From Minisyncoccota bacterium (lineage in GTDB: Bacteria > Patescibacteriota > Minisyncoccia > Phycocordibacterales > SBAW01): a stretch of DNA of 64,000 nucleotides. The stretch is taken from contig DASZRD010000005.1 in the NCBI GenBank assembly GCA_035549255.1, forward strand, positions 58 through 64,057. Direction: 5' to 3'. The notes under the pieces are model-generated. The model did no database searches, was not told the DNA's origin, and worked only from the letters and a program-made list of their open reading frames with translations. This document shows positions 1 through 64,000 of this stretch, piece by piece (within the stretch, counting starts at the first letter, position 1; each line of letters opens with the position of its first letter). The translations under genes were made by a program, and so were the position numbers.

Positions 1-575
1 CGGGTCTTCGCCAGGCAGCGGCGGGAACATGAGGTCAGCTCCGCTCGTAAGACCGGTCTCGTCGATCGATTCAGGTTTGGGAACCTGAAAGACGGCCGAA
101 CCCGAAGCGATCGCAATACCATTCGACTCTGAATCCGAGGATTCAGGCCGGGGCACATACGTCCGCACCTTGCAGGCAAGTTGCCAGTCGGTATCGCTCA
201 CGCTCTTGGCGCTCGTTATCTCGCATGCGGCACGGACCAGCTCTCCGGTGAAGAGGGGGCCCACAAACAGAAGCGGCTTGATGGCGATAACCACCGTACC
301 CTGGCCGAACTCCTTCACGAAGCACCCGGGCAGATAGTCGAGCGGCATCATGCCCGGTACGATCCATTCGCCCGGTTTCCGCACTTCGATCTGGCGCCGG
401 CGGCAGTATGCTTCCACCGCCCGCGCGTCGCCATGTATGAGGTTGGGATCGGCAACATCCGTAACATAGTTTGCGACAGCGATCCGGCTAAATGGGCCGA
501 GATCGAAGGTGAAGACATACCCCGGTTTCCAAGGGCAATCGTTCTGTACCGGCATGGCCGGTGCCTCGATAGTCA
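1..575 (-). CDS. hypothetical protein, possibly MaoC/hotdog-fold-like; 3' end runs off the window start
   Basis: Open frame from ATG at 575 leftward with no stop to position 1 (manual translation; absent from the ORF track because no stop lies in the window). AAGGAGG lies 8 nt upstream of the ATG. Motif DPNLIHGDARAVEAY resembles the MaoC dehydratase D-x-NP-IH-D box. The overlapping track ORFs 181..582(+) and 143..367(-) look spurious. Confidence 0.45.
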
Positions 576-747
576 TAGATAGACCTCCTTATGCTGGAAT
601 GTTATCGAGAACGACGCGCCCCTTGGCGCCCCATCCGGAAATATAATACCACACAATTTTAAAACTGCAATTTCCGCCGTGGATTACACGCTTGCGGGCG
701 TCTTAGGAAAGCGTACTCTGATAGCGGAGCTGGACACGGGAGATTGC

Positions 748-846
748 CATGCATACGGACACGCCTTCGATTGCGTTCCTGGCCGGCGCGCTCCTGCTCG
801 CCGCCTACACAGCCTTTCACTTCGGTCTGTTCCACGGACTCATATA
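748..846 (+). CDS. candidate 32-aa hydrophobic small protein (MHTDTPSIAFLAGALLLAAYTAFHFGLFHGLI)
   Basis: ATG at 748 with GGGAG 6 nt upstream, strong GC third-position bias, single predicted TM helix, and a rho-independent terminator downstream at 885..916. Too short for the ORF track. Confidence 0.25.
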
Positions 847-884
847 AGCTTTGAGCCATGTGATACCTGGATGCTCGATACCTT

Positions 885-916
885 GCCGCCCTCTCAGTAG
901 AGGGCGGCTTTTTATT
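885..916. terminator. GC hairpin (GCCGCCCTCT / AGAGGGCGGC) plus T-run; intrinsic terminator on the + strand, also immediately 3' of the rmuC stop on the - strand
   Basis: Perfect 10-bp stem with 4-nt loop followed by TTTTTATT on the + strand. Confidence 0.5.
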
Positions 917-2003
917 CTCGTCCCTCGAGCATCGGCCGCTCAACGCCGTCCAATTGTAATTCCATAGACTCTTCGGTGATCTTGAGCACATCCTTATCTA
1001 TAGAGCGGAAAGCCTTGCCCGACTTCTCGTAGTGGCCGACTGCCGCCGAGAGCGACTTGCCCAGGCTGTTGTGCGACTCTTCATACGATTTGAGATGCTT
1101 CGATAATTCAGAGACATTTTTAATAATATCCTTCGCTGCATCCTGCACCTTCATGCGCTGGAGATTAAAGAGCACTGTCTTGAGATACGCCAAGAAGGTT
1201 GTTGGTGACACGATGATAACGTTCTTCTGCTCATACGCATAAGCGATAAGATCCTTGGAATTGACGCCAACGCCCACGTCGCTGTTGAGGAGATCGTAAT
1301 AAATACCTTCGGCCGGGATAAACATAAAGGCGAACGGCAGCGTCCCTTCCTCCGGCCTAATATATTTTGCCGTTTCGTCGATGCGCTTTTTTACGTCGCT
1401 CTTGAACTCGCGGCGATATACCTCCTGGCGCTCCTCGTCGCCCTCGTGGATAAGGCGCATGTAATTCTCCAGTGGAAATTTGGCATCGATCGGCACCAAA
1501 CCTTCAGGTGTTTTAACGGCGAAGTCTACCTTCTCGCCATCGCGGAAGAGATACTGCGGCTCGTACTGGCCCGGAAGCACATTTGAAAGAATAAGTTCAA
1601 GGCTGGCTTCGCCCAAGTTGCCGCGCTGCTTTTGGTTCTTGAGGACAGCTTCAAGGTTATGGAGCTGCTCGGCAATCGTAAAAACCTGCTTGGTCGACTC
1701 CTTGGTCTCGGTAACGCCCTTCGTTACTTCAATTAACTGGTCGGAGACCTGCTTGGTGATGTTCTGCATGAGGCGCTGCGACTGATCGAACTGTCTCGAC
1801 ATCGAGTCGAACATGCGGTCAGTCCCCTCGCCGAGCTTGCCTTCAAGGTTGCGCGAGAGATCTTGTAATTGGTTTTGAAGTAGAACAAGGCTATGGCTAT
1901 CTCCGGCAGCTGACGAATTTCCTTGCTGCCTGCGCAAGAGGAGGAATATGAGCACGATATTTGCGATAACGACGACCACCAGAAGCGCGAGGATAGGATC
2001 CAT
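912..2003 (-). CDS. rmuC: DNA recombination protein RmuC
   Basis: 363-aa ORF with an N-terminal TM helix, a coiled-coil region and an RmuC-family C-terminal domain (FAFMFIPAEGIYYDLL, IIVSPTTFLAYLKTV). Confidence 0.9.
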   Translation of the reverse strand: MDPILALLVVVVIANIVLIFLLLRRQQGNSSAAGDSHSLVLLQNQLQDLSRNLEGKLGEGTDRMFDSMSRQFDQSQRLMQNITKQVSDQLIEVTKGVTETKESTKQVFTIAEQLHNLEAVLKNQKQRGNLGEASLELILSNVLPGQYEPQYLFRDGEKVDFAVKTPEGLVPIDAKFPLENYMRLIHEGDEERQEVYRREFKSDVKKRIDETAKYIRPEEGTLPFAFMFIPAEGIYYDLLNSDVGVGVNSKDLIAYAYEQKNVIIVSPTTFLAYLKTVLFNLQRMKVQDAAKDIIKNVSELSKHLKSYEESHNSLGKSLSAAVGHYEKSGKAFRSIDKDVLKITEESMELQLDGVERPMLEGRE

Positions 2004-2055
2004 TCCACTATGGTAACATTTCTGCTATGATGGCGGTACACAAATCTAAATTTAT

Positions 2056-2508
2056 ATGACACATCCAGAACTCAAGGAAGCTATTAAAGACGCCATGCGC
2101 GCAAAGGACGCTACTCGCTTAGCTGTCTTGCGCGGCATCTCTGCTGCCGCGACCAACGAAGCCGTCGCCAAGGGCAAGGGCCCCGACGGGCAGCTCACCG
2201 ACGATGAACTCATGACGGTTATTATCCGCGCCGGGAAGCAGCGCAAAGATTCTATCGAACAGTTCGAGAAAGGCGGCCGACCGGAGCTGGCAGAGACGGA
2301 GAAGGCTGAGCTTTCTATCATCGAGACGCTCCTCCCCAAACAAATGTCGCGCGAGGAAGTCGAGGCGGCAGTCAAAACCAAGGCTGCCGAGATGGGCGTC
2401 ACCGACAGGACCGGCGCCAACAAGCTCATGGGCATGCTCATGAAAGATCTCAAGGGCAAGGCTGACGGCACGATAGTGAAGGAAATCGTCGACCAATTGT
2501 TTCAATAA
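2056..2508 (+). CDS. yqeY: GatB/YqeY domain-containing protein
   Basis: 150 aa with typical YqeY sequence (LKEAIKDAMRAKD ... LMGMLMKDLKGKADG). Confidence 0.9.
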   Translation: MTHPELKEAIKDAMRAKDATRLAVLRGISAAATNEAVAKGKGPDGQLTDDELMTVIIRAGKQRKDSIEQFEKGGRPELAETEKAELSIIETLLPKQMSREEVEAAVKTKAAEMGVTDRTGANKLMGMLMKDLKGKADGTIVKEIVDQLFQ

Positions 2509-2546
2509 TCAAAAGCCTTGTGCTGTAAGGTTATCCCCAAGCTTAC

Positions 2547-2575
2547 TTGCAATTCAATTAAGCTTGTGGTATAAT
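2547..2575 (+). promoter_or_regulatory. near-consensus sigma70 promoter TTGCAA-17-TGgTATAAT (extended -10)
   Basis: TTGCAA at 2547..2552, 17-nt spacer, TATAAT at 2570..2575 preceded by TG. Downstream GGAGG RBS sits 8 nt before the ATG at 2624. Confidence 0.55.
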
Positions 2576-2623
2576 TAATGGCAGGTAAAGTTCTGCAATT
2601 CACCCCAAACGCGGAGGCCCGCA

Positions 2624-2848
2624 ATGGATCGGTATCTGGAGAAGTGGGCAAGTGGCTCGACGCCGCTCGACTACTCGCCCCATGGCGCGCCGCGGCAAGA
2701 GCCGCGACCGCCGAAAGATTTTCCTGACCCCAAGAAGGTCAGCGAAGAGCGCGATCGCAACCGGCAGTTCGCCCGGTATCGCAAGCGGGGCTTCACCCGC
2801 CGCGACATCAAGCGCACGCGCGAGATCGTCGGCGAGCGCGATGAGTAA
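2624..2848 (+). CDS. hypothetical small basic protein (74 aa, Arg/Lys-rich C-terminus)
   Basis: Strong promoter and GGAGG RBS upstream; GC3-biased codons. Its stop overlaps the next ATG (ATGAGTAA), suggesting translational coupling. Confidence 0.5.
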   Translation: MDRYLEKWASGSTPLDYSPHGAPRQEPRPPKDFPDPKKVSEERDRNRQFARYRKRGFTRRDIKRTREIVGERDE

Positions 2849-3167
2849 TCGCGCTCGCAAGCCGCACGGCAAGGTTGAGGAATTCTCGCCGTTTGATAAG
2901 GCGAGGCTCAACAACGGCGTGCCCGACCTCAATGAGCAGTTCTGCAATATCCTGCTTGTCGAGGTTGAGAAGCGCATCGCCAGGCGTGAAGAAGCCGAAA
3001 GCGCCATGGAGTTTGTTCTTGATCTCAATGGAGTTGGAGATCCAGACCGGCGCCATGCGTACAAAAGCTTCTTCGGCCACACCTGGGCCGCGCGCAGGCG
3101 CAATAGAATAAAGGATCGGGACGCGCGAGAGTTCGCCCCGGTCGACGAGGACGGTAATCAGCAATGA
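2841..3167 (+). CDS. hypothetical protein (108 aa), translationally coupled to the upstream small gene
   Basis: ATG at 2841 overlaps the preceding stop. No recognisable family. The antisense track ORF 2808..3164(-) is the alternative reading. Confidence 0.4.
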   Translation: MSNRARKPHGKVEEFSPFDKARLNNGVPDLNEQFCNILLVEVEKRIARREEAESAMEFVLDLNGVGDPDRRHAYKSFFGHTWAARRRNRIKDRDAREFAPVDEDGNQQ

Positions 3168-3183
3168 GAGCCGTCCTTTTTGT

Positions 3184-4365
3184 TTACTTGTCTTTCTTAT
3201 CGCCCTTGAGATACTTCTTCCCTTTTAATTTTTCTGGAAGATAGCTTTCTTTGTCATAGCGCTCATAGCCTTTGCCGTACTTTAAATCTTTCATGAGCTT
3301 GGTCGGCGCGTTGCGAATCTTGAGCGGCACAGGCAGGTTGCCGAACTTACGCACGTCGTCGAGTGCCTCGAAGTACGCTTCGTAGGCGCTCTTGTCCTTC
3401 TTGCATTGGCTGAGGTACGCGACGCCGTGTGCCAAGTTAATCGCGCACTCCGGGTAGCCGATCTTCTCGCATGCTTCAAAGACCGCGTTGGCGACAACGA
3501 GCGCAGTCGGCGCTGCAAGCCCCACATCCTCGCTCGCGAAGATGACCATGCGCCGTGCGATAAACAGCGGGTCCTCGCCAGCCTCCACCATGCGGCCGAG
3601 GTAGTAGAGCGCGGCGTCGGGCTGCGAGGCGCGCATAGATTTAATAAACGCGCTGATGGTATTGTAGTGCTCCTCGCCCTTTTTATCGTAGCGCAGGTGG
3701 GTCGACTGAATCGACTCTTTGAGCGTCTCGACCGTAATCTTGCCATAGATTTTGTAGGTATTCTCAAGCGCGGTGATAGCCTGCCGCGCGTCGCCGCCCG
3801 CCATGGCGATCAGCCATTCCCTCGCATCCTTCGGAAGTTTTGTTTTAAGCGCCTTGGCCGCTCGGTCGAGAATATACTCGCTGTCTTTCTCGGTAAGCTC
3901 GCCCATGACGAAGACGCGACAGCGCGAAAGGAGCGCAGGAATGACTTCAAACGAAGGGTTCTCGGTCGTGGCGCCGATGAGCGTCAGTTCCCCTCGCTCG
4001 ACGAACGGCAGGAGGAAATCCTGCTGCGCCTTGTTGAAGCGGTGGATTTCATCGATAAAAAGTACTTTCGGTTTACCGAAAGTAAATTTAATAGTGGTTT
4101 GACTGTTTTTCTCTCCTACGATGCGCTTGATATCCTCCTTACCGGAGTCGACCGCCGAGAGCTCATAAAACTCAGCATCGAGCGCGTTGGCATAAATCCG
4201 CGCCAGCGTCGTCTTGCCCGTCCCCGGCGGGCCCCACAATATAAAAGAAAACAGGTGCCCCCGCTCGATCGCTTCGCGCAACGGCTTGCCCTCCCCTACC
4301 AGGTGCTCCTGCCCGACGAAATCGTCGAGGTTTGTCGGTCGTATCCTTGACGCGAGCGGTTCCAT
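3184..4365 (-). CDS. rarA: replication-associated recombination protein A (AAA+ ATPase RarA/MgsA)
   Basis: Walker [20 protein letters not shown], and the MgsA C-terminal helical domain. Confidence 0.95.
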
Positions 4366-4386
4366 GCGGGCAGTATACTACTCCCT

Positions 4387-4950
4387 ATGGAGAGAAGCGA
4401 CGAAGAGCTCATAGCCGCTTATATCGCGGGCGAGGAAAGCGCGTTCGCGATCGTGGTCGAGCGGCATCTGAAGGGCGTGTACTCCTTCGCGCGGCGGTTC
4501 GCCGGCCGCGAGGAGGATACGGAGGATATCGTGCAGGACATCTTCCTCAAGGCGTGGAAGAGCATCCATCGCTACGACTCTGAGGCGAGCAGATTCAAGA
4601 CCTGGCTCATGCGCATCGCGCGCAATACGACGATCGACCACTTGCGCAAGAAAAAGTCGCTTCCGATGTCGTACTTCGACACCGAGGACGGCAACGTCCT
4701 GCTTGAAAATCTCGAAGACGCCTCTCCGCTCCCCGACGAGGCGTTCATGCGCGCACAGAGCGACGAGGCAGTCCGCCGGGCCCTCGAGGAGCTCAAGCCC
4801 GCGCAGCGCGAAGTGCTGCTCTTGCATTACATGAGCGGCCTCACGTTCGAGGAGATCGGCCTAGCACTAAAAAAGCCCCCCAATACCGTTAAAAGCATCC
4901 ACCGCCGGGCGCTTGTGGCTCTCCGTTCCCTCCTGCACCAAGAATCCTAA
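4387..4950 (+). CDS. RNA polymerase sigma-70 factor, ECF subfamily
   Basis: Sigma-70 region 2 (DIVQDIFLKAWKSIHRYD ... FKTWLMRIARNTTID) and region 4 (LTFEEIGLALKKPPNTVKSIHRRAL). Confidence 0.9.
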   Translation: MERSDEELIAAYIAGEESAFAIVVERHLKGVYSFARRFAGREEDTEDIVQDIFLKAWKSIHRYDSEASRFKTWLMRIARNTTIDHLRKKKSLPMSYFDTEDGNVLLENLEDASPLPDEAFMRAQSDEAVRRALEELKPAQREVLLLHYMSGLTFEEIGLALKKPPNTVKSIHRRALVALRSLLHQES

Positions 4951-4963
4951 CCCTACCGTATAT

Positions 4964-5344
4964 ATGCATATGCAAATTAGAGAATTAGACGCTCCACAGG
5001 GGCTTCTCGAAAAGACGCTTGCACGACTCTCTCTTGCCGCCCGTCGCCGCGCGCGGCTCTCATTCGCGCTCCACGGAGCCTTCGCGGCCGCATCCTTCTT
5101 GGCGCTTCTCCCAGCGCTGGCCTATGCCGGACAGCAGTTCGCCGCTTCCGGCTTCTCGTCCTATCTGTCGCTCATCTTCTCCGACAGTGGCGTGGCAGCG
5201 ACCTACTGGCGCGAACTTCTCCTGTCGCTCGCAGACTCGCTTCCCTCGCTCGCGCTTATTGCCGTATTAGTGCCCTTGTGCGTGTTTATTTGGGCGGTCA
5301 TCGCGATCCCGCGCAGTGCCCGTACGATGCTTCGATACGCGTAG
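4964..5344 (+). CDS. membrane protein, putative anti-sigma factor partner of the ECF sigma (start uncertain)
   Basis: Immediately downstream of the ECF sigma gene; two predicted TM helices; no HxxxCxxC zinc motif. The track start at 4913 is a TTG inside the sigma gene; ATG at 4964 is preferred. Confidence 0.45.
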   Translation: MHMQIRELDAPQGLLEKTLARLSLAARRRARLSFALHGAFAAASFLALLPALAYAGQQFAASGFSSYLSLIFSDSGVAATYWRELLLSLADSLPSLALIAVLVPLCVFIWAVIAIPRSARTMLRYA

Positions 5345-5374
5345 CTTTATTTTTATTTAGTATATTTTTCACGT

Positions 5375-5830
5375 ATGGACCTCAAGAATCTTGAAGACGC
5401 GCTTTTCTCCCCTACCGGCCGCTGGGTGCTCTCGGGCATCGCCGCGCTTATAGTGGCGCTCCTTATATTCCACGCGGGCATGGTCGTCGGCTACAACCGC
5501 GCATTCGAGTTCCACGGCGCGCCGCGGGAGTTCAGCGTGCGCATGGGCGGGCCGATCGGCTGGGGGCCGGATATCAGCGTGCCGACGAGCTTTATCCCCG
5601 AAGGTCACGGGATCGTAGGAACGATCGAGAGCGGCGGCTACCCCGTATTTACGATCACTGCGCCGGACGGCGACATCGTGCCGGTCATGATCGCTACCAC
5701 GACCGTCATCCGCGGCCCGCAGGGCGACGCCTCGACGAGCGCGCTCGTGCCGGAGCGGCATATCATCATCCTGGGCGATCCGGACGATGCGGGCCGCGTC
5801 AACGCCAATTTTATCCGTATCATTAAATAA
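5375..5830 (+). CDS. hypothetical membrane-anchored protein
   Basis: N-terminal TM helix then a soluble domain; GC3-biased. Confidence 0.55.
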   Translation: MDLKNLEDALFSPTGRWVLSGIAALIVALLIFHAGMVVGYNRAFEFHGAPREFSVRMGGPIGWGPDISVPTSFIPEGHGIVGTIESGGYPVFTITAPDGDIVPVMIATTTVIRGPQGDASTSALVPERHIIILGDPDDAGRVNANFIRIIK

Positions 5831-5844
5831 CCAATCCTTCCTGT

Positions 5845-7668
5845 ATGTCGTTTATCACCCGCGTCTTCGCTTCGGCAAAAAAGTTCGCGCTCGCGCACAA
5901 GATCTGGAGCGCCGCGATCGTCATCGTGCTTCTCGGCGGCGGCTGGTATGCCTACGGCAAAATGACGTCAACGACCGGCGAGACGCGCTACGTGCTCGGC
6001 ACCGTCGCGACCGGCACGGTCGTCGCCAACGTGTCGGCGAGCGGACAGGTATCGACCTCCGACAAGGTCGACCTCTCGGCGAAGGCTTCCGGCGAGGTGG
6101 TGTGGGTGGGCGTCAAAGAGGGCGACACCGTGCGCGCGGGCCAGGCACTTGCGAGCCTGGATGCGACTGACGCCAAACAGTCGCTTGAGCAGGCCGAGGC
6201 CGCCTATGCCGAAGACCAGCTGCAATTCCAGCAAGCGCAAGCGCAGGCGCCGATCGACTATCAGAACGCCCAGCAAGCGGTGACCGACGCGCAGAGCGAC
6301 CTCACCTCAACCTACAATGATACGTTTAACACCCTCTCGACCACGTACCTCGATCTGCCGAACATCATGACCGGACTTCAAAACACGCTCGACGGCTATG
6401 ACCTGAGCCCGAGCAAGTCGCAGTGGAATATCGACGTGATGACGAACCTTTTTAACAACCTTCCGGCCGGCACCGCCTATACGACGATACAGAGCTTCTC
6501 GACGAGCGCGAGCGGCGATTACGCGACCGCGCGAAGCAAGTATGATGCAAGCGTCGTCGATTATAAGGCGATCTCCCGCTATTCGAGCGGCTCCGCACTC
6601 GAGAGCCAGCTCAGCGAGGCGGTCGATACGACGACCGCCGTGGCGCAATCGCTCCAGAGCACGCTCAACCTCCTTGGCGAAGTTGTCGAACTCGGCAAGG
6701 AGTACAACGTACCGGTGCCATCCCAGGTGAGCACGATGCAGACAAGCGTGCGCGGCTACCTCTCGACCGTCAACGGCGACCTCTCGTCCCTCCTCGCGCA
6801 GCAGAAGTCGATCGACAGCGGTAAGAAGGCCATTACGACCGCCCAGCAGAATCTCACGCTCCTCAACGTCGGCAACAATAGCTCCGGGAGCAACCCGATC
6901 AGCCTCCAGGTCTCGCAGAACAACCTCACCAAAGAGGCGCAGAATATCGAGAATCTCAAGGAAGCACTCGCCGATTACACGGTCGTGGCGCCCTTCGGCG
7001 GCACGGTGTCAGCCGTAAACGCGACCGTGGGCACCAACGCCTCAGGAGCGCTCGTGAGCCTCATTACCGATCAGGAGATCGCCACGCTTTCTCTCAACGA
7101 GGTCGACGCGGCTAAGGTGAAGGCCGGCGACAAGGCGACGCTCACCTTCGACGCGATCGACGGCCTTACTCTCACCGGCACGGTCGCCTCGGTCGACACG
7201 GTAGGCACGGTCTCGCAGGGCGTCGTCTCCTACGACATCACCCTCACCTTCGATACGCAGGACAGCCGCGTGAAGCCGGGCATGACCGTCAACGCCAGCA
7301 TCATTACCGACGCGCACCAGGACGTGCTGACGGTGCCCTCGAGCGCGGTCAAGACGGTCAACGGCTCGAGCTTCGTGCAGATCTTTACCCCTCCCCTCGC
7401 GAACACCGGCGGCACGCAGGGCGTAGTATCGGAAACGCCGCCCACGATGGCGCCAGTGACCGTCGGCCTTACCGGCGATACGACCGTAGAGATTACTTCC
7501 GGCCTCAGCGCGGGCGAGCAGATCGTTGTAAGCACGCGCACGAGCAATACGACAAGCGCATCGGCAACGGCGCGCACGAGTACGACCGGGACTGCCGGGA
7601 CCGCGACCTTCAGGGCTAGTGGCAACGCAGGCTTCGGCGGAGGCGGTACCGTGTTGCGCGGGCTCTAA
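5845..7668 (+). CDS. efflux transporter periplasmic adaptor subunit (HlyD/MacA family) with a Thr/Ser/Gly-rich C-terminal tail
   Basis: N-terminal TM anchor, coiled-coil hairpin (QAEAAYAEDQLQFQQAQAQ), beta-barrel/lipoyl motifs; lies upstream of a MacB-type ABC pair. Confidence 0.85.
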   Translation: MSFITRVFASAKKFALAHKIWSAAIVIVLLGGGWYAYGKMTSTTGETRYVLGTVATGTVVANVSASGQVSTSDKVDLSAKASGEVVWVGVKEGDTVRAGQALASLDATDAKQSLEQAEAAYAEDQLQFQQAQAQAPIDYQNAQQAVTDAQSDLTSTYNDTFNTLSTTYLDLPNIMTGLQNTLDGYDLSPSKSQWNIDVMTNLFNNLPAGTAYTTIQSFSTSASGDYATARSKYDASVVDYKAISRYSSGSALESQLSEAVDTTTAVAQSLQSTLNLLGEVVELGKEYNVPVPSQVSTMQTSVRGYLSTVNGDLSSLLAQQKSIDSGKKAITTAQQNLTLLNVGNNSSGSNPISLQVSQNNLTKEAQNIENLKEALADYTVVAPFGGTVSAVNATVGTNASGALVSLITDQEIATLSLNEVDAAKVKAGDKATLTFDAIDGLTLTGTVASVDTVGTVSQGVVSYDITLTFDTQDSRVKPGMTVNASIITDAHQDVLTVPSSAVKTVNGSSFVQIFTPPLANTGGTQGVVSETPPTMAPVTVGLTGDTTVEITSGLSAGEQIVVSTRTSNTTSASATARTSTTGTAGTATFRASGNAGFGGGGTVLRGL

Positions 7669-7674
7669 GAGCAT

Positions 7675-8388
7675 ATGATCGAAGTCAAAGACATCACCAA
7701 GACCTACGGGCATGGCGACACCGCATTCCAGGCGCTCAAGGGAGTCTCGTTCTCGATCAAGGACGGCGAATTCGTGGCGATCATGGGGCCGTCGGGCTCC
7801 GGCAAATCGACTATGATGCATATCCTCGGCTGCCTCGACACGCCGACCTCGGGCACCTATGTGCTTGACGGCAAAGACGTATCGAAAATGACGGACGAGG
7901 AGCTCGCCGATATCCGCAAAGACAAGATCGGCTTCGTTTTCCAAGCCTTCAACCTCCTCCCCCGCACGACCGTGCTGCGCAACGTCATGCTGCCGCTCGT
8001 CTACGCTGGAGTCGGCGAACACGAGCGCGAGAAGCGCGCGAAGAAGGCGCTCATTTCATCCGGCCTCGCCGAAACGCATTTCAGCCACAAGAGCAATGAG
8101 CTTTCGGGCGGGCAGATCCAGCGCGTAGCGATAGCCCGCGCGCTGGTCAATGACCCCAGCCTCATCCTCGCCGACGAGCCGACCGGCAACCTCGACACCA
8201 AGACCGGCGAGATCGTGCTAGGAACGTTCCAGAAATTAAACGAGGAGCACGGGCGCACGGTAGTGCTCATCACCCACGAGCCCGACGTCGCTGAGCATGC
8301 CGAGCGCATCATCGTGCTGCGCGACGGCGAGATCGTCTCCGATTCCAAATCCCACGCGCGCCGCAGAGCGAAACATCATGACCATTAA
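7675..8388 (+). CDS. ABC transporter ATP-binding protein (MacB/LolD-like)
   Basis: Walker A GPSGSGKST, ABC signature LSGGQIQRVAIARAL, Walker B LILADEPTGNLD. Confidence 0.9.
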   Translation: MIEVKDITKTYGHGDTAFQALKGVSFSIKDGEFVAIMGPSGSGKSTMMHILGCLDTPTSGTYVLDGKDVSKMTDEELADIRKDKIGFVFQAFNLLPRTTVLRNVMLPLVYAGVGEHEREKRAKKALISSGLAETHFSHKSNELSGGQIQRVAIARALVNDPSLILADEPTGNLDTKTGEIVLGTFQKLNEEHGRTVVLITHEPDVAEHAERIIVLRDGEIVSDSKSHARRRAKHHDH

Positions 8389-9628
8389 AGATACTTTGCA
8401 AGAAACATATACCGCCCTCTCGGCCAACAAAGTCCGCTCCGGGCTGACCGTTTTGGGCATCGTCATCGGCATCGGCTCGGTCATAGCCATGGTGTCGGTC
8501 GGCCAGGGCGCCGCGAGCGGCATCCAGTCGTCGATCCAATCGCTCGGCTCGAACCTCCTTCAAGTTTCCCCCGGCGCGCAGCGCATCGCGGGCGGATTCG
8601 GCGTCTCGCTCGGCCGAGGCTCGGCATCGACGCTGACCCAGGCCGACGCTGACGCTATCGGCGCCCAGGTTGCCGATATCAACGCCGTCGCGACCGAGGT
8701 ATCCGGCCGCCAGCAGGTAACCGCAAAGGGCACCAATACCAATACGAGCGTTGTGGGCGTCACGTCCGCATATCCGCAGATCCGCAACTTGCAGATGGAC
8801 CAGGGCGACTTTATCAGCGACACGCAAAATCAGAATATCTCCAAAGTCGCGGTGCTTGGGCCGACCGCTGCCAGCGACCTCTTTGGCACCGACGATAGCA
8901 CGGCTGACGGCTTGCCTGACGGCATTGTAGGCCAGACGATACGCATCAAGGGGATGGAATTCACCGTGATCGGCATTACGGCGGCCAAAGGCGGCAGCGG
9001 CTTCAGCAATCAGGACGACACCATATATATCCCGGCGGCTAGCGCGCAGCGCTATCTTACCGGCAACTCGGGCGTTACGACGATCGATATCCAGGCATCA
9101 AGCAACGGCGCGATGGCGCAGGTGCAGGACGATGTCACGAACCTCCTCCTCGAGCGCCATAATATTTCAGACCCGACCAAGGCGGATTTCAGCGTGCTCA
9201 ACCAGAACGACCTCCTCTCGACGGTCTCGAGCGTGTCGGCTACGCTCACCCTCCTCTTGGCCTCGATCGCGGGCATCTCGCTCGTCGTCGGCGGCATCGG
9301 CATCATGAACATGATGCTCACCACCGTTACCGAGCGCACGCGCGAGATCGGCCTGCGCAAGGCCATAGGCGCCAAGAAGGCCGATATCTCGCGGCAGTTC
9401 CTCGTCGAGGCGGTGGCGCTCACGGTCGCGGGCGGCGTGATCGGGATCGTGTTAGGAGTCGGCATCGCGGTGGGCGCCAATATGCTCGGGCTCCTCACGA
9501 CCAGTGTGTCGTGGAGCTCGGTCGTGCTCGCGTTCGGTGTATCGGCGGCCATAGGCATCGCGTTCGGGTACTACCCGGCGCGGCGTGCGGCTTCGCTCAA
9601 CCCGATTGAAGCGTTACGTTACGAGTAA
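8378..9628 (+). CDS. ABC transporter permease (MacB/FtsX family)
   Basis: Internal ATG (MTIKDTLQ...) overlaps the ATPase stop by 11 nt; MacB periplasmic domain then FtsX-type four-TM bundle. Confidence 0.9.
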   Translation: MTIKDTLQETYTALSANKVRSGLTVLGIVIGIGSVIAMVSVGQGAASGIQSSIQSLGSNLLQVSPGAQRIAGGFGVSLGRGSASTLTQADADAIGAQVADINAVATEVSGRQQVTAKGTNTNTSVVGVTSAYPQIRNLQMDQGDFISDTQNQNISKVAVLGPTAASDLFGTDDSTADGLPDGIVGQTIRIKGMEFTVIGITAAKGGSGFSNQDDTIYIPAASAQRYLTGNSGVTTIDIQASSNGAMAQVQDDVTNLLLERHNISDPTKADFSVLNQNDLLSTVSSVSATLTLLLASIAGISLVVGGIGIMNMMLTTVTERTREIGLRKAIGAKKADISRQFLVEAVALTVAGGVIGIVLGVGIAVGANMLGLLTTSVSWSSVVLAFGVSAAIGIAFGYYPARRAASLNPIEALRYE

Positions 9629-9713
9629 GGTGAACTGTGCGTCGTGCAAATAGTTCCCGTAGTCATACGAAGGAGAATTATTTGCACAAATTATAGAGAA
9701 TTAAACATATATC

Positions 9714-10175
9714 ATGAACAAAACAATCATCGGCGCGATCATTGCAGTTATTATTGTCGGCGGAGGCGCATTCTACGCCGGCACCGTCTACGGCAAGAGT
9801 TCGGGCCGCGGGCAGTTCGGCGGAGGCAATTTCACGCTTACCAACGGCGTGGGCGGCGCGCGCACCTTCACGCGCGGTGGCACCGGCGCGGGCGGAGCGG
9901 CAGGAGGCTTCACGGCAGGCAAAGTAATTTCCAATTCCGGCACGAGTATCTCGATTCAGGAACAAAACGGCAGCAGCACGGAAATAGTGCTGGTCGGGCC
10001 TTCGACGCAAATCCTCAAGTCGGACGCCGGCACTGCCAGCGACCTCACGGTCGGCACCGAGGTTACCGTCACCGGCAGCTCCAACAGCGACGGTTCGCTC
10101 ACGGCCAACTCGATCCAAATCCGCCCCGCGGGCATGGGCGAGTTTTCCCCTAGAGGTACTGCGCAAGGTCAGTAA
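9714..10175 (+). CDS. hypothetical secreted/membrane-anchored Gly-rich protein
   Basis: N-terminal TM/signal anchor, Gly-rich low-complexity segment, then a small beta-rich domain. Confidence 0.55.
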   Translation: MNKTIIGAIIAVIIVGGGAFYAGTVYGKSSGRGQFGGGNFTLTNGVGGARTFTRGGTGAGGAAGGFTAGKVISNSGTSISIQEQNGSSTEIVLVGPSTQILKSDAGTASDLTVGTEVTVTGSSNSDGSLTANSIQIRPAGMGEFSPRGTAQGQ

Positions 10176-10190
10176 CCCGGTACGACCCCT

Positions 10191-10586
10191 ATGATGCACA
10201 AGGCTCTTATCGCGGCAGGACTCTTCGCCGTGGTCGTTATCACGGCTGGGTGGCTCATGCTGCCGCGTGCGGCCACTCCGTCGTCGACGAGCGCGCTATC
10301 CTCTTCGGAAGAGCCTTCCGCGGCATCGGCATCATCGACACAACAAAGCTCCGTCATTACGATGGCGCAAGTGGAAGCGCATGCCGACGAGTCGAGCTGT
10401 TGGGCGGCCATCAACGGCAAGGTCTACGACCTCACGCAATGGATCCATCAACATCCCGGCGGCCCCGAGCATATTCTCGCCTTGTGCGGCACCGACGGCT
10501 CAGCGGCCTTCAACGCGCAGCACGGCGGGGAGTCGCAGCCCGCGCAGGAACTCGCCACTTTCTACATAGGCGACCTTGCGCAATAA
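10191..10586 (+). CDS. cytochrome b5-like heme-binding domain protein, exported
   Basis: Signal/TM anchor, Ser/Thr-rich linker, cytochrome b5 core with the HPGG motif (DLTQWIHQHPGGPEHI). Confidence 0.7.
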   Translation: MMHKALIAAGLFAVVVITAGWLMLPRAATPSSTSALSSSEEPSAASASSTQQSSVITMAQVEAHADESSCWAAINGKVYDLTQWIHQHPGGPEHILALCGTDGSAAFNAQHGGESQPAQELATFYIGDLAQ

Positions 10587-10592
10587 CCAAGC

Positions 10593-11027
10593 ATGAATCT
10601 CCACGAGATCCCCTTCTATCTCCATCTTGCCGCGCTCGCTGTCGCCGCGTGCGGGCTCCTCTACGCCGACAAGATCGGACTCTCGTGGATGCGCGGACGG
10701 ACCGAGACGGTCCCGAGTCGGACTCTCCTTGTGTTGCATGAAGTCGTGTCTGTTGCGCTCATAGTGCTGATCCTTACCGGCCTCTACCTCTTCTGGCCCC
10801 TGCGCGAGTATCTGCTCCATCAGAGGCTTTTCTACATCAAGATGTCGTTCGTGGCGCTGCTCGTCGTCAATTCCATAGCGATAGACAATCTCATGCACAC
10901 GGCGGCGCATACGCCCTTCCGTGACCTGCCTGCGCGATTGCGCACCGGCCTTTTCGTGAGCGGTGGGCTCTCCTTCCTGTGCTGGGTGGGCGCGGGGCTC
11001 GCCGCGCTCCTGCTCTTTGGACTTTAA
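10593..11027 (+). CDS. integral membrane protein with conserved intramembrane histidines
   Basis: Four predicted TM helices, His within helices (YLHLAAL, LVLHEVV, NLMHTAAH); 7 nt downstream of the cytochrome b5-like gene. Confidence 0.55.
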   Translation: MNLHEIPFYLHLAALAVAACGLLYADKIGLSWMRGRTETVPSRTLLVLHEVVSVALIVLILTGLYLFWPLREYLLHQRLFYIKMSFVALLVVNSIAIDNLMHTAAHTPFRDLPARLRTGLFVSGGLSFLCWVGAGLAALLLFGL

Positions 11028-11659
11028 AATTCTCTCGTCTCGCCGTCTTGCATCGAGACATACTCGGTCCCCAGTACGAACATCTTGAGCGCGGTGCCGA
11101 CGAAGCCCCTGAAAGGCGGCACGATCATGCCGTCATGTACACCGAAAGCAGTCCGTGCCTTGATCTCTTTTGCGAAATTGATAACATCCTTGATTTTGAG
11201 CCACGGCCCGGCGACCGGCAGCGCCAGCACGTCGACAGATTTTCTTGGGATCTCGAAGTTATCACCGGGGAAATAAAATTTCTCCGCGACCAAGTAAGCG
11301 GTATTTTCGACCTGGCCCATGTCACCGTAGATTTCAGCATGCTTGGTGCCGAAGCCCTCGATCGAGATACCCTTCACATCGGTCTTTTCGCCGTCGCCGA
11401 CTTTAGTGAATTCAACGTTCTCTTTCTTGAGAAGTTCGCCCACTTCCGCATTCGTAACAAAGATTGCGTCGGGATTATTGTTCTTGAGATGCGGCACCGA
11501 GTCGGCATGGTAATGGTCGCCGTGGCTGTGCGTGATGAGCACGGCATCGAGGCCCGTCACGTCGTTCTGCTCTGTCGTGAAGCTCCCCGGGTCGGTCAGG
11601 ATCTTGACCCCATCGATATCGATAAGCATACAGCAATGCCCGAATTTGGTGATTTTCAT
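11024..11659 (-). CDS. MBL-fold metallo-hydrolase
   Basis: THSHGDHYH metallo-beta-lactamase motif. Start set at internal ATG (MKITKFGHCCMLI); the track start at 11737 is a longer upstream ATG. Confidence 0.8.
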   Translation of the reverse strand: MKITKFGHCCMLIDIDGVKILTDPGSFTTEQNDVTGLDAVLITHSHGDHYHADSVPHLKNNNPDAIFVTNAEVGELLKKENVEFTKVGDGEKTDVKGISIEGFGTKHAEIYGDMGQVENTAYLVAEKFYFPGDNFEIPRKSVDVLALPVAGPWLKIKDVINFAKEIKARTAFGVHDGMIVPPFRGFVGTALKMFVLGTEYVSMQDGETREF

Positions 11660-11681
11660 GCATCTACTATAGCAAATCTGG

Positions 11682-13364
11682 CTATAGTTTCGCTGAAGTT
11701 CCCTTTCCAACCGGCAGGTCGAGGTGCGCGAGCGCATCGCCGAAGGTGGTGCCGACCTTTTTGCCGGGGTTGAAGATATCTAACGGGTCAAATATCTGGT
11801 TGACCTGCATGAAGAGCGCGTACATCTCGGGACCGAACATCTCCTCGACGTAGGGCGTGCGGATCAAGCCATCGTTATGCTCGCCCGAGATTGAGCCATG
11901 GTATGAGGTAATGAGGTCGTAGACCTTATGGCTGAGCTCGTCGATAACCTTCGCCGTGCCGGGGTCCTTAGGATCGACGAGCGGGATAATATGGAAGTTG
12001 CCGTCGCCTACATGGCCCGCGATCGTATAGAGGAAGTTGTAATGCGAGAGGATCTCCTGCAATTTGGGCAAAAATTCCGGGAGCTTGAGCGGGTTGACCA
12101 CGAAGTCGTCGATAAAGGGCGCCGTGCGCAAGCCGCGCACCTTCTTGCGCAAGAGATTGAAGCTCTCGCGGCGTACGACCCAGTACTTGCGCGCGTGCGC
12201 TTCGTCGCGCGCCACACGCACGCGCAGTTTTTTATTACTGCTCTGTATCTCGCGCGCAAGCTTCTGCGCTTGCGCCAGCGCCTCGCCCTGCGTATAGGCC
12301 CGGAACTCCGCCATGAGGACAAGCTTGGGGATGCCGCCGGTCGCGAGCATCCAGACCTCGGGTAGGAACGAAAACCCGAGCTTGATAATCCCCGCCTTCA
12401 TCTGCTTGGCGAATTCGGGGAAATACTTTACCGCCAATTTGAAGGTGTTGTCGTCATAGGACTCGAAGCTGTCGGGCTTGTAGGCGAGCACCTGCGGCAC
12501 GATGGTGCCGAGCTCCGCAAGCGAGTCGAGGAAGATCACGACCATCGAGGAATACGGCATCGGGTGCACGAGTGAGAATTTTATTTTGGTATTGATGCCG
12601 AGCGTCCCCTGCGCTCCCACCATGAGGCGCGCAAGATTGAGCGAGGTGACGCCGTCGCCGATGTCCCACAGCGCGTAGCCGGAGGAATTCTTCTCAACTG
12701 TGGGCTTGTGCTTCTCTATGATCTCCCTGTTTTCCGGCGTACTCACGAGCTGGGCGATCTTGCGATAAAGGTCGCCTTCGAAACTTTCTTCAGCAAGTTT
12801 GCGCTTGAGATCCTCGCCTTCGAGATTCCTCAGCGTATGCACCTCGCCGTCGGCAAGCACCATCTCGAGCTCCTCGACATAGCGTGCCGTCTTGCCATAT
12901 TTGAGGTTCTTCTCGCCGCCGGAGTTGTTGGCGACCATACCGCCCACCGTGTTGAGCTCGCGGCTCGCGGTATAGCTTGGGAGTTCGAGGTTCTGTTTCT
13001 GTGTTTCTTTATCGAAATTGCGGAAGTAGACGCCCGGCTCGACGACAGCCTGCATACTCCCGACTGAAATAACTTTGTCGAAGTGCTTGGTCATATCAAG
13101 AACGACCGAGTCGGTAAGCGGACCGCCGGACATATCGGTCCCCGCCGCCCGCGCGGTGAGCGAGAGATGCGTCTTCGGCACTTTTTTGCGCTCGGTAACG
13201 AATTTAACCAGCGCGCAGATGTCAGCAGCATCTTTAGGCGCGACGACGACCTCCGGCTTCTCGACAAACAGGCTCGCGTCGCGCGAAAAAGCTTCGCGCG
13301 TAGCAGAGGTGTCATCCACCTCGCCCTTCACAACCTTTTTAATATCATCTGCGAGCGAAGCCAT
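11682..13364 (-). CDS. FAD-binding oxidoreductase (FAD-linked oxidase, GlcD-like)
   Basis: FAD_binding_4 motifs (ARAAGTDMSGGPL) and an FAD-oxidase C-terminal domain (GSISGEHNDGLIR). Confidence 0.9.
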   Translation of the reverse strand: MASLADDIKKVVKGEVDDTSATREAFSRDASLFVEKPEVVVAPKDAADICALVKFVTERKKVPKTHLSLTARAAGTDMSGGPLTDSVVLDMTKHFDKVISVGSMQAVVEPGVYFRNFDKETQKQNLELPSYTASRELNTVGGMVANNSGGEKNLKYGKTARYVEELEMVLADGEVHTLRNLEGEDLKRKLAEESFEGDLYRKIAQLVSTPENREIIEKHKPTVEKNSSGYALWDIGDGVTSLNLARLMVGAQGTLGINTKIKFSLVHPMPYSSMVVIFLDSLAELGTIVPQVLAYKPDSFESYDDNTFKLAVKYFPEFAKQMKAGIIKLGFSFLPEVWMLATGGIPKLVLMAEFRAYTQGEALAQAQKLAREIQSSNKKLRVRVARDEAHARKYWVVRRESFNLLRKKVRGLRTAPFIDDFVVNPLKLPEFLPKLQEILSHYNFLYTIAGHVGDGNFHIIPLVDPKDPGTAKVIDELSHKVYDLITSYHGSISGEHNDGLIRTPYVEEMFGPEMYALFMQVNQIFDPLDIFNPGKKVGTTFGDALAHLDLPVGKGTSAKL

Positions 13365-13392
13365 AGCTCAAAACTCTATCTAGTATAGCACC

Positions 13393-13429
13393 GCAAAAGA
13401 AGAAGGCCGGCGCGTAAAACGCGCCGGCC
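13393..13429 (-). terminator. intrinsic terminator for the minus-strand gene ending at 13435
   Basis: 10-bp GC stem GGCCGGCGCG/CGCGCCGGCC with loop TAAAA, followed on the minus strand by TTCTTCTTTTG. Confidence 0.5.
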
Positions 13430-13434
13430 TAGGC

Positions 13435-13803
13435 CTACAGTCCCCAATCTTCGAGCTCCTCCTTGTACATCGATTTCCGAATATCCTGAAGCTGCTCAAT
13501 AACCTTGGGGTCGGTAATGCGAATGAAGCGGTCGACAACCTTCCCCTGCCACTGCGCCTTCTCCCAGAACATATGGAGCGGTCGCAGGTCGAACATCTTG
13601 CCGTTCTTGTAGACGAAGGCGTCGTAGAGCGGCTTGTACACCTGCATGTTGGCGTCCTCCGGCCGGCAGTCGTCCTCGGTATGATGCCCGGCGCCGTAAA
13701 TATAGTAGGCGTAATTATTCACCGCCCCCATGGGGTCGTGCTTGTAGTGGTAGTAGTACCCTGCCTCGGGGGCCTGCAGAGCCGGCTTGTCTTCGTATGC
13801 CAT
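13435..13803 (-). CDS. DUF1653-like protein
   Basis: GYYYHYKHDP ... YAYYIYGAGHHTE resembles the DUF1653 Y-rich core; GGAGA RBS. Confidence 0.55.
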   Translation of the reverse strand: MAYEDKPALQAPEAGYYYHYKHDPMGAVNNYAYYIYGAGHHTEDDCRPEDANMQVYKPLYDAFVYKNGKMFDLRPLHMFWEKAQWQGKVVDRFIRITDPKVIEQLQDIRKSMYKEELEDWGL

Positions 13804-13874
13804 GATGTATCTCCGTGGTTCTAACCTGCGCCACTATACACCAAAAATTAAATAACGTATTCCAAAATTACCCA

Positions 13875-13946
13875 TGACTCTACGGGGATTCGAACCCCGA
13901 TTTGCGCCGTGAGAGGGCGCCGTCCTAACCATTAGACGATAGAGCC
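13875..13946 (-). tRNA. tRNA-Glu (anticodon CUC)
   Basis: Manual cloverleaf: acceptor GGCTCTA/TAGAGTC, D-arm CGTC-TAATGGTTAG-GACG, anticodon arm GCGCC-CTCTCAC-GGCGC, T-arm CGGGG-TTCGAAT-CCCCG, discriminator A; CCA not encoded. Confidence 0.85.
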
Positions 13947-13961
13947 GTGCGTACACAATAA

Positions 13962-14008
13962 AACAAAAAATCCGGAAAAGAAAGTGGCCGGCGCTTGTGG
14001 CGCCGGCC
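13962..14008 (-). terminator. intrinsic terminator (GGCCGGCGC hairpin plus U-tract)
   Basis: Perfect 9-bp GC stem with short loop, followed on the minus strand by ACTTTCTTTTCCGGATTTTTTGTTTTATTG. About 225 nt downstream of the murF stop and immediately upstream of tRNA-Glu. Confidence 0.55.
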
Positions 14009-14231
14009 GGGTTCGGACCCTGTGTAAGACACAAGGCTGGCTGTGGTAAGGCCTCCGTGGTCAGAGGAAGAGTTTAGAGCACTTAGGATCCGATGTACGG
14101 CATCTGTAAACAGCATGCCGGCCCGGCAGCAACACCCTCTCCGTGACCCTCACCTTGCAAGGTACCTGTCCGCCTCGTGCTTCGAGGACCGCGAACAGGA
14201 CAAGCGTATACCTTTACAAAACTTCGTCAAG

Positions 14232-15533
14232 CTACCGCTTCTTCCACTCTTCGTCCTGGCGCACGAGCGTATCAGCCGCATGGCTCGGATCGGCCATGAT
14301 TTCCTCTACGATGCGCTCGGTACGGACGCTCTGTGAGCCTTTCACTAAAATCGTATCGCCCTCTTTGAGCATGGCTTCAAGCTCCTTGGCCGCCTGTTCT
14401 GACTCTTCGTACTGGAAAATATGATCCTCCTTCATGCCGCTTCCGAGCGCACCCTCGGCGATGTCGCGCGCGCGGAACCCCACCGTCATGAGTATCGTCG
14501 CAGATTTTGCCGCAACGGCCCCGATCTTGCGGTGCTCTTCAACCGAATGCCGACCAAGCTCGAGCATATCGCCCATGATCGCTATCTTACGGCCCTTGGG
14601 AAGCAACTTCAATGTCTCGAGTGCTGCTTGCGCTGCGGCCGGAGAAGAGTTGTAGGTGTCGTCGATGATGACCGTATGCTTTTCGCCCTCGACCAGGTGC
14701 ATGCGGCCTTTTGGCGGCTCGTAGCTGCGCAGCGCGTCGATAATATCGGGCAAGGGCTTATCCAGCGCCTTCCCCACGGCGGCGGCGGCGAGCGCTGGGA
14801 GCAGCGCGTGCGCGCCCAAGGCGCCCCCGACCACGAGCTTTTCCGTCATACCGTCGATCGTGATCTCCGCGCTCATGCCGACCGGCTTCTCCTTGCCCGC
14901 AATCTCCTCAAAGACGATGCGCATGTCGCTCCCGCGGACCTCCGCTGCCTCGCCGAAGCCGAACGTGACGACGCGCGCCCCGGGCGCGCGGTGGCGCAGC
15001 CGCTCGACCTCCGCGTCGTCGGCATAGAGAACGAGCGCGCCGCCGGGCACGAGCGCCTCGATGAGCGAAGCTTTTTCTTCTTTCACCGCCTCGGGCGAAT
15101 CGAAGAACTCGACATGTACCGGCACGTCGGGCAGCCGCGTGATCACCGCGACGTCAACCGGCAGCCACGATGAAAGCGAGCGGATATCGCCGGGCCGGTC
15201 AGCGCCCGCCTCAAGCACGAGCCACTCCGGATAGCGATGCCTAACTACGAGGAGCGATGCGCCCGCAAGCAGGTTCTCGACCCAGGCTACCGGATTGCGC
15301 CAGGCGTTCGGTCGCCCAAGTATGGTGAGCGGGAGCCCGATCTCGCTGTTGAAGCTCTTCTCGCTTTTGCGCGTGTACGCGTCATGCGCGACGACTGAAT
15401 AGATGGCGTCTTTGGTCGACGTCTTGCCGACGCTGCCGGTCACCGCGATGACCTTGGGCTTGTAGCGGCGTACGACAAGCGCGGCCTCAAGCCGCAACAG
15501 GCGCACGACGAGGGATTTGAAAAATGCGTGCAT
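14232..15533 (-). CDS. murF: UDP-N-acetylmuramoyl-tripeptide--D-alanyl-D-alanine ligase MurF
   Basis: Mur ligase motifs (IAVTGSVGKTSTKD, DDTYNSSP). Start set at MHAFFK ATG, 5 nt after the ftsI stop; the track ORF extends further upstream. Confidence 0.9.
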   Translation of the reverse strand: MHAFFKSLVVRLLRLEAALVVRRYKPKVIAVTGSVGKTSTKDAIYSVVAHDAYTRKSEKSFNSEIGLPLTILGRPNAWRNPVAWVENLLAGASLLVVRHRYPEWLVLEAGADRPGDIRSLSSWLPVDVAVITRLPDVPVHVEFFDSPEAVKEEKASLIEALVPGGALVLYADDAEVERLRHRAPGARVVTFGFGEAAEVRGSDMRIVFEEIAGKEKPVGMSAEITIDGMTEKLVVGGALGAHALLPALAAAAVGKALDKPLPDIIDALRSYEPPKGRMHLVEGEKHTVIIDDTYNSSPAAAQAALETLKLLPKGRKIAIMGDMLELGRHSVEEHRKIGAVAAKSATILMTVGFRARDIAEGALGSGMKEDHIFQYEESEQAAKELEAMLKEGDTILVKGSQSVRTERIVEEIMADPSHAADTLVRQDEEWKKR

Positions 15534-15538
15534 ACCGA

Positions 15539-17059
15539 TCAGCGGTCGGGCGGAACATTGTAGTAATTGATAAGAAATTGCACCGTATCGTGAAAGTACG
15601 TCCCCCACGTCTCCGAAGAGTACGGCGCGCCCTTGGGGTCGACCGCGAAAAGGAAGACAATGAATTTGGCGTCGTAGGACGGGAAGTAGCCGAAGAAGCT
15701 GTGGAGGAACTCGTTGCTATAATAGCCTCCCCCGTTGGGGTTGGCAATTTGCGCGGTGCCCGTCTTTGCGGCGACGCTATAGTGCGGGAAGCTCATGCCT
15801 GCGGCAAACGCGTTGTCTACGACGGTGGTAAGCATGCGGGTGACGTCGGTAACGGTCTGCGGCTTGAGCACGTCGGGCGTCGTCGCCCACGTAAGGTCGC
15901 GCGTGATGCCCGTGTCGTAGCGGATCGATTTCGCGAAGTGCGGCGTCACGAGGTTGCCGCCGTTGGCGAGCGTCGCAAGCGCACGAACGGTCTCTATCGG
16001 CGTGATCGCGATGCCTTGGCCGAACGACGCGGTGTCGAAATCGACTGCCTGGTTGCCGTTCGCGATATTGCTGACGAGGCCATGCACTTCGCCGGGGAGA
16101 TCGATCCCCGTCTCCTGCCCGAGGTCGTAATGGTTGAGGAAATAGTTGCGCATGATCGACGGACCCATCTTAGTCGCCACGTACGACGCGCCGACGTTGA
16201 GCGATTGTGAGAGGATCTGCTGCATCGGGATAACGCCGCGCGCGACGCCGTCATAATTGCAAATGCGCTTCTCATTGACCGTGATACAGCCGGTATCATC
16301 ATACGTGCTGTCGGGCGTAATGACTCCCGAGTCGATGCCCGCAGCCATCGTGAGCGGCTTTATGATCGAGCCCATCTCAAAGACGTTCTGCGCCATCGGG
16401 TTGGCGTAGATGGACGGATCCTTCTGCGTATTGAAAGAATTGAGGTCGAAGGTGGGCGCTACGGCCATGGCGTATATTTCGCCGTTTTGCGGGTTCATGA
16501 TAATCCCGCCCGTGAGCTCGGGGTGCCATTGTGCATCGTAATTTGCGAGCGTGCGTTCAAGCTCGGCCTGTACCGTAGGCTCTATCGTCGTCACCACACT
16601 TCCCGATTGCGGGTCGCCGGCGAGGGCGCGCTTGGCCGCGCCGAATAATTGCACGAAAAAGTTCGAGTAGAGATCCTCTCCCGCCTGGCTCAGGGTTGTG
16701 TCGTAATATTTTTCCAATCCGTAGCGGCCCTTCTGCGTATTGTCGTTATTGTAGGCGACGAAGCCGATCTCCTGCGCGGCGAGCGAGCCGCCGGGATAGG
16801 CGCGCTTGCGCTCGCTCGTGCTCGCGATGTCCTGCATGAGCGCTGCGGCCCAGGGCACCCCGTCCTTGTCGGTAAAGTAGATTTTATCCCGGTCGACGAT
16901 GGGCCCGGTCGTGGGGTTGGCCTGCGCGTCGGCCCGCGCGGCGTACATGTCTCCGTGCATGATCTGGAGCACGTAAAGGCGCCCCGCGATAAGCAGGGCG
17001 CATAGCGCAAATATGACCGCGACTACCCGTATCCGCACTACGAAGCGCGCACTGTTCAT
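15539..17059 (-). CDS. ftsI: peptidoglycan D,D-transpeptidase FtsI (class B PBP)
   Basis: N-terminal TM, SxxK (GSIIKP), SxN (SQSLN), KTG (KTGTAQ); dcw context. Confidence 0.9.
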   Translation of the reverse strand: MNSARFVVRIRVVAVIFALCALLIAGRLYVLQIMHGDMYAARADAQANPTTGPIVDRDKIYFTDKDGVPWAAALMQDIASTSERKRAYPGGSLAAQEIGFVAYNNDNTQKGRYGLEKYYDTTLSQAGEDLYSNFFVQLFGAAKRALAGDPQSGSVVTTIEPTVQAELERTLANYDAQWHPELTGGIIMNPQNGEIYAMAVAPTFDLNSFNTQKDPSIYANPMAQNVFEMGSIIKPLTMAAGIDSGVITPDSTYDDTGCITVNEKRICNYDGVARGVIPMQQILSQSLNVGASYVATKMGPSIMRNYFLNHYDLGQETGIDLPGEVHGLVSNIANGNQAVDFDTASFGQGIAITPIETVRALATLANGGNLVTPHFAKSIRYDTGITRDLTWATTPDVLKPQTVTDVTRMLTTVVDNAFAAGMSFPHYSVAAKTGTAQIANPNGGGYYSNEFLHSFFGYFPSYDAKFIVFLFAVDPKGAPYSSETWGTYFHDTVQFLINYYNVPPDR

Positions 17060-17061
17060 GA

Positions 17062-17376
17062 TCAGCGGTTCTCCGAGAGCGCCTTCATCGAGCCGTCGGC
17101 AAGCACCGTGGTGATCCCAGCGGGGGCGACATAGCCCATCGCCTTGACGCTGTCGAGCGTGAGGTCGCGCGTGGCGGCGAGATAGCCCGTCTCCATCTCG
17201 CCGATATGCGTCGTGATCGCGCTCAACTCCTTCTGCGCATCGGTGCGCTTGGCGGCATTAGCGACCGCTTCAAGCAAAAATACGCCGTAGAAGAATACCG
17301 ACAGCGCGATGACGGCGGCAAACAGCGCGTTGAGACGATTGAGATACGGCGTGTAGGTGATGGCGATGCTTTTCAT
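17062..17376 (-). CDS. ftsL: cell division protein FtsL-like
   Basis: 104-aa bitopic membrane protein between rsmH and ftsI; 4-nt ATGA overlap with ftsI. Confidence 0.6.
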   Translation of the reverse strand: MKSIAITYTPYLNRLNALFAAVIALSVFFYGVFLLEAVANAAKRTDAQKELSAITTHIGEMETGYLAATRDLTLDSVKAMGYVAPAGITTVLADGSMKALSENR

Positions 17377-17386
17377 GGTAAATCGA

Positions 17387-18388
17387 TTATTCTGCTAATT
17401 TTTCAATCGCGCGGACCTTGGCGCTGCGCGCAGACGGGTTCCTCATGATCTCCTCGCGCGTCGCGGCAAGCGGCTTTTTAACGACGAGTTTGCCCCTGCT
17501 CTCTTTAGCGAGCCCGGCGAACAGCTTCTTGACCGCGCGGTCCTCGATGCTGTGGAAGGTAATGACGACGATGCGGCCGCCCGGTGCGAGATGACCCCAC
17601 GCCGCGCGGACGCCGCGGTCGATGACTCCAAGCTCGTCGTTAACCGCGATGCGCAGTGCTTGGAATGTCTTCGTCGCCGGGTTGAGGCGGCCGTGGCGGT
17701 AGCGCCCGGGGACCGCGTCGCGGATGATTTCTACCAGCTCCATGGTTGACGCGATCGGGGCGATCTCGCGGCGCGCGACGATCGCTTTGGCAATAGGCCG
17801 CGCATAGCGCTCCTCGCCGTAGCCGAAGAAGACGTCCGCGAGCACCTTCTCTTCCCATGTATTGAGAATCTCCGCGGCGGTGAAGCCGCTCGCGGGCTTG
17901 GAACCGTAGCTCATGACGAGCGGCTCGTCATGCATGAAGGTAAATCCGCGCCCCGAGCTCATTTGTGTCATGTTCCAGCCCAAGTCGAAGAGGAATTTAT
18001 TCGCCTGCACGATCTTCTGCTTCTTGAGGATTGCAGCGAGGTCGCCGAAGTTTCCTTCAACGATTTCTGCGCGCTTGTGGTACTGCGCCAGACGCTCGCG
18101 CGCGGCTTGCGCCGCCTCATGATCGGCATCGATGCCAAGTAAAGTTACCGGCGCTGCGCGCAATATCGCCTCCGCATGACCTCCAAGGCCAAGCGTGCAA
18201 TCGACCACCATATCGAGACGCTTGAGATCGAGGAGCGCGATCGCCTCCTTCACCATGACGCTCTCGTGGCCCGTGCGCGCCGCCTTTCGAGATGACCCCT
18301 GCCCTAACTCCCGCTCGCGTAGAGAAGCGCCCTCCTCTCGACGGAGGCGATGCTCAACACGAACAGGAGTTAAAGAATGAGTTGTCAT
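17387..18388 (-). CDS. rsmH: 16S rRNA (cytosine1402-N4)-methyltransferase RsmH
   Basis: HESVMVKEAI...DCTLGLGGHAE matches the RsmH N-terminal SAM motif. Start set at the only in-frame ATG upstream of that motif, giving an unusual 40-aa Arg-rich N-terminal extension; the track start at 18505 overlaps mraZ. Confidence 0.8.
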   Translation of the reverse strand: MTTHSLTPVRVEHRLRREEGASLRERELGQGSSRKAARTGHESVMVKEAIALLDLKRLDMVVDCTLGLGGHAEAILRAAPVTLLGIDADHEAAQAARERLAQYHKRAEIVEGNFGDLAAILKKQKIVQANKFLFDLGWNMTQMSSGRGFTFMHDEPLVMSYGSKPASGFTAAEILNTWEEKVLADVFFGYGEERYARPIAKAIVARREIAPIASTMELVEIIRDAVPGRYRHGRLNPATKTFQALRIAVNDELGVIDRGVRAAWGHLAPGGRIVVITFHSIEDRAVKKLFAGLAKESRGKLVVKKPLAATREEIMRNPSARSAKVRAIEKLAE

Positions 18389-18404
18389 AGCTATGTCAAA
18401 CGGC

Positions 18405-18839
18405 TTACAGTATGCCCACGTCGCCCAAGGTCTGCGCCATCGCCTCGGCGCTCCCCTCGATGCGCGCCTTATACTCGTTCCACTTCCCTTCGTCCCAGAT
18501 CTCAATGCGCTCCGAGACGCCGGTCAGCACCACCCGCCCCTTAAGCCCCGCGAACTCCTTGAGGAAGTCGGGAATAAGGATGCGTCCCGCGCTGTCGACC
18601 TCACCCTCGACCGCGCCAGCCAAGAGGAAGCGGCTGATGCCGCGCGTATCGGCCTGGCCGAACGGGAGCGCCGCGAGCTTGGTCGCGATTTCCTTCCAGG
18701 CCTTTGCCGGGAAGAGGAACAAACATTGGTCGAGCCCGCGCGTGACGACAACGGTACGGCCGGCCTCTTTGCGGAACTTGGCGGGAAGCGAAACCCGTTT
18801 CTTATCGTCCAGAGTGTGCAGGTATTCGCCGATAAACAT
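18405..18839 (-). CDS. mraZ: transcriptional regulator MraZ
   Basis: Two MraZ repeats with the DxxxR motifs (TLDDKKRVSLPAKFR ... ILIPDFLKEFAGL). Confidence 0.9.
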   Translation of the reverse strand: MFIGEYLHTLDDKKRVSLPAKFRKEAGRTVVVTRGLDQCLFLFPAKAWKEIATKLAALPFGQADTRGISRFLLAGAVEGEVDSAGRILIPDFLKEFAGLKGRVVLTGVSERIEIWDEGKWNEYKARIEGSAEAMAQTLGDVGIL

Positions 18840-18850
18840 ATCCTTTTCTG

Positions 18851-18902
18851 TCCCACTTTATCCCACTAGATCCCAGTATACAATCCGCCTCTTCCACCTC
18901 AA
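18851..18902 (-). promoter_or_regulatory. Pmra promoter with MraZ operator: three TGGGA direct repeats at exact 10-bp spacing
   Basis: + strand tccca at 18851, 18861 and 18871; -10 TATACT (18875..18880) and -35 TTGAGG (18897..18902) with 16-nt spacer on the minus strand. Confidence 0.55.
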
Positions 18903-18969
18903 ACCACTTATACACAATTCCACCCCAAATCAGTACTGGAGAACAGAAAATTGGCTATTTCTAGTGCTA

Positions 18970-18998
18970 TTGACAAATATTTATTTTTGGTATATCAT
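18970..18998 (+). promoter_or_regulatory. sigma70 promoter TTGACA-17-TATCAT, divergent from Pmra
   Basis: TTGACA 18970..18975, TATCAT 18993..18998; drives two small + strand ORFs. Confidence 0.5.
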
Positions 18999-19052
18999 AA
19001 TAAGCGGACAACAGGGATGGGGTCGATCCAGGAAAACCTAAGGAGAGACACC

Positions 19053-19232
19053 ATGCAACAACCGATACTGGGAGTAAACAAGCTCCCGAACGGCACATTC
19101 CTAAAGGGTGCCGAAGAAGTAATCCATATCTGGAAGCGCCACGAGCTCGGCGAACCCGTAATCGAGGTGCTTCTGAAAGGATCGGCAACACCAGTCCTCT
19201 GGACGGATATCCTCCGCTTCAGAGGCCGCTAG
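19053..19232 (+). CDS. hypothetical small protein (59 aa)
   Basis: ATG preceded by AAGGAGA; the longer track ORF from 18951 would overlap the promoter. Confidence 0.5.
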   Translation: MQQPILGVNKLPNGTFLKGAEEVIHIWKRHELGEPVIEVLLKGSATPVLWTDILRFRGR

Positions 19233-19243
19233 GAGGCGCACGG

Positions 19244-19510
19244 ATGCGTAAAAAGAGGAGCATGGCCCACAAGATCGCAACAGCGTTTGCGTGGAGCGCC
19301 AATATCGTCATGGCGGCAGCAGCGATTGGCTATTACCAGCTGCGGCCTGAACCAATGCCATCCTGGCCTATCCGAGACGAAATCGAGATGCACATCGCGA
19401 TGGATGACACGCCGGTCGAGGCTAGCTCACAAACAGCTCTCGACCGAAAGATCGAGGACTTGCTGTTCGACCGGAAAGGCAGCCCCTTCCCGGTAAAACC
19501 GAGCAAGTAG
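19244..19510 (+). CDS. hypothetical small membrane protein (88 aa)
   Basis: AGGAGG RBS 7 nt upstream; one predicted TM helix (IATAFAWSANIVMAAAAIGYY). Confidence 0.5.
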   Translation: MRKKRSMAHKIATAFAWSANIVMAAAAIGYYQLRPEPMPSWPIRDEIEMHIAMDDTPVEASSQTALDRKIEDLLFDRKGSPFPVKPSK

Positions 19511-19564
19511 GTCGTTGTGTTCAAAGGTGCGAAGAGGGCGACCCTTGTGGTCGCCCTTTTGCTT

Positions 19565-21073
19565 TTATGCTATTGCTTCGCGCAAGCGCTTGAGTACGAA
19601 ATCTCTGGGGAGCGCGGCGAGAAACCATCCCGCCTTCGGTCCGTGGTCTTTATTGAGGAAGATATGATAGATGGCCTTGAATTCTTTGGATTCATGCAGT
19701 TTTTTATGGATGTCCTCTGCCCCGGCCGCGGGATTGGCTTCAAGAAATACGAGCAGGTCGCGGAGAGTCTGCCTTTGCACATCGCTAAGGGCAACAGTAG
19801 GCATCGCCTCTTGCAGCTTAAAGACATATTTCTCCGGCGCGTAGGCCTCAAGCCACTTTTTAGCATACATCGCACGTTCGTCGAGTTCTGCCTTGTCCGC
19901 ATCAGGAAATTCTTTGTAGATATCCATATGCGGCATCTGCACTACGAAGGCAACCTGGGAGAAGCGCGGCAGCGACGCACCCTCGGGCAGCGCGTTCATA
20001 TGGATCGCTTCGTACAAGCGCGCGTAATCGTCTGTTTTGTCGAGCGCATAGCCTGCAGACAACTTGTCGTACAAGTCGTAGAGCACCGGAATGGTGTCGC
20101 CCTCCGGATCGAAGTTGACCTGCTGGTTGATATCCTTGCCGAGCATCATGAGGCGGAAGATTTTTGTAGGCAAAAGGTCGGCGATCTCGCGGGAACTCGA
20201 GCCCCGGCCTTTGCTTGAGGACATCTTCTTGCCACCGACCAGGAAGAATTCATACGGAATATCAAACGGCGGCTCGTAGTTGAATATTTCTTTAGAGATA
20301 TGGTTGGCAACATCGCGCGCGCCGCCCTTGGTCGAGTGGTCTTTGCCAGCGCCCTCGACCATCACGCCCTGCACCTTCCACTTCGCGGGCCATTCGACTT
20401 TCCAGGGGAGCTTGGCAGCGCCCCCGAAGGGCGAGACCCGGCCCTCGAAGCCGCAGCCCTCGGTATAGTCGACGGCGGTCTTGTAGCAATTGACCATCAC
20501 GGTCTCGCCGTCGAAGTCGTTCGCTACGGTCGTGGCGATCTTTCTGCATTGCGGACATACGACCGCGATAGGCAGCCAGCCTTCTTTCTTCGTCGAGCCG
20601 GATACCTCTTTATAGATTGCGCGGATGCGGTCGGCCCGCTCGAGCGCGTCGCGGATCACCCCGTCCATGGCGCCCGATAGATAGGCTTCGCTTCCCCAGT
20701 AGAATTCGGGCATGAAGCCGGCGTGCGCTATGGCGGATTTGAAGTCATTCGCAAAGTATTCGGCGAAGTTGGCCGCCGAAGAGTCGGGCGAGGGCACGTC
20801 GCGCAGGAGCATGCCGAGGTAAGGCGAGAACGTTTCCTCGCAGAGCATGGGAGGTACGCTGTCCATCACGTCGAAGTCGTTGAGCTCGTAGCGCCAAGTG
20901 ACAGGGGCGCCTTGCCGCTCAAGCGCATGAGCGACCGTATCGTGTATGGCGACACCGCGCATAGAGCCGATATGCACGCGGCCCGAGAGCGTCTTCTCAT
21001 CGCGTATGGCAATAGGACGGCTTTTTCCGAAGCGCTCCAGTATCTCTCCCGCTATCCTGTCTGCCCAAAACAT
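19565..21073 (-). CDS. lysK: lysine--tRNA ligase, class I (archaeal-type LysRS)
   Basis: Class I signatures HIGSMRG (HIGH) and KMSSSKG (KMSKS), plus a zinc-binding CPQCRK insert. Confidence 0.9.
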   Translation of the reverse strand: MFWADRIAGEILERFGKSRPIAIRDEKTLSGRVHIGSMRGVAIHDTVAHALERQGAPVTWRYELNDFDVMDSVPPMLCEETFSPYLGMLLRDVPSPDSSAANFAEYFANDFKSAIAHAGFMPEFYWGSEAYLSGAMDGVIRDALERADRIRAIYKEVSGSTKKEGWLPIAVVCPQCRKIATTVANDFDGETVMVNCYKTAVDYTEGCGFEGRVSPFGGAAKLPWKVEWPAKWKVQGVMVEGAGKDHSTKGGARDVANHISKEIFNYEPPFDIPYEFFLVGGKKMSSSKGRGSSSREIADLLPTKIFRLMMLGKDINQQVNFDPEGDTIPVLYDLYDKLSAGYALDKTDDYARLYEAIHMNALPEGASLPRFSQVAFVVQMPHMDIYKEFPDADKAELDERAMYAKKWLEAYAPEKYVFKLQEAMPTVALSDVQRQTLRDLLVFLEANPAAGAEDIHKKLHESKEFKAIYHIFLNKDHGPKAGWFLAALPRDFVLKRLREAIA

Positions 21074-21118
21074 ATCGGGAGTATAGCAGAAAAACGCCCC
21101 GATCTCTCGGGGCGTTCT

Positions 21119-21586
21119 TTACTCAACCTTGAGGATTTTAAACTTCTGCGTGCCTTTGGGGGTATGGAAGGAGAACTCGTCGCCCTTTTTCTTGCCCATG
21201 AGCGCGGCACCGAGCGGCGAGTGATAGGAAATCTTGCCCTCGAACATATTGGTCTCCTCGGCACCGACGATAATATAGGTGCGCTTCTCGCCGGCATCCT
21301 TGCCGGTCGGCTGCACGACGACGGTCGAACCCATGCCCACCGTGTCGGACTTCCCGCCCTCGACGATCTTGGCGTTCTTGAGCATGGCTTCAAGCTTGCC
21401 GATGCGCTCCTCTACCGCAGCCTGCATTTCGCGCGCCTCCTGGTACTCGGCATTTTCCGAGAGGTCGCCGAGGCTGCGCGCGTATTCGAGCTGCTCCGCG
21501 ATCTCCTTGCGGCGCGTGGTGCGAAGCTGTTCAAGCTCGCGAGTGAGCTCTTCGAATTTTTCCTGCGAAAGAAGTTCTGCTGGCAT
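21119..21586 (-). CDS. greA: transcription elongation factor GreA
   Basis: Start at MPAELLSQEKFEEL; coiled-coil N-domain and FKBP-like C-domain. Confidence 0.9.
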   Translation of the reverse strand: MPAELLSQEKFEELTRELEQLRTTRRKEIAEQLEYARSLGDLSENAEYQEAREMQAAVEERIGKLEAMLKNAKIVEGGKSDTVGMGSTVVVQPTGKDAGEKRTYIIVGAEETNMFEGKISYHSPLGAALMGKKKGDEFSFHTPKGTQKFKILKVE

Positions 21587-21672
21587 GGTTACATGAGGAA
21601 TTAATGCATCAAAGAAGGGTGTTGCAATTGTATAGGAACTGGCTGCCAAGTCAATCAGAGCGTATGCGCCCC

Positions 21673-23355
21673 TCAATTAAGGTAATTCGAGGCGTGCGCG
21701 TGCATCCAATCGAGAAAATTGCGCACCGCGGCGGATGCGCCGATAAGCGTGCCGGCTGGGCCCTTCTCGAGCACGACGGCATACGCATAGCGCGGATTGT
21801 CATACGGAAAGAAGCCAACCATCCAGGAATTGAGATACTGATTCTGCGTGCCGACCTGCGCCGTGCCGGTCTTCGCGGCGACGGCGACATACGGCACGTT
21901 GACCGCAGTCGCGATGCCTTCCGTTACCCCCATACGCATGCCTTCGGTAACGACCTCAATCGGATGCGCGGGAAGCGGGAGCTTGACGCCTGCCGGCGTG
22001 GAGCTTGCAATCAGGGTCGGGGTCACGAGCATGCCGCCGTTTGCCAATGAGGCGACCGCGCGCACGGCCTGAAGTGGTGTCACTTGCGTGCCGTATTGGC
22101 CGATCGCCGTATGATACGTGTCGCCGATGCGCCACGTGGGGTCGGCGGGGAAATTGACCACCTTCCACGCCGGCGTCGGGATATTCCCCGCCGCCTCGTT
22201 GAATCCTAGAAGGCCGGTGGTCGAGCCGAAGCCGAACATATGCAGATACCGGTCAATACGGTCAATGCCGAGGCCCGGCTGGTCCTCAAATCCGCCGCCA
22301 ACCTCGTAGAAATACACGTCGGATGATACGGCGATCGCCTGCTCAACATCGACCCACCCGTTGGGCCGCCAGTCTTTAAATATACTCGGATGCGCGGGAT
22401 CGTACGGGTTGGGGAGGCTGATCGAGCCGGTCGAAAGGATCTGCTTCGTCTCATCGATCACGCCCTCATTGAGCGCGGCAACGCCCATGAAGGGCTTCAC
22501 GATGGAGCCGGGCGCATAGAGGCCGCTGGTCGCGCGGTTAAGGAAGGGCTGGTGCGGGTCGGTATTGAGCGCGGCAATGGCGGCCTGATCGCCGTCCGAG
22601 AGCGCCTGCGAGGAATACTCGGGGTAGCTCGTCATCGCCAGGAGCTCGCCCGTCTGTACGTCCATGATGACGCCCGCGCCGCCCTGGAAGTCGGATTGTT
22701 GCGCTACAGCAGCGATCGAGTCGTAGAGCGCCTGGTTCACATTGGCATCGATCGAAAGCGTGAGCTTCTCGCCCGACACGGGCGCCACTTTGACGCTCTG
22801 CGACACGACTGCGCCCTTGGCGTCCGTCTCGGTGAGCGTGGTGCCGTTCTCCCCGGAGAGCTGGTCGTTGTACGCCTTCTCGACGCCGTCGATGCCTTCG
22901 AACGAGGTGCGGAAGTAAAAGCCCGAGGAGTCCTTCGCCGGAGGCTTGATATAGCCCACGACATGCGATATCCCGCGGAATGTCGCATACACGCGGCTTG
23001 CGAAATCATCCGTAACCGACCCGCGCTCGTTGTACGCGAGCGGCGTCCCATTGCGGTCGGTGATGACGCCGCGGTCGGCGAAGAGCACGCGCTCGGAGAG
23101 CTGGTTCTCTGCGGCCTGTTTGGCATACGCAGTGCCTTGTATGAACTGGAGATCCCATGCGCGGCCGGCATACAGCACCATCAGAACGGCGAGAATAGCC
23201 GCGGCGAGCATGAGCGATTGGCGCCCGATGGGCTGCTCGATGCGGCCCTCGAGCTGGTCGGAATCGAACTCGGGGATATTGGAGGAATCGATGAAGATTT
23301 CGTCAGGCGCTATCTCGACTGAGCGCTTTCTCCTCCTCCATCGATAGCCCGGCAT
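21673..23355 (-). CDS. mrdA: penicillin-binding protein 2 (elongasome transpeptidase MrdA)
   Basis: Start at MPGYRWRRR; TM helix, SxxK (GSIVKP), SxD/SxN (SSDVY), KTG (KTGTAQ); next to mreBCD. Confidence 0.85.
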   Translation of the reverse strand: MPGYRWRRRKRSVEIAPDEIFIDSSNIPEFDSDQLEGRIEQPIGRQSLMLAAAILAVLMVLYAGRAWDLQFIQGTAYAKQAAENQLSERVLFADRGVITDRNGTPLAYNERGSVTDDFASRVYATFRGISHVVGYIKPPAKDSSGFYFRTSFEGIDGVEKAYNDQLSGENGTTLTETDAKGAVVSQSVKVAPVSGEKLTLSIDANVNQALYDSIAAVAQQSDFQGGAGVIMDVQTGELLAMTSYPEYSSQALSDGDQAAIAALNTDPHQPFLNRATSGLYAPGSIVKPFMGVAALNEGVIDETKQILSTGSISLPNPYDPAHPSIFKDWRPNGWVDVEQAIAVSSDVYFYEVGGGFEDQPGLGIDRIDRYLHMFGFGSTTGLLGFNEAAGNIPTPAWKVVNFPADPTWRIGDTYHTAIGQYGTQVTPLQAVRAVASLANGGMLVTPTLIASSTPAGVKLPLPAHPIEVVTEGMRMGVTEGIATAVNVPYVAVAAKTGTAQVGTQNQYLNSWMVGFFPYDNPRYAYAVVLEKGPAGTLIGASAAVRNFLDWMHAHASNYLN

Positions 23356-23374
23356 GAGGGCTAGTGTAGCATAT

Positions 23375-23665
23375 TCAGATGTGGTCGCTCGATGAAGCGT
23401 CCATGAAATACCGCTTCCCCACTTCACGCACGACGATGCTTGCAAGCGCAACGATCGTAAATGGGAACACGAGGATATGAAGCGTGCCGATCGGCGCCCC
23501 GTAGGCCAGGTCGAGCAGGAGTCCGAGCGTGATCGCCCACAGCGGATACCCCAAGAGCGCCATGACGGCGATGCCCAGCACGGTCAGCGGCCAGAACGGG
23601 ATAAGGAACCCGGCGGCTGCGATAAGAAACGCGATCGCGATAATGGCGTAGGAGTTCTTTCTCAT
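23375..23665 (-). CDS. mreD: rod shape-determining protein MreD-like
   Basis: 96-aa polytopic membrane protein downstream of mreC. Confidence 0.6.
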   Translation of the reverse strand: MRKNSYAIIAIAFLIAAAGFLIPFWPLTVLGIAVMALLGYPLWAITLGLLLDLAYGAPIGTLHILVFPFTIVALASIVVREVGKRYFMDASSSDHI

Positions 23666-23671
23666 TCTCGA

Positions 23672-24487
23672 TTAGTGCGCAGGATGCTCGAGCTCGACGT
23701 ACTGCAGGGTAAACGGGTTGACCGGCAACTGGAGATAAACCGTGGTGAAAGATTGTGCGGCGTTGTTCTCGGTCGCGGTGACCCTCGCCACTAATTCTAC
23801 CCCGAGGCCCGGGAGGGTGACGCTGTCGCCGATCGAGACCGGCGTGCTGGCGGGCACCTCGCCCGAGAGGCTTCCCGCGCCCTGCCCGGCGACCGAGACC
23901 GGCGTCGCGGCATTGCCCGGCGTATGCGTAAGGACGGCCTCGAAGGTTTCTCCGGGAGCCGAATAGAGCGTGGCGCGCGACGTCGTGGGATAGACTTCGG
24001 TGACGCGGCCGATGTATACCGAGCCGCCCGCCGCGACCAGGTCGCCCTGCATGACGCCCTGCTCGCTGCCCGCATCGAGCAGGAGCGTATCGTAGGCGCT
24101 CACGGGCGGGCTCATAAGCACCGCCGCAAGCGTGCGGGGCCGCGACTCGTCGCGGCCGAGGCGCGCCTGCAAGTCCTCTACTTGGGCATAGAGCAGATCG
24201 CGGTCCTGAAGCGCTATCGTGGTCGAAGCGAGCTCGGCGCGCAGCGCCGAATTTTCGGCCGCAAGGGATTGGTTGGACAAAAAGTTTGAGAACAGGATCC
24301 CGCTTGAGGCTGCAAAGGCGTTGCGCGCAGTCATAAGCGGCGCGCCCGCGCGCCATACCGTTCCGGCAAGCGGTCCGCGCAGGATAAAAGCAAGCATGAG
24401 AACAAGGCCGACGCCGGCAGCCCACGATATGGCGCGCAGGCGGGCGCTTTGGGAGCGGTACCGGCGGTTAGGCGAGATCGTCGTCAT
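23672..24487 (-). CDS. mreC: rod shape-determining protein MreC
   Basis: Start at MTTISPNRR (overlaps the mreB end by 20 nt); TM helix, coiled coil, MreC beta-domains. Confidence 0.8.
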   Translation of the reverse strand: MTTISPNRRYRSQSARLRAISWAAGVGLVLMLAFILRGPLAGTVWRAGAPLMTARNAFAASSGILFSNFLSNQSLAAENSALRAELASTTIALQDRDLLYAQVEDLQARLGRDESRPRTLAAVLMSPPVSAYDTLLLDAGSEQGVMQGDLVAAGGSVYIGRVTEVYPTTSRATLYSAPGETFEAVLTHTPGNAATPVSVAGQGAGSLSGEVPASTPVSIGDSVTLPGLGVELVARVTATENNAAQSFTTVYLQLPVNPFTLQYVELEHPAH

Positions 24488-25538
24488 GCTCGAGGAAGAT
24501 GTCCTGATACTTGTCCATGTGTTCAAGGATGACGCCGGTACCGCGCGCCACCGCCGTAAGCGGGTCGTCGGCGACAAGGATAGGGACCTTGAGCCACTCG
24601 GAAAGCAGCATATCGAGACCCTTAATGAGCGCGCCCCCGCCCACGAGCACGATGCCCGAGCGCATCACGTCGGAAAGTATCTCGGGCGGCGTGGTCTCGA
24701 GCACTTCGCGGATCGACTCAATGAGCGTATCGACGGATTGCGAGACCGCCTCCCGCACATCAGAGTCAGTAATGACGATTTCTCGCGGCAGGCCCGTGAT
24801 GAGGTCGCGGCCGCGCACGGCAGCCTCGAGATGTCCGCCGCCCTGGCCCGGCAAGCCCTCCACGACGGAGCCGATCGCCATCTTCACCTGCTCCGCGGAC
24901 TTCTCGCCGATCAGTATCTTAAATTCGCTGCGCACGTGCGCGATGATGTCCTGGTCGAGCTTGTCGCCGGCGATGCGTAGATTCTTGGCGCGCACGAGGC
25001 CGCCAAGGCTGAGGACGGCGATATCCGCGGTGCCGCCGCCGATGTCGACAAGCATCGAGCCCATCGCGTCCTCGATCGGCAGCCGGATCCCGAGCGCCGC
25101 GGCCATCGGCTCCTCAACGATATGCACCTCGCGGGCGCCCGCGTTGTGCGCCGCGTCCTTGACCGCGCGGATCTCCACGTTGGTGATGCCGGACGGCACG
25201 CCGATCACGACGCGCGGCCCGAGCAGTTTTTTGGAATACGTTTGCGCGCGGGAAATAAGATACGCGAGCATCTCCTCGGTCGCCTCGAAGTCCGACACCA
25301 CGCCGCCCACGAGCGGCTTCACCGCAATAAGATGCCCCGGCGTGCGGCCGAGCATCGCCTTGGCCGCAGCGCCGACCGCGACCACCTGGCCGGTCTTCTG
25401 ATTGACCGCCACCACCGACGGCTCGTTGACGACGATCCCCTTGCCGCGCAGGTACACGAGCGTATTGGCGGTACCAAGATCGATACCGATATCGTTGGAG
25501 AGATAGGAATTGACGCGTTCGCGGAGTTTTTTAAACAT
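24468..25538 (-). CDS. mreB: rod shape-determining protein MreB
   Basis: Actin-fold motifs (IGIDLGTANTLVY, DIGGGTADIAV). Confidence 0.95.
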   Translation of the reverse strand: MFKKLRERVNSYLSNDIGIDLGTANTLVYLRGKGIVVNEPSVVAVNQKTGQVVAVGAAAKAMLGRTPGHLIAVKPLVGGVVSDFEATEEMLAYLISRAQTYSKKLLGPRVVIGVPSGITNVEIRAVKDAAHNAGAREVHIVEEPMAAALGIRLPIEDAMGSMLVDIGGGTADIAVLSLGGLVRAKNLRIAGDKLDQDIIAHVRSEFKILIGEKSAEQVKMAIGSVVEGLPGQGGGHLEAAVRGRDLITGLPREIVITDSDVREAVSQSVDTLIESIREVLETTPPEILSDVMRSGIVLVGGGALIKGLDMLLSEWLKVPILVADDPLTAVARGTGVILEHMDKYQDIFLEHDDDLA

Positions 25539-26802
25539 GATTAAGCGATTCTCGAAGTTCAGCCGTGGTCAGATGGTCAGTTGTTCCGCTCGCACGATCA
25601 ACACATTCAAACTTTCCCGCTTCAAGTGCCTTTGCCGACACTACCACGCGCGTGGGGATGCCAATGAGGTCAGAGTCGGCGAATTTCTCTCCCGCGCGCA
25701 AGTCGCGGTCGTCCCAGAGCACTTCAATGCCCGCTTTCGTGAGCTCATCGTACATACTTTGAGCTGTGCGCTTCACGTCCTCGTTGTCGTTCGCAAGATC
25801 TACCAGATGCACCTGGAACGGCGCCACCTCTTTGGGCCATACGATACCCTTCTCGTCAGCAAACTTCTCGACCAGTATGCCCATGAGGCGCGAGGGGCCG
25901 ATACCGTAGCAGCCCATGTATACGAGCTGCTGCACGCCTGCCTCATCTATGTAGGTATAGTTGAAGGCCTTGCTGAACTTGGTATTGAGCGGGAAAATGT
26001 TGCCGACTTCGCAGGCCTTCACCTGCTCGAGCTTGTCGAAATCGACACCAAGCTTCTTCGCATTTTCTTCCGTCACGACCTCCTTGTTGTACGCGATATT
26101 GTTCGCGCGGTCGAGATAAATCATGTCTTCCCCGCTTTCGACGAGCGTCTGGAACTCGTGGCTGAAACCGGTCGTGAAGTCACCGCCCGAAGCGAGCGTG
26201 ATGAATGTGTCCGCGCCGATCCCCAGCGCGTCGAAGACCGCCTTATAGCTCATCTTCGCCTTCTCGTAGTAGTCGAGGAGATCCTTCTCATCGCGATGAA
26301 AGCTGTAGAGGTCCTTCATGCGGAACTCGCGCCCGCGCAGGAGCCCCGACTTGGCACGCGCCTCGTTGCGGAACTTGGTTTGGATCTGATAGTACGCCGC
26401 CGGCAAGTCTTTGTATGACGGCAGATTTTCTTGCGCGATCGGCGTCACGATTTCTTCGTGCGTCGGGTTGAGCACGTACGACGCGTCATTCTTGGCGAGC
26501 GAGAGCTCGTTGGCGCCAACCGTGCGCATGAGCGAGTCGACCTTATCGAGGCGGCCGGCCTGCTTCCATACTTCTTGCGACGCGAGCGAGGACATGAGGA
26601 TCTCGCGGCCGATTTTGTCCATCTCTTTGCGAATGATTGCCTCGATCTTGCCGAGCGTGCGCAGGCCCAGCGGTAGGTAGGAGTAGACGCCGGCCATCTC
26701 CTTGTGGATGTAGCCCGCGCGGATGAGGAGCTGCGCGTTCTTCGCGACCTCGTCTTTGGGCGCCTCGCGGCGCGTCTTCGTAAAGAGTTGAGATTGCCTC
26801 AT
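25531..26802 (-). CDS. proS: proline--tRNA ligase, short form without an INS editing domain
   Basis: Class II motifs and a ProRS anticodon-binding C-terminus; 423 aa leaves no room for an INS domain. Confidence 0.9.
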   Translation of the reverse strand: MRQSQLFTKTRREAPKDEVAKNAQLLIRAGYIHKEMAGVYSYLPLGLRTLGKIEAIIRKEMDKIGREILMSSLASQEVWKQAGRLDKVDSLMRTVGANELSLAKNDASYVLNPTHEEIVTPIAQENLPSYKDLPAAYYQIQTKFRNEARAKSGLLRGREFRMKDLYSFHRDEKDLLDYYEKAKMSYKAVFDALGIGADTFITLASGGDFTTGFSHEFQTLVESGEDMIYLDRANNIAYNKEVVTEENAKKLGVDFDKLEQVKACEVGNIFPLNTKFSKAFNYTYIDEAGVQQLVYMGCYGIGPSRLMGILVEKFADEKGIVWPKEVAPFQVHLVDLANDNEDVKRTAQSMYDELTKAGIEVLWDDRDLRAGEKFADSDLIGIPTRVVVSAKALEAGKFECVDRASGTTDHLTTAELRESLNHV

Positions 26803-26870
26803 ATGCCCGCCATTGTACGGCGAAATACCGCCGGAGGCAAAAGGCCGTTACCGCATAAGCCCAAAACAAC

Positions 26871-27971
26871 CTAGCCTATGAGCCGCAGCACGTCGTGGTA
26901 GGAGACGACGAGCATGAGGATGATGAGGGCGGCCATGCCGCCTATGGTGATGATATTGGTGATGCGCGGGTTGATGGTGCGTCGGATAATTCCTTCGATA
27001 AGGATAATGAAGAGACGGCCGCCGTCGAGGCCCGGTATCGGGAGCAGGTTGATGATCGCGAGGTTGATCGAAATGAGCGCCGTAAGCACGACGACGTCCG
27101 AGAAGCCCTGGCTCACCGCCTGCGAGCCGATCGAGGCGATACCGATCGGCCCCGCTACGCTTCCAAAGTCGGCAGCGCCGCGGATGATCTGCCAAAAGAA
27201 GGTCCCGAGGCCCTCTGCGGTCGAGACCGTCATGCCGTAGGTAAGTATCGCGCCTTGCGCGAGCGCGAGCGGTGGCGAGAGCTTGAGCACGCCGACATCG
27301 TCGAGCTCGACGCCGATCGCCATCTTGCCCTCGACCAATCCTGAAACTGGCTTCGCCAGGAATGTTTTCTCTTCCCCATCGCGCAAAATCGTAAGGATTA
27401 CGCTCTGCGAGCCGTGGTCGGCGATGAAATTGCGCACAACTTGCGCCTGCATGTTGGTGTTGAGCGTGCGGACATCAAGCGATGCATCGGATGTCTGCGC
27501 CTTTTCAATGACATCCTGCGGCGCAAGGCCGGCGGATTGCGCCGGAGAATTGGGCAGCACGGCGGTTACCATCACCTGGCTATTGGTCACGGTGCCGAAG
27601 CCTTCATGGTCGACGCTGGTCGGCAGCCCCGCCATGTAGCCCACCGAGAGCGCCAACCACGCGAAGAGTATATTCATGCAGATGCCCGCGACAATCACGG
27701 CCGCTTGGATCCAGCGCGATTTGCTTGCGAAGCTGCGCGGGTTGCCTTTCCCTTCTGCGGCATCCTCGCCGAAGATCTTCACGAACCCGCCGAAAAAGAG
27801 CAGATTTATAGAGTAAACCGTCTCGCCTTTCCTTATATATAAGAGGCGCGGCGGGAAGCCGATGCCGAACTCTTCGACCTTGATACCGAAGAATTTGGCG
27901 ACCGAGAAGTGCCCCAACTCATGCACCAAGATGAGTGCGGCGAGTATGAGAATAAAAATAACAAGCGACAT
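26871..27971 (-). CDS. rseP: RIP metalloprotease RseP (site-2 protease)
   Basis: HELGH zinc motif in TM1, PDZ domain, LDGG motif. Confidence 0.9.
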   Translation of the reverse strand: MSLVIFILILAALILVHELGHFSVAKFFGIKVEEFGIGFPPRLLYIRKGETVYSINLLFFGGFVKIFGEDAAEGKGNPRSFASKSRWIQAAVIVAGICMNILFAWLALSVGYMAGLPTSVDHEGFGTVTNSQVMVTAVLPNSPAQSAGLAPQDVIEKAQTSDASLDVRTLNTNMQAQVVRNFIADHGSQSVILTILRDGEEKTFLAKPVSGLVEGKMAIGVELDDVGVLKLSPPLALAQGAILTYGMTVSTAEGLGTFFWQIIRGAADFGSVAGPIGIASIGSQAVSQGFSDVVVLTALISINLAIINLLPIPGLDGGRLFIILIEGIIRRTINPRITNIITIGGMAALIILMLVVSYHDVLRLIG

Positions 27972-27974
27972 GGG

Positions 27975-28526
27975 CTAGCCGGCGATCTCCTTCTCCTTGC
28001 GCTCTAGCGCCTCATCGAACTTCTTATTGGCGGCATCGACGCGCTTCTGCATGTCGTCCTTGGCGCGGAATTTGTCGTCCTCCGCCATCTTCTTGTCCTT
28101 CTCCTGCTTTTGGATATCGTTCCAGACGTCATCACGCAGCTTGCGCAGGCTTGTGCGGCCTTCTTCGACCTTTTCCTTCGCAAGCTTTACCAATTGCACC
28201 CGGCGTTCGCTCGTAAGCTCGGGGAACGAGACCCGTACGCCGCGCTCGTCCATGCCGACCGAGAGGCCAAGGTTGGCGACAGTGATCGCCTTCTCGATCT
28301 CCTTCGCCTGGCTCATATCCCAGGGAGTAATGCGCAGCGTGCGCGCGTCCTCGACCGAAATATTGGCGACCTGGCTCACCCCCATGCGCGTGCCGTAACT
28401 CTCGACTGTTATGCCGTCGAGTATGGCCGGCGCTGCGCGGCCCGTACGCACGCCCGCAAGTTCTTTACTCACACGGTCCTGAAGCTCGGTAATCTTTTTC
28501 TCGAAAGGTTTGAAGTCGTATGCCAT
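27975..28526 (-). CDS. frr: ribosome recycling factor
   Basis: Canonical RRF sequence (VRTGRAAPAILDGITVESYG). Confidence 0.95.
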   Translation of the reverse strand: MAYDFKPFEKKITELQDRVSKELAGVRTGRAAPAILDGITVESYGTRMGVSQVANISVEDARTLRITPWDMSQAKEIEKAITVANLGLSVGMDERGVRVSFPELTSERRVQLVKLAKEKVEEGRTSLRKLRDDVWNDIQKQEKDKKMAEDDKFRAKDDMQKRVDAANKKFDEALERKEKEIAG

Positions 28527-28541
28527 AGCCCTCTTACTATA

Positions 28542-29204
28542 TCAAACCCGGAACTTTTTTGCCGCGGGCGGATAGATCTTCACGAGCGGGTCCTTGGAGA
28601 GGTCGTAGGGCCGCGCGGGTGCGAGGTACCGGCCATAGTGAATGACGCGATGCGTAAATAAGCGCCACTCACTTGCCGGAACGATAGCCATGAGGTCGCG
28701 CTCGATGTGTACGGCGTCGCGATAGTCCGACAGGTCGAAGCGCGCGACGAAGCGTATGACATGCGTGTCGACCGTGATACCAGGGGTAATCCCATAGATA
28801 TCGGCAAGGACCACGTTGGCGGTCTTGCGGCCGACGCCCGGGATCGATGTCATCTCCTCCATCGTTTTTGGCAGTTTGCCGCCGAACTCTTTCTTCACGA
28901 ACTTCGCCGCGGCAACGATATTGCGCGCTTTGTTGTGGTAGTAGGTTACCGAACTGATATCTTTCTCGAATTTGCGCGGATCGGCCTTGGCGTAATCATC
29001 GATAGTTTTGTATTTCTTGAAGAGTTCTTTCGTAACAATGTTTACCCGCTTGTCGGTGCACTGCGCCGAAAGCTGCACCGCCACCATGAACTGCCATGGC
29101 GTCTTGTAGACGAGCTCGGTGCCGACACTAGGGAAAAGCTTCGTAAGAGCCCTATCAAGCTTAAGGAATCGTTTTCTGCGCTCGTCCAATTTTGCGGGGG
29201 TCAT
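28542..29204 (-). CDS. nth: endonuclease III-like HhH-GPD DNA glycosylase, apparently without the [4Fe-4S] cysteine cluster
   Basis: LPGVGRKTANVVL (catalytic Lys) and VDTHV (Asp), but no C-terminal Cys-x6-Cys-x2-Cys-x5-Cys. Confidence 0.8.
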   Translation of the reverse strand: MTPAKLDERRKRFLKLDRALTKLFPSVGTELVYKTPWQFMVAVQLSAQCTDKRVNIVTKELFKKYKTIDDYAKADPRKFEKDISSVTYYHNKARNIVAAAKFVKKEFGGKLPKTMEEMTSIPGVGRKTANVVLADIYGITPGITVDTHVIRFVARFDLSDYRDAVHIERDLMAIVPASEWRLFTHRVIHYGRYLAPARPYDLSKDPLVKIYPPAAKKFRV

Positions 29205-29890
29205 GGCAGCGTCGGTAGCGAGAGGGCTAGGTGTTCGAGGAGCATCTTCATCGCGGGCGCGCGGTCATTGGTATAACTTCTGACTTTCACGATGTCCTCG
29301 AGGCCTTCTCTGATCTTTGCATCCCCTTTTGATGTTATCAGCGCCGCGTGCAGCTTGACTTCAAGGCCGTTTAAAAATTCCCGTACGCGTTCTTTGACAC
29401 CTTCATCATCTTTAAGAAGCTTGGTGATCTCGTCCGTGCGAGCTTTTTGAGATCCGGAAAGGAAATGCTGAGCAAAATGGTCTGGTTGAGCCGACCCAGA
29501 CGGCGACCCGAGGACCTTTTGTGAGGCATTTCCTTTCCGGATCTCCGGATACGGCAAAAATCTTGAGCGCAATGTGGCGATAACGACTCCCGGAGGAGTG
29601 AGCAGCACGAACATCGTGCCCGCCCGCGGCTCTTCAAAAAGCTTCAGTAACGCTTGCTGTGCCTCGGTAGTCATTGACGAAACGCCGATAATAAAGAGCC
29701 GGCGCCCCGAGAGGCCGCTAAGCTGAGCGGACACAGCAAGATCCCGCGCCTCCTCGATGCCGAACTTCTCAATTTCAACCAGCTCGACATCCGGGTCGGC
29801 AGGGTCGGCAAAAGAGAACCGCGCCCGCGCATCATCGGCAAGCGCGCCAAACCCCGAGAGTGCCCCCTCATATATATATGCGTGGTGCAT
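29201..29890 (-). CDS. holB: DNA polymerase III delta-prime subunit-like (clamp-loader AAA+ fold, degenerate)
   Basis: LLKLFEEP box matching the clamp-loader LLKTLEEP motif; start at MHHAYIYEG. Confidence 0.65.
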   Translation of the reverse strand: MHHAYIYEGALSGFGALADDARARFSFADPADPDVELVEIEKFGIEEARDLAVSAQLSGLSGRRLFIIGVSSMTTEAQQALLKLFEEPRAGTMFVLLTPPGVVIATLRSRFLPYPEIRKGNASQKVLGSPSGSAQPDHFAQHFLSGSQKARTDEITKLLKDDEGVKERVREFLNGLEVKLHAALITSKGDAKIREGLEDIVKVRSYTNDRAPAMKMLLEHLALSLPTLP

Positions 29891-29919
29891 GATTATGTTC
29901 TGTGCGAACCTCTCTGGCC

Positions 29920-30930
29920 TCACCGCTTTGCGATGATAGCCTTCTTGTAGGTCTCGAGGTGGCCGAGCGCGACACCCGTCCCTTCCGCGACGCAGAAGAG
30001 CGCGTTGTCGGCAACCTGCGCCTTGACCCCCGTGCGGCGCAAAATAAGCTCCGGGAAATTTCGCAATTGGGAAGTCCCGCCGGTGAGCGTAATGCCGCGG
30101 TCAATGATATCGGATGCCAGCTCTGGCGGCGTATCCTGGAGCACGTCGCGGATTGCTTTGATGATCTCGCGCAGCTCTTTGCCGATCGCCTTCACGACAT
30201 CGTTGGTCTTGAGGTCGGTCGATCTTGGCAGGCCGGTAATAAAGTCGCGGCCGCGTACGCTCATGACGAGCTCATCCTCCACAGGAACGGCCGAGCCAAT
30301 GCCGATCTTGATCGCCTCGGCAGTCTTCTCGCCGATGCCGAGGTTGTAGGCCTTCTTCATATAATCAACGATCGCGTGGTCGAGCCGGTCGCCCGCGCAC
30401 TTGACCGAAGTCGAGGCGACAATGCCGCCGAGGCTTATGACCGCCACGTCGGTGGTGCCCCCGCCCATGTCGACTACCATATTGCCGCGCGATTCTTGGA
30501 TCGGGATCCCTGCGCCTATGGCTGCAAGCACCGACTCTTTAACGACATACGCGCTGCGCGCGCCGGCGCGAATTGCCGCCTCGACGACGGCGCGGCGCTC
30601 GGTCGAGGTGACGCCGGTCGGGACTGACACCATTACCTCGGGCTTGAGCAACTTAAATTTCCCCATCGCCTTGCGGATAAAGTAGCGCAGCATCGCTTGC
30701 GTCACGCGGTAATCGGCGATGACGCCGTCCTTGAGCGGCCGGTACGCAATAATTTCCTCCGGCGTGCGGCCGATCATTTCCTTCGCCTCGGCGCCGACGG
30801 CGAGGATCCGCTTGTCTTCAGTAATAGCTACCACCGACGGCTCATTGAGCACGACGCCCTTCCCCGGCACGAACACAAGCGTGTTTGCTGTGCCTAAATC
30901 AATCCCGAGTTTTGGAGAGAAAAATGCCAT
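29920..30930 (-). CDS. mreB2: MreB/Mbl-family actin homolog (second paralog)
   Basis: Actin-fold motifs (LGIDLGTANTLVF, DMGGGTTDVAV). Confidence 0.9.
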   Translation of the reverse strand: MAFFSPKLGIDLGTANTLVFVPGKGVVLNEPSVVAITEDKRILAVGAEAKEMIGRTPEEIIAYRPLKDGVIADYRVTQAMLRYFIRKAMGKFKLLKPEVMVSVPTGVTSTERRAVVEAAIRAGARSAYVVKESVLAAIGAGIPIQESRGNMVVDMGGGTTDVAVISLGGIVASTSVKCAGDRLDHAIVDYMKKAYNLGIGEKTAEAIKIGIGSAVPVEDELVMSVRGRDFITGLPRSTDLKTNDVVKAIGKELREIIKAIRDVLQDTPPELASDIIDRGITLTGGTSQLRNFPELILRRTGVKAQVADNALFCVAEGTGVALGHLETYKKAIIAKR

Positions 30931-30942
30931 CGCATAGGCATT

Positions 30943-32235
30943 TTATACTTGTTCCCGCCGTATTGAAAGCCCAAGCCTCGCGAGGCGCTCCTCGATCTTT
31001 TCGTAGCCTCTATCTATATGGTATACGCGGTCGATGGTCGACGTGCCGTGGGCAACTGCTGCGGCAAGGAGGAAGGCAAGGCCAGCACGGATATCGGGGC
31101 TCTCAAGCTCGCGGCCATGGAGGACGCTCGGGCCTTTGACGGTAATTTGTTGCGGGTTCCAGAGCGTAATATCGGCACCCATGCGCACAAGGTCGTGGAT
31201 GTAATTAAGCCGCCCGCCGTAAATCGTCTCGAATAACGTGCTCTCGCCCGCGCACTGCGTGAGGTAAACCACCATCGGCGGCTGCAGGTCGGTCGCGAAG
31301 CCCGGATATTCGTGCGTGCGTACCGAGAGAGGCTGAAGTACTTTTGCGGAATCTCCGCCGCGCACCGTTACCGAATCTTTACCGACTGTTATATCGACGC
31401 CCGACTCGCGCAAGAGTTCGACCAGCATCTCGATATGGAGCGGCTCGCATTTTTCTATCGTTACTTCCTCGCCTGCGATGGCACCTAATATGACGAAGCT
31501 CCCCGCCTCGATGCGGTCAGGCACGGTCGCGAAGAACTTCCCTCCTGCATGAAGCATGCTGCCGCCTTGGATGGTAATCGTCGGCGTGCCGACGCCGCGG
31601 ATGTTTGCGCCGCACGAGTTAAGGAATTCCGCGAGCGCGACGATCTCGGGCTCCATTGCCGCATTACGCAGCACGGTAGTTCCCTCGGCCAGCACGGCCG
31701 CCATCATGAGGGTCTCGGTGCCGGTGACCGACACGAAGCGGAAGAAAATCTCGGCGCCACGCAGCCGGCCGCCGCGCGCAGCGATCGTGTAACGCTCGCC
31801 ATCGAGGGAAACCTCGCATCCCATCGCGCGAAACCCCTGGAGAAACAGGTCGATTGGCCGCGGGCCGATCACGTCGCCGCCCGGGTGCGGGAAGGAAACC
31901 TTGCCAAACCGGGCGAGCACTGGGCCCGCAAAGACGATCGAGGCGCGAAGCCGCCGCGCGATCGCGTCGTCGAGCTCATGCGTGTTCGCCGCACTGGTAG
32001 CGATCGTGAGCGCGTGGTCGGTACGCTCGACGGTCGCTCCCATCGCCTCGAGCAGCTCTTTGACGCGCTCAACGTCCTCAATATCCGGCACATTGGTAAG
32101 ATGCACCGCATCATCAAAAAGAAGCGCCGCCGGCATCGATTTGAGGATCGCATTCTTGGCACCTCCGACGGCTATAGCGCCGCGCAATTTCCTTTGTCCC
32201 GCCAGCCCTTCGATCAGAAATTTTTCAGGCTTCAT
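30943..32235 (-). CDS. murA: UDP-N-acetylglucosamine 1-carboxyvinyltransferase MurA
   Basis: Start at MKPEKFLIEG; EPSP-synthase fold motifs (GGAKNAIL, catalytic-loop Cys region). Confidence 0.95.
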   Translation of the reverse strand: MKPEKFLIEGLAGQRKLRGAIAVGGAKNAILKSMPAALLFDDAVHLTNVPDIEDVERVKELLEAMGATVERTDHALTIATSAANTHELDDAIARRLRASIVFAGPVLARFGKVSFPHPGGDVIGPRPIDLFLQGFRAMGCEVSLDGERYTIAARGGRLRGAEIFFRFVSVTGTETLMMAAVLAEGTTVLRNAAMEPEIVALAEFLNSCGANIRGVGTPTITIQGGSMLHAGGKFFATVPDRIEAGSFVILGAIAGEEVTIEKCEPLHIEMLVELLRESGVDITVGKDSVTVRGGDSAKVLQPLSVRTHEYPGFATDLQPPMVVYLTQCAGESTLFETIYGGRLNYIHDLVRMGADITLWNPQQITVKGPSVLHGRELESPDIRAGLAFLLAAAVAHGTSTIDRVYHIDRGYEKIEERLARLGLSIRREQV

Positions 32236-32644
32236 CTTTTGTATGTTTCCTTGCCACGCGGCGTTTCGCTGGCTGCGGCTTCTTTTTTGTTTGTTCTTCC
32301 TTCTTCTCAAGTTCGGTATGCTTCTTGGGATTTACCTCCCACCAGAATTTTTTGGAGAAGTCTTTGGCGTTATCGCAGACACTCTTTAAGTAATAGAGAT
32401 CTTTGGTCGGGATCGCCTGGAGGATCCGCCCCATGCGCGGGAGTGTCAGGGGCGGCCAACCGTCGCGCACGCGCGCCGCGTTGAGCTTCAGCATGAAATA
32501 GCGCAGCATCTCGCCGCGCTCGGTGGCGCGGTCGCGGCCTCGCTTCTCGACCAGATGCAGCTTGATATGATCCACGGCCCCATTGTAGCGCGTTGCGCGC
32601 GAGGCAAAAAATTGGCAGAGTTGAGGTATGTCTAAGGACCCCAT
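32225..32644 (-). CDS. hypothetical basic protein (start uncertain: 32644, 32509, or a GTG between)
   Basis: C-terminal portion has GC3 bias and a Lys-rich tail (KKEEQTKKKPQPAKRRVARK). The upstream part of the track ORF overlaps def on the opposite strand and was trimmed. Confidence 0.4.
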   Translation of the reverse strand: MGSLDIPQLCQFFASRATRYNGAVDHIKLHLVEKRGRDRATERGEMLRYFMLKLNAARVRDGWPPLTLPRMGRILQAIPTKDLYYLKSVCDNAKDFSKKFWWEVNPKKHTELEKKEEQTKKKPQPAKRRVARKHTKDEA

Positions 32645-33170
32645 CGTCCAGATCGGCGACCCGGTCTTGCGGGCGGTCGCAAAACCCTTGAAGCTCAAGG
32701 ATATTTCCGCGCGCCCGACCAAGTCCCTGATCGCAAAGATGAAAAGAGCGCTTGCGAGCGAGGAGTACGGGGTAGCAATCGCCGCGCCGCAGGTGGGCGC
32801 CTCGCTGCGGCTTTTCGTCGTAGCCGGGAAAGTATTCAAAGAGGATGAAGACGCCAAAGACGAGCCGACGCCGTCCGACCGCGTCTATATCAACCCCGAG
32901 ATCACCCGCCGCTCCAAGAAGCAGGGCGAGATGGCTGAGGGCTGCCTTTCGGTGCGCGGGCAATACGGCACCGTCATGCGCCACGAGAAGGTGACGCTTA
33001 AAGCGCTCGACGAAGGCGGCAAACCGATCCTCCAGCACGCCTCGGGCCTGCTCGCGCATATCTTCCAGCATGAGACCGACCATCTCGACGGCATACTGTA
33101 TATAGACAAGGCTGCGCGGCTGACCGACGACAGCGAGCGAGCGCCGCTCAGGGAAGAGTCTCCCGCATAA
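32628..33170 (+). CDS. def: peptide deformylase
   Basis: GCLS and QHETDHLDG (HExxH) motifs. Confidence 0.95.
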   Translation: MSKDPIVQIGDPVLRAVAKPLKLKDISARPTKSLIAKMKRALASEEYGVAIAAPQVGASLRLFVVAGKVFKEDEDAKDEPTPSDRVYINPEITRRSKKQGEMAEGCLSVRGQYGTVMRHEKVTLKALDEGGKPILQHASGLLAHIFQHETDHLDGILYIDKAARLTDDSERAPLREESPA

Positions 33171-33177
33171 TCTCTAT

Positions 33178-34029
33178 ATGAGTAGCAAACCGCTCTTCGC
33201 ATTCTTCGGGACGCCGCGCTTCGCGGTTGTGGTACTCGACGCGCTCGAGGCGCACGGCCTCGTGCCGGCGCTTATCATTACAGCGCCGGACAAAGCGCGC
33301 GGGCGCGGCCAGCAGGTGTCGCCTTCGCCCGTCAAAGCATGGGCGCTTGAGCGCGGCATCGACACCATAACGCCCGCGACGCTCAAGGACGGCGCCCTTG
33401 CCGCCGAGCTCGGCAATACGCAATGGGAGGTTTTCGTCGTGGCGGCATATAACAAATTGATCCCCAAAACTATTCTCGATATCCCGCGCAAGGGTTCGCT
33501 CAATATCCATCCTTCCCTTCTGCCAAAGTTCCGCGGGCCGTCGCCGGCGCTCTCGGCCATACTTGCGGACGAGCGCGCGACCGGAGTGAGCGTCATGCAG
33601 ATGAATGAAGAGATGGACGCGGGGCCGGTTGTCGCGCAAGCGAGGGTAGAGCTTGAAGAAGACGCCTGGCCGCCCAAAGGGCAGATGTTCGAGGACCTGC
33701 TCGCAACTGAGGGCGGCAACCTCTTGGCCGAAATATTGCCCGACTGGCTCGCGAGCGAGATCGTGCCGGAAATACAAGATGCAAGCAAAGCGACTTTTAC
33801 GCGCAAATTCACCGACGAAGACGCGAAAATCGATTTGCAGGCTGACGCGCGGCAAAACTTGCTCAAGATCAGGGCATTCGATCACGGCCCGCGCGCCTAC
33901 TTCCTCGACGAGTCAGGCAAGCGCGTCATCATCACCGATGCCGAGGTACGAGATAACAAGCTAGAAATCTTAAAAGTCATCCCCGAGGGCAAAAAAGAGA
34001 TACCATATAAGGATTTCCCAGGCCGTTGA
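33178..34029 (+). CDS. fmt: methionyl-tRNA formyltransferase
   Basis: Formyltransferase N-domain (SLNIHPSLLPKFRGPSP) and C-domain; def-fmt operon. Confidence 0.95.
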   Translation: MSSKPLFAFFGTPRFAVVVLDALEAHGLVPALIITAPDKARGRGQQVSPSPVKAWALERGIDTITPATLKDGALAAELGNTQWEVFVVAAYNKLIPKTILDIPRKGSLNIHPSLLPKFRGPSPALSAILADERATGVSVMQMNEEMDAGPVVAQARVELEEDAWPPKGQMFEDLLATEGGNLLAEILPDWLASEIVPEIQDASKATFTRKFTDEDAKIDLQADARQNLLKIRAFDHGPRAYFLDESGKRVIITDAEVRDNKLEILKVIPEGKKEIPYKDFPGR

Positions 34030-34053
34030 CTTTATATAAAAGAGGAGTATAAT
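34026..34053 (+). promoter_or_regulatory. near-consensus sigma70 promoter TTGACT-16-TATAAT, overlapping the fmt stop codon
   Basis: TTGACT 34026..34031, TATAAT 34048..34053; predicted TSS about 34060. Confidence 0.6.
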
Positions 34054-34059
34054 TGCAAG

Positions 34060-34290
34060 TAGATACAGAGCTTCGCGCGACGGCAAGTGCGGCCTTGGCC
34101 CCACTCCCCGGCGCGAAGGAGGTGCGAGCAGACTATCGCGTCGCATCTTGGACGGTCCAGCCTCGAAAGAGGAATCTCCAAGGAGTAAATGGATCTTCCG
34201 AATGGCGCTCCTACCAAAGCGCCGACAAAGCCGGTTTCCGCAGCGCATCCTCCCAGGGATTGCAGCAGCGGAAACCGGCTTTTATTTTTA
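34060..34290 (+). ncRNA. candidate structured small RNA (about 230 nt) bounded by its own promoter and intrinsic terminator; identity unknown
   Basis: GC-rich with multiple hairpins including GNRA-capped stems (CGCC-GCAA-GGCG-like, CCUC-GAAA-GAGG). Long terminator hairpin AAAGCCGGTTTCCGC...GCGGAAACCGGCTTT plus TTTTATTTTTAT (34227..34289). Only a 34-aa ORF, which runs into the terminator. Confidence 0.4.
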
Positions 34291-34293
34291 TAG

Positions 34294-34653
34294 TCAGCCG
34301 CGGAAGCCGCGCAGGATATCTTTTATCTTCCCCGCACCGCGACGGATGAGGTGCATGCGCTTTTTCTTTTGCCGAGCGAGCTCGTGAAATAATTCACCTT
34401 CGACGAGGTCGATTGCCTCGTGGAGCGCATCGCCGCGCGCCTCCGCGCGCAATGGTTGCGCCAGCTTCGGCGAATGGAGCATTACTTCCGCGCGGTATTT
34501 CTTCTCTTGGCCGACCGAATACTCCACCTCGACGTCTGCGCGCGCCGAGTCCGCATCCCTCACGAGCTTATCGAGTCCGCTGAGCTTTCTTTCAACATAC
34601 AAGCGGATCTCGTCTGAGACTTCCAAGCCCGTGCCCTTGATGTTGTAGTTCAT
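34294..34653 (-). CDS. hpf: ribosome hibernation promoting factor (HPF/RaiA, short form)
   Basis: Sigma54-modulation-protein fold (IKGTGLEVSDEIRLYVERKL ... HEAIDLVEGEL). Confidence 0.9.
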   Translation of the reverse strand: MNYNIKGTGLEVSDEIRLYVERKLSGLDKLVRDADSARADVEVEYSVGQEKKYRAEVMLHSPKLAQPLRAEARGDALHEAIDLVEGELFHELARQKKKRMHLIRRGAGKIKDILRGFRG

Positions 34654-34711
34654 TGAAGATATCTACCGGTTAATGCCTGTAGTATACCGAATAACTATAG
34701 AGGATAGGAAT

Positions 34712-35377
34712 CTAGGGACTCGTCGTCCAGTCGCGCACTATGCTTGCGTCAAGAAGATTGGGCGCGGCCTGATCGACATAGCCCTCGGCGCCGATGAAAT
34801 CGCCGACGCGCAAGCCCTCAAGCGTGCCGCTTGTCGCGTACGGAGGTATCACGGTCGACGCGCCGGATATCTGGACAATCCACACGCCGCCCCAGGTATT
34901 GATCGTTACCGACGTCGGTCCGACGGTCGCGACGGTACCACGGATAAGCGCGCTACCGTCGGCCGCGATCTCGACGACCCTCGGCGCGGGCGTGGTACCC
35001 GCGGCCGGATAGAGCGCCGGCGCAATCATAGTGCTCGACGCAGCGGTGGAAGCATCAGAGGTTGCAGATGGATTAGAATTCGGAGAAGTAGAAGCGGAGA
35101 ATACGGCGGCTCCCGGCGCCGAAAGGGTGATGTAGGTCGGCGGGAAGAACGGGTTTGGCACGCCGGTACTGGTTGCCGTAAGGGTATACGTGCCGTCCGA
35201 GTTCTGTACCGAAGAGCTTGCCGACACCCAGACCGGTGCACTCGATAACGCGGAAGAGCTCGCAGCCGTAGTCGCGCCGTCCGCCAGCGCGACGCCGCCG
35301 ATTGCCAGGATGCCGCCGAGCGCCAAGAATGCGAAAGTAGTGAATATTAATCGCGTGTACTTGCCGACTTTCATCAT
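34712..35377 (-). CDS. hypothetical secreted protein, Ser/Thr/Ala-rich
   Basis: Start at MMKVGKYTRL; signal anchor, low-complexity S/T/A-rich region, C-terminal beta-rich domain. Confidence 0.6.
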   Translation of the reverse strand: MMKVGKYTRLIFTTFAFLALGGILAIGGVALADGATTAASSSALSSAPVWVSASSSVQNSDGTYTLTATSTGVPNPFFPPTYITLSAPGAAVFSASTSPNSNPSATSDASTAASSTMIAPALYPAAGTTPAPRVVEIAADGSALIRGTVATVGPTSVTINTWGGVWIVQISGASTVIPPYATSGTLEGLRVGDFIGAEGYVDQAAPNLLDASIVRDWTTSP

Positions 35378-35412
35378 AATAAAGACCTTACGCCGCAAGC
35401 GATGAACGCAGG

Positions 35413-36777
35413 GTGAATGAACCGTTGCATGCATGCTACGATTTATCCATGCTGCGCCCTGCTTCCTTTACTTTTGGCACCTATACTATTGACCCGGCTC
35501 GCTCGGCTATCAGCTTCACCTACCGCGTCGGGTTCGAGAGCGGCAGAGTGCGCACATACACCGACCGCCTTATATTCCCTGACGTTACGCCGGGGTTATG
35601 GGAGAAAGTGCCCAAGGCCGTGCTTGAACCGACGCTCCAGGCGCTGCTCCTCATGCTCGGCATCAACTATTGGTGCGTCTTTCGTACGAGCAACATATAT
35701 ATTGAAAGGTTTGCGCTTACGCGCGAGCAAGCGGAATTTTGGAACACGCTGTATCTCAATGGATTAGGAGAATTCTTCTTCGATATGAAGATCGATTTCG
35801 ATAACCTGATCGTATTTCCTTACGACGCATCTCTCAGCGCGCCCGAGCCGCGCGGGCTCGGGCGCGCTGCCGGGCAGCTAGGGCGCGCGCTCCTACTCAA
35901 TGGCGCAGGCAAAGATTCAATCCTCTCCGCCGAGATACTCAAGGCGGCATCTATTCCGTTCGATTTCTTTGTGTTCGCTCCAACTCCCGCACACAATCGC
36001 ATTGCTTCGCTCGTGGGCGCCAAGACGATAAGCGTTAACCGCCGTCGCGACCCGCGCCTCAATCTGATCGGCGCGCTCTGCAGGACGTCGAGCGCCTATC
36101 CATCCGTATCGACATTTACGTTTGTTGCCACATTACTTGCGGAATTACTCGGCTACGACTCGATCATCTTCTCCAACGAGCGCAGCGCCGACTTCGGCAA
36201 CCTTACTTATCTCGGCCTCTCGGTAAATCATCAGTGGTGCAAGTCGTCAGAGGCCGAGAAGCTTATCAACGACTACATTCGGCGATTCATAACTCCCGAT
36301 ATCTCGACCCGCTCGCTCTTGCGAAGCTACAGCGAGCTCGAAATCGTGCGGCGATTCGCGCACTACCCTCAGTACCTCAAGCAGGTCACCAGTTGCAACG
36401 CGTATTTCTGGCTCTCGCGCCCCGAGCAGCTCTTCCTGTCGCGCAAGAGAGCCTATTGGTGCAAGACATGCCCCAAATGCGTATTCCTCTTCGCCTGCTT
36501 CGCGGCATACCTCCCGAAAAAAGAAGTGGTCGAGATGTTTGGCGCCGATCTCTACCAGCGCAAACGCCTCTTGCCGCTCACGCGGCGCATCCTCGGGTTA
36601 GAAGGCTTCAAACCGCTTGATTGCGTCGGCGAACCCGAAGAAATGATCCTTGCCATGCACTATGCGGTGCGCGGCAAAGAGTATGCCGGCGAGCCGGCGA
36701 TGAACATGTTCGAACAGAGCTTCCCCGTAGACTACAATTTCAAAGAAATCGAGCGAAAAGTACTTTCAAATATATAA
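35413..36777 (+). CDS. PP-loop-like adenine-nucleotide alpha-hydrolase superfamily protein with a C-terminal CxxCxxC motif; function unknown
   Basis: LLLNGAGKDS resembles the SGGxDS PP-loop; WCKTCPKC zinc-ribbon-like motif; about 150-aa N-domain with no recognisable family. GTG start at 35413 per the track; ATG at 35452 is an alternative. Confidence 0.7.
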   Translation: MNEPLHACYDLSMLRPASFTFGTYTIDPARSAISFTYRVGFESGRVRTYTDRLIFPDVTPGLWEKVPKAVLEPTLQALLLMLGINYWCVFRTSNIYIERFALTREQAEFWNTLYLNGLGEFFFDMKIDFDNLIVFPYDASLSAPEPRGLGRAAGQLGRALLLNGAGKDSILSAEILKAASIPFDFFVFAPTPAHNRIASLVGAKTISVNRRRDPRLNLIGALCRTSSAYPSVSTFTFVATLLAELLGYDSIIFSNERSADFGNLTYLGLSVNHQWCKSSEAEKLINDYIRRFITPDISTRSLLRSYSELEIVRRFAHYPQYLKQVTSCNAYFWLSRPEQLFLSRKRAYWCKTCPKCVFLFACFAAYLPKKEVVEMFGADLYQRKRLLPLTRRILGLEGFKPLDCVGEPEEMILAMHYAVRGKEYAGEPAMNMFEQSFPVDYNFKEIERKVLSNI

Positions 36778-36795
36778 AACAGGAGACGCTTTCTG

Positions 36796-37008
36796 TTACT
36801 TATTTTGGATGTTGTTCGTAGAGCGATTTTTATAGCTGTAGTACGCCTCAAAAGCCGCAAAGAGAACTGCCCATACGAAGAATAAGTAGATCCACGCGTC
36901 CCGATAGTCCGTGTCTCTGGTCCACCAGGCTGTAGCAATTACTACAAGTCCCCAAACAAGAGACATAACAATCGTCCCTCCGTGTATTTTAGTAAACAGT
37001 GAGGTCAT
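36796..37008 (-). CDS. hypothetical small membrane protein (70 aa), AT-rich codon usage unlike the rest of the window
   Basis: Two predicted TM helices; low GC3 suggests foreign origin. Sits between the PP-loop gene and the intron-containing tRNA. Confidence 0.35.
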   Translation of the reverse strand: MTSLFTKIHGGTIVMSLVWGLVVIATAWWTRDTDYRDAWIYLFFVWAVLFAAFEAYYSYKNRSTNNIQNK

Positions 37009-37036
37009 ATTCTTATTTTAGCACAATCGACTTTTG

Positions 37037-37292
37037 CTCCGCGGGTAGGACTCGAACCTACAACCAACTCCTTACACATATCCTCTTATTACTAAAAGGT
37101 GTGGACTATATCATCTTCCCAAAGGAAGTTTCGGTATCTAGTCTCTACGGCGCCCTCGCACCATGCGAGGTTCCCACGGTGTTGCCCTCTTTAAAAGTAG
37201 GGGTTCACCGTTATCCCGAAATTATTCAATCCGCCTTGCGGCGAAAGGCTGCCTGTCGACAGGGAGCTGCTCTACCATTGAGCTACCGCGGA
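37037..37292 (-). tRNA. tRNA-Asn (anticodon GUU) interrupted by a group I intron in the anticodon loop
   Basis: Exon 1 (37292..37259): acceptor TCCGCGG, D-arm GCTC-AATGGTA-GAGC, anticodon stem GCTCC, loop CUGU. Exon 2 (37074..37037): UAA, GGAGU, variable loop, T-arm GTAGG-TTCGAGT-CCTAC, acceptor CCGCGGA, discriminator G. The spliced loop CUGUUAA matches tRNA-Asn; U1-A72 and G73 also fit Asn. Confidence 0.75.
37075..37258 (-). mobile_element. group I self-splicing intron (184 nt, Azoarcus-like subgroup IC3) within tRNA-Asn
   Basis: Conserved core: P7 strands GUAGAGACUAGAU (R, identical over 12 nt to the Azoarcus pre-tRNA-Ile intron) and AAGAUGAUAUAGUCC (S); P3/P4-like AAUUUCGGGAUAACGG; P2 hairpin CGCC-GCAA-GGCG. 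The 5' exon ends in U, which pairs with a G of the internal guide GCAG; the intron ends in G. Confidence 0.75.
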
Positions 37293-37309
37293 ATGTGACG
37301 AACGTAAAA

Positions 37310-37338
37310 ATCATACACATTTTTTGCTTATTTATCAA
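37310..37338 (-). promoter_or_regulatory. sigma70 promoter TTGATA-17-TATGAT for the intron-containing tRNA
   Basis: Minus-strand -35 at 37333..37338 and -10 at 37310..37315. The -35 hexamer is face-to-face with the -35 (TTATCA, 37332..37337) of the divergent HNH gene promoter (TGtTATATT extended -10 at 37352..37360). Confidence 0.5.
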
Positions 37339-37366
37339 ACTTAACACTTAGTGTTATATTCCCTCT

Positions 37367-37708
37367 ATGGAAAAGAAGTGCAAGATCCATGGCGTCACCA
37401 AGCACTTCCCTCGCCAGGATGGATCTTGGCGTTGCGGCAAATGCGCCTCGGCTTGGGTTATAAAAAACCGCCAAAATAAGAAAGCCCGGCTTGTAGCATT
37501 GTTTGGCGGCAGATGCATAGCCTGCGGATATAAAAAATACGCTGGCGCTCTAGACTTTCATCATATTGATCCAAATAAGAAATCTTTTGCATTGAGCGTA
37601 AAGGGTCTTTCGTACTCGTGGGAGAGTTTGGTAGCAGAGGCAAAGAAATGCGTTTTGGTTTGCAAGAATTGTCATACCGAAATTGAGGCAGGAATAATTA
37701 AGATATAG
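37367..37708 (+). CDS. HNH endonuclease (free-standing, candidate intron-associated homing endonuclease)
   Basis: HNH/His-Me finger: CGKC, CIACG zinc knuckles, LDFHHIDP, CKNCH. AT-rich codons; leaderless start at the predicted TSS. Confidence 0.8.
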   Translation: MEKKCKIHGVTKHFPRQDGSWRCGKCASAWVIKNRQNKKARLVALFGGRCIACGYKKYAGALDFHHIDPNKKSFALSVKGLSYSWESLVAEAKKCVLVCKNCHTEIEAGIIKI

Positions 37709-37942
37709 CCTTTCTAGCGTTTGAGGCCTTGGAAGTTTCTCGACACTGACTGCAGGATTTGCTATATCACATCGGGGGCCGAAAAAATCCGGATCCACGT
37801 GCGCGACGAGCGCTTGAGGAAAGCCCGGATCGTCGGGCAGATACGCTCGGGATGTTTCAGATATTTGACCCGGGCAGGATAAAAGGAGGCATGGTTATAC
37901 CCGATCCGGAATACCCAGCCTCCTCCCCTCCGCTGAGCCGCC

Positions 37943-37975
37943 TCCCTGAGGCGGCTTTTCTTTTTTGTAAAAGTG
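37943..37975 (+). terminator. intrinsic terminator (AGCCGCCTC / GAGGCGGCT hairpin plus TTTTCTTTTTT)
   Basis: 9-bp stem, CCTG loop, U-tract; 235 nt after the HNH stop. Confidence 0.6.
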
Positions 37976-38012
37976 TGGTATTACTTACCAGGCTGTTTTA
38001 GGGAGATGATCC

Positions 38013-38261
38013 ATGCCCGTACAGAAAATCCCGCTTGATACGTTCCTCTCCGATGTTCGCCTGCGGCTGCCGGAACGCTGGGTTGACGCATTCCGCGGCC
38101 AAAAGATCATCATCTTGGAAGACCTCCTCAAAATCCCCGAGGCCGAAATCTTGCGGATCCCCCGCATCCGGCGGACGGATGTGGACTCTCTTCGGGAGAT
38201 ACTCGAGGAAGCCGGCTACAAAATCGGCGAGCTTGCGCCTAGGCGCTCCAAGAAGAAGTAA
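38013..38261 (+). CDS. small helix-hairpin-helix protein resembling the RNA polymerase alpha C-terminal domain
   Basis: 82 aa; LSDVRLRLPERWVDAFRGQKIIILEDLLKIPEAEILRIPRIRRTDVDSLREILEEAGYKIGE aligns by eye with alpha-CTD HhH; GGGAG RBS. Confidence 0.55.
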   Translation: MPVQKIPLDTFLSDVRLRLPERWVDAFRGQKIIILEDLLKIPEAEILRIPRIRRTDVDSLREILEEAGYKIGELAPRRSKKK

Positions 38262-38281
38262 CTTCCTACAACCGATACAAC

Positions 38282-38325
38282 AACCCCCGCGCGGCGCCTA
38301 GCGCCGCGCGGGGGTTCTCTTTTTA
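38282..38325. terminator. bidirectional intrinsic terminator (perfect 14-bp GC hairpin CCCCCGCGCGGCGC / GCGCCGCGCGGGGG)
   Basis: Followed by TTCTCTTTTT on the + strand and by a T-rich run on the - strand; sits between convergent genes. Confidence 0.6.
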
Positions 38326-38345
38326 CGCTTCCCTTTCGAGATCAA

Positions 38346-38567
38346 TTACATTGCATCTTCCGGGGTCGCCGCCCAATCGGCCTGGAATTTATTATTCCAC
38401 TCGACCATCTTGGGATCGTCCTTCGGGGTCGCCGCGATATCGGCCGCCATCTCCGGATGCGCATCCTTGAGGTGCTGCATGCCCTTGTCGAGCATCTCCT
38501 CGGGAGTATTAGCGCTCATCTTAGCCTCGCATGGGCCGCCCATTTGCGCACAGGTCATCGTTTTCAT
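38346..38567 (-). CDS. DUF1059 family small protein
   Basis: MKTMTCAQMGGPCEAKMSANTPEEMLDKGMQHLKDAHPEM matches the DUF1059 pattern (paired Cys, His-rich helix). Confidence 0.7.
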   Translation of the reverse strand: MKTMTCAQMGGPCEAKMSANTPEEMLDKGMQHLKDAHPEMAADIAATPKDDPKMVEWNNKFQADWAATPEDAM

Positions 38568-38642
38568 AGTGAAAGCAAAAGTTACCGACTAAATTATCTA
38601 AAGGCTTGATGCCTACGATACGATAAGTATAGCAACAAGATT

Positions 38643-38682
38643 CAAGCAAAGAAAAACCCCGGCACCTTGGAAGGTGCCGGGG
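38643..38682 (-). terminator. intrinsic terminator after the repeat-protein gene (CCCCGGCACC hairpin plus TTTTTCTTTGCTTG on the minus strand)
   Basis: 10-bp perfect stem with 6-nt loop. Confidence 0.6.
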
Positions 38683-38718
38683 AAATGATGCTTCTGCTGC
38701 GAGAGCCGAAGCGAAGTA

Positions 38719-39240
38719 CTAGGGACTGACGACGACGTTGACCTTGGCGCTGTCGAGCGCGGCGATGTTGGCCACGTCCGCCGTGGCGCCGTAGCCGGAC
38801 AGAGCAACCGCGAGGCCTGCCTGGGCGACATGATCAGCCTCCGCCGAGGTGTTGATCCACGCGCCGTTGTCGACGTTGTTGACCTGCGTATCGGCGACGC
38901 CGCCCAGATTGTCCACCGTAGCAGTCGCCGTGCCGTAGCCCGGATAGTTGAAGTCCGAGATCGCGACGGCAGCACCAAGCTGGATGGCGTGGTTGACCTC
39001 AGCCGACACGTTGGTGTTGCCCGTCCAGTCGCCGTCGACCGACGCCAGCGAGGCAACGTTCGTGCCGGTGGCCGAGGCATTGTTGGCAGCGTCGGCGCCG
39101 GCGAGAGCCAGCTGGCCGATGTTGTCCGCATGCGTGTGCGCGTCCACCGTGATGCCCGAAGCCATAGCGGCCGGGGCGGCGAAGAGCGCGAGCGCAGCGG
39201 CCGCAGCGGAAGCGAGCAGAATGGTCCTGAGATTCCTCAA
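38719..39240 (-). CDS. secreted repeat protein, candidate curlin-like substrate of the adjacent CsgG lipoprotein
   Basis: Signal peptide (AMA/SG); three imperfect ~45-aa repeats (SAEVNHAIQLGAAVAISDF / SAEADHVAQAGLAVALSGY). Asn/Gly/Ala/Val-rich with no Cys; last gene of the CsgG operon. Confidence 0.6.
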   Translation of the reverse strand: MRNLRTILLASAAAAALALFAAPAAMASGITVDAHTHADNIGQLALAGADAANNASATGTNVASLASVDGDWTGNTNVSAEVNHAIQLGAAVAISDFNYPGYGTATATVDNLGGVADTQVNNVDNGAWINTSAEADHVAQAGLAVALSGYGATADVANIAALDSAKVNVVVSP

Positions 39241-39347
39241 GGAAGTTCTCCTGTGTTTGAAGGATCAGAATACCCTGGAAGCGGATGCCTCCAGGGCACT
39301 AACAACGTAACACGTCTACTTGTTTTGCGCAAGTAGCCCGCACTACC

Positions 39348-40256
39348 TCAGGTCGCCGAGGCGACTTGAGTCGTTTGGGGCGCCGGAGCGCCTTCCATCT
39401 GGAGCAGGGTCCGGCATTCCGCAACAGCGGAGCGCCGGTCCGAGATCTTTCTGGCAGCCGACAAGCTGTCGATGAAGTTGCCGAGCAAGTCCACGACCTC
39501 GTAATCGACGAGGAAACGCAGCGTACTCTGCATCGGCTCGCGGTGACCGTTATCCACCTCGAACGAGGCGTACGTAAGGCCATTGCCGGAACCGACGAAC
39601 GTACCGACGCCGAACTTGTCTTCAACCGCCGCGAATTGCTTCGCGGCGCTGCTGGTGGCGACCGTAAGACCGCCATCCGTGCTGCCGTAAGGAAGCGTGA
39701 CGAGACGGGTATCCATGCTGCCGAGCGCCGTATAAGCGCGCGAGCCGGGACCGATGCCAAATACCTGGAACGTGCCCATAGAGCCGGGCAAGAAATCCAG
39801 GGAGCTGACGCTGCCCATAAGCATGTAATTGGGCATCGCGATGGCGCCCTTGATCCCCTTCGCCCCAACCCAGTCGATGTCGGCACGGTACTCGGGCGAG
39901 AGCTCGATCAGCTGGACGCCCACTTGCGCGAGGGCCGAGTTGAACATGTTGCTCGCGCCGTTGCCGACAAAGGCACCCGTGCCATCCTCGGTTGCAGTAT
40001 TGACCTTGCCCGTTTGGTCGGCGATGAGGCCGACGCCGATCTTGAGACTGTGCACTTCCGGAATCTTGGAGATGCACGCCATGGCGGCGTCGTATGGCCC
40101 GCGGACTGTGACGGTGGCGGAGCTCTGCCCCACCAGGGTTGCAGTAGACGATGCGTCCTTGAGGAACGCCGCGCCGCTGTCGCCCTGGGCAGTGGTGCAA
40201 CCGGCAAGTGCGATAGCGCCGGCGATGCCTGCGATGATGCCTGCAATTTTGATCAT
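39348..40256 (-). CDS. csgG: CsgG-family curli production assembly/transport lipoprotein
   Basis: Lipobox IALAGC; CsgG-like blocks (IGVGLIADQTGKV, FQVFGIGPGS, DTRLVTLPYG) similar to E. coli CsgG. Confidence 0.8.
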   Translation of the reverse strand: MIKIAGIIAGIAGAIALAGCTTAQGDSGAAFLKDASSTATLVGQSSATVTVRGPYDAAMACISKIPEVHSLKIGVGLIADQTGKVNTATEDGTGAFVGNGASNMFNSALAQVGVQLIELSPEYRADIDWVGAKGIKGAIAMPNYMLMGSVSSLDFLPGSMGTFQVFGIGPGSRAYTALGSMDTRLVTLPYGSTDGGLTVATSSAAKQFAAVEDKFGVGTFVGSGNGLTYASFEVDNGHREPMQSTLRFLVDYEVVDLLGNFIDSLSAARKISDRRSAVAECRTLLQMEGAPAPQTTQVASAT

Positions 40257-40292
40257 TCCAGTCTCCTGTATGCCGCCCGGGCGGGCGCGTGG

Positions 40293-40703
40293 TTACGGGA
40301 AGGTGATCGAACCCACGTTGCCGGCGGAGATCGGGACCGAAGTCGCGTTCTGCTGGCTCTGAGCGTGGATGTCGTTGTCGACATGAATGTTCTGCGCGTT
40401 ATCGATGGTCGTCACGGAGACGCCATTGAGGTTGGTCGACTCGCCGCCGTACTGGCAGGCGGTCGCCACCGTGCAGTTCGTGTAGGTATTAGTCGTCGAC
40501 GTCGAGTTGTAGGTCGTGCTTCCCCCGCCGTTCTGGTAGAGCCAGAGCGCCTGTGCCTCATTGAAGCGGTTGGCGTCCTGGTCGGCCGAGGGAAACCCCT
40601 CGGAATTGTTCCAGTCGGAGGCAGCGCTGCCGGCGTAGGCCGGAGTCATGCCGCACAGCGCCATGAGCGCGAGCGCGGCACAACCGCATACAATCTTCTT
40701 CAT
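40293..40703 (-). CDS. hypothetical secreted protein, first gene of the CsgG operon (possible CsgF/CsgE-like accessory)
   Basis: Signal peptide (AYA/GS), Asn/Ser/Thr-rich, two Cys; weak resemblance to the CsgF N-terminus (FNEAQALWLYQNGGG vs GAFLLNSAQAQN). Confidence 0.55.
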   Translation of the reverse strand: MKKIVCGCAALALMALCGMTPAYAGSAASDWNNSEGFPSADQDANRFNEAQALWLYQNGGGSTTYNSTSTTNTYTNCTVATACQYGGESTNLNGVSVTTIDNAQNIHVDNDIHAQSQQNATSVPISAGNVGSITFP

Positions 40704-40956
40704 GCAGTCCTCTCTTGTGTTGATGTCTTCGTATCAATGATCGTGCCTCGCAAAAACGCGCCTCATACAGAGAGGCGTTTCGAGAGACTGCGTTCTATCC
40801 TATCATAATCATTGACATTTGTCAAATATCAGGACGGGCAAAAATACCTTGCGGTATATGGGATTTTTATCAGTTTATCGTGTCTGATCCCTATATAGGG
40901 ACTGACCTCCATCTTTACCACCCTAAGCAAGGGTAGAAAGCAAGTATAGTAGAGAC

Positions 40957-41124
40957 ATGAACCCCAAAACGCTGATGGTGATTTTTGCAACTATTGGCTC
41001 GATCGTAGGCGGCTATATACCGACCCTCTGGGGCGCGTCGCTCTTCTCCCTCTCCTCTTGGTTCTTCGGTGCGATAGGCACGGCACTTGGCGTCTGGCTG
41101 GTGTTCAAGCTCCAAGGATATTGA
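40957..41124 (+). CDS. candidate small membrane protein (55 aa, two TM helices)
   Basis: MNPKTLMVIFATIGSIVGGYIPTLWGASLFSLSSWFFGAIGTALGVWLVFKLQGY; GC3-biased; below the ORF-track size cutoff. Confidence 0.4.
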   Translation: MNPKTLMVIFATIGSIVGGYIPTLWGASLFSLSSWFFGAIGTALGVWLVFKLQGY

Positions 41125-41127
41125 GCG

Positions 41128-42045
41128 CTAATTCGTTACGACCGTATCAGAATACTGCATCGCGCACGAGGCGCCGTCGATCGGGCCTGACACTACGACA
41201 TAGTTGGATGCCGGGTTCTCGATGATCGTATGGAGGTCGGTGACGTCGCTCGCGCAATCGTCTGCCGAAGAGCGCGTCCCCTGCGAGCCGTCGAGCCAGA
41301 GGTCAAGCCACGGGTGGCCCTGGTAGCCCGTGTGGCATGGGCCATTCTGCGGAGTATTGCCGTCGCCGCAGGTGTCCTCAACGATGAAGTACTTGCGCAG
41401 GTACGGCATATAGAACTTGGTGCCCGCGGGATAATCAAGCGTGTCGGTGCGGCCCGAGATGCTGTGCCCCACCGCGACCGTGATGGGGTCGCTAAAGGTG
41501 CCCGTGCCGCCGGCCACTTGGTGAATAATCGGATTAGAAATTTCTGACGAACCCGGCGGCGTATTGTCCCAATAGGTGTACGCAGTGAGGTATGCGGTGA
41601 AGCGCACTTCTTGCGAAGCATTTTGTGCTGGCTGCGCAGGAGTCGTCGGCGTTGAAGAAGGTGGAGGAGTAGAAGATGATTGTGAGCCAGAAGAAGGCGG
41701 AGTGGTTGCCGAACCCGTAGTAGAAGTAGTCGAAGACGGATGCGAAGATGTTGCTACCGTGCCAGAACCGGAAGAAGTCTTGCCGTTACTTCCCGTTTTA
41801 GAAGCAGTTTGCGCACCCCTTCCCCACACGAAGAACGGAAATGAAGACTTCAGCGAATGCGGATACATGCTCGAGAGCGCCGCGGGGCTTGCCATCAAGG
41901 TCTCGCCCATATTATTGAACGCCTGCCCACCGACCGACTCGCCGTATTGCTTGCCGAGGTAGAACCCGAGCGCCAGCGTTGCGACAAAGAGAACGATCGC
42001 CAAAAGCTGAGAGTACCAGGTAACGCGTGTCCACTGTATAGCCAT
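41128..42045 (-). CDS. membrane-anchored 3D-domain protein (cell-wall-associated)
   Basis: N-terminal TM, Ser/Thr/Pro-rich linker, C-terminal 3D-domain-like region (RFTAYLTAY ... ITVAVGHS ... AGTKFYMP ... EDTCGDG). Confidence 0.65.
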   Translation of the reverse strand: MAIQWTRVTWYSQLLAIVLFVATLALGFYLGKQYGESVGGQAFNNMGETLMASPAALSSMYPHSLKSSFPFFVWGRGAQTASKTGSNGKTSSGSGTVATSSHPSSTTSTTGSATTPPSSGSQSSSTPPPSSTPTTPAQPAQNASQEVRFTAYLTAYTYWDNTPPGSSEISNPIIHQVAGGTGTFSDPITVAVGHSISGRTDTLDYPAGTKFYMPYLRKYFIVEDTCGDGNTPQNGPCHTGYQGHPWLDLWLDGSQGTRSSADDCASDVTDLHTIIENPASNYVVVSGPIDGASCAMQYSDTVVTN

Positions 42046-42067
42046 AGGTCCCCAAGAATACCAAAAA

Positions 42068-42484
42068 TCACGCTGGCATGCACTTGATGCACCGGCAGCC
42101 TTTCGGCTTGATATAGGCCTCGAAGTATTCGGTGTCGTAATCGTAACTAAGCTCCTCCCCCGCGATTATCTTGCGCTTGGCCATGACCCAGACGCGGCCT
42201 TTATGGATGTCGATCTCGCAGTTGGGCCGGCAGGAATGGTTAATGTAGCGGGCAGTATTGGAGCGCGCGGCGCCGTCGATGGTCTTCTTCTTGGTCACCT
42301 CAAATAAATAGAGGCTGTTGCTGTCCTCCTCTTGCTGTTTGGTGAGGACTTTGCCAGTGTATTCGATAACGCAGGCGCCCTTTTTGATATCCTCAAGCGT
42401 AAAGAGCCCCAAGCCGGCGCGCGAGCGGCCGACCCGGAGCTTTACGCCTACCGGAATAAATTTGCTTCTGCTTTTTCTTTTCAC
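42068..42484 (-). CDS. SET-domain protein-lysine methyltransferase
   Basis: SET signatures NHSCRPNCEI and GEELSYDY, plus post-SET Cys cluster CRCIKC. Confidence 0.85.
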   Translation of the reverse strand: MKRKSRSKFIPVGVKLRVGRSRAGLGLFTLEDIKKGACVIEYTGKVLTKQQEEDSNSLYLFEVTKKKTIDGAARSNTARYINHSCRPNCEIDIHKGRVWVMAKRKIIAGEELSYDYDTEYFEAYIKPKGCRCIKCMPA

Positions 42485-42512
42485 GACCCTGAAGGACCTA
42501 CGTCTGGCTAAA

Positions 42513-42767
42513 TTACTTGAGATGCGCCGAAACGAGCTTGGTCATCTCGAACATGGTGACTTCGTTCTTGCCGAAGATGGGCTTCAGCTTGTCGTCCGCC
42601 ATGATGTTGCGCTTGTTCTTGGGGTTCTGGAGGTCGTGCTTCTTGATGTACTCCCAGAGCTTCTTGACGACTTCCGAGCGCGGCATCGGGCCCTTGCCCA
42701 CGACTGCCTCGAGATCCGAAGAAAGGTCCATCGGCTTGAGCAGGGCGGGATTCGCTTTTCTAACCAT
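42513..42767 (-). CDS. SWIB/MDM2-domain protein
   Basis: 84 aa; VVKKLWEYIKKHDLQNPKNKRNIMADDKLKPIFG fits the SWIB domain consensus. Confidence 0.8.
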   Translation of the reverse strand: MVRKANPALLKPMDLSSDLEAVVGKGPMPRSEVVKKLWEYIKKHDLQNPKNKRNIMADDKLKPIFGKNEVTMFEMTKLVSAHLK

Positions 42768-42862
42768 GAGTGATTAATTAATGTATAAAAGACCGGTACT
42801 GGGAGTATACCGAAAACCCTTTTCTCTGGGAATACCCCTTATACACCCCCGCTGCGCCTTCA

Positions 42863-42891
42863 TTGACACTACAGATTCCTCCCCACACAAT
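42863..42891 (+). promoter_or_regulatory. sigma70 promoter TTGACA-17-CACAAT; predicted leaderless mRNA for the hybrid kinase
   Basis: TTGACA 42863..42868, -10 at 42886..42891, ATG at 42898. Confidence 0.45.
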
Positions 42892-42897
42892 GTCCTC

Positions 42898-44982
42898 ATG
42901 CATAGGTTGCGGGAGGCAATCTCCTTACCTCGCACCCCGAGGGAACAATGGGGCGCCGTAGGCCTCCTTATAGCCTATTTTCTTGCGATCGGAATAGGAA
43001 GCTTTCTGCATCAGGGATTAGCGGTCATAAGCTTCGCTTCCGGCGTGGGCTTAGGCGCGCTCGTGCTCGAAGGGAGCTCTCTTTGGCCCGGCATCTACCT
43101 GGGGGCGCTTGCATGGTACGTCACCAGTGGCGCCGCACCGGTATATATAGCGGTATTGCCGGTCGCGCATACCGCTCAGGCGCTGATAGGTGCCTACCTG
43201 CTGCGCGCTCTGCGCTTTGACCCACTGCTGCGGCGCCTGCGCGACATGTTCTCTCTTATGGGCGTCGCCATTTTTGCCTCGGCGATCGTGCCGATACTGG
43301 GCACCGCGGGCGTCTGGGCGACGCGCCTCTTTATCGACCCTGCCTTTCCTCTTGCCGTAACATTCGGGTCGTGGTGGACCGGCATCATGACCAGCCTCCT
43401 TATCGTGGCGCCGCTTATCATCCGCTGGGGTGCGGAGCCCGTATTCAAGCGCTCCGCGCGGCAGATTTTGGAGCTCGTGTTCGTCTTTGCGGTGCTTATC
43501 GCCATCGACTGGATGCTGCTGTGGGTGGGGATATCCTCCGTCAACGGCGTCTCGCTCGTATACATTATGCTGCTGCCGTTCTTCTGGCTGGCCATCCGTA
43601 TCGGCCCGCGCTTCACGATCCTCGCGCTGTTCCTCACCACCTGCCTCGCCATGGCGGGAACCATGTACGGGCCGCACGCCGTCGCCGACCCGGTAGCGCT
43701 CGGCAACCGGCTCTTTCAGATCGAGATATTCATCAACATCATCGCGATCATCTTCTACATCATCGCGGCGCTGCAGGAAGAGCGCGTCGAGGCGACCAAA
43801 TCGCTCACCTCCTATATCGACAAATTAGAAGAGGCGCTCAACCGCCTGAGCCTCCAGGACCGCGCCAAGAGCGACTTCATTGCCATACTCGCGCATGAAT
43901 TGAGGAATCCTCTTGCGCCCGTCGTGAGCGCGCTAGAGTTCCTGCGCCTCGGCGCGGCGCGGTCGAGCGAGGAAACGGAGACGCTCGAGCTTATGGACGA
44001 CCGCCTCCGCACCGTGCAGCGCCTACTCGACGACCTGCTCGACGTCTCGCGCATCGAGCGCTCCAAGGTCGAGCTTCAGCGCGAGGCGGTTGACTTGCGC
44101 ACCATACTCGAGCGCTCGATCCGCTCGGTCGCCGCCAAGATCGAGGGCCGCCAGCAGCAGCTCGTCTTCGAAGTGCCGCAAGAGCCACTCGTCTTATTCG
44201 CCGATCCGGTGCGCATCGAGCAGGTCGTTTCCAACCTCCTTACCAATGCAAGCAAATTCACGCCCGAAAGCGGCAGGATCTCGGTTGTAGCGACCAGAGA
44301 GGGCGATGCCGCGGTGGTGAGAGTCAAAGATACCGGCATCGGCATTGACCCAGAGCTTATCCCCCGCATTTTCGAGCCGTTCCTCCAGCTTGAGACGGGC
44401 GAGCGCAAGAGCGATGGGCTCGGCATCGGGCTGTCGCTCACCAAGCGGCTTGTCGAGATGCATGCCGGCCAGATAGAGGTCAGGAGCGGCGGCATAGACC
44501 AGGGCAGCGAGTTTACGCTGCGCTTCCCTATCGCGAACGACACGCTCGTGGTGCCGGTGGCGCAGCCGGTCGCGAGCGCCCCCGCCGCCGCCACACCAAC
44601 TCGGGTGCTTGTCGTCGACGACAACGCGGCGGCGGGACGTGGGATCGGCAAGCTCCTCGCGATCAAGGGCTTTGACGTCGAGTATGCGCAGAGCGGCGCG
44701 CAGACGCGCGAGGTTCTTACGCTCAGGAAGCCGCGCGTCATCGTGCTCGATATCGGGCTTCCGGATACCGACGGCTATACGCTCGCGCGCATCTTGCGCG
44801 TGCAAGACAATTTCACGGGCGTACTGATCGCGCTCACAGGCTACGGCCAGCAGGAGGACAAGCAGCGCGCGCTTGAGGCGGGCTTCGACGCCCACCTCAC
44901 CAAGCCGGTCGGGATCGACGAGCTCGTGGTGGCGATCAACCAGGCATTGGCGCGCATAGAGCGTGCTACTATGGCAGAATGA
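42898..44982 (+). CDS. hybrid sensor histidine kinase/response regulator with an N-terminal polytopic membrane sensor domain
   Basis: About 8 TM helices, HisKA (FIAILAHELRNPL), HATPase_c (GLGIGLSL), C-terminal receiver (VLVVDDNAAAG ... LDIGLPDTDG). Start trimmed to ATG 42898 from the track's 42781. Confidence 0.85.
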   Translation: MHRLREAISLPRTPREQWGAVGLLIAYFLAIGIGSFLHQGLAVISFASGVGLGALVLEGSSLWPGIYLGALAWYVTSGAAPVYIAVLPVAHTAQALIGAYLLRALRFDPLLRRLRDMFSLMGVAIFASAIVPILGTAGVWATRLFIDPAFPLAVTFGSWWTGIMTSLLIVAPLIIRWGAEPVFKRSARQILELVFVFAVLIAIDWMLLWVGISSVNGVSLVYIMLLPFFWLAIRIGPRFTILALFLTTCLAMAGTMYGPHAVADPVALGNRLFQIEIFINIIAIIFYIIAALQEERVEATKSLTSYIDKLEEALNRLSLQDRAKSDFIAILAHELRNPLAPVVSALEFLRLGAARSSEETETLELMDDRLRTVQRLLDDLLDVSRIERSKVELQREAVDLRTILERSIRSVAAKIEGRQQQLVFEVPQEPLVLFADPVRIEQVVSNLLTNASKFTPESGRISVVATREGDAAVVRVKDTGIGIDPELIPRIFEPFLQLETGERKSDGLGIGLSLTKRLVEMHAGQIEVRSGGIDQGSEFTLRFPIANDTLVVPVAQPVASAPAAATPTRVLVVDDNAAAGRGIGKLLAIKGFDVEYAQSGAQTREVLTLRKPRVIVLDIGLPDTDGYTLARILRVQDNFTGVLIALTGYGQQEDKQRALEAGFDAHLTKPVGIDELVVAINQALARIERATMAE

Positions 44983-45749
44983 ACATCCTGCAGAGCTTTA
45001 TCCTCGGCATCGTCGAGGGCATCACCGAATTCCTCCCCATATCCTCGACGGGCCACCTTATTCTCGCAAGCTCGCTCCTCGGCGTCGCGCAGAGCGATTT
45101 CGTAAAGAGCTTCGAGATCATCATCCAGTTGGGCGCCATCGCCGCGGTCGCGGTGCTCTATTACAAGTCGTTTTTCAACCTCGAGATCCTCAAGCGCGTG
45201 ATCGTGGCATTCATCCCGACCGGTATCATCGGGCTGGCGCTCTACAAAGTCGCGAAGACGTACCTTATCGGCAACGAAGCGGTGGTGCTGTGGGCGCTCT
45301 TGCTCGGCGGCGCGGCGCTGATCGCCTTCGAGTACTTCCACCGCGAGCGCGAGTCCGCCCGCGCCGAAATCGCGCACATGTCGTACTCGCAGGCGCTCAT
45401 CATCGGCCTGTTCCAATCGCTCGCGATAGTACCAGGTGTCTCGCGCTCGGCCGCAAGCATCGTGGGAGGACTTCTCGTCGGCATGCGCAGAGTGGCTATC
45501 GTCGAGTTCTCTTTTCTGCTCGCGGTGCCGACGATGCTTGCGGCCAGCGGGCTCGACCTCCTCAAAAGCGCCTCGGCATTTTCTTCCGGAGACTTTCTCG
45601 TGCTCGCCGTCGGCTTCTTCACCGCGTTCCTGGTCGCGATCGCAAGCATCCGCTGGCTCCTCTCCTACGTGCGCGGGCACAATTTCGTGCCCTTCGGGCT
45701 CTACCGCATCGCGGTGGCGATACTCTTTTTCTTCCTCGTGCTGCGCTAG
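44979..45749 (+). CDS. uppP: undecaprenyl-diphosphate phosphatase
   Basis: BacA/UppP family (GITEFLPISSTGHL, SRSAASIVGGL). Confidence 0.95.
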   Translation: MNILQSFILGIVEGITEFLPISSTGHLILASSLLGVAQSDFVKSFEIIIQLGAIAAVAVLYYKSFFNLEILKRVIVAFIPTGIIGLALYKVAKTYLIGNEAVVLWALLLGGAALIAFEYFHRERESARAEIAHMSYSQALIIGLFQSLAIVPGVSRSAASIVGGLLVGMRRVAIVEFSFLLAVPTMLAASGLDLLKSASAFSSGDFLVLAVGFFTAFLVAIASIRWLLSYVRGHNFVPFGLYRIAVAILFFFLVLR

Positions 45750-46453
45750 GCCTGCTCTTCCTCGCCCGCTTCAGCCATGATGCGCTTGCGGATATAGTTG
45801 GCAGCACCGAATGCGACGACGAGCAGCACTACCACTGCCACGGTGATGAATACCTTGCCCAGCACGTTGTTGACCGAGACGTAGACATCGCCGAGGAAAT
45901 AGCCTATGGAGACGATCATGGCCGACCATATCGACTCGCCGACGATGTTGAGCCCGACGAATTTCCAGAACGGCACCCGGCTCATGCCAGCGGTAAACAG
46001 GGTAACGAGCGCGAAGCCCATGCCGTTGGTTAACTTTGAAATAAGGAGTATCGACGTATGATAGCGGCTGAAGATCCTCCTCACGCCGGCGATATGCTTG
46101 GGCGTGATGCTGAAGAAGCGCCCGAAGCGCGCAGCGAAGCTCACGCCCCAGCGATAGCCGATCCAATACCACAGCGCGTCGCCCAGGACCGCCGTTACCA
46201 CCAGGACCCCGTACACGATGAACGGGTCGAAGTATCCCAGCCGCGCGAGCACGCCGCACAGCATGCCCACCAGCGGCTGCCAAATAAGCGCCAGCGGAAC
46301 GATAATAAGATAGCGGTAGGCCAAAATAAGGCTCGTGATAGTCGCGATGGAAGCCACGGATACAGTATACTGGATATACCCGCGTATACGTAGGCTGTAT
46401 TCTATGCATTCAGAATTCAAAAAGTGGCGGCGGGGCGTGCCGAAGTCCCGCAT
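45746..46453 (-). CDS. DedA-family membrane protein (VTT/SNARE-associated domain)
   Basis: DedA motifs (GDALWYWIGYRWG, TNGMGFALVTLFTAGM). A GTG start at 46357 would give a more typical 203-aa product and remove the overlap with the divergent + gene. Confidence 0.75.
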   Translation of the reverse strand: MRDFGTPRRHFLNSECIEYSLRIRGYIQYTVSVASIATITSLILAYRYLIIVPLALIWQPLVGMLCGVLARLGYFDPFIVYGVLVVTAVLGDALWYWIGYRWGVSFAARFGRFFSITPKHIAGVRRIFSRYHTSILLISKLTNGMGFALVTLFTAGMSRVPFWKFVGLNIVGESIWSAMIVSIGYFLGDVYVSVNNVLGKVFITVAVVVLLVVAFGAANYIRKRIMAEAGEEEQA

Positions 46454-46904
46454 ACCTTATCCTTCCACTCGCGCCGACCGCGTCAAATACGCGCTTTGGC
46501 GCGTACTCGATCCCCTGCATCCTTACGCCCGCAACGCGCTCGCGGCAGTGGGCTACATGCGCAAGTACGACAAGTACCGCCCGGCGGGCCGGCAGCGCTT
46601 CGTGCTCGGCGCGCTCGCGCAGGCACAGACGCCTCAGACGCTTACCGAGTATTTGCTCTCGCAGGGGTTCGGCAATCACTTTGTTGCGCTTCGCGACAAA
46701 GGCGAGATCATCAGCCTGCGGCGCTGCCCGGATTTCACGCATCAATATCATATCCGCATTTTCGAAGACGGCGAGGTGCGTGGGCACTTCGAATATACGC
46801 CCGAGTGCCATCCTTTCCTCCACGACCGCGAAATAGGCTTCGAAGCTCGGCGCGAAGAGTTCCTCGCCCTGCTCGGCGACCGCATCATACCCCTGGAAGG
46901 ATAG
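46404..46904 (+). CDS. hypothetical protein (166 aa)
   Basis: GC3-biased ORF; start taken at the MHSEFKK ATG; no recognisable family. Confidence 0.5.
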   Translation: MHSEFKKWRRGVPKSRIPYPSTRADRVKYALWRVLDPLHPYARNALAAVGYMRKYDKYRPAGRQRFVLGALAQAQTPQTLTEYLLSQGFGNHFVALRDKGEIISLRRCPDFTHQYHIRIFEDGEVRGHFEYTPECHPFLHDREIGFEARREEFLALLGDRIIPLEG

Positions 46905-46963
46905 GAGTTTTCCACTCGCTACTGCAAGGTTTTTCCTCGCTTTCGCTCTATACTTAAGGGCAT

Positions 46964-47317
46964 ATGAAGGGCTTCTCTAATTACGAGAGGGAGATTCGTC
47001 CGTGGGGGAACTTCGAACGCTTTACGCTCAATGAAAAATCGACGGTAAAGGTCATCACGGTGAATCCGAACGAGGAACTTTCGCTCCAGGCGCATGAACA
47101 TCGCGACGAGGAGTGGCACGTATTGAGCGGCTCGGGGGCAGTCGTGATCGGCGAGGAGCGCACCTCCGTCAAGCCCGGCGAAGACTTCTTCGTCGCGCGC
47201 GGCGTAAAGCACCGCGTTGCGGGCGGTCCGCGCGGGCTCGTGTTCCTTGAGGTGGCGCTGGGCGAATTTGACGAGAACGACATAACCCGCTTTGAGGATC
47301 GTTACGGGCGCACGTGA
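46964..47317 (+). CDS. cupin-type mannose-6-phosphate isomerase domain protein
   Basis: Type II PMI cupin signature ELSLQAHEHRDEEWHVLSGSG ... GVKHRV. Confidence 0.8.
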   Translation: MKGFSNYEREIRPWGNFERFTLNEKSTVKVITVNPNEELSLQAHEHRDEEWHVLSGSGAVVIGEERTSVKPGEDFFVARGVKHRVAGGPRGLVFLEVALGEFDENDITRFEDRYGRT

Positions 47318-47341
47318 ATCTCGCGGAGGTCTTGATATGCA

Positions 47342-48508
47342 ATGAACAACGCACTGGGAGCAGCAACATTGATAGCAGGGGTCGCGGTCGGCGGCATGGG
47401 CCTCGTCGCCGCCTTTATCGCGATTGCTTGCGGGATCGTGACGCTCTTGTGGTGGTGGCTGCGGGAACACAAGCGGCCGCTCTCGCTGCGCCGCTTCAAT
47501 CAGAACCCGATCCTCGGCCCTGACCCCAGCCACTGGTGGGAATCAGAGGCGGTATTCAATCCTGCGGCGTTCACCGCCGACGGGAAGGTGCACATCCTCT
47601 ACCGCGCCATGGGGCGCGACGGCATTTCGCGCATCGGCTACGCTTCGAGCGAAGACGGCGTTCGCTTTACCCGCTTGCCGTATCCGGTCTACTCGCCCGA
47701 CCGGGGCTTCGGGGTCCCGAGGACCGATCGCGTCTACGGGCCGCTCTCCTACAGCCAGACGCACTACGCCTCCGGCGGCGGATGGGGCGGCATCGAGGAC
47801 CCGCGGGCCATCAAGATCGACGGCAAGCTCTACATGAGCTTCGTCGCCTTCGACGGTTGGGGCTTCGTGCGCATGGCGCTTACCTCGATGCCGCTGCCGA
47901 AGTTCCTCAACAAAGACTGGCAATGGAAGAAAGCGGCGTTCCTTTCGCCGCCGAACGAGATCCACAAGAACTGGGTCCTCTTCCCCGAGCGCGTGGGCGG
48001 CAGGTATGCGGTGCTCCACAGCATTACGCCGAAGATCTCGATCGAGTACGTCGATTCGCTCGAGAGCTTCGACGACGAGGATACCTATATCCACTCTCCT
48101 GGCCGCTCGGGCGGCAGGCCCGGGGAGTGGGATAGCATCGTCCGCGGCGCGGGAGCACCGCCGATCAGGACATCGGAAGGATGGCTTCTGCTCTATCACG
48201 GCATGGACGCCAACAATCAGGGTATTGGCTACAAAGTGGGTGCTATGCTGCTCGACCTTGAAGACCCGACCCGCGTGCTCTATCGCAGCTCGCAGCCGAT
48301 ACTGGTCCCGAGCGAATGGTACGAGAATGACTGGAAGCCCGGCGTCATCATCGCGACCGGCGCGGTGGTTATCGGCGACGATCTGATGGTCTACTACGGC
48401 GGCGGCGACAAGTACGTCGCTGCTGCGCGCGCCAATCTGCGCGACTTCCTGCGAAGGCTCAAGTACGACGAGCAGGCCGAGCTCGAGCCGGTGAAGCTCC
48501 AGGTATAA
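47342..48508 (+). CDS. glycoside hydrolase family 130 protein (mannoside phosphorylase-like), membrane-anchored
   Basis: N-terminal TM; GH130 fold motifs (FNPAAF ... ILYRAMG ... GIEDPR ... LLYHG). Confidence 0.8.
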   Translation: MNNALGAATLIAGVAVGGMGLVAAFIAIACGIVTLLWWWLREHKRPLSLRRFNQNPILGPDPSHWWESEAVFNPAAFTADGKVHILYRAMGRDGISRIGYASSEDGVRFTRLPYPVYSPDRGFGVPRTDRVYGPLSYSQTHYASGGGWGGIEDPRAIKIDGKLYMSFVAFDGWGFVRMALTSMPLPKFLNKDWQWKKAAFLSPPNEIHKNWVLFPERVGGRYAVLHSITPKISIEYVDSLESFDDEDTYIHSPGRSGGRPGEWDSIVRGAGAPPIRTSEGWLLLYHGMDANNQGIGYKVGAMLLDLEDPTRVLYRSSQPILVPSEWYENDWKPGVIIATGAVVIGDDLMVYYGGGDKYVAAARANLRDFLRRLKYDEQAELEPVKLQV

Positions 48509-48520
48509 TACACGAGCAAT

Positions 48521-50422
48521 ATGTACGTTATCAGACGCAGCTCGCATAACCCCATCATCACGCCCATGGCCGACCGCCAATGGGAGGCGCGCGGCACGTT
48601 CAATCCCTCACCGGTCAAGAAAGGCCCGATCACGCACATCCTCTACCGCGCGCTCGGCCGCCCCGACGCGCTCATGACGCCCGCGGGTATCTCAACCATC
48701 GGAAAAGCACTCTCGATTGACGGCAAGCACTTCCAGAACCGCCGCCAATTCATCGTGCCGACCGAGGAGTGGGAAAAATTCGGCTGCGAGGACCCGCGCG
48801 CCACGTTCTTCGAAGGCAAATATTATATCTTTTATACCGCCCTCGGCGGTATGCCCTTCGGGGCGGGCAATATCAAGGTTGCGTGCGCGATATCGAAGGA
48901 TCTCGAGTCCATCGATGAGAAGCATCTCATCACCCCGTTTAACGCCAAGGCGATGGCGCTCTTCCCCGAGCGCGTGGGCGGCAAGATCACCGCGATCGTG
49001 ACCGCGCACACCGACGAGCCGCCCGCGAAGATTTCTATCGTGCAGTGCGACAAGATCGAAGATCTGTGGGATCTCGCCTTCTGGGAGAAGTGGCACGCCA
49101 ACCTCGACGATCACCGCATCAACCCCTTGCGGTTCGACCATGACCACGTCGAAGTCGGCTCCGCGCCGATCTGGACCAAGGACGGCTGGCTGATCTTCTA
49201 CTCGTACATCCAAAATTACTTCGGCGGCGGGGAGCGCGTGTTCGGCATCGAGGCGCTGCTGCTCGACCTCGACGACCCGCGGCAGATCGTCGGCCGCACG
49301 AAGGGCCCCATCATGGTCCCGGAAGAGATTTACGAGCGCTACGGCGAGGTCCCCAATATCGTCTTTCCTTCCGGCGCGCTGCTCAACAAGAACGGCCGCG
49401 TCGATATCTACTACGGCGGCGCGGACACGGTCTGCGCGCGCGCTTCTCTTAATCTCCCCGACCTCCTCTCGGCGATGATACCCTCGCGCCGCGAAGACTT
49501 GGCCGTCCGCGCCAAGGAGAATCCGATCCTCTCGCCTATCCCCGACCATGCGTGGGAGAGCAAAGAGGTCTTCAACGCCGCCGCGATCGACATCGACGAG
49601 ACCGTGCATATCCTCTATCGCGCGATCGGCGAAGACGGGGTTTCGCGCGTGGGCTATGCCACGAGCAAAAACGGCATCAAGATTACCGAGCGCCTCCCGG
49701 AGCCTATCTACGGGCCGCGCGCCGACTTCGAATCGCGCGGCTGCGAAGACCCTAGAGTGACCCGCATCGGCACTACTATATATATGGTCTATACCGCCTT
49801 CGACGGGAAGAACCCTTGGCGCGCGGCCATGACCTCGATATCGGTCAAGGACTTTCTCGCGCGCAAATGGGACAAATGGGCGCCGCCTCAGCTCATCACC
49901 CCCGACCCGGTGCAGGACAAGGACACGTGCATCTTCCCCGAGCAGATCGGCGGGCAGTACATGCTGCTCCACCGCATCGACCCCATGATGTGCGCGGATT
50001 TCCTCGATACGCTCGACTTTACGAAGAGCAGGCTCTCGCGCTGCATCGAGATTATGGGTCCGAGAGCGGGCATGTGGGATAGCAAAAAGATCGGCGTCGC
50101 CGGGCCGCCGATCGAGACTTCCAAAGGCTGGCTTCTGATCTACCACGGCGTATCGAAGACCGGCACCTACCGGCTCGGCGCAGTGCTGCTCGACGAGAAA
50201 AACCCCTCGATCGTGATCTCGCGCAGCGTCGACACCATCTTCGAGCCGATCGAGGAGTACGAGCGTACGGGCGTCGTCAACAACGCGGTCTTCTCCTGCG
50301 GCGCGGTCGTGCGCGGCGACACAATGTACGTCTATTACGGCGGTGCGGATACGGTACTTGGCGTCGCCAAGATCTCCCTCAAGAAACTCCTCAAGATTTT
50401 GCTCCCAGAGAACCTCGAGTAA
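48521..50422 (+). CDS. tandem GH130-domain protein (two mannoside-phosphorylase-like modules)
   Basis: Two repeats each carrying FNP..V..ILYRA.G, CEDPR, GWL.IYHG and YYGGAD blocks. Confidence 0.85.
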   Translation: MYVIRRSSHNPIITPMADRQWEARGTFNPSPVKKGPITHILYRALGRPDALMTPAGISTIGKALSIDGKHFQNRRQFIVPTEEWEKFGCEDPRATFFEGKYYIFYTALGGMPFGAGNIKVACAISKDLESIDEKHLITPFNAKAMALFPERVGGKITAIVTAHTDEPPAKISIVQCDKIEDLWDLAFWEKWHANLDDHRINPLRFDHDHVEVGSAPIWTKDGWLIFYSYIQNYFGGGERVFGIEALLLDLDDPRQIVGRTKGPIMVPEEIYERYGEVPNIVFPSGALLNKNGRVDIYYGGADTVCARASLNLPDLLSAMIPSRREDLAVRAKENPILSPIPDHAWESKEVFNAAAIDIDETVHILYRAIGEDGVSRVGYATSKNGIKITERLPEPIYGPRADFESRGCEDPRVTRIGTTIYMVYTAFDGKNPWRAAMTSISVKDFLARKWDKWAPPQLITPDPVQDKDTCIFPEQIGGQYMLLHRIDPMMCADFLDTLDFTKSRLSRCIEIMGPRAGMWDSKKIGVAGPPIETSKGWLLIYHGVSKTGTYRLGAVLLDEKNPSIVISRSVDTIFEPIEEYERTGVVNNAVFSCGAVVRGDTMYVYYGGADTVLGVAKISLKKLLKILLPENLE

Positions 50423-50453
50423 TCATCTGAGCACGTCGTCCACTCGCTAGATT

Positions 50454-51233
50454 ATGAACTTCAAGCCAAAACTCGTCGCGTTCGACCTCGACGGCACGCT
50501 TGCGGAGAGCAAGCGCCCGATTACCGCCGAGGTTGGCGAGCTCCTCACCGAATTGCTCCAGAAGCTGCCAGTCGCTATCATGTCGGGCGCCTCATTTGAG
50601 CAATTCCAGACGCAGGTCTTGCCGCAGATACCCGAGACGGCGCGCTTTGAGCGCCTCTACCTGTTCCCGACCAACGCCGCGCAGTGCTACATACACCGCG
50701 GATCAGGATGGCACCTCGCATATGATCGCTCGTTCAACAGCTTCGAGAAGGGGCGCATCATGCAGGCGCTCAAGGAGGCTCTCGCGGAGCAGGGCCTCGG
50801 GGACGAGTCGGCGCATCCGCAGGAATGGGGGCCGAGGATCGAGGATCGCGGCGCGCAGATCGCCTTCTCCGCGCTGGGGCAGAAAGCGCCCGTTGACCAA
50901 AAGCAGCTCTGGCATGACGCGCACGAATCCGAGCGCAAGGCGCTGCGCGACTCTCTTGCGCGGCGGCTACCCGACTTCTCGGTGCTCGAGGGCGGCCTCA
51001 CGACCGTCGATATCACCCAGAAGGGCGTCGACAAGGCCTACGGCATCCGCAAGCTCGTCGAGCTTGCCGACGTATCGGTTTCCGAGATGCTGTATGTCGG
51101 CGACGCGCTCGAAGAAGGCGGCAATGACTCGGTCGTCATCGATACGGGCGTACACACCCACGAGGTATTCGGCCCCGACGAGACTATTGCCCTCATCAAC
51201 AGCGTTCTTGACGCTCCGCGCGCCGGCCGTTAA
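50454..51233 (+). CDS. HAD-IIB phosphatase/mutase of the eukaryotic-type phosphomannomutase family
   Basis: FDLDGTL, VDITQKGVDKAYGI (like PMM DVFPKGWDKTY), GDALEEGGNDSVV (like PMM GD..GGNDYE). Confidence 0.75.
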   Translation: MNFKPKLVAFDLDGTLAESKRPITAEVGELLTELLQKLPVAIMSGASFEQFQTQVLPQIPETARFERLYLFPTNAAQCYIHRGSGWHLAYDRSFNSFEKGRIMQALKEALAEQGLGDESAHPQEWGPRIEDRGAQIAFSALGQKAPVDQKQLWHDAHESERKALRDSLARRLPDFSVLEGGLTTVDITQKGVDKAYGIRKLVELADVSVSEMLYVGDALEEGGNDSVVIDTGVHTHEVFGPDETIALINSVLDAPRAGR

Positions 51234-51236
51234 GTC

Positions 51237-53198
51237 TTAGATCGATCCGATCGCCTGGTTTAGCGTCACGACCTTGATGCCGCTTTGCTTAATGTAATTG
51301 ACCAATGACTGCAAGAAGCTCGGCGTAATCGCGTATTCATCTCCGCCGCTTTGGAGCACGTCGTGGATCTCGAGGATAAGGAGCCGCTTGTCGGCAACCG
51401 CCTGGTCGATCTCGGCTTCGAGCGAAGCAAGCGATGTCGATGAGTCAACACGAATGTCATCGAGGTTATAGCGCGGGGCCCCGGGCTCGTTGAGGCCGTA
51501 GTAGCTGCCGCGCGCGGCGCTGTAGCCGGCAGCAGCCACCATCGCGTCGGTCGAGGGGCTGCGGTCGCCATAGGGATACACGAAGGTAGTCGGCGTGATG
51601 CCCTGTTTTACAAGGTCGCTATACGAGCCGGCGATCTCCTTCTGCGCCTGCGCGGACGTCAGCGTGGTGAGGTACGGATGCGTCTGCGTGTGGCCGCCGA
51701 TCTCGAAGCCCTGCGACGCGAGGTTCTTGATCTGCGCCCAGGTCATATACCCGCTGTCGCCGCTCCCCGGCTCGGAGGTAATGATGTAGAAGCTCGCTCT
51801 CATGCCCGCGGCATTGAGTATCGGCAGCGCGTTCTGATACTGCGACAAGTCGCCGTCATCAAAGGTAAGTGCCACCATGCCGCTCGGGAGCGGGTTCTGG
51901 GGGTTGGCGGTGAGCGAAGCATTATCGATCGTAAGCGTGCCGACTGCCGCGATCGTGTGAAGCACCGTGAGCGATACCGCGCCCGTTGGCACGGTGACCT
52001 GCGCGGTGAGCGTCTGCCACGTGCCATTGGTTGCCGGAGCATCAGCGACCCAATCGTACTGATACGTGCCATCACTCATGAGGTACTCGACCGTAACATT
52101 GTCTTTGAGCGTCGAATTGTAATCGTCGGTGAACGTATAGATCGTGTGGCTCGATACCGGCACATGGTCGAAGTCCCACTTGGCGTCGCCCGAGGAGTAT
52201 TTGGTGATAGCCACCTGCGCCGCCTTGCCGCCCCCCTTGCCGGCGACCGGATAGGTAAACTTTACGTTCATCGTGCCCCAGTAATCGGCATTCCATCCGG
52301 TCGGGTTATTGGCCGTGCCCGCTTCAAGGTTGCCGTTAGCGATGAGGTTGGGACCGTTCGGCTGAGTCGGCGGAGTCGGAGGCGCCGGCTGCACGACGGT
52401 AACCGTGACGCTTGAGGTCGCAACACCCGCAGGATTCGTTGCAGTAAGCGTGTACGTCGTGGTCTGGGTTGGCGTTACCTGTTTGCTCGCGCCCGTCACG
52501 ATACCGACATTCTGGTCGATGCTGGTCGAAGACGCGTTGCTGACATTCCACGAGAGCGTGACCTGCTGGCCCGCAACGATAGTGCTGCTTGATGTGACAA
52601 ACGAGTTGATGAGGGGCTTCTGCTGCACCGGCGGCGGAGGCGGCGTAGAAGTGCTGGCCGCCTCGGTAAGCGAGTACTGATCGACTTCGACGTAACCAAT
52701 ACTCTTGAGCTCATGCGCGAAGCGCACCTTGGTGTAACCGCTCGGGATCGTGACCGTCGCGCTGAATTGCTGCCAGGCGCCCGTGCCCGAGACCGTACCG
52801 AGCGTCTGGGTAACGGAGCTGCCGTTATTCTTCGTGAAGATCGCAATCACATTCACCGACACGTTCGAGAGCGAGTAGCCCGAGAAGAGGTACGACTTAC
52901 CCGCTGCGACGCTCGCGGCGGGAGACTGCCAGTACGCGTCGCCGCTGTTCTTGTACTTGGTGATCTGCGCCTTGACGGCGTTCCCGCTGAATCCCTTGAC
53001 CGGATAATTGAATGAGACGCTGATATTAGAGCCGCTATGCTCGGTATTCCATCCCGAGGTGCCGTTGTCGAGAGAAGGGTTGGCGATAAGATTGGGTCCG
53101 CCCGCTATCGCGGTCCCGCCTATAAAAAGCACCGCTGCCGCGCATGCGGCGATAAGGATTCCTGCGGAACGTCCTGGATTTTTCATACTGCTATGCAT
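51237..53198 (-). CDS. secreted multidomain polysaccharide deacetylase (CBM-like and Ig-like domains plus C-terminal NodB domain)
   Basis: Signal anchor, two CBM4/9-like modules (NPSLDNGTSGWN, NGNLEAGTANNPTGWN), Ig-like domains with PPPP linkers, NodB motifs (ALTFDDGD, EIGGHTQTHP). Start trimmed to ATG 53198; the track ORF runs into the upstream gene. Confidence 0.8.
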   Translation of the reverse strand: MHSSMKNPGRSAGILIAACAAAVLFIGGTAIAGGPNLIANPSLDNGTSGWNTEHSGSNISVSFNYPVKGFSGNAVKAQITKYKNSGDAYWQSPAASVAAGKSYLFSGYSLSNVSVNVIAIFTKNNGSSVTQTLGTVSGTGAWQQFSATVTIPSGYTKVRFAHELKSIGYVEVDQYSLTEAASTSTPPPPPVQQKPLINSFVTSSSTIVAGQQVTLSWNVSNASSTSIDQNVGIVTGASKQVTPTQTTTYTLTATNPAGVATSSVTVTVVQPAPPTPPTQPNGPNLIANGNLEAGTANNPTGWNADYWGTMNVKFTYPVAGKGGGKAAQVAITKYSSGDAKWDFDHVPVSSHTIYTFTDDYNSTLKDNVTVEYLMSDGTYQYDWVADAPATNGTWQTLTAQVTVPTGAVSLTVLHTIAAVGTLTIDNASLTANPQNPLPSGMVALTFDDGDLSQYQNALPILNAAGMRASFYIITSEPGSGDSGYMTWAQIKNLASQGFEIGGHTQTHPYLTTLTSAQAQKEIAGSYSDLVKQGITPTTFVYPYGDRSPSTDAMVAAAGYSAARGSYYGLNEPGAPRYNLDDIRVDSSTSLASLEAEIDQAVADKRLLILEIHDVLQSGGDEYAITPSFLQSLVNYIKQSGIKVVTLNQAIGSI

Positions 53199-53232
53199 AC
53201 GTATTAATAATGATTTGATAACGCTGACAGGA

Positions 53233-54522
53233 CTAATCTCTCCCAGTACCCGGCTCAACCGTGTAGGACTTGAGCGTATGCGGTGAAGCGTACGGGTTCG
53301 GGTCCCACGTCTCGAAGCCGACCGTACCCGAATTCTGCAGGCTCGGGAGATCGGCGGCGAGCACCACTTGCCCGCCGATGAGGCACGACAACCGGCTGCC
53401 TTCGATATCGGCGCCCATATCGACACCCTCCCACGGGGAATCCTGGCGTACGGGAAGACTCGGCGATTGAGATATGAATTGCGAGACGCCGTTTGATACC
53501 TGATAAATCTGCACAGTCTGGCCGTAGCGCGAGAACGCGCACGAGGCGAAGTTGCCATCGTCGCGCATGCGCACCAGACGCGAGAAGACGCTTGTGAGGC
53601 CCCAGTCGACCGTCGTATCGACTTTATAATCGACCCAGTCCTTGCCGCCGCGGAACATGGTCATCGAGCCGGTGGTGCTCGCGGCGGCGGAGGGGCCGGT
53701 CTCGATAGAGCCGCTCTCCCCCGGCCCGAAGAAGCCGAAATACGTAAACCACTTGTCGAGAGAATCCGACGACGGAGAGAAGGTATATGGAAGCGTCGCG
53801 GGCGTGGCGGTCGCGAAGGGGTCGAAGGGCTGCGGCCCGGTCGCGACCGGCGGGTACCAGGGGGAATGAGGCGCATCCGAAGAGACCAGGCGTACTTCGT
53901 CGATATAGGCAGACCCCGGATTCTCCGCGCTCACGCTGAACCCAGTGAGCTCTTGGGGGGTCGTGGAACCGACGGAGAAATTGGCGAGCGGGACGGTAAT
54001 CTGCTGCCACTCCCCGGGCGCCAGCGCGCCCGACGCGGCATACCACGAGAGGGACTGGCGGCCGATCGAATTGCCCTGCGCGTCGTAGATATCGAGATAA
54101 AGGTCCCCCACTGCCGCATCGGGGCGGACATACAGCGAGATCGCGCTATACGGCGCCGCATCGGCCGCTGGCCCCTGCATACCGACGCTCCCGCCGGCCG
54201 CGTCGAAGGCCGCCTTGATCGACGCCGGCCCGGCGGCATACTCATCAGTCGCGCGCCAATTGGCGCTCGCGTGCCAAGTCCAGCTATCGTAGCGCAGCGG
54301 CAGCGCATCCTGGTAAAAATAGCCCGAATTAAGCGATACAGCGCCTGAGAGAAGCGATGAGGCGAAAGGATCTCGGCCGCTCTGGTACGAAACGCCCAGC
54401 GCCGCGAGCAAGTCCCCCGGCTGCGTGCGCACATAAAAGAGCGAGAGCGCCGAGGCGATGCCCGCGAGCGCCACGGCGAAGAATGCGCACCAGACTATTC
54501 TCCAAAAGCGGTCGACAATCAT
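53233..54522 (-). CDS. hypothetical membrane-anchored extracytoplasmic protein, between the synthase and the secreted deacetylase
   Basis: N-terminal TM then a 400-aa beta-rich domain; 4-nt overlap with the upstream gene, so likely co-transcribed. Confidence 0.65.
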   Translation of the reverse strand: MIVDRFWRIVWCAFFAVALAGIASALSLFYVRTQPGDLLAALGVSYQSGRDPFASSLLSGAVSLNSGYFYQDALPLRYDSWTWHASANWRATDEYAAGPASIKAAFDAAGGSVGMQGPAADAAPYSAISLYVRPDAAVGDLYLDIYDAQGNSIGRQSLSWYAASGALAPGEWQQITVPLANFSVGSTTPQELTGFSVSAENPGSAYIDEVRLVSSDAPHSPWYPPVATGPQPFDPFATATPATLPYTFSPSSDSLDKWFTYFGFFGPGESGSIETGPSAAASTTGSMTMFRGGKDWVDYKVDTTVDWGLTSVFSRLVRMRDDGNFASCAFSRYGQTVQIYQVSNGVSQFISQSPSLPVRQDSPWEGVDMGADIEGSRLSCLIGGQVVLAADLPSLQNSGTVGFETWDPNPYASPHTLKSYTVEPGTGRD

Positions 54523-57083
54523 AATAAGGTAGGCCGGGCCTCGGTCGGCGCAATCGAAGCGGAGGTCTCGGCGGTACGCGCCTCATCCGGAATAAGCGAG
54601 GCGTGCAGAGCGCCCGGAAGCTGCGGGGAGACCTCCGCGATCGTAAGCGGGGACGGGACCGGCACGAGGATGTCGCTTTGATAGAACCGCTTCGTCTCCC
54701 CCGCCTTGCGGAACTTATTCCAGCCCGCGCCGCTGCCCTCGATCGCGCGGATGACGCCGCGCATGACACTAAAGTAGAGAAGCTGCCGGTAGACCACCCG
54801 CTGCAGGGGCACGCCGATCATGAGGCGGCCCGCGCCGGGCTCCTTCCAGACGCCCCAGGCGGCATAGGCCATGTCGAAGGCGGTAAATAAGAGGAACGGC
54901 ACGAGAAGCGTGCGCATCTGGCCGAAAAGGAGGCCGAATACGAACGCCGCGTCAGTGAAGGGGTACGCGAGCGGCAGCAGGATATTGTAGATAAACACGT
55001 TGGGAAGCACGATAAGGGTCATGGGCGAGAACGGCCGCTCGAGCGCGACGCGCTTGTGCTTCCAGACGCATTGCATGGTGCCATAGACCCAGCGGAAGCG
55101 CTGCTTGAGGAAATTCTTTACCGTATGCGGCGTCTCGGTGTAGGCGATGGCCTGCGGCTCATAGACGACGCGCTTTCCCGAGCGCAGCACGGTGAGCGTC
55201 ATGTCCTGGTCCTCGACCAGCGTATCGGTCGAAAAGCCACCGAATTGCATGAGATACGACTTGCGCCACGCGCCCGCGGGCCCGGGCACGATGCCGACCG
55301 CGCCGATAGTCGAGAACGCGCGCTTGTCGATGTTCTGGCCGATCGCGTATTCGAGGGTCTGGAAAATGTCGAGCATGCGGCGGCTGCCCGTGGTGCGGAC
55401 CTTCCCCGCGACCGCGCCCACCCGCGGGTCGCTGAAGTGCTTTACGAAGTGCGCGAGCGCCCGGCGCTCAAGCACAGCGTCGGCGTCGAGAACCGCGATG
55501 ATATCGTACTTCGCGTGCTTGATGCCGATATTGAGCGCGCGGGCCTTGCCGCCGTTCTCCAGGCTCATGAGGCAGATATCGTCGTGCGGATATGCCTCGA
55601 TGACGTTGCGGACTTCCTGCGCGGTTTTGTCATATGAGCCATCGTCGAGCACGATAATCTCGCGCTTGGGGTACGAGCTGCGAATGACGCTCTCGACGGT
55701 CGCGGCGATATTCTCCTCCTCGTTATAGGCGGGGATAAGCACGGATACGCCTGCGACCTCGCGCACCTCGGGAATGATCTCCTTATAGAGGCCGCGCATG
55801 CGGCCGTACATGATGAGCGAGATGAGCGACAGCGAGCGGACGCCGACAAGCGCGAGCGTGAAGATCGCGAGCCCCATAAGGCCGCGGTAGATGATCGGGA
55901 AGAAATATATATAGAGGCTGCGCATGGCTTCGCCCAGCCCCAAGAGCGCGATGACCGCCCATGCGCTCCAGCCCGCGGCCGCCCCAGGGGCGGCCGCGGG
56001 CGCCGCTGCGAGCGCGGACTCGAGCGACATCGAGTGGATAAGGTTGCGGGTCGCCTGGTCGGCCTTGCCGGCGCGGGACGGGTCGGGGTTGCCCGAATCG
56101 ACAAGCTTGTTGGCGGTCTGAAAGTTGAGCAGCGCCGCGCGCGTCGCTGCGTCGAATACGCCGGTAAGCGCGTACGGGTCGAGGTACTTCTGCATATAAA
56201 GGAACCATTGGAGCTGCGATACCGCGCCGCCGGTTGTGGCATCAGTCGCGCCGAGCGCAAGCGTCGAAGGAAGCGAGATCGTCGTAGGCGGCGTCAGGAG
56301 CGAGGAGAGCGGCACGACGCTGTAGCCGTGGTCTTTGAGATAGCCGAGAATCGCAGGCAGGGCCTTGGCGGTCGCCACGTCCTCATGAAGGAGGATGATG
56401 TGGCCGTTGGGTTTCTCCGCAAGCGCGCGGTCAAGGTCAGCGACCATTTGCGGCGTCGTAGTCGCATACCACTTGGTCGGATCGATGTCGGCACCCACCG
56501 GCAGATACCCGAGCTCGAGGGACCACAGGAGGTCTTTGGGCGGCGGCACATAAGGGTTGAGGGTCGGGTCGGACCCGACGCCGGAGAGATACGGCGGACG
56601 GTAGAAGAGCGGCTGCTGCCCCGTGATCTGCGAGATAAGATACCCGGTCGAGTTGAGCTCGAGCGCAAGGCGCTTGTAGGAAGACTGCGCGTCCCGGGCA
56701 TGCGTGAAGGAAAGGTTCCCGACCGTAAAGCCGTCATCGCTCGCCTCCTTGACCAAGTCGGGCCGCGTGAGCACATCCTTTCCTATATAGAAGAACGTTG
56801 CCGGCACACCCTCCTTCGATAGTTCGTTGAAGAAGAGCTGCGACGCATCGGGCGTCGGACCGTCGTCTATCGTGAGCGCGACCTTGTCGGCATTCGCCGC
56901 GCTGAAGTAGTAGTGATAGCGCTCGGCGATATCCGCATACGGAAGCGAGGCGCGCCCGGCGGTAGTGCTCGCGAGGCCGAACAAAAAAATAAGAACGAAC
57001 GAAAGGAGAAAGAATATGAAAAAGACCGCAGCGGCCCTGAAATATAGTTTGCGTCGTTTAGAGGTATCGAAAAATACAGGCAT
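54519..57083 (-). CDS. fused polysaccharide deacetylase (NodB) / peptidoglycan-binding domain / processive family-2 glycosyltransferase (PgaC/IcaA-like synthase)
   Basis: N-terminal TM; NodB (ALTIDDGPT, HIILLHED); PG_binding_1-like (AVSQLQWFLYMQKYL...GVFDAATRAALLNFQ); TM block; GT2 (VLIPAYNEEENI, DADAVLE, QRFRWVYG = QxxRW); C-terminal TMs. Confidence 0.85.
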   Translation of the reverse strand: MPVFFDTSKRRKLYFRAAAVFFIFFLLSFVLIFLFGLASTTAGRASLPYADIAERYHYYFSAANADKVALTIDDGPTPDASQLFFNELSKEGVPATFFYIGKDVLTRPDLVKEASDDGFTVGNLSFTHARDAQSSYKRLALELNSTGYLISQITGQQPLFYRPPYLSGVGSDPTLNPYVPPPKDLLWSLELGYLPVGADIDPTKWYATTTPQMVADLDRALAEKPNGHIILLHEDVATAKALPAILGYLKDHGYSVVPLSSLLTPPTTISLPSTLALGATDATTGGAVSQLQWFLYMQKYLDPYALTGVFDAATRAALLNFQTANKLVDSGNPDPSRAGKADQATRNLIHSMSLESALAAAPAAAPGAAAGWSAWAVIALLGLGEAMRSLYIYFFPIIYRGLMGLAIFTLALVGVRSLSLISLIMYGRMRGLYKEIIPEVREVAGVSVLIPAYNEEENIAATVESVIRSSYPKREIIVLDDGSYDKTAQEVRNVIEAYPHDDICLMSLENGGKARALNIGIKHAKYDIIAVLDADAVLERRALAHFVKHFSDPRVGAVAGKVRTTGSRRMLDIFQTLEYAIGQNIDKRAFSTIGAVGIVPGPAGAWRKSYLMQFGGFSTDTLVEDQDMTLTVLRSGKRVVYEPQAIAYTETPHTVKNFLKQRFRWVYGTMQCVWKHKRVALERPFSPMTLIVLPNVFIYNILLPLAYPFTDAAFVFGLLFGQMRTLLVPFLLFTAFDMAYAAWGVWKEPGAGRLMIGVPLQRVVYRQLLYFSVMRGVIRAIEGSGAGWNKFRKAGETKRFYQSDILVPVPSPLTIAEVSPQLPGALHASLIPDEARTAETSASIAPTEARPTLL

Positions 57084-57245
57084 ACAGCCGAGACAGCATT
57101 GTTGCTGCGGCTGGTTCCCCCGGTTATGCGGTTATTGCGCACGCATACTGGATGATGCGCGCACACCAAAAGTATAGCGCATATCGCAGAGGTGTATAGC
57201 GTAAACCGGTGTGGAAATCAGAATCGTATATATTGGAGTACAGAT

Positions 57246-57325
57246 ATAAAAAAGAACAAGGTCGAGGCGGGCCCAAAACCCTGGGAAACCAGCCATAAGC
57301 TGGAGCTTTTGGGCCCACCTCGACC
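57246..57325 (-). promoter_or_regulatory. intrinsic-terminator-like hairpin inside the 5' leader of the synthase gene (candidate attenuator/riboswitch expression platform)
   Basis: 19-bp inverted repeat GGTCGAGGCGGGCCCAAAA / TTTTGGGCCCACCTCGACC (one mismatch) at 57260..57278 and 57307..57325, followed on the minus strand by TTGTTCTTTTTTAT. Lies about 165 nt upstream of the synthase ATG and is preceded by a second hairpin plus U-run (57359..57390). Confidence 0.45.
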
Positions 57326-57623
57326 TCGTATCTTTTGGAAGAACGCCTTCCCGTAAAAACAAATCGAAGCTCTTCTTCGGAGTAAAGAGCTTCGCCGCGC
57401 ATACTACTCGAGGCAGATTTCTTGTATAGATTGTCAGCGCAAAATTTTCGTCGCCGAATGTCGCGTGAGAGTTGCGAAAATAAAAATTTGTATCGCGCTA
57501 TCGCACGTCTCTTGTAATTTGAAATGCGCGTGCTATTTTGCCTCCTACCAAAGCAGCTCTGGGAAACTGCCGTGGGACGTGTTTTTCTCTTGTCCTTTAT
57601 TCATTAGGTATTAACCAGAGCTT

Positions 57624-60600
57624 ATGTCTCTCATTAAAGAGGGCGCGCTCGCGCGCCTGGGACGTGCTGTGTTCTCTCTTACTAACGTTCGTGCAAGCGG
57701 ATTGGTCGTGTCCGCGCTTTTTGCATTGGCAGTTGTCGTAGCGCCGACCGCAGCAATGGCTGCAACATTCACCAGCATTACTGCATCCGATGCTTCAGGT
57801 ACTTATGGAGGAACAGTAAACCTTTCCGCAACTCTACAATATTATTCTGGTGGTTTTCACGCACTAACCGGAAAAACAGTCACGTTCAAACTCAATGGAA
57901 CGACAGTTGGTGCTACTACTACTGACAGTAGCGGTAAAGCAACTCTAAATAACGTCAGTTTGAGTGGCATTAACGCAAATACCTATAATTCTGGAGTCTC
58001 AGCAAGCTTTGCGGGTGATTCTACCTATTCATCAGATAGTGATACTTCAAAACTCACGGTCTCGAAGGCTAACCCGACCCTCTCGGTAACAAACTCCCCG
58101 CAGGCTTACACTGGCTCGCCTATTGCGGCGGCAGTGAGTGGCTCGGTTGCTGGCACAGTAAGCAATGTAAAGTACAACAACTCGTCAACAGTTCCCACAA
58201 ACGCAGGAACGTACCCGATTACCGCAAGCTTTGCGCCGACCGACACCACCAACTACAACTCTCTCTCAAGCGCCTCAGCTGGTAGCTTTGTCATCACCGG
58301 CGCTCCTACCAAGGCAAATACACTTACTGTTATTACCTCCGACACGCCGGATCCTTCGAATACGAATGCGGCTTACACGGTCAACGTGAGCGTCGGGCGC
58401 CTCTCTGGTACCAATAGCCCGAGCGGCACCGTAACGGTATCGGATGGCTCGGCGACTTGCGCCGCTACCCTCTCCGGCTCTTCGGCAACCACGACCGGCT
58501 CCTGCCAGCTCACCTCAACTACGTCTGGCTCCAAGACGCTTACGGCGACGTACAGCGGCGATACCAACTTCAATACGAGCTCGGGCACCGCGTCGCACAC
58601 GGTTAATAACGTCGCAGGTCCTGACTGCAGCAACTTCGTCGACCTCGCACACAACCTTATTAACAATCCCTGCCTTGAAACCGGCTCTGCATGGAATGGC
58701 ACGACCGGCGGCCCCGATAACTGGTCCTTCTATTCTGCAGGCGTTACGGGCGGCGCGACATATCCGGCCACGTCGTACCATTCGGGTACGGGTGCAGCCG
58801 AGGTTCATATAAGCGCGATCAATTCCCCTGCCGATCCGAATAATCCTCCGCAGGCGCAATGGGGATTCAATCCAGTCAACAACATTACTCCAGGCGCCAA
58901 TTACCAGTTCAGCTTCTGGTACAACTCCAACGTCGATAGCGAAGTAGACGCCGAGTACGACACGGCGAGCGGCCCGATCTACACGCAAGTGCGCTCCAAC
59001 CTCCCATCGACCAATGGCGCATGGGTGCAGTTCACGACGAACATCATCCCGCCGGCCGGAACGACAGCGATGTCTATAACGCCGCTTATCAGCAAGGTCG
59101 GCAATCTCACGGTCGACGACTTCTCGCTTGTGCAGGAAGCCGATCCCAATGCCTTTGCGACGGGCATGGTATCGCTCAACTTCGATGACGGCCTTGCAAG
59201 CTTCTGGAATTACGCGACCAGCACGCTCAACGCGGCGGGCATCAAGGCGACCGAATACATCATTACCGGCGCATCCGGCAGCGATGTGACAAATCCCAAT
59301 CCGAGCAGCGGCTACCTCTCGCGCACGCAGATTCAGGCACTCGCTGCAGCGGGTTACGACATTGGCGACCACACCACCGACCATGCCGACCTCACCAACC
59401 TGAGCTCGGGCCAGACGCTTACCTCCGAAATAAATAACTCGGTAGCGGCGCTCAACAATATCGGCATCTCGTCCGTCAGCACCATCGCTTATCCGTACGG
59501 AACATACAATCAGGCGGTTGAAAGCCAAGTGCTGCATGTTCCGCTTCTTGCGGGCCGCAGCGTCGATGACGGCTTCAATGACAAGAAGACTGATCCATAT
59601 GCTCTGCGCATCAAGGAAGTCTTCGATACAACATCAGTATCACAAGTAGAAAGCTGGATTGATGAGGCTAATGCGAATAATGAGTGGCTGATCCTGCTCT
59701 TCCACACCGTGGACAAAGACAGTGCAAACGGCCTGGATTGCACCAGCGGTACGCCTAACACCAACAATCCTCAGGAGTGCGTCACCACTGCCAATCTCCA
59801 GGCGATTGTAAGCCACCTCAACAGCACCCACACGCACACCGTTACCATGTCGCAAGGCATCGGGATCATGAACGGCACCTCCGTCATCGATCAGACTGCG
59901 CCGACCGTCACTGTTCCTTCGAACATAAGCGTTCCCGCAACGTCGCAAGCCGGCGCAACCGTAACCTTCTCCGTCACAGCAACCGATAATATCGACCTCA
60001 ACCCTTCGATCCTCTGCATGCCGGCATCGGGCTCGGTATTCGCGTTCGGGACCACGACAGTCGGCTGCTCGGCCACAGACGCGAGCGGCAATAAGTCTGC
60101 TACTTCGACCTTCGACGTAGGCGTCTATAAGCCGACCCTTACTATCACCGCCGACAATCAAACAACAACCTTCGGCTATACCACTGAGCCCACATACACT
60201 GTTACGATTACCGGCTTCCAGGGTACCGATGATGCAACTGTTCTTACAACGCAGCCGACCTGCTCGGTCGCGGTTGATCACAGTGCGGTCGGCACCTACC
60301 CGATCACTTGTTCCGGGGCGGCCGATACCGACGGCATCTACGTATTCAATTACGTAAATGGCACGCTCACGGTCGCGCCGGTAGATGGCACGGTGGTGCT
60401 GAACAATCTCACCCAGACCTATGACGGCACGCCTAAGGCGGTCGCAACCTCGACTGGCGATGTCGTACTCTCGGTTACCGTTACATACGCGGGCACGGGC
60501 GGCACAACCTACGCGCTCTCGACGGTGCCTCCGACCGATGCGGGTACCTATGACGTGGTCGCAACCATCGACGCGGGCCAGAGCTACAGCGGCTCGGCCG

Positions 60601-62411
60601 AAGGCACACTCACAATCGCCAAGGCGGCGGTCGACGGGGCAGAGAGCCTCAACCAGTCTATCGATGTCGTTGAGAATTCGACCAACAATCCGATCACGCT
60701 CGGCACGCTCGACTCGCTCACTTCGCCCGCATGGACGATCGCGACGCAGCCGACCAGCGGCACGATCGGCGGCACCGCTCCGGCGGTCACGTATACGCCG
60801 GCGGCGGACTTCTACGGCAGCGACTCATTCTCCTTCACGGTCGGCGACGCCAACCACGTAAGCGGCACCGCCACGGTGAATATCATGGTGCACCCGGCTC
60901 CGGGCTGCCCGAGCGGCTACACTGCTAACGGCACCGGCGGCTGTGACCCGGCCAATACAACGGTACCGGTCGTCTGCCCCAACGGCACGGCGTACAACGC
61001 CACCGACAATATGTGCGAGGATACTCAGACTTCGGTTGCGCCGACCGACACGCTCACCTGCCCTGATGGATCGACGCTCGACGGCACCCAGTGCGACACG
61101 ACGACCACGACGACCCAAAGCCCGACCTGCGGCGACGGCAGCGAGTTCTCCTACGACGCCGACAACAATACCTGCGTCCCGACCGACCCGAACGATACGA
61201 CCACGCCTCCGTCCCCGACATGCGCGCAGGGCATGCTCAACGGACAGAACCAGTGCGAGGTCGACACAACTACGCAGACCCCAGCCCAGGACAACCTTAC
61301 CTGCCCCGACGGCTACACGCTCAACAGCAACGAGTGCGACCCGGCACCGATCGCCCCGACTGCGCCGACTTGCCCGGCCAACTCGACCGACAACGGTGAC
61401 GGCACGTGCGCCACGCAGACGATCGCCCTGCAGTGCATTACGGGCTACCATCTCGACGACGCCACCGGCATGTGCGATGCCGACGTGCTCTATGCCATCA
61501 CCGCTTCGACGGGAGACAACGGCTCCATCAGCCCTTCGGGCTCGGTCTCGGTCGTCGAGCACGCGTCGCAGAGCTTCTCTATTGCGGCCAACTCCGGCTA
61601 CCACATTAGCGACGTAGTGGTCGATGGCTCATCGGTCGGCGCGGTCTCAAGCTACAGCTTCTCTGACATCGGCGCGGACCATACGATCTCGGCATCCTTC
61701 GCGCAGGATGCGGCCCCGGCAGCAGTCGGCGGCGGCGGAGGTGGCGGAGGCGGTGGCATCCTCTACTACGGCAATGTGTCCATCAATAATGGCGCGGCCG
61801 AGACCAGCTCGCCGAACGTGACACTCACCGTCACGGCGACCGGGGGCCTCAGCCAGGTATGGCTCTCCAACGATTCTTCCTTCTCGACCGGCACCTGGCA
61901 GCCGATCCAGAGCCCCATCCAGTGGACGCTTGCGTCGGGCGCAGGTCAGAAGACCATCTATGCCCGCTTCGGCATCGCAAGCAGCACGTATGCCAACGCG
62001 CAGGCGAGCATCCAGCTGACCTCCGGCGGCGTTGTCCTTGGCGCATCGATCCAGATCCTCACTGACGCGCAGATCGCCGCGATCCTCAACCTTCTCACCT
62101 CGTTCAACGCCGACCAGTCCGTCATCGACTCGGTCAACGCGGCGCTCCATGGCGAAGCGACAAGCGGCACTGGCGGCAGCGCGACCTCAGACGGGTTCGT
62201 CTTCACACAGACCCTCCAGGTAGGCTCGACCGGCAACCAAGTCACCGAGCTCCAGAAGCGCCTTACGGCCGAAGGCGTCTACTCGGGACCGATCACCGGC
62301 TACTTCGGAGCACTCACCAAGGCAGGCGTCATCGCTTACCAAGCGAAGAAGGGTCTTCCGCAAGTTGGCATTGTAGGACCGATGACGCGCGCAGCGCTCA
62401 ACGGGCAATAA
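57624..62411 (+). CDS. giant multidomain surface protein (1595 aa): Ig-like repeats, NodB polysaccharide deacetylase, HYR domain, Cys-pair tandem repeats, poly-Gly, C-terminal peptidoglycan-binding domain
   Basis: Signal/TM anchor; Big-like domains; NodB (SLNFDDGL, DIGDHTTDHAD); HYR-like (APTVTVPSNISVPATSQAGATVTFSVTATD...); six CP.G-x-C Cys-pair modules; GGGGGGGGG; PG_binding_1 (GSTGNQVTELQKRLTAEGVYSGPITGYFGALTKAGVIAYQ). Confidence 0.9.
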   Translation: MSLIKEGALARLGRAVFSLTNVRASGLVVSALFALAVVVAPTAAMAATFTSITASDASGTYGGTVNLSATLQYYSGGFHALTGKTVTFKLNGTTVGATTTDSSGKATLNNVSLSGINANTYNSGVSASFAGDSTYSSDSDTSKLTVSKANPTLSVTNSPQAYTGSPIAAAVSGSVAGTVSNVKYNNSSTVPTNAGTYPITASFAPTDTTNYNSLSSASAGSFVITGAPTKANTLTVITSDTPDPSNTNAAYTVNVSVGRLSGTNSPSGTVTVSDGSATCAATLSGSSATTTGSCQLTSTTSGSKTLTATYSGDTNFNTSSGTASHTVNNVAGPDCSNFVDLAHNLINNPCLETGSAWNGTTGGPDNWSFYSAGVTGGATYPATSYHSGTGAAEVHISAINSPADPNNPPQAQWGFNPVNNITPGANYQFSFWYNSNVDSEVDAEYDTASGPIYTQVRSNLPSTNGAWVQFTTNIIPPAGTTAMSITPLISKVGNLTVDDFSLVQEADPNAFATGMVSLNFDDGLASFWNYATSTLNAAGIKATEYIITGASGSDVTNPNPSSGYLSRTQIQALAAAGYDIGDHTTDHADLTNLSSGQTLTSEINNSVAALNNIGISSVSTIAYPYGTYNQAVESQVLHVPLLAGRSVDDGFNDKKTDPYALRIKEVFDTTSVSQVESWIDEANANNEWLILLFHTVDKDSANGLDCTSGTPNTNNPQECVTTANLQAIVSHLNSTHTHTVTMSQGIGIMNGTSVIDQTAPTVTVPSNISVPATSQAGATVTFSVTATDNIDLNPSILCMPASGSVFAFGTTTVGCSATDASGNKSATSTFDVGVYKPTLTITADNQTTTFGYTTEPTYTVTITGFQGTDDATVLTTQPTCSVAVDHSAVGTYPITCSGAADTDGIYVFNYVNGTLTVAPVDGTVVLNNLTQTYDGTPKAVATSTGDVVLSVTVTYAGTGGTTYALSTVPPTDAGTYDVVATIDAGQSYSGSAEGTLTIAKAAVDGAESLNQSIDVVENSTNNPITLGTLDSLTSPAWTIATQPTSGTIGGTAPAVTYTPAADFYGSDSFSFTVGDANHVSGTATVNIMVHPAPGCPSGYTANGTGGCDPANTTVPVVCPNGTAYNATDNMCEDTQTSVAPTDTLTCPDGSTLDGTQCDTTTTTTQSPTCGDGSEFSYDADNNTCVPTDPNDTTTPPSPTCAQGMLNGQNQCEVDTTTQTPAQDNLTCPDGYTLNSNECDPAPIAPTAPTCPANSTDNGDGTCATQTIALQCITGYHLDDATGMCDADVLYAITASTGDNGSISPSGSVSVVEHASQSFSIAANSGYHISDVVVDGSSVGAVSSYSFSDIGADHTISASFAQDAAPAAVGGGGGGGGGGILYYGNVSINNGAAETSSPNVTLTVTATGGLSQVWLSNDSSFSTGTWQPIQSPIQWTLASGAGQKTIYARFGIASSTYANAQASIQLTSGGVVLGASIQILTDAQIAAILNLLTSFNADQSVIDSVNAALHGEATSGTGGSATSDGFVFTQTLQVGSTGNQVTELQKRLTAEGVYSGPITGYFGALTKAGVIAYQAKKGLPQVGIVGPMTRAALNGQ
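60904..61487 (+). repeat. tandem array of about six ~30-codon Cys-pair modules (CPxGxxLDGTxCD-like) inside the giant gene
   Basis: Repeated at protein and DNA level (CPSGYTANGTGGCD, CPNGTAYNATDNMCE, CPDGSTLDGTQCD, CGDGSEFSYDADNNTC, CAQGMLNGQNQCE, CPDGYTLNSNECD, CPANSTDNGDGTC, CITGYHLDDATGMCD). Confidence 0.7.
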
Positions 62412-62444
62412 AATAGACAACTAAGAAGTTACTAGGTCAATAGC

Positions 62445-62478
62445 AAAAAACGCCTTACTTTGAGGCGTTTTTTGCTAT
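62445..62478 (+). terminator. intrinsic terminator after the giant gene (AACGCCT hairpin plus TTTTTT)
   Basis: AAAAAACGCCTtactttgAGGCGTTTTTTGCTATT; A-tract upstream makes it potentially bidirectional. Confidence 0.65.
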
Positions 62479-62568
62479 TATGAAGAAGCTTCCTAAAATC
62501 TTCATGTAAGCTGTGCCACTATTATCTCGTCATTTGTTCGTAGGTTACCGGTTAACCATGAAGATGCT

Positions 62569-63264
62569 ATGCACTTACTTATCGTAGAAGACGAAGAGAA
62601 GCTGGCGAAGGCCTTGCAGAAGGGCCTCACCATGAAAGGGTTCGCCGTCGACTGGCTGCCCGACCCGGAGAAGGCGCGCAACCGCATTCTCCTCTACAAA
62701 AACGAGTATGACCTCATACTGCTCGACCTCATGCTCCCCGGCCTCGACGGGGCGACCATCACCGAGGACGTGCGCAAGGCCAACGTCACGACGCCGATCA
62801 TTATCCTGACCGCGCGCAACGAGACCGAGCACAAGGTCGATCTTCTCAATAAGGGTGCCGACGACTATATCGTGAAGCCCTTCTCCTTCGAGGAGCTCCT
62901 GGCGCGCATCAACTCCGTCCTGCGCCGCCCGACCGTGGCGCAAGCGACCATACTCAAGGTGGGCCCGCTCGAGATGGATACGGCCGCGCGCGTGGTGCGC
63001 CGCGACGGCAAGGAGGTGCCGCTTACGCTCAAAGAATTCTCGCTCCTCGAGTGCTTCATGCGCGAGCCGGGCGTCGTGCTCTCGCGCGAGAAGCTCTTCG
63101 ACCATGTGTGGGACTTCAACGCGCTCTCCTGGAGCAACGTGCTTGACGTGCATATGAAAAATCTTCGTAAGAAACTGAACAATGAAGACGATAACGGCGA
63201 TCAACGACTATTTGAGACAGTTCGAGGCGTGGGCTACCGCTTGGCGGGAGAAGTACGAAGCTGA
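62569..63264 (+). CDS. OmpR/PhoB-family response regulator
   Basis: Receiver (LLIVEDEEKLAKAL ... LILLDLMLPGLDG ... K102-like VKPF) and winged-helix C-domain (ETVRGVGYRL). Track coordinates used. Confidence 0.9.
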   Translation: MHLLIVEDEEKLAKALQKGLTMKGFAVDWLPDPEKARNRILLYKNEYDLILLDLMLPGLDGATITEDVRKANVTTPIIILTARNETEHKVDLLNKGADDYIVKPFSFEELLARINSVLRRPTVAQATILKVGPLEMDTAARVVRRDGKEVPLTLKEFSLLECFMREPGVVLSREKLFDHVWDFNALSWSNVLDVHMKNLRKKLNNEDDNGDQRLFETVRGVGYRLAGEVRS

Positions 63265-64000
63265 TATCTTCCTGCGCGCAGCCGTGTCGATCACCGTCCT
63301 ACTCTCGGGGCTCGTGATTGGGTGCGTCGTTCTCTTCTGGATCGTCCTCAACGAAACCAATACGGCGGTCGTGCATGCCATCGTCGATAACATCCAGGCG
63401 ATTGTCGCGGGCGGCAGCCCCAGTACGACCCTCACCACCTCGATCAATTCGATCCAGGGCGAGTCGGTGGGCTCCGTCTTCCTCGGGCTCGTGGTCATGG
63501 CGGTCATCTTCGGGTGGCTCTTCACGCGCTTTATGCTGGAGCCCACGCGCAATACGCTCCACTATCAGAAACTCTTCATCAGCAACGTAGCGCACGAACT
63601 GCGCACCCCGCTCTCGGTCATCAAGACATCGACCGAGGTAGCACTCATGGACGACGCGATCGCGCCCGCCATGCGCGACACACTGGGCGACATCGTGCGC
63701 CAGCTCGACCGCATCTCCGAGATCATCAACAATCTTCTCTCGCTCAACTCCTATAACCGCCCCGAGCGTATGCAGCTCCATAGCGTGCATGTGGGAGACT
63801 TGGTCGCCGCGGCCGTAGGTCGCCTCGAAGCCCTTGCGCGCGAGCGCGGGGTCGAGGTCGCCATCTCGGTCGATAGCGTCGACGTCGTCTGGGGCAACGC
63901 CACCGGCCTCGAGCAGGTCATCGGAAACCTCATCAAGAACGCGATCAGCTATACGCAGAAGGACTCGGGCGGGCGGGTCGTGGTCGAAGTGCACCCAGAC
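63182..64000 (+). CDS. sensor histidine kinase, 3' end runs past the window (start uncertain: ATG 63182 overlapping the regulator by 83 nt, or GTG 63284)
   Basis: Manual translation of the frame running to the window end: TM helices then H-box FISNVAHELRTPLSVIKTSTEVAL. Not in the ORF track because no stop codon occurs before position 64000. Confidence 0.7.
   Translation, partial: MKTITAINDYLRQFEAWATAWREKYEADIFLRAAVSITVLLSGLVIGCVVLFWIVLNETNTAVVHAIVDNIQAIVAGGSPSTTLTTSINSIQGESVGSVFLGLVVMAVIFGWLFTRFMLEPTRNTLHYQKLFISNVAHELRTPLSVIKTSTEVALMDDAIAPAMRDTLGDIVRQLDRISEIINNLLSLNSYNRPERMQLHSVHVGDLVAAAVGRLEALARERGVEVAISVDSVDVVWGNATGLEQVIGNLIKNAISYTQKDSGGRVVVEVHPD

Follow-up and report, generated by a model that had tools for sequence, protein, structure and literature searches.

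GH130 modules of a four-gene Minisyncoccota operon suggest a cytoplasmic beta-1,2-mannoside turnover unit centred on mannose-1-phosphate

A four-gene operon in a Minisyncoccota bacterium (contig DASZRD010000005.1), a member of the candidate-phyla-radiation (CPR) lineage, stands about an even chance of being a cytoplasmic beta-1,2-mannoside turnover unit centred on mannose-1-phosphate (Man1P), its direction not being readable from sequence. It would most likely be a reversible machine in which a single phosphorylase works with two non-canonical paralogues that have specialised.

The operon lies at 46964-51233 on the + strand of the window, the 64-kb stretch of DNA that we analysed. A preliminary description had called four consecutive + strand genes, and all four ORFs are present, encoding proteins of 117, 388, 633 and 259 aa with tight spacing (intergenic gaps of 24, 12 and 31 nt). 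The families it had named hold as well, since profile matches far above chance identify a cupin, a GH130 protein (module A), a tandem GH130 protein (modules B and C) and a HAD protein. Profile matches also place UppP and DedA upstream of the operon in the window.

The 633-aa protein (48521-50422, + strand) matches PF04041 at 1.7e-96 and does so in two stretches, confirming the proposed tandem double GH130: module B comprises residues 1 to ~320 (48521..49480, +) and module C residues ~330-633 (49508..50422, +). The best sequence and structure matches of all three GH130 modules are Teth514_1788 and Teth514_1789 of Thermoanaerobacter sp. X-514 (GH130_6), whose activities are those of a 1,2-beta-oligomannan phosphorylase and a beta-1,2-mannobiose phosphorylase. 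Module C matches them at 7e-61 and 9e-61 and has all of their catalytic, phosphate-binding and +1 subsite residues, with R367, E409/D410, K467, R485, K523, H542, Y550 and D610 invariant. The full-length protein reaches 443.7 bits on the NCBIfam model for beta-1,2-mannobiose phosphorylase (cutoff, 450), and Foldseek gives module C a target TM-score of 0.9 to both 9FJ8 and 9GPH. Judged by its residues, module C carries every position that defines a canonical beta-1,2-mannoside phosphorylase.

In an AF2 model of the B-C protein (pLDDT 94.2; pTM 0.91, an indirect gauge of inter-domain packing), each half superposes on Teth514_1788 with a target TM-score of 0.9. The GH130 propeller fold is genuine in all three modules, and B-C is predicted to be one rigid two-propeller chain.

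The preliminary description had named loss of the catalytic Asp and of the phosphate-binding residues as what would count against its GH130 modules. The two parts of this check diverge: the proton-donor Asp is invariant in A, B and C, as are the beta-1,2 determinants Glu and Lys, but the Arg, Lys and His phosphate ligands are kept together by module C only. Module B (4e-40 to Teth514_1788) retains R43, E90/D91, K143 and D302. Its "LHR" segment reads TAHTD, without Arg or Lys and with T164 and D165 invariant; H209 occupies the position of Uhgb_MP K212, and S228 that of the His. All three phosphate ligands are absent from module B in every orthologue. Across 46 diverse tandem proteins, D165, D208, E211, F241 and E244 never vary. 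Module A (47342..48508, +; PF04041 at 8.8e-38; closest solved relative Teth514_1788 at 6e-51) retains R88, E152/D153, K209 and D356. Its Arg and Lys ligands are replaced by S227 and V267 and its His is kept as H286; the two losses hold across its orthologues, except that 2 of 50 have all three basic residues. K332, G334 and an SGGGxGG insertion at 144-150 are invariant features specific to module A.

One explanation for these losses is that A, B or both are catalytically dead and that C is the sole enzyme; in a hetero-oligomer with C they would serve as lectin-like or scaffolding subunits, holding the mannan chain in place or regulating C. We regard this as unlikely. The missing phosphate ligands would fit, as would the rigid fusion of B to C, which mimics a homodimer of characterised relatives (Teth514_1788 is a native dimer), the existence of single-chain A-B-C fusions, and the phosphate-site residues of A, which differ between clades as expected under relaxed constraint. 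Against it, A and B show 100% conservation of the proton-donor Asp, the neighbouring Glu and every -1/+1 sugar ligand in CPR bacteria and archaea alike. At what was once the phosphate site, B has gained invariant carboxylates as well as a Thr-Asp pair, and the -1 cradle of A includes a new Lys and a new Gly, both invariant. Given these features, the active sites of A and B look remodelled rather than decayed.

What B may have become is suggested by two other groups of enzymes. The Bacteroides GH130_3 beta-1,2-mannosidases BT3780 and BACOVA_03624, like B, keep the Asp, the adjacent Glu and the beta-1,2 Lys and have carboxylates in place of the three basic phosphate ligands; by coordinate arithmetic rather than superposition, E211 of B falls at or adjoining Glu268 of BT3780. 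These enzymes are secreted (they have signal peptides), single-module and only distantly related to B (E ~1e-12 to 1e-15), and the NCBIfam BT3780 model scores the operon protein far under its cutoff; B would thus be an independent, cytoplasmic conversion. The second group is the Leishmania mannogen family GT108, which shares fold and proposed mechanism with GH130. Its members MTP1-7 include strict GDP-Man mannosyltransferases alongside mannogen phosphorylases, a precedent for paralogues of one ancestor that are phosphorolytic or non-phosphorolytic (PMC10913872), the split depending in part on the Arg position, at which A and B no longer have Arg. The operon proteins are GH130, not GT108 (MTP4, 6Q50, matches the model structurally at 16% identity). 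The switch position holds His in non-phosphorolytic GT108 members and Ser or Thr here, and module B, which in addition lacks the remaining two ligands and has acquired carboxylates, looks more hydrolase-like. From its residues we read module B as a putative non-phosphorolytic paralogue. Because in GT108 phosphorylase activity was shown not to follow from the active-site residues alone (PMC10913872), this call could be wrong for both A and B.

Module A begins with a hydrophobic stretch (residues ~4-40, nt ~47351-47461, +), so the membrane anchor claimed for the 388-aa protein is real. The proposed scavenging at the cell surface is unlikely. Lys and Arg around the anchor helix number 0 before it and 5 after it, and in other clades Lys-rich (polybasic) tails replace the anchor, so that by the positive-inside rule the catalytic domain is probably cytoplasmic; archaeal and fused versions of A have no anchor at all. 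This bears on the model of the preliminary description, in which three phosphorylases, one of them surface-exposed, act on different substrates (beta-mannosides or N-glycans) and feed an ATP-free catabolic route to fructose-6-phosphate (Fru6P). The route itself is chemically coherent (GH130 to Man1P, PMM to Man6P, PMI to Fru6P) and resembles the catabolic logic known for Bacteroides GH130 systems (PMC4264767); all modules are GH130 with the catalytic Asp, and PMM- and PMI-family genes are in the operon. Other evidence goes against the model. The phosphate ligands are missing from A and B, orthologues included, the substrate determinants indicate beta-1,2 rather than beta-1,4 or N-glycan linkages, and the anchor charges and polybasic tails predict a cytoplasmic domain. 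Phosphorylases moreover require cytoplasmic Pi, and none characterised is secreted (PMC7660257). With the residue analysis largely contradicting it, we consider this model improbable.

The two remaining genes could connect Man1P to central metabolism. The stand-alone cupin (46964..47317, +) belongs to the type II mannose-6-phosphate isomerase family: it covers the entire PF01050 model (4.6e-22; 78.8 bits, cutoff 23.6), aligns with TIGR01479, the bifunctional ManC/PMI model, over the C-terminal PMI domain only, and contains the motif quoted for it earlier, SLQAHEHRDEEWHV. Its Q42, H44, E49 and H83 are kept in at least 90% of 22 co-localised orthologues. The 259-aa HAD-IIB phosphohexomutase (50454..51233, +) belongs to the family of eukaryotic PMM and L. 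lactis alpha-phosphoglucomutase (alpha-PGM). The preliminary description had named grouping with generic Cof phosphatases instead of PMM as what would count against its assignment. The PMM model PF03332 is passed above its gathering score (6.5e-10, 39.6 bits against 22.4), as is the HAD-IIB model TIGR01484 (61.8 against 41.8), whereas the Cof model fails (42 bits against a cutoff of 137); the solved relatives are without exception HADs of the alpha-PGM or PMM kind, the alpha-PGM PgmH of L. lactis first (4BND, 3.8e-41) and then PMMs (1e-13 to 1e-7). Like PgmH and eukaryotic PMM1/PMM2, it has a PMM-type cap and all catalytic motifs, and D11, D13, T15, K194, D217, N224 and D225 are kept in 17 co-localised orthologues. 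The PMM assignment therefore stands at family level; the nearest characterised relative, PgmH, is a glucose-phosphate mutase, reportedly found by Nogly et al. in 2013 to be specific for alpha-Glc1P. Activity on mannose phosphates is accordingly inferred from family membership and from the neighbouring PMI and GH130 genes. Both mannose and glucose phosphates are common substrates of PMM-type HADs (PMC8808168).

Module A is syntenic with B-C in ~50 of 55 loci, and single-chain A-B-C fusions occur in some bacteria (P0155, P0158, P0159 and P0161); A plus B-C is an ancient trio conserved over CPR bacteria and archaea. PMI and PMM genes co-localise with the GH130 genes in ~20 related loci, the cupin neighbouring the trio in 21 and the HAD gene in 17. 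Enzymes that produce or consume Man1P (PMI, PMM, ManC) thereby recur next to the trio, and near the archaeal trio lie NTP_transferase, PGK and GAPDH genes. This conservation favours a mannoside cycle in the cytoplasm over scavenging at the surface.

Such a cycle could be fed from outside, with host- or necromass-derived beta-1,2-mannooligosaccharides imported and phosphorolysed by C, Man1P passing through PMM and PMI to glycolysis, and B and A, as hydrolase-like helpers, dealing with ends or branches inaccessible to C. We see this as possible, though doubtful. The canonical signature of C resembles Thermoanaerobacter enzymes of an uptake cluster, the substitutions in B are hydrolase-like, a sugar-binding ABC protein lies ~4 kb from one fusion locus, and CPR bacteria are scavengers or epibionts (PMC7143001). 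However, no conserved transporter family, importer or secreted GH was found in the flanks of the trio among the 55 loci, and recurrent neighbours at fusion loci are biosynthetic (ManC, a dehydrogenase and GT2). Beta-1,2-mannans are rare in the environment, yet the trio is retained in many tiny genomes and in archaea. A complete CPR genome with two GH130 among just five GHs, none with a signal peptide, has neither conventional sugar importers nor glucokinase (PMC7143001), so mannose released by hydrolysis would go to waste.

With no importer or secreted hydrolase accompanying the trio, and with sugar importers missing from CPR genomes of this kind, the proposed turnover unit would most likely draw on beta-1,2-mannooligosaccharides of the cell's own, an endogenous pool made from Fru6P and converted back to it. 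The preliminary description had offered the synthetic direction as an alternative, and it is no less plausible than catabolism. The cupin and the HAD mutase could connect Fru6P, Man6P and Man1P, and module C would catalyse (Man)n + Pi <-> (Man)n-1 + alpha-Man1P reversibly. Module B would be phosphate-independent, given invariant carboxylates where phosphorylases hold basic residues, and most likely a beta-1,2-mannosidase-like or transglycosylating partner, acting on the chain on which C works. Module A, which would sit at the inner membrane face (through a TM helix here, a polybasic tail in other clades), may carry out a third and non-canonical step, for example priming or trimming. The pool would resemble the Leishmania mannogen cycle, in which a cytoplasmic beta-1,2-mannan exchanges with Man1P, rather than exogenous mannan captured at the surface; by this analogy the operon may possibly serve a mannogen-like reserve. 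To our knowledge, beta-1,2-mannan has never been reported in CPR bacteria.

In Thermoanaerobacter, two adjacent paralogues split the labour, each a canonical phosphorylase on a single-module protein of its own. Their cluster also contains an ABC importer and a GH5, and a Man1P-using ManC is encoded next door; salvage of Man1P to nucleotide-mannose has reportedly been proposed there. The operon here differs in having three modules (the phosphate site is remodelled in two, two are fused and one is membrane-tethered), PMI plus PMM instead of ManC, and no importer. The comparison raises a further possibility, that the operon is an accessory to envelope glycoconjugates, supplying or buffering Man1P for nucleotide-mannose, or assembling a membrane-proximal glycan with A and B as its beta-1,2-mannosyltransferases. 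ManC adjoins the Thermoanaerobacter genes, ManC or ManC-PMI adjoins 3/3 fusion loci examined, and an RfaE-II-like nucleotidyltransferase neighbours the trio in 13 loci, all CPR. A is membrane-tethered, and upstream genes include UppP and DedA here and PMT_2 plus GT2 in locus L025. Beta-1,2 GH130 enzymes also have weak GDP-Man transferase activity, but its physiological relevance was doubted by the authors (PMC12814180). That activity is abolished in Uhgb_MS without the R168-equivalent Arg, which A and B lack, and the 64-kb window holds no ManC or other sugar nucleotidyltransferase. Importers, kinases or ManC may be encoded in the rest of the genome. Envelope-gene neighbours also vary from clade to clade and may reflect merely local synteny, and overall we judge an envelope role quite unlikely.

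Four consecutive open reading frames on the plus strand, spanning 46964-51233, make up the operon exactly where the preliminary description had placed them, and Pfam family matches bear out the gene identities. The first (46964-47317) encodes a 117-amino-acid (aa) cupin matching the PMI C-terminal cupin family (PF01050, 4.6e-22). The second (47342-48508) encodes a 388-aa protein with one GH130 module, here termed A (PF04041, 8.8e-38; 130.5 bits against a cutoff of 26), and the third (48521-50422) encodes a 633-aa protein with two, the N-terminal B and the C-terminal C (PF04041, 1.7e-96; 323.4 bits over two stretches). We refer to A and the tandem protein B-C jointly as the trio. The last gene (50454-51233) encodes a 259-aa HAD-IIB protein of the eukaryotic PMM family, here HAD (PF03332, 6.5e-10, above the cutoff). 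Gaps of 24, 12, and 31 nucleotides (nt) separate the genes, the gene directly 3' of the operon is convergent, and a scan for operon promoters and terminators gave no more matches than expected from shuffled sequence. The remainder of the window carries housekeeping genes typical of CPR. While the observation itself stands, the interpretation attached to it, in which three phosphorylases with PMM and PMI scavenge beta-mannosides at the cell surface, is only partly supported.

The GH130 proteins are close relatives of the beta-1,2-mannobiose phosphorylases captured by the NCBIfam equivalog model NF052550 (cutoff, 450 bits) and are not equivalogs: B-C scores 443.7 bits summed over its two modules, and A scores 213.5 bits. 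The closest solved relatives of all three modules are the Thermoanaerobacter beta-1,2-mannoside phosphorylases Teth514_1788 and Teth514_1789. A Candidatus Paceibacterota metagenome-assembled genome (MAG) encodes a "hypothetical protein" with 100% identity to B-C.

In the characterized GH130 enzyme Uhgb_MP, the proton donor is D104, and phosphate is bound by R168 and H231, with R168 regarded as a determinant of phosphorylase versus hydrolase activity, and the K212 position holds a third conserved basic residue (PMC7660257, PMC4599007, PMC12814180). A Glu at the Y103 position and a Lys at the R150 position, in the +1 subsite, mark beta-1,2 specificity (PMC4599007, PMC7660257). We tied residue numbering to Uhgb_MP through printed alignments and built an alignment of the window's three modules, reference enzymes, and orthologs (49 for A, 53 for B, and 53 for C). 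The proton-donor Asp (A D153, B D91, C D410) is conserved in 100% of 50 A and 54 B sequences and in 53 of 54 C sequences, the remaining one being gapped at this position. The beta-1,2 Glu/Lys pairs (E152/K209 in A, E90/K143 in B, and E409/K467 in C) are invariant or nearly so.

The phosphate site divides the modules. C has the sugar-binding and proton-donor set (R, E-D, K, D) together with a canonical phosphate site, R485, K523, and H542, which is present in every complete ortholog. B keeps the sugar-binding and proton-donor set at 100% (R43, E90-D91, K143, D302), and its LHR segment is devoid of Arg or Lys whatever the alignment register, a feature constant across CPR and archaea. H209 occupies the K212 position in B, and S228 that of the phosphate-ligand His; D165, D208, E211, F241, and E244 have been gained and are invariant in 46 tandem proteins from CPR and archaea. 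A likewise retains R88, E152-D153, K209, and D356 at 100%. In the window's A, S227 and V267 replace the two basic phosphate-site residues and H286 is present. Arg and Lys are both absent in 44 of 50 A orthologs; the other six have both, four of these are without the His, and all three residues occur together in only two. Around the -1 cradle, A has a K332 and a Gly that are both invariant and specific to it, and an SGGGxGG insertion, likewise specific to A, precedes the catalytic motif. We rejected K332 as a relocated stand-in for the lost Arg, because the Lys is also invariant in those A orthologs that keep the Arg.

The preliminary description, which had expected three GH130 phosphorylases, held that loss of the catalytic Asp and the phosphate-binding residues would count against this. 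No module has lost the Asp; because A and B are changed at the phosphate site, two of the three depart from the expectation there, and C agrees with it in full. Residues alone do not settle activity, as shown for GT108, the family of the Leishmania mannogen enzymes (PMC10913872). In a crude neighbor-joining tree, B was monophyletic save for one stray sequence, and A and C were not cleanly separated.

The conversion of a GH130 phosphorylase into a beta-1,2-mannosidase has been described as loss of the basic ligands, gain of carboxylates, and retention of the Lys (PMC4599007), and B shows this residue pattern. The basic ligands are also missing from GH130_3, typified by the Bacteroides beta-1,2-mannosidase BT3780, but those enzymes have a signal peptide, whereas B has none. 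The BT3780-type model NF058598 gives B 177.5 bits against a cutoff of 550. D165 and E211 of B are plausible counterparts of the BT3780 Glu227/Glu268 pair, with E211 coinciding with or adjoining Glu268; this correspondence comes from coordinate arithmetic rather than residue alignment and is suggestive only. In solved-structure searches with B, phosphorylases outranked BT3780 every time, even from a fragment query, and the B sequence is much more distant from the Bacteroides hydrolases than from the Thermoanaerobacter phosphorylases, so any hydrolase conversion of B would be independent. Judged by sequence, B would resemble GH130_3 in function at most and is probably not one of its members.

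We modeled B-C with AF2 over its 633 residues (pLDDT 94.2, pTM 0.91). Foldseek aligned the model with 9FJ8, 9GPH, and 7FIP at target TM-scores of 0.88-0.91, one propeller per match, and the model fits GH130's five-bladed beta-propeller fold. Such pTM and pLDDT values would be hard to obtain without confident relative placement of both propellers. Given this placement and given that characterized relatives of the B-C modules are native dimers (PMC12814180), we infer that B-C is a covalent hetero-dimer, the packing between its domains being a prediction of the model. Among solved structures, the Foldseek search found none with two GH130 propellers in a single chain.

We then consider where A resides. 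A hydrophobic stretch makes up its first ~40 residues; Lys and Arg are absent ahead of it, and five occur within the 15 residues after it. The N-terminus of B-C is not hydrophobic. By the positive-inside rule, the catalytic domain of A is predicted to be cytoplasmic. The same anchor occurs in the Adlerbacteria-type clade, and a Lys-rich tail of 30-70 residues takes its place in Nomura-, Zambryski-, and other Paceibacteria-type clades. Microgenomates- and Saccharimonadia-type A proteins carry an extra N-terminal domain that matches GH130 only weakly and in degenerate form (E = 8e-5, short of the Pfam cutoff), and archaeal A proteins and single-chain fusions have nothing at the anchor position. 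None of the N-terminal variants of A in the clades compared is a secretion signal, and surface scavenging is for that reason not supported. We rejected a cell-surface scavenging role for A, against which both the charge bias of the anchor and its non-secretory replacements in orthologs speak.

The two flanking enzymes belong to known sugar-phosphate families. HAD passed PF03332 (39.6 bits against 22.4) and the HAD-IIB model and fell below the cutoff of the Cof model TIGR00099 (42.3 against 137), so that the grouping with Cof phosphatases that would have spoken against a PMM was not seen. We took the DxDxT nucleophile, a Lys, and GDx(4)GGND as PMM-family motifs; D11, D13, T15, K194, D217, N224, and D225 are conserved in 17 orthologs. 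Its sequence places HAD in the eukaryotic-type PMM family. The best solved relative is L. lactis alpha-PGM (3.8e-41), PMMs following at about 1e-13, and PMM-type HADs often accept both mannose and glucose phosphates (PMC8808168). A preference for Man1P/Man6P over Glc1P/Glc6P is suggested by gene context only. The cupin covers the full PF01050 model (78.8 bits against 23.6), and Q42, H44, E49, and H83 are conserved in 22 orthologs. These residues form a Gln-His-Glu-His set, which PMI zinc sites use as ligands. By profile and metal-binding set, the cupin is a type II PMI family member and a putative isomerase.

To place the trio in a wider context, we scanned one genome per species and recovered 55 loci with the tandem protein. 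Nearly all are from Patescibacteria, with the addition of an Atabeyarchaeia chromosome and another archaeal MAG; protein searches returned thousands more B-C relatives, including some from Nitrososphaeria, Caldarchaeales, and Aigarchaeota. A lies directly upstream of B-C in about 50 loci. Four proteins of ~1000 aa are A-B-C fusions that keep the gene order and, in each module, the signature of its class. After clustering the flanking open reading frames of the 55 loci and the window, we found only three families that co-occur with the trio beyond housekeeping synteny: the cupin (21 loci), HAD (17), and a nucleotidyltransferase (13). No transporter or secreted hydrolase co-occurring with the trio was found in these clustered flanks. 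In all three fusion loci examined, ManC or a bifunctional ManC-PMI is adjacent, and a sugar-nucleotide dehydrogenase and a GT2 are present as well; in two fusion loci a PF01050 domain like that of the cupin is fused to ManC. Nitrososphaerota trio loci have PGK, GAPDH, and NTP_transferase genes within 4 kb. The common denominator of these neighbors is mannose-1-phosphate (Man1P), and the arrangement is like that in Thermoanaerobacter, where ManC adjoins two GH130 genes. Pfam annotation of ~30 further window genes revealed no ManC, sugar kinase, or sugar importer.

The nucleotidyltransferase is a 159-aa, RfaE-domain-II-like protein of cytidylyltransferase fold, directly upstream of HAD-cupin-A or of A (loci L010, L017, L018, L021, L022, L024, L026, L030, L031, L045, L046, L051, and L052); a search of the window for such a protein found none. 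It is most similar to RfaE domain II, heptose-1-phosphate adenylyltransferase, although its 78.8 bits fall short of the 181.5 cutoff, and it matches PDB 3GLV at 1e-12. It is found beside the trio even in loci without PMI and PMM, which hints at an unusual NDP-mannose-type donor. UppP/DedA, GT4/PAP2, PMT_2/GT2, and NTP_transferase-CDP-alcohol transferase pairs were rejected as parts of the system, being clade-specific and too little conserved. At one Saccharimonadia-type locus (L025, 1736-8928), a PMT_2 GT-C membrane glycosyltransferase and a GT2 precede the trio, A has an additional degenerate GH130-like N-terminal domain, and a fourth GH130 module with the phosphate-site signature T, V, G, C, W follows B-C.

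From the observed family assignments, residue patterns, B-C fusion, and synteny, we drew the most likely mechanism for the trio, with 64 kb of this genome covered. The cupin and HAD would interconvert Fru6P, Man6P, and Man1P, and C would reversibly interconvert Man1P and beta-1,2-mannooligosaccharides. B may work on the same chain without phosphate, in a hydrolase-like or transglycosylating manner, and A may carry out a third reaction at the membrane's inner face. One could instead suppose that A and B are simple GDP-Man transferases; this is less likely because removal of the Arg from the characterized GH130 enzyme Uhgb_MS abolished its transferase activity (PMC12814180).

The chain acted upon could come from outside the cell or be made within it. 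A complete CPR genome has two GH130 proteins among only five glycoside hydrolases, none with a signal peptide, and lacks both conventional sugar importers and glucokinase (PMC7143001). In such a cell, mannose set free by hydrolysis would yield no energy. Because mannose would be useless there, and because no importer accompanies the trio in the clustered loci, a beta-1,2-mannoside pool of endogenous origin, serving as a mannogen-like buffer, is modestly favored over catabolism of exogenous mannan. We advance only tentatively, and as a somewhat improbable possibility in its full form, that a beta-1,2-mannan reserve analogous to Leishmania mannogen exists in the cytoplasm of CPR bacteria and of several archaeal lineages and is turned over independently of nucleotide sugars, by way of PMI, PMM, and C, with A and B as phosphate-independent partners. 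Such a reserve would be made and consumed directly from Fru6P, with C running reverse phosphorolysis, and A (membrane-tethered or polybasic-tailed) and B (hydrolase-like) would represent two undescribed GH130 subfamilies. To our knowledge, no beta-1,2-mannan is known from CPR.

In Leishmania, paralogs of one bacterial ancestor became strict transferases and phosphorylases, partly via the same Arg position (PMC12814180, PMC10913872). The GT108 MTPs of Leishmania resemble the B-C model only at the level of fold (6Q50, target TM-score 0.67, 16% identity), and the likeness of the trio to the mannogen system is one of system logic, not of family membership. If the mannan reserve is real, the GT108 paralog split would have an independent counterpart in bacteria and archaea, and the reserve would be the first system for storing carbohydrate to be proposed in such minimal cells. 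If the trio serves plain catabolism, it still corrects the expectation of three phosphorylases and a surface-acting module.

Work on GH130 has dealt mainly with enzymes of gut bacteria that are either phosphorylases with a single module or secreted mannosidases. Among searchable papers, the literature on GH130 in CPR or archaea consists of passing mentions, and databases name the trio proteins "hypothetical" or generic glycosidases. The GH130, PMM, and PMI families are already known; the conserved trio, its two remodeled subfamilies, the B-C fusion, and the Man1P-centered context appear to be undescribed. This set of fixed paralogs, kept across much of CPR and in Asgard and Thermoproteota archaea, fills ~3 kb in genomes that are very small, and almost all annotations call it "hypothetical". 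For enzymology, it offers two natural experiments in turning a phosphorylase site to other chemistry and a putative covalent hetero-dimer of both; for CPR biology, it offers the concrete and testable idea of an internal carbon buffer without ATP or nucleotide cost in organisms unable to make nucleotides.

Several further features lie near the operon. Immediately upstream, in the 42781-46453 region, genes for the undecaprenyl-diphosphatase UppP/BacA (44979-45749, plus strand) and a DedA/UptA-like putative undecaprenyl-phosphate transporter (45746-46453, minus strand) stand back to back, and a MASE1 hybrid histidine kinase-receiver gene (42781-44982) shares 4 nt with the start of UppP. Only in a few Adlerbacteria-type loci does DedA remain close to the trio. 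A 189-aa open reading frame (46335-46904, plus strand), 59 nt upstream of the cupin gene, matched neither Pfam nor NCBIfam models. It runs over the start of DedA, which is on the opposite strand; its conservation (86%) is limited to L001, the closest relative, and the frame's true start may lie further downstream. On the other side, 51237-62411 encodes three large envelope proteins with a polysaccharide deacetylase domain in each: one of 773 aa with CBM4_9, one of 854 aa in which the deacetylase is fused to PG_binding and a chitin-synthase-like GT2, and one of 1595 aa with Ig, MBG, and HYR repeats and PG_binding. Together, they suggest a locus in which a GlcNAc-type surface polymer would be made and deacetylated; only in L001 is this locus conserved beside the operon.

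Farther away, a group I intron (37082-37272, minus strand; Rfam 50.1 bits, gathering score 50) lies inside a low-GC patch at 36-38 kb. With its flanks (37046-37312, minus strand), it reads as an insertion between two tRNA-gene halves, with the D-arm GTAGCTCAATGGTAGAGC and the T-arm GGTTCGAGTCC, and crude in silico splicing yields ARAGORN tRNA calls of unsettled isotype. A small Cys-rich open reading frame (37367-37708, plus strand) adjoins it. Finally, two MreB-family paralogs on the minus strand (24468-25538 and 29920-30930), the second recognized by N-terminal sequence similarity, lie ~4 kb apart in this small CPR genome.

Follow-up and report, generated by a model that had tools for sequence, protein, structure and literature searches.

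Proteins that carry a CE4 (NodB) deacetylase domain and a GT2 glycosyltransferase domain in the same chain are already known. MatB of Streptomyces (SCO2962), an experimentally characterised PNAG synthase, has its CE4 domain outside the cell and its GT2 domain inside, with a predicted transmembrane helix between them; its product is dispersin-B-sensitive PNAG and its CE4 domain is PgdA-like (van Dissel et al. 2018, PMC5972031). Bundalovic-Torma et al. 2020 (PMC7112194) also remarked on the CE4-GT2 fusion. We found at least 596 confirmed stretches/species with such fusions in a one-genome-per-species collection, and at least 7996 fusion proteins at E≤1e-30, so that the architecture described as novel in the initial annotation is both widespread and published. 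The locus reported here is a real operon of a tiny uncultured CPR/Paceibacterota bacterium, contained in the 64,000 nt stretch that we analysed (the window), and its genuinely unusual part is limited to some CPR-specific details. Among the papers covered by our literature search, none described this module in CPR.

The ORF listing and Pfam confirmed three genes with the proposed domains, all on the minus strand. Gene 1 (54519..57083) encodes a fused CE4/PG_binding_1/GT2 membrane synthase of 854 aa, MatB-like; a 'glycosyltransferase' deposited for Candidatus Paceibacterota matches it at 100% identity. Gene 2 (53233..54522), whose start overlaps the gene 1 stop (ATGA), encodes 429 aa with a transmembrane anchor and two beta-sandwich domains, and gene 3 (51237..53198 after correction of its start) encodes ~653 aa with two CBM_4_9-like domains and one CE4. 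A fourth gene of the module had been left outside the annotated coordinates; it is divergent (57624..62411, plus strand) and encodes a giant secreted CE4/PG_binding_1 surface protein of 1595 aa; a divergently encoded CE4 surface protein is also kept in the related loci L001, L002, L005, L082 and L085. Both promoters are presumably located in the 540 nt between gene 1 and the 1595-aa gene (57084..57623), where we found a long hairpin (57249-57336) and a terminator-like one (57365-57394); a search of this region for riboswitches or known RNAs gave sub-threshold miRNA-like hairpin matches only.

In the window, L082 and L083, gene 3 faces a cupin-GH130-GH130-PMM cassette tail-to-tail, PMM and/or GH130 were found near the module in L085 and L087, and in L002 the GH130/PMM cassette was not adjacent to the module. 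This GH130/PMM/PMI cassette is convergent with the operon and catalytically unrelated to it, yet syntenic. Genes for a BacA/UppP and a DedA/VTT protein are also near the locus. The window lacks a conserved convergent gene ('dsB') that follows the synthase in 9 of 15 CPR relatives; this gene had zero Pfam matches, and a PDB sequence search returned nothing even at E≤10.

In gene 1, an N-terminal transmembrane helix was placed at aa 12-44 (56952..57050, minus strand) from hydropathy and charge counts, in agreement with a helix at aa 9-43 of the AF2 model, and the KRRK ahead of it predicts a cytoplasmic N-terminus. According to hydropathy and the positive-inside rule, the CE4 and PG_binding_1 domains are predicted to be outside and the GT2 domain inside, in line with the proposal of one membrane protein with these three parts. 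The extracytoplasmic PG_binding_1-like module is a three-helix segment (aa 281-359, 56007..56243, minus strand) matched by PF01471 at aa 285-335 with 32 bits (cutoff 23) and modelled with pLDDT > 90; the region is carried by 74 of the 86 aligned family members. The synthase region (aa 374-805, 54669..55964, minus strand) comprises a transmembrane helix (hydrophobic core aa 394-426), the cytoplasmic GT2 domain proper (aa 446-682; Pfam GT2 models match aa 445-719, E 2e-36), two transmembrane helices within aa 687-745, an amphipathic Arg-rich helix (aa 751-782) and a conserved segment with W788, K790 and G795. All four motifs of processive GT2 synthases were present, namely the UDP-binding D (D481 in LDDGS, 479-483), DxD (DAD, 533-535), (T/V)ED (VED, 623-625) and QxxRW (QRFRW, 661-665), and D481, D533xD535, E624D625 and Q661RFRW665 were invariant in 86 of 86 relatives, in line with the DAD and QRFRW motifs first pointed out for this protein.

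The AF2 model of gene 1 (pLDDT 84) places the GT domain between transmembrane and interface helices, resembling solved synthases, and Foldseek ranked PcManGT first (TM 0.75), followed by the Cv and Xl hyaluronan synthases (HAS), BcsA and Chs1; thus the predicted fold matched membrane-integrated synthases. The best NCBIfam family was PgaC_IcaA (TIGR03937) with 188.9 bits (E 1.4e-55), about twice the score of the next synthase family (NodC, 99 bits; CelA had 73 bits). E. coli PgaC shared 33% identity with gene 1 and gave 139 bits, compared with 61 bits for BcsA. The relationship with PgaC/IcaA suggested earlier was the best one found, although the score is far below the curated cutoff of this equivalog (422.3 bits), so that the linkage and even the sugar of the polymer are only putative; we know of no sequence signature for linkage. 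Pfam Chitin_synth_2 also matched (E 9e-11). The closest solved sequence relative was the mannosyltransferase PcManGT, which has 24% identity and lacks QxxRW, and which probably ranked first because there was no PgaC chain among the PDB matches. Judged by its motifs and predicted fold, gene 1 is a membrane-integrated GT2 synthase of the processive type, for which polymerisation coupled to translocation is predicted. Only about four transmembrane helices were predicted in gene 1, implying that the channel may need a partner or an oligomer.

The extracytoplasmic CE4 domain of gene 1 (aa 49-263, 56295..56939, minus strand; Polysacc_deac_1 at aa 64-167, E 4e-21), defined with Pfam and an alignment, is degenerate in this genome. 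Motif 1 (T71-I-D73-D74, with the catalytic base Asp and the metal Asp), motif 3 (R162-P-P-Y165, RxPY) and motif 5 (L231-L-H233, LxH, with the catalytic acid His) are present, and H128 of motif 2 is kept. However, motif 2, H(S/T)xxH, reads L124-S-F-T-H128, with L124 (codon 56712-56714) in place of the first metal-binding His, and motif 4, DxxD(W/Y), reads D201-P-T-K204-W205, with K204 (codon 56472-56474) in place of a buried Asp that tethers the catalytic His; each of these positions has the canonical residue in 81 of 86 relatives. In the alignment with SpPgdA, L124 corresponds to H326 (the first His of HSWSH) and K204 to the Asp beside the Trp in DSLDW. The roles of these residues are those given in a review of CE4 enzymes (PMC5855634). 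Both substitutions were identical in an independent assembly (P0002), and core catalytic residues were substituted in 5 of 12 close relatives versus 3 of 74 distant ones. Of the sister lineages, P0005 lacks D74, H128 and H233, and P0006 lacks D73, D74, H128, R162 and H233. Despite these motif losses the domain is under purifying selection, since dN/dS against an 88%-identical orthologue was 0.085 for the fused CE4 and 0.091 for GT2. We considered whether the losses depended on the extra CE4 genes and rejected this, because L001 has the same four-gene layout and an intact fused CE4.

Gene 2 indeed encodes a membrane-anchored protein with an N-terminal transmembrane helix, which is its only anchor. 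A disordered linker leads from this helix to a pair of beta-sandwich domains outside the cytoplasm, at aa ~85-213 and aa ~258-424. The second domain is CBM66/LamG-like, with CBM66 as best structural match (E 2e-9), and it reappears at the C-terminus of ~770-aa CE4 proteins. Zero Pfam or NCBIfam matches were obtained for gene 2. Of the 10 CPR loci fetched in which the synthase includes the PG_binding_1 region, 9 carry gene 2 (10 of 11 counting the window); none of the 5 loci lacking this region has it. Homology of gene 2 to PgaD, IcaD or BcsB was rejected, as comparisons with E. coli PgaD and BcsB revealed no similarity, and no small multi-transmembrane ORF of the PgaD/IcaD subunit type was found in the operon.

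The length of 773 aa first given for gene 3 belongs only to the mechanical ORF (51237..53558). This model was rejected because six orthologues contain nothing that corresponds to its first 120 codons, which share 326 nt with gene 2; the start is ATG 53198 (653 aa) or 53186 (649 aa), directly ahead of a signal/anchor segment. A CBM_4_9-like domain, a ~80-aa Ser/Thr-rich segment, a second CBM_4_9-like domain and the CE4 domain come next, and Pfam recognised CBM_4_9 and Polysacc_deac_1. The two CBM-like modules proposed earlier are real, being an internal repeat with 35% identity (E 2e-23), but the Ig-like domains could not be confirmed; between the two CBMs lies the Ser/Thr-rich segment, which had no HMM match. 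The CE4 motifs of gene 3 are intact (FDDG / HTQTH / YPYG / LEIHD), and so are those of the 1595-aa protein (FDDG / DHTTDH / YPYG / LLFHT), whose CBM+CE4 module (aa 344-747, 58653-59864, plus strand) is a gene 3 paralogue with 33% identity. That protein also has Big_3_5 repeats, HYR, MBG and Big_9 domains after the CBM+CE4 module, and a C-terminal PG_binding_1 domain (aa 1536-1592, 62229-62399, plus strand). The motif 1 DD, the HxxxH of motif 2 and the motif 5 His are found in both proteins, the catalytic residues are also intact in the six gene 3 orthologues, and the two domains, being motif-complete, are predicted to be catalytically competent. Both lack the motif 3 Arg (YPYG), as do PNAG deacetylases (PMC5855634). 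The best solved relative of the gene 3 CE4 was the PNAG deacetylase IcaB (4wcj, E 2e-14), and BpsB/PgaB and HfsH matched too. Compared with the PgaB/IcaB type, the motif order in gene 3 is canonical and not circularly permuted, the two His are separated by three residues (H-T-Q-T-H) instead of four, and the C-terminal LxH segment aligns to the IcaB N-terminus.

These results together suggest, with a probability that we put at roughly 60%, that the locus provides a monoderm-like CPR bacterium with a synthase-dependent surface polysaccharide, by means of a MatB-like synthase, a PNAG-like polymer, CE4 paralogues and gene 2 as a partner. The cytoplasmic GT-A domain of gene 1 would polymerise UDP-HexNAc, most likely UDP-GlcNAc, into a PNAG-like beta-linked polymer and thread the chain through a channel formed by its own transmembrane and interface helices. 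The chain would exit beside the extracytoplasmic CE4 and PG_binding_1 domains, the latter holding this site to the wall. De-N-acetylation of the nascent chain would be the task of the fused CE4 in most family members; here that domain may be kept as a glycan-handling domain, and de-N-acetylation could fall to the two CBM-tethered CE4 paralogues, that is, the gene 3 product and the wall-bound 1595-aa surface protein, a division of labour that we infer. The lectin-like domains of gene 2, translationally coupled to the synthase, might bind or guide the polymer in a BcsB-like manner. Three CE4 domains in one module indicate an N-acetylated polymer; the product is most likely a partly de-N-acetylated poly-HexNAc and probably PNAG-like.

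The same machinery could instead make a chitin-like beta-1,4-GlcNAc chain, in the style of NodC or chitin synthases, which the CE4 domains would convert into a chitosan-like wall or capsule polymer. The Chitin_synth_2 and NodC matches agree with such a product, as do the similarity of the fused CE4 to beta-1,4-active enzymes (PgdA, chitin deacetylases, the ArCE4A type), the canonical HxxxH, unpermuted order and HfsH match of the gene 3 CE4, and the GH18 (chitinase-family) domain found in the same polypeptide in non-CPR relatives. Yet the PgaC_IcaA score is about double that of NodC, the gene 3 CE4 has IcaB as best solved relative, and the CE4 of MatB is equally PgdA-like although the product is dispersin-B-sensitive PNAG (PMC5972031), so we consider chitin unlikely. 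It is much less probable that the CE4/PG_binding_1 proteins act on peptidoglycan in a PgdA-like way, for lysozyme resistance or wall remodelling, with the GT2 domain glycosylating a lipid carrier or wall polymer and no free exopolysaccharide being made. The PG_binding_1 domains of gene 1 and of the 1595-aa protein, the closeness of the fused CE4 to peptidoglycan GlcNAc deacetylases and the nearby BacA/UppP and DedA/VTT genes would fit this, but the QxxRW and ED motifs and the BcsA/HAS-like membrane-integrated predicted fold do not; the monotopic architecture of GtrB/ArnC/DPMS-type enzymes is absent and their families give far lower scores, a soluble glycan chain is suggested by the CBM_4_9 and CBM66-like modules, and the fusion of CE4 with this GT2 clade is kept in diderms too. 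Similarly improbable is a mannose-containing or otherwise acetylated glycan, with the CE4 domains as O-acetyl esterases (acetylxylan esterases belong to this family; PMC5855634) and the GH130/PMM/PMI cassette in its metabolism. PcManGT is the best PDB match of the GT2 domain in both sequence and fold, and the cassette or parts of it recur near the module; nevertheless, the distant PcManGT without QxxRW is outscored by far by PgaC, the cassette is catabolic in type, convergent and separated from the module in L002, and no GDP-mannose pyrophosphorylase was found among the ORFs examined.

A further question is whether the fused CE4 still works. With one metal ligand (H124L) and the His-tuning Asp (D204K) gone, the domain of this genome is probably a weak or dead enzyme; the first His of motif 2 binds the metal directly, which a Leu cannot do, inactive CE4 proteins without these His are known (PMC5855634), and the additional losses in P0005 and P0006 were independent, which shows that catalysis by the fused CE4 is dispensable in the clade. 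Activity despite L124 and K204, which would give three working deacetylases (at the membrane, secreted and wall-anchored), is nevertheless a minority possibility to be taken seriously, in view of the retained base D73, metal ligands D74 and H128, R162 and acid H233 and of the strong purifying selection. Loss of activity is thus only probable, since some CE4 enzymes are active although their metal triad is incomplete (MurNAc deacetylases) or the motif 4 Asp is missing (PgaB/IcaB) (PMC5855634). We hold only tentatively, and with less conviction, the more specific proposal that the fused CE4 is a pseudoenzyme kept to handle the nascent chain, catalysis being left to the CBM-tethered paralogues, one of them on the wall-bound, adhesin-like 1595-aa protein, and that these, together with gene 2 as a CPR-specific lectin-like partner, build a cationic poly-HexNAc coat by which an episymbiont sticks to its host. 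The initial annotation depended on catalytic Asp and His residues in its NodB domains, and here the outcome was divided: the fused domain lacks a His and an Asp and the two separate CE4 domains are intact.

Many of the tiny and mostly uncultured CPR/Patescibacteria are believed to be attached to other cells, by means that are poorly understood. Across the relatives that we examined, this module stands among the few surface-polymer systems that are conserved in otherwise minimal genomes. Should its product be a PNAG-like adhesin that is partly de-N-acetylated, for which Streptomyces, Staphylococcus and E. coli provide precedents, it would be an obvious candidate for attachment to a host or surface, and WGA or anti-PNAG antibodies could serve as a handle to label or enrich these organisms. 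A fused CE4 that has repeatedly lost catalytic residues and remains under purifying selection is a tidy natural case of an enzyme domain becoming a non-catalytic module. The general view of synthase-dependent exopolysaccharides is unchanged, because the fusion is common and already characterised; new here are the residue losses of the fused CE4, the intact CBM-linked CE4 paralogues and the co-occurrence of gene 2 with PG_binding_1 synthases in CPR.

When compared with known systems, the locus shares with BcsA-BcsB a membrane-integrated QxxRW synthase and a co-encoded, anchored, extracytoplasmic beta-sandwich partner. BcsB is membrane-anchored and has extracytoplasmic carbohydrate-binding beta-sandwich domains; the resemblance of gene 2 to it is an analogy, as gene 2 has no sequence similarity, is anchored at its N-terminus and not at its C-terminus and lacks flavodoxin-like domains, and the gene 1 synthase has no PilZ domain. 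The uncharacterised GH18-CE4-GT2 fusions (~1100 aa) that occur in Bacillus, Aneurinibacillus, Caulobacter, Acidobacteriota and others have the same CE4-TM-GT2 core, with 35-43% identity over aa ~46-798 and the same invariant GT2 and CE4 motifs, but they have GH18 at the N-terminus and lack PG_binding_1, and their loci yielded no homologue of gene 2. A protein search seeded with a truncated member of this group, L056 (labelled Actinomycetota), returned no named Streptomyces protein.

With PgaABCD of E. coli and IcaADBC of Staphylococcus, the locus has in common a processive GT2 synthase and a CE4 de-N-acetylase outside the membrane, PgaC being the best-scoring characterised family and IcaB the closest solved relative of the gene 3 CE4. 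In contrast, there is no PgaD/IcaD-like subunit, PgaA porin or PgaB hydrolase domain here, no c-di-GMP module was detected, and the CE4 domains have unpermuted motifs with HxxxH spacing. The absence of an IcaC/PgaA-type exporter, pointed out in the initial annotation, is no anomaly, since PgaA is an outer-membrane porin and IcaC a modification enzyme. The functional analogy of this synthase-plus-deacetylase locus to ica/pga is supported by the GT2 motifs, the predicted fold and the PgaC scores.

Relative to MatAB, the CPR proteins have PG_binding_1 inserted between CE4 and GT2, the partner is TM-anchored with two lectin-like beta-sandwiches and encoded downstream, two additional CBM-CE4 paralogues are present, the fused CE4 of this genome lacks H124 and D204, and no IcaC-like gene adjoins the operon. 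The likeness, drawn from the published description of MatB (PMC5972031) and not from its sequence, consists of an extracellular CE4 and an intracellular GT2 in one polypeptide, a GT2 domain closest to PgaC and a CE4 domain closest to PgdA and chitin deacetylases, a second gene of unassigned fold alongside the synthase (MatA there, gene 2 here) that is needed or conserved, and a monoderm host without an outer-membrane porin in both cases.

The three long open reading frames proposed in the initial annotation were present, arranged head to tail on the minus strand. The first, gene 1 (54519..57083), encodes 854 aa, and its stop overlaps the start of gene 2 (53233..54522, 429 aa) in a shared ATGA. 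The third, gene 3, had been listed as a 773-aa product, which corresponds to the ORF 51237..53558 and was not borne out, as this ORF overlapped gene 2 by 326 nt. Each of six orthologues starts with a hydrophobic signal/anchor segment and has nothing corresponding to the first 120 codons of this ORF, which puts the true start at ATG 53198 (653 aa) or at 53186. A deposited protein from a Candidatus Paceibacterota (CPR/Patescibacteria) metagenome-assembled genome, encoded on a 177-kb contig, was 100% identical to the gene 1 product and is publicly annotated only as 'glycosyltransferase'.

Pfam found in the single gene 1 polypeptide all three of the modules previously attributed to it, namely a CE4 deacetylase domain (Polysacc_deac_1, aa 64-167), PG_binding_1 (aa 285-335, scoring 32 bits where 23 is the cutoff) and GT2 models at aa 445-719. 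The claimed processive-synthase motifs DAD and QRFRW belonged to a full set (D481, D533-A-D535, E624-D625 and Q661-RFRW-665) that was invariant across 86/86 aligned relatives. The top NCBIfam model was PgaC_IcaA (188.9 bits, E 1e-55, well below its equivalog cutoff of 422), followed by NodC (99) and CelA (73), and in BLASTP E. coli PgaC (33% identity) scored 139 bits versus 61 bits for BcsA. When the AlphaFold2 model (36 relatives as input, mean pLDDT 84) was compared with the PDB using Foldseek, PcManGT was on top (TM-score 0.75) and the best matches were membrane-integrated GT2 enzymes throughout, including the Chlorella-virus and Xenopus hyaluronan synthases, BcsA and yeast Chs1. From hydropathy and the positive-inside rule, the predicted topology has a cytoplasmic N-terminus, a transmembrane helix at 12-44, CE4 and PG_binding_1 outside, a second helix at ~394-426, GT2 inside, two further helices within 687-745 and, again inside, an amphipathic Arg-rich helix followed by a disordered tail. 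Because of these motifs, family scores, structural matches and topology, the GT2 domain was not grouped with the non-processive transferases, in agreement with the processive type originally assigned.

The fused CE4 domain had also been described as a NodB deacetylase, but its catalytic set was incomplete. Alignment to S. pneumoniae PgdA (2c1g) placed Leu124 where motif 2 (HSWSH) has its first metal-binding His, and Lys204 where motif 4 (DSLDW) has its buried Asp, positions occupied by His and Asp, respectively, in 81/86 proteins of the family in each case. Both motif-2 His residues are metal ligands in CE4 enzymes and are absent from inactive CE4 proteins, and the motif-4 Asp tethers the catalytic-acid His (PMC5855634). 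An 88%-identical orthologue from a separate assembly carried both L124 and K204, so that sequencing errors do not account for them. Synthases of sister lineages had changes of their own: H128E and D204T in P0003; D74N, H128A and H233Q in P0005; and D73Q, D74S, H128A, R162S and H233S in P0006. Core CE4 residues were altered in 5/12 relatives at least 60% identical versus 3/74 more distant ones (Fisher p 0.001, uncorrected for phylogeny), and comparison of the window with the 88% orthologue gave a dN/dS of 0.085 in the CE4 domain and 0.091 in the GT2 region. Our reading of these sequences is that catalysis by the fused CE4 has become dispensable in this clade, the domain itself being kept. Its inactivity is suggested rather than proven, since CE4 subfamilies with incomplete motifs can be active, as are those without the metal-binding Asp (MurNAc deacetylases) or without the motif-4 Asp (PgaB/IcaB) (PMC5855634).

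Gene 2 had no match in Pfam or NCBIfam and showed similarity neither to E. coli PgaD nor to BcsB. Its structural model (20 homologues, pLDDT 74) comprised two beta-sandwich domains joined by a disordered linker to an N-terminal transmembrane helix, and came closest in structure to CBM66, a carbohydrate-binding module (E 2e-9, TM-score 0.76), with GH16, galectin and LamG jelly rolls next. A profile searched against 1.8 billion representative proteins retrieved 1129 relatives; the first domain also occurred in proteins of CBM30 and M23-peptidase type, and the second at the C-terminus of ~770-aa Polysacc_deac_1 proteins. We infer that gene 2 encodes a membrane-anchored glycan-binding or glycan-guiding partner, whose role would be analogous to that of BcsB.

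The two CBM-like modules and the NodB domain noticed earlier in gene 3 were found: a signal/anchor segment is followed by two CBM_4_9-like modules that share 35% identity (E 2e-23) and flank a short Ser/Thr-rich segment, and then by a CE4 domain. HfsH was the top NCBIfam model, and the nearest solved relative was the PNAG deacetylase IcaB (4wcj, E 2e-14), with BpsB/PgaB matching too. The CE4 motifs (FDDG, HTQTH and LEIHD) were intact and kept in orthologues, and their order and His spacing were canonical, unlike those of the PgaB/IcaB variants. A second CBM+CE4 module, with intact motifs and 33% identity to its counterpart in gene 3, was carried by a 1595-aa protein encoded divergently from gene 1 (57624..62411). 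This protein also bears a signal peptide, Big_3_5 repeats, HYR, MBG and Big_9 domains and, at its C-terminus, PG_binding_1. Between the synthase gene and this divergent gene lie 540 nt, which contained a long imperfect hairpin (57249..57336), its arms of 30 nt being 83% complementary, and a terminator-like hairpin ahead of a T-run (57365..57394); for neither did Rfam give a family above threshold.

Fifteen CPR loci were compared, nine taken from a one-genome-per-species collection and six from an exact-protein look-up. Among loci encoding a synthase with the PG_binding_1 region, 9/10 had gene 2 following the synthase gene (10/11 including the window), versus 0/5 of the loci without this region. 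The tandem CBM-CE4 gene lay behind gene 2 in the window and in loci L001, L082, L083, L085 and L086, and an upstream divergent CE4-bearing surface protein was encoded in L001, L002, L005, L082 and L085. L001 has the complete four-gene layout and a fused CE4 that is intact, which makes the extra deacetylases older than the decay seen in the window genome. Nine of the 15 loci (L003, L005, L006, L007, L008 and L085-L088; for example L006:7307-7981, minus strand) had, convergent with the synthase and immediately behind it, a gene for an unannotated, TM-anchored secreted domain of ~190 aa, of which the window has no copy. This family shares the motif 'TTxFWVGE ... ENPFYFALPY ... CYGQWxDVGP', had no match in Pfam or, even at E<=10, among PDB sequences, and is a candidate polymer-processing enzyme. 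In L002 and L004 the same slot was occupied by homologues of a 305-aa secreted/anchored protein encoded in the window at 41128..42045 (minus strand), with a Ser/Thr/Pro-rich linker, a ~160-aa Cys-containing C-terminal domain and no Pfam match for its family; in L085 its homologue lay 5 kb upstream of the synthase.

Tail to tail with gene 3, a plus-strand set (46964..51233) encodes a mannose-6-P-isomerase-like cupin (117 aa), two GH130 proteins and a PMM/HAD protein, in form a beta-mannoside phosphorolysis-type cassette. The arrangement recurred in L082 and L083 and partially in L085 and L087. Directly behind the 1595-aa gene lay an OmpR-type response regulator (62569..63264, plus strand), whose ~90% identical homologues in L083 and L085 lay close to the module, beside a histidine kinase in both cases; control of the locus by this regulator is possible. 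A MASE1 hybrid histidine kinase (42781..44982, plus strand), BacA/UppP (44979..45749) and a DedA/VTT protein (45746..46453) were syntenic in L085. Elsewhere in the window, 37082..37272 (minus strand) matched the Rfam group I intron barely at the gathering score (50.1 versus 50) in a stretch of low GC (0.50 versus ~0.59), beside an ORF of 113 aa (37367..37708, plus strand) whose Cys/His pattern is HNH-like; no rRNA or tRNA host gene was identified around it.

Beyond gene and domain anatomy, we infer that the cytoplasmic GT2 would polymerise UDP-HexNAc, most likely the UDP-GlcNAc already present in a peptidoglycan-making cell, and pass the growing chain through the synthase's own membrane channel. 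The chain would emerge beside the CE4 and PG_binding_1 ectodomains, gene 2 could bind or guide it, and CBM-tethered CE4 enzymes would take off part of the N-acetyl groups, giving a cationic, adhesive, wall-associated polymer. A beta-1,6 (PNAG-like) linkage is considered more probable than a beta-1,4 (chitin/chitosan-like) one.

The CE4-GT2 fusion, presented as a novel architecture in the initial annotation, is already known. Streptomyces MatB, with an extracellular CE4 and an intracellular GT2, makes PNAG (PMC5972031), and a survey of exopolysaccharide operons described GT-PgaB fusions (PMC7112194). Related fusions, for the most part GH18-CE4-GT2 proteins of ~1100 aa, are spread over Bacillus, Caulobacter, Acidobacteriota and numerous further groups. 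In Bacillus, Caulobacter and Aneurinibacillus (L042:8591-11950, L018:8621-11977 and L010:8264-11896), the non-CPR relatives of the synthase are triple fusions of ~1100-1200 aa. This very large family (at least 7996 proteins at E<=1e-30) is labelled only 'glycosyltransferase' in public records, and we found in the literature searched no characterisation of the triple fusions and no paper on the synthase/gene 2/CBM-CE4 module in CPR. The CPR version is distinguished by the PG_binding_1 insertion, by a conserved partner with two beta-sandwich, lectin-like domains, by CBM-CE4 paralogues, of which a giant wall-anchored protein carries one, and, in the clade of the window, by the decaying fused deacetylase.

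Follow-up and report, generated by a model that had tools for sequence, protein, structure and literature searches.

Which role is played by the terminator-like hairpins that lie between the divergent genes of a polysaccharide synthase and a giant surface protein in a Candidatus Paceibacterota (CPR) bacterium? CPR/Patescibacteria have tiny genomes with few regulators and attach to their hosts via the cell surface, and to our knowledge almost nothing is known about their gene regulation. Here, we analyze the 540-nt region between the two genes within a stretch of 64 kb (the window) and in related loci (L numbers). Comparison of these loci gives covarying structures and complementarities, conserved promoter-like hexamers and, in one relative (L085), a stand-alone hairpin unit. 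The explanation we put forward, and to which we assign about an even chance, is that the hairpins represent the gene of a base-pairing small RNA of ~145 nt that relieves inhibitory leader structures.

Flanking genes and hairpins of the window

The flanking genes are those described in the first-pass annotation, and a domain scan agrees: the synthase gene and, divergent from it, the gene of a giant surface protein of 1595 aa (Ig/MBG/deacetylase protein) with its AUG at 57624 on the plus strand. In L113 a response regulator is found beside the surface-protein gene. Exact look-up of the window synthase gave no match and its relatives were therefore gathered by homology search, which revealed homologues of 45–88% identity in Paceibacterota. 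All features are listed in Table 1.

Table 1. Features of the locus, with positions in the window
Feature	Position	Strand	Description
Synthase gene	54519..57083	-	854 aa; polysaccharide deacetylase, PG-binding and GT2 domains; ATG at 57083
T2	57078..57120	-	GGG..CCAGCC[CAGCA-ACAA-UGCUG]GGCUG-UAUG-CC; predicted hairpin burying the synthase start codon
Box C	57109..57120	-	GGGGAACCAGCC; in synthase leader; complements B seed; also 5' arm of T2
H5	57136..57165	-	11-bp hairpin; predicted 5' end of synthase mRNA
P2	57171..57198	-	Promoter-like site of synthase mRNA (promoter scan); TATACA-N16-TATACT; predicted start near 57164
U-run after B	57246..57259	-	UUGUUCUUUUUUAU; with B an intrinsic-terminator-like 3' end
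Hairpin B	57252..57334	-	Variable outer stem, GGGCCC-AAAA stem, inner CCAGC/GCUGG helix, conserved bulge UUUCCCA
Seed of B	57280..57294	-	GGCUGGUUUCCC (57294..57283) pairs box C; UGGUUUCCCAGGG (57292..57280) pairs A' loop
Small hairpin	57337..57351	-	GGAAG-GCGUU-CUUCC; between HP1 and B; minimum-free-energy and centroid folds
HP1	57365..57394	-	Followed by AUUUGUUUUU (57364..57355); begins at predicted +1 of P1
P1	57401..57433	-	Promoter-like site of hairpin unit; CAATC box, TATACA (57428..57423), 16-nt spacer, TAGTAT (57406..57401)
Giant-gene promoter-like site	57512..57539	+	TTGTAA-N16-TATTTT, read from sequence; predicted start near 57546
A' hairpin	57553..57570	+	GCAG[CUCUGGGAAA]CUGC; giant-gene leader; loop complements bulge of B
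CCAGAGCU	57615..57626	+	Directly before giant-gene AUG (57624); pairs AGCUCUGG of A' (minimum-free-energy fold)
OmpR-family response regulator	62569..63264	+	Candidate upstream regulator of the locus
HisKA kinase	63182..64000	+	Follows the OmpR-family regulator; cut by window end

Both hairpins noticed at first reading are real. The near-perfect 19-bp inverted repeat with internal hairpin and U-run on the minus strand (B) is terminator-like. Its arms GGTCGAGGTGGGCCCAAAA (57325..57307) and TTTTGGGCCCGCCTCGACC (57278..57260) of 19 nt form 18 Watson–Crick pairs and one U.G; between them lie an inner CCAGC/GCUGG hairpin and a bulge of 7 nt. Directly 3' of it follows TTGTTCTTTTTTAT (57259..57246), which ends 162 nt before the ATG of the synthase gene. 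With a stem of about -58 kcal/mol and the subsequent UUGUUCUUUUUU, B has in the window the make-up of an intrinsic terminator. The second hairpin further upstream (HP1; 10–11 bp instead of the 10 bp described) has the arms CGAAGCTCTT...AAGAGCTTCG, followed by a U-run in ATTTGTTTTT. Since it begins at the predicted +1 of P1, we read it as the 5'-terminal stem–loop of a small RNA. HP1 is kept in L001, L084, L085, L097, L113 and L120, and L002 and L109 have other hairpin-plus-U-run sequences in its place. The small hairpin between HP1 and B is conserved in L001 and lost in more distant relatives. Compared with dinucleotide shuffles, the folding of the whole 540-nt region is better by 7.1 sd; for the 153-nt stretch 57398..57246 the gain over shuffles is 8.6 sd.

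A coding reading of this region was rejected: the 92-aa ORF that runs across the hairpins (57402..57124) is not conserved, with a 1-nt indel breaking its frame in L001 and another frame over B in L084 (both read by eye). Comparison of the relatives also gave no conserved leader peptide in the leader. A c-di-GMP riboswitch is not supported, as a cmscan of 56900..57800 at E<=10 yielded no match to RF01051 or RF01786 and only miRNA-like or lncRNA chance matches on the long hairpin. At gathering score the whole window contains only a tRNA and a group I intron among the Rfam families, and in L082 (1880..2430, E<=1) no family beyond chance matches was found.

Hairpin B in related loci

B was found in 22 further distinct loci, as a single copy in each, and the genes downstream of it are either homologous synthases or an unrelated gene of a Gly-rich secreted protein. 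Among 22 distinct sequences 18 of the 29 pairs show compensatory double changes and 93.2% of cells are paired, compared with at most 57% if the partners are slid; none of 500 shuffles matches the observed values on all five measures. A covariance model (R1) scores 88.9 bits on the B strand of the window versus 40.3 on the opposite strand and detects one copy only in the window; elsewhere, too, the sense strand scores about twice as high as the antisense strand. Fourteen instances were found by a DNA pattern that itself fixes 19 nt of the seed region, so the seed invariance of these loci is circular and the unbiased instances are only the ten loci reached through protein.

The sequence of the B arm has no second occurrence in the 64-kb window (chance expectation 0.01 matches). 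A dispersed repeat (REP/MITE) was ruled out by one copy in the window, one per locus and a constant context. Since the synthase homologues of L003, L004, L114 and L122 are without B, the hairpin is lineage-restricted and no property of the gene family; L114 retains box C with no B nearby. The U-run after B is also present in L001, L084, L113, L120, L115 (U7), L123 (U-rich) and L092. In L002, L083, L101 and L107 this run is poor or missing, so that B may not terminate there and would sit in a long cis leader.

Two hairpins with U-runs ahead of a promoter might be plain tandem terminators or an insulator stopping stray transcription before P2, with its likeness to C and A' due to binding sites of a common protein, and in L107, L092 and L119 B indeed lies 18–40 nt after a same-strand gene, which it may terminate. 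We nevertheless regard this as improbable, because a 16-nt sequence of bulge and strand is kept across synthases that are only 45% identical while the stems vary freely, and because B is complementary (not similar) to C and A', with compensatory changes via G.U intermediates. Moreover, the element occurs once per locus and in this gene context only.

The strong sequence conservation of the inner part of B, far beyond what pairing alone demands, could also point to a terminator-embedded aptamer, whose internal loop and bulge would recognize a small-molecule ligand, for instance c-di-GMP or a sugar nucleotide, and thereby control termination at B. The terminator-like nature of B fits such a riboswitch, and the HMP-PP riboswitch provides a precedent (PMC6478431). 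Yet this is very improbable, since conservation of unpaired nucleotides coincides exactly with the positions that pair with C and A' and covary with these partners, the U-run is not conserved, a predicted promoter is located downstream of B, and neither a multi-helix junction nor an Rfam family at E<=10 was found. Nothing indicates a ligand pocket.

Promoter-like sites and pairing of B with the two leaders

Two conserved sites with promoter-like hexamers were found, P1 ahead of the hairpins and P2 between B and C, which suggests that the main synthase leader is probably without the two hairpins. P2 is sigma-70-like, and every lineage has it at the same place, past both hairpins and ahead of box C. 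Its -10 TATACT is retained in L001, L084, L111 and L109, and the equivalents are TTGAAG/TTGAAT-N16-TACAAT in L002, L102 and L108, TTTACA-17-TAAACT in L115 and TTGACA-16/17-GATAAT in L082, L083, L100, L101, L107 and L119. In the Gly-rich-gene loci (L082) it is an 11/12 consensus match and box C begins 8–9 nt after the -10. A riboswitch would have its aptamer downstream of the gene promoter, whereas this predicted promoter follows both hairpins in all lineages. Of the riboswitch or attenuator that the first-pass annotation had placed in the synthase leader, conserved control of the synthase at the RNA level is supported, with alternative pairing (1:2/2:3/3:4) as its logic, but the hairpins are probably outside the main leader. 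The annotation itself had named a synthase promoter downstream of the hairpin as an argument against its idea; such a promoter is what we obtain, by comparative prediction and not by mapping of transcription starts.

P1 is a predicted site, an 8/12 consensus match below the promoter-scan threshold in the window, with a predicted start near 57394 on the minus strand. Hexamers and spacing are kept, with variable spacer sequence, in the window, L001, L084, L085, L113, L111, L109 and L120. The register is unchanged in the Gly-rich-gene loci (CAATC-TTGGCA-N16-TATGGT) and is thus common to synthase-type and Gly-rich-type loci. Both predicted transcripts (from P1 and from P2) start with a hairpin at +1; the position of H5 is taken by different hairpins in L002 and L088 (sequences read by eye). 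The giant-gene promoter, for which a TAnnnT hexamer is found 11–13 nt before the A' hairpin in the window, L001, L084, L113, L111 and L115, is the weakest of the three calls; all three promoters, as well as both 3' ends, are predicted. Reading GGGAAC as the -35 box of an ECF sigma factor was rejected because the spacings are unsuitable.

In the close relative L085, P1, HP1 and B are intact in the presence of neither P2 nor box C nor a same-strand gene. This unit, which has no target gene downstream, is divergent from a response regulator that is 87% identical to that of the window and thus lies beside the same two-component system.

Of 23 distinct B-carrying loci 22 have box C, which follows B after 131–250 nt in the 19 loci measured. 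The B:C duplex has 11–14 contiguous bp in 19 of 20 loci, with 0–1 of 200 shuffled seeds as good; in the window RNAduplex gives -24.1 kcal/mol (0/200), and complementarity is also seen in L120, L121 and L123. At the flanking position G-C, C-G and A-U pairs are seen, at an internal one the pair passes from G-C via G.U (L097, L108) to A-U (L115), and length covaries as UUU/AAA switches together with UU/AA. At least six internal mismatches occur, and on the sense strand every one of them is G.U, never A.C. An operator of a transcription factor in the A, B and C boxes was rejected, because B is the complement of the other two boxes on the transcribed strands and the mismatches are G.U only.

The alternative partner of box C is the synthase start region, with which it forms T2. 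T2 covaries: RNAalifold on six loci gives 15 pairs, five of them with double changes, in a hairpin that contains the AUG. A counterpart with U-run is an intrinsic terminator in the leader of L002, L088, L102, L108, L082, L083, L100, L101 and L119. The earlier claim of a terminator between promoter and start codon thus holds for relatives, although the hairpin concerned is T2 and not the one that had been flagged. B:C is no by-product of a stem common to B and T2, as T2 uses other partners in L115 and the Gly-rich-gene loci and B:C is still 13–14 bp there. The cost of opening the inner helix of B is 9.1 kcal/mol, compared with -19.7 kcal/mol for T2 and -22.6 kcal/mol for the B:C duplex; these energies are balanced, as one would expect of a switch. 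They were summed by hand because RNAcofold cannot place intermolecular pairs within a closed hairpin: with the putative sRNA and either leader neither B:C nor B:A' appeared in its output.

These alternative pairings are also what a cis attenuator would need, the corrected form of the earlier idea. P1 or upstream transcription would then read through B and 57394..57084 would be a single long leader, with segments 1 (CCAGC) and 2 (GCUGGUUUCCC) paired in B and segments 3 (box C) and 4 (GGCUG.AUG.CC) paired in T2; a switch to 2:3 would free the start codon or, in relatives, prevent the T2 terminator. The four segments with both mutually exclusive pairings exist and covary, B is in nearly all loci linked to C at a constant spacing, several lineages have a poor U-run behind B, and the energies are near balance. 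We still consider this attenuator unlikely, since a conserved promoter separates segments 2 and 3 in all lineages, box C of the Gly-rich-gene loci is located at the predicted transcript start (8–9 nt after the -10), and the U-run after B is strong in the window, L115 and L123. Furthermore, neither a conserved leader peptide nor any other obvious sensor was found, L085 retains the unit without segments 3 and 4, and A' is reachable in trans only.

The same two boxes can be seen as DNA repeats. GGCTGGTTTCCC of B and box C (57294..57283 and 57120..57109) are inverted repeats of 11–14 bp that flank P2 upstream of surface/envelope genes, and they covary, so a recombinase might flip the ~170-bp segment between them and switch the surface genes on and off. 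Such an invertible promoter is highly improbable, as every assembly shows a single orientation (ten protein-reached lineages and the replicates L115–118, L109/110, L002/089 and L101/103) and a scan of 17 window proteins between 33 and 64 kb found no recombinase. Wherever the two repeats mismatch internally, the result on one strand is a G.U, a bias that makes sense for RNA but not for DNA. One of the repeats forms part of an RNA hairpin that is strand-specific and has 18 covarying pairs, and L085 has a single repeat.

On the opposite side of the locus the seed of B is complementary to A' over 9–12 bp in all 11 loci with a giant gene. This complementarity is statistically modest per locus (1–26 of 200 shuffles as good); the window gives -19.3 kcal/mol in RNAduplex with 4/200 shuffled seeds as good. 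As the two RNAs come from opposite strands, pairing would be possible in trans only. The A' stem covaries (GUAG/CUAC in L115, UCGG/CCGA in L102, GUGG/CCGC in L088), and its pairing with the region before the giant-gene AUG is found in five covarying versions: AGCUCUGG/CCAGAGCU, GGACUGGG/CCCAGUCC, GCCUGG/CCAGGC, CCUGGG/CCCAGG and GGGAACC/GGUUCCC. These long-range pairs were read by eye, because a 1-nt register shift limits MAFFT plus RNAalifold on this leader to the local A' stem.

A candidate small RNA and its relation to known systems

As expected of a base-pairing sRNA, B is complementary to the proposed target leaders and this is kept by compensatory change (B:C 22/23, B:A' 11/11). Transcription from P1, possibly driven by the adjacent two-component system, would produce an RNA from ~57394 to 57248 on the minus strand with HP1 as 5' stem–loop and B as 3' terminator-like stem–loop. 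B would display its conserved bulge and 3' strand GGCUGGUUUCCCAGGG, a sequence similar to that around the synthase start (GGCUG-UAUG-CCC). Transcription of the synthase gene would begin at its own promoter P2, downstream of B, and box C in the mRNA leader would fold onto the start region and bury the AUG or, in relatives, serve as 5' arm of an intrinsic terminator. B would begin to pair with C at the bulge, extend the duplex into the 5-bp inner helix and either free the start codon or block the terminator, which would turn the gene on. The same seed could pair with the loop of A' in the divergent leader, where A' would otherwise be paired with the 8 nt that immediately precede the AUG of the giant gene. 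We infer that RNAs with these ends are made, that B works in trans and not on transcripts that read through, and that the effect is activation. Several points speak against the small RNA: the P1 match in the window is no more than 8/12; HP1 and its U-run could themselves terminate right after P1; half of the seed is calculated to be locked in a very stable hairpin (-58 kcal/mol); the adjacency of B and C in nearly all loci (131–250 nt) would be unneeded for a freely trans-acting RNA; and the poor U-run after B in L002, L083, L101 and L107 fits less well.

More tentatively, and with less than an even chance, we suggest a CPR/Paceibacteria sRNA family, probably two-component-controlled, whose terminator hairpin mimics the translation start region and captures leader "anti-start" boxes, thereby switching on two divergent envelope genes together and, in other lineages, a Gly-rich surface protein. 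We know of no sRNA regulon proposed before for these uncultivated, reduced-genome bacteria; if true, this would be the first. Searching the literature for this kind of motif in Patescibacteria or Parcubacteria gave no earlier account of it, and the motif is absent from Rfam 15. The locus offers a covariation-supported RNA device between a polysaccharide synthase and a giant surface protein, beside a two-component system, and with it a concrete, testable handle on envelope control in CPR/Patescibacteria. With its exact boundaries, a covariance model and 22 distinct examples at hand, the motif can be used for database searches and heterologous reporter tests.

Among known systems the HMP-PP (thiS) riboswitch is a terminator-embedded aptamer and likewise has conserved nucleotides within an intrinsic-terminator stem (PMC6478431), but here nothing points to a ligand, the nucleotides are explained by pairing with C and A', and a predicted promoter is downstream. 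With c-di-GMP-I/II riboswitches (RF01051, RF01786) our motif shares the site upstream of an exopolysaccharide synthase, whereas its architecture is different and no covariance-model match was obtained even at E<=10. The fimS and Bacteroides capsule invertons are invertible promoters and resemble the locus in short inverted repeats around a promoter of surface-structure genes; in contrast, one orientation only is seen here, with strand-specific G.U mismatches and one repeat in a covarying RNA hairpin.

In trp-type attenuators with their alternative 1:2, 2:3 and 3:4 pairings there are also four segments with mutually exclusive pairings, and in relatives of the window 3:4 is a terminator just before the gene as well. 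However, segments 2 and 3 are here separated by 130–250 nt that include a conserved predicted promoter, a leader peptide is lacking, and in the window 3:4 would hide the start codon without termination. The countertranscripts that drive attenuation in the plasmids pT181, pIP501 and pAMbeta1 are true antisense RNAs of the same DNA and induce termination. As with these, a small RNA would pair with a nascent leader from an exposed loop and decide on the leader terminator, but ours is encoded upstream on the same strand, has only 11–14 nt in common with its target and would keep the inhibitory hairpin from forming. DsrA, RprA and ArcZ activate E. coli rpoS as anti-antisense sRNAs acting on its leader, and RprA is driven by the envelope-sensing Rcs two-component system. 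The candidate RNA resembles them in its own (here predicted) promoter and terminator and in pairing with the upstream arm of an inhibitory leader hairpin, which would free the translation start. It differs from them in its CPR host and in being known from sequence alone, in being encoded directly between its two proposed targets, in an inhibitory hairpin that is an intrinsic terminator in relatives, and in a seed that is itself part of the terminator hairpin, in its bulge and inner helix.

Hairpins and genes of the intergenic region

The 540-nt region between the polysaccharide synthase gene and the divergent giant surface-protein gene folds 7.1 sd better than shuffles, and the 153-nt hairpin block 8.6 sd better. 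On the minus strand the order is promoter-like site P1, hairpin HP1, a small hairpin, the long hairpin B, promoter-like site P2, hairpin H5, box C within hairpin T2, and the synthase ATG. The first-pass annotation described the hairpins accurately, including the arms and inner helix of B and the runs that follow B and HP1; the finding is real and non-trivial, and the B arm occurs only once in the window against 0.01 chance matches expected.

Features of the window (positions in window coordinates)
Feature	Position	Strand	Sequence or content
tRNA gene apparently split by a group I intron	37040..37296	minus	exon halves TCCGCGGTAGCTCAATGGTAGAGCAGCTCCCT and AAGGAGTTGGTTGTAGGTTCGAGTCCTACCCGCGGAG; no ARAGORN call for this tRNA
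Putative group I intron in this tRNA gene	37082..37272		Rfam RF00028, 50.1 bits (gathering score 50)
Hybrid MASE1 histidine kinase	42781..44982	plus	with receiver domain
Two GH130 mannoside phosphorylase-like genes	47342..50422		adjoining envelope locus
Phosphomannomutase-like gene	50454..51233		adjoining envelope locus
Synthase	54519..57083	minus	polysaccharide-deacetylase, PG-binding, GT2 domains
P2	57198..57171	minus	TATACA-N16-TATACT, between B and C
Run 3' of B	57259..57246	minus	UUGUUCUUUUUUAU
Arms of B	57325..57307 and 57278..57260	minus	19 nt, 18 Watson-Crick pairs and one U.G
Interior of B		minus	inner helix CCAGC/GCUGG, bulge UUUCCCA
Small hairpin	57351..57337	minus	
HP1	57394..57365	minus	CGAAGCUCUU/AAGAGCUUCG, then AUUUGUUUUU
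P1	57433..57401	minus	CAATC-TATACA-N16-TAGTAT, upstream of HP1 and B
A' hairpin, giant-gene leader	57553..57570	plus	GCAG[CUCUGGGAAA]CUGC
Giant gene	57624..62411	divergent from synthase	product of 1595 aa; Ig-like, MBG, HYR, deacetylase, PG-binding domains
OmpR-type response regulator and HisKA histidine kinase	62569..64000	plus	downstream of giant gene

The nearest genomic relatives are Candidatus Paceibacterota MAGs (loci L001 and L002, with 88% and 54% protein identity), and a 100%-identical protein carries the same annotation. The response regulator and kinase are syntenic with the B locus also in the related loci L085 (573..2244) and L113 (1..322).

Conservation and context of hairpin B

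Overall identity of the L001 intergenic region is 86%, rising to 100% over ~100 nt that span B; a 1-nt indel within its HP1 U-run excludes a coding reading. L002 retains the inner part of B with a different but compensating outer stem and lacks the U-run. When metagenomes were scanned for 19 nt of the B 3' half, 14 more instances and 14 chance matches came up, and B is present in loci reached independently via synthase homologues of 45–69% identity (L109/110, L111/112, L113, L115–118, L119, L120, L121 and L123), with L114 and L122 as the two loci of this set where it was not found. Covariance model R1 detects exactly one copy per locus (~80–96 bits sense versus ~40 antisense), and only the one in the 64-kb window.

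In the alignment of 22 distinct sequences, pairing covers 93.2% of cells and 18 of 29 pairs have changes on both sides; none of 500 shuffles matches the observed values, whichever the measure, and pairing in slid controls does not exceed 57%. The stems vary freely, GGGCCC becoming GGAUCC (L115), GGGCUC/GAGCCC (L123) or GGGGCC/GGCCCC (L121). Inner helix and bulge are nearly invariant, (C)UCCAGC-loop-GCUGGUU(U)CCCAG(G/A)G; this invariance is imposed by the search pattern in the 14 pattern-derived loci, and the unbiased evidence comes from ten protein-derived lineages, which agree. Judged from these alignments, B is a conserved, structured and strand-specific RNA element.

The hairpin region matches no Rfam 15 family even at E≤10, apart from matches of the long hairpin to miRNA-precursor models, which fit any long hairpin, and the equivalent region of a Gly-rich locus (a relative with B before a Gly-rich secreted-protein gene) has no Rfam match. 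The element belongs to no Rfam family and is not the c-di-GMP riboswitch considered earlier; a ligand-sensing riboswitch in general is disfavoured. This RNA motif is new but of a mechanistic kind already known; to our knowledge regulatory RNAs are essentially undescribed in this bacterial group.

At every locus except L085, B lies ~200–460 nt ahead of a same-strand gene. This gene encodes either a deacetylase-GT2 synthase, with a large divergent surface protein upstream, or a ~280-aa protein rich in Gly/Asn/Asp whose N-terminus resembles a signal peptide, with a large protein encoded after it; neither of the latter two gives a Pfam match. The L119 synthase has neither B nor C, the module being found instead 1 kb away, ahead of a Gly-rich gene. 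The regions upstream of the L119 (2888..3000) and L122 (1319..1500) synthases are short and B is in neither; box C was not found in the searched L119 region and none was seen on reading that of L122. L114 retains box C (GGGAAACCAGCC, 2960..3000) before the synthase ATG with no B within 3 kb, an arrangement following a rearrangement that introduced LexA, DUF2130 and methylase genes. The Gly-rich loci have a further ~170-nt conserved structured leader after the T2 terminator (L082 2196..2412; equivalents in L083, L100, L101, L092, L107 and L119), which contains GUGAGCUGUAC...GCUCAC and CUGGCAUCACGCUCGCCGUACGGAAGCGGGAUGCCAG, has no Rfam match and may be a separate regulatory RNA.

Complementarity of B to both flanking leaders

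Box C, GGGAA(A)CCAGC(C/G), follows B by 131–250 nt in 19 of 20 tested loci, and its duplex with the B 3' half has 11–14 contiguous pairs (-18 to -28 kcal/mol; 0–1 of 200 shuffled seeds are as good); the box is also present in L120, L121 and L123. The two sides co-vary. At the flanking pair, synthase loci have G-C, Gly-rich loci C-G and L115 A-U; the bracketed position in GCUG[G]UU:AA[C]CAGC shows G.U in both L097 and L108, with A-U in L115; UUU/AAA and UU/AA switch jointly; and extensions change together (UAGG:CCUA in L111, UCCG:CGGA in Gly-rich loci). Internal mismatches, at least six, are all G.U on the sense strand with zero A.C, where random transitions would give about half A.C (chance ~0.02). 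The pattern speaks for pairing between RNAs on the synthase-sense strand, and against either a DNA inverted repeat or a protein operator; an invertible promoter is disfavoured as well.

Box C provides the 5' arm of T2 in the window and closer relatives. This hairpin, GGG..CCAGCC[variable inner hairpin]GGCUG-UAUG-CCC, encloses the start codon and has 15 consensus pairs, five with double changes. The start region GGCUG-UAUG-CCC resembles GGCUG-GUUU-CCC of B. That B:C is a by-product of this shared stem was rejected, since T2 partners differ in L115 and the Gly-rich loci and B:C still has 13–14 bp. In L002, L088, L102, L108 and the Gly-rich loci a U-run follows T2 and turns it into an intrinsic terminator of the leader; the reading of HP1 and B as plain terminators is disfavoured. 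Energies in the window are near-balanced (opening of the B inner helix 9.1, T2 -19.7, B:C duplex -22.6 kcal/mol).

In the giant-gene leader the A' stem co-varies (GUAG/CUAC, UCGG/CCGA, GUGG/CCGC), and A' pairs through its own 5' half with the 8 nt immediately 5' of the AUG (CCAGAGCU, 57615..57622), an interaction with five co-varying versions. Between the A' loop and the bulge region of B, complementarity extends over 12 bp in the window by RNAduplex (13 counting a terminal U.G by eye) and over 9–12 bp in 11/11 loci with the giant gene. As the RNAs come from opposite strands, this pairing is possible in trans only.

Promoter-like sites and the proposed mode of action

The P2 -10 of the window is identical in L001, L084, L111 and L109; equivalents are TTGAAG/TTGAAT-N16-TACAAT (L002, L102, L108), TTTACA-17-TAAACT (L115) and, in six diverged Gly-rich loci, TTGACA-16/17-GATAAT (11/12 score in L082), where box C starts 8–9 nt past the -10, at the predicted transcript start. 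P1 reads CAATC-TTGGCA-N16-TATGGT with unchanged register in Gly-rich loci and TTGACA-N17-TACNNT in the L002 group. Each predicted transcript has a hairpin at its +1 (HP1 on the one from P1, H5 on the one from P2). If P2 is real, HP1 and B lie outside the main synthase leader; from the earlier proposal of a leader riboswitch or attenuator, RNA-level control via alternative pairing is retained and the leader location is probably wrong. A TCCACAGG-like conserved box (57208..57216, minus), ~10–20 nt upstream of the P2 -35 and with equivalents in L084, L111, L109, L002 and L102, could be a transcription-factor binding site. A promoter-like TACACA-17-TACAAT of L082 (2055..2083, minus) lies between B and P2 on the other strand and points back to B.

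L085 comes from a close relative whose response regulator is 87% identical to that of the window. Here P1, HP1 and B are intact, and P2, box C and a same-strand gene are all absent; the unit stands between the divergent response-regulator/kinase operon and a convergent UDP-glucose dehydrogenase gene. On this evidence B behaves as an independent unit staying with the two-component system. Since the L085 regulator is divergent from this stand-alone unit, the OmpR-type regulator is a candidate regulator of P1, possibly via the conserved TGACAATC box.

In the best-supported reading P1, HP1 and terminator hairpin B form a small RNA gene, with predicted ends giving ~145 nt, that serves as decoy for C and A'. 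The exposed bulge and inner 3' strand of B would capture these “anti-start” boxes of the two flanking leaders, presumably in trans, and so relieve start-codon sequestration in the window and leader termination in relatives. The main rival is the identical pairing scheme acting in cis on read-through transcripts, which is favoured by the fixed B–C linkage and by U-runs after B that are weak in some lineages; the trans-only B:A' complementarity and the stand-alone copy are in line with the small RNA.

Among the closest known mechanisms are the anti-antisense activating sRNAs (DsrA and RprA on rpoS) and attenuators with alternative pairings. The B element differs from these in that its seed is located within the terminator hairpin, that it is encoded between two divergent targets, and that the inhibitory element is a start-codon trap or a terminator depending on the lineage.
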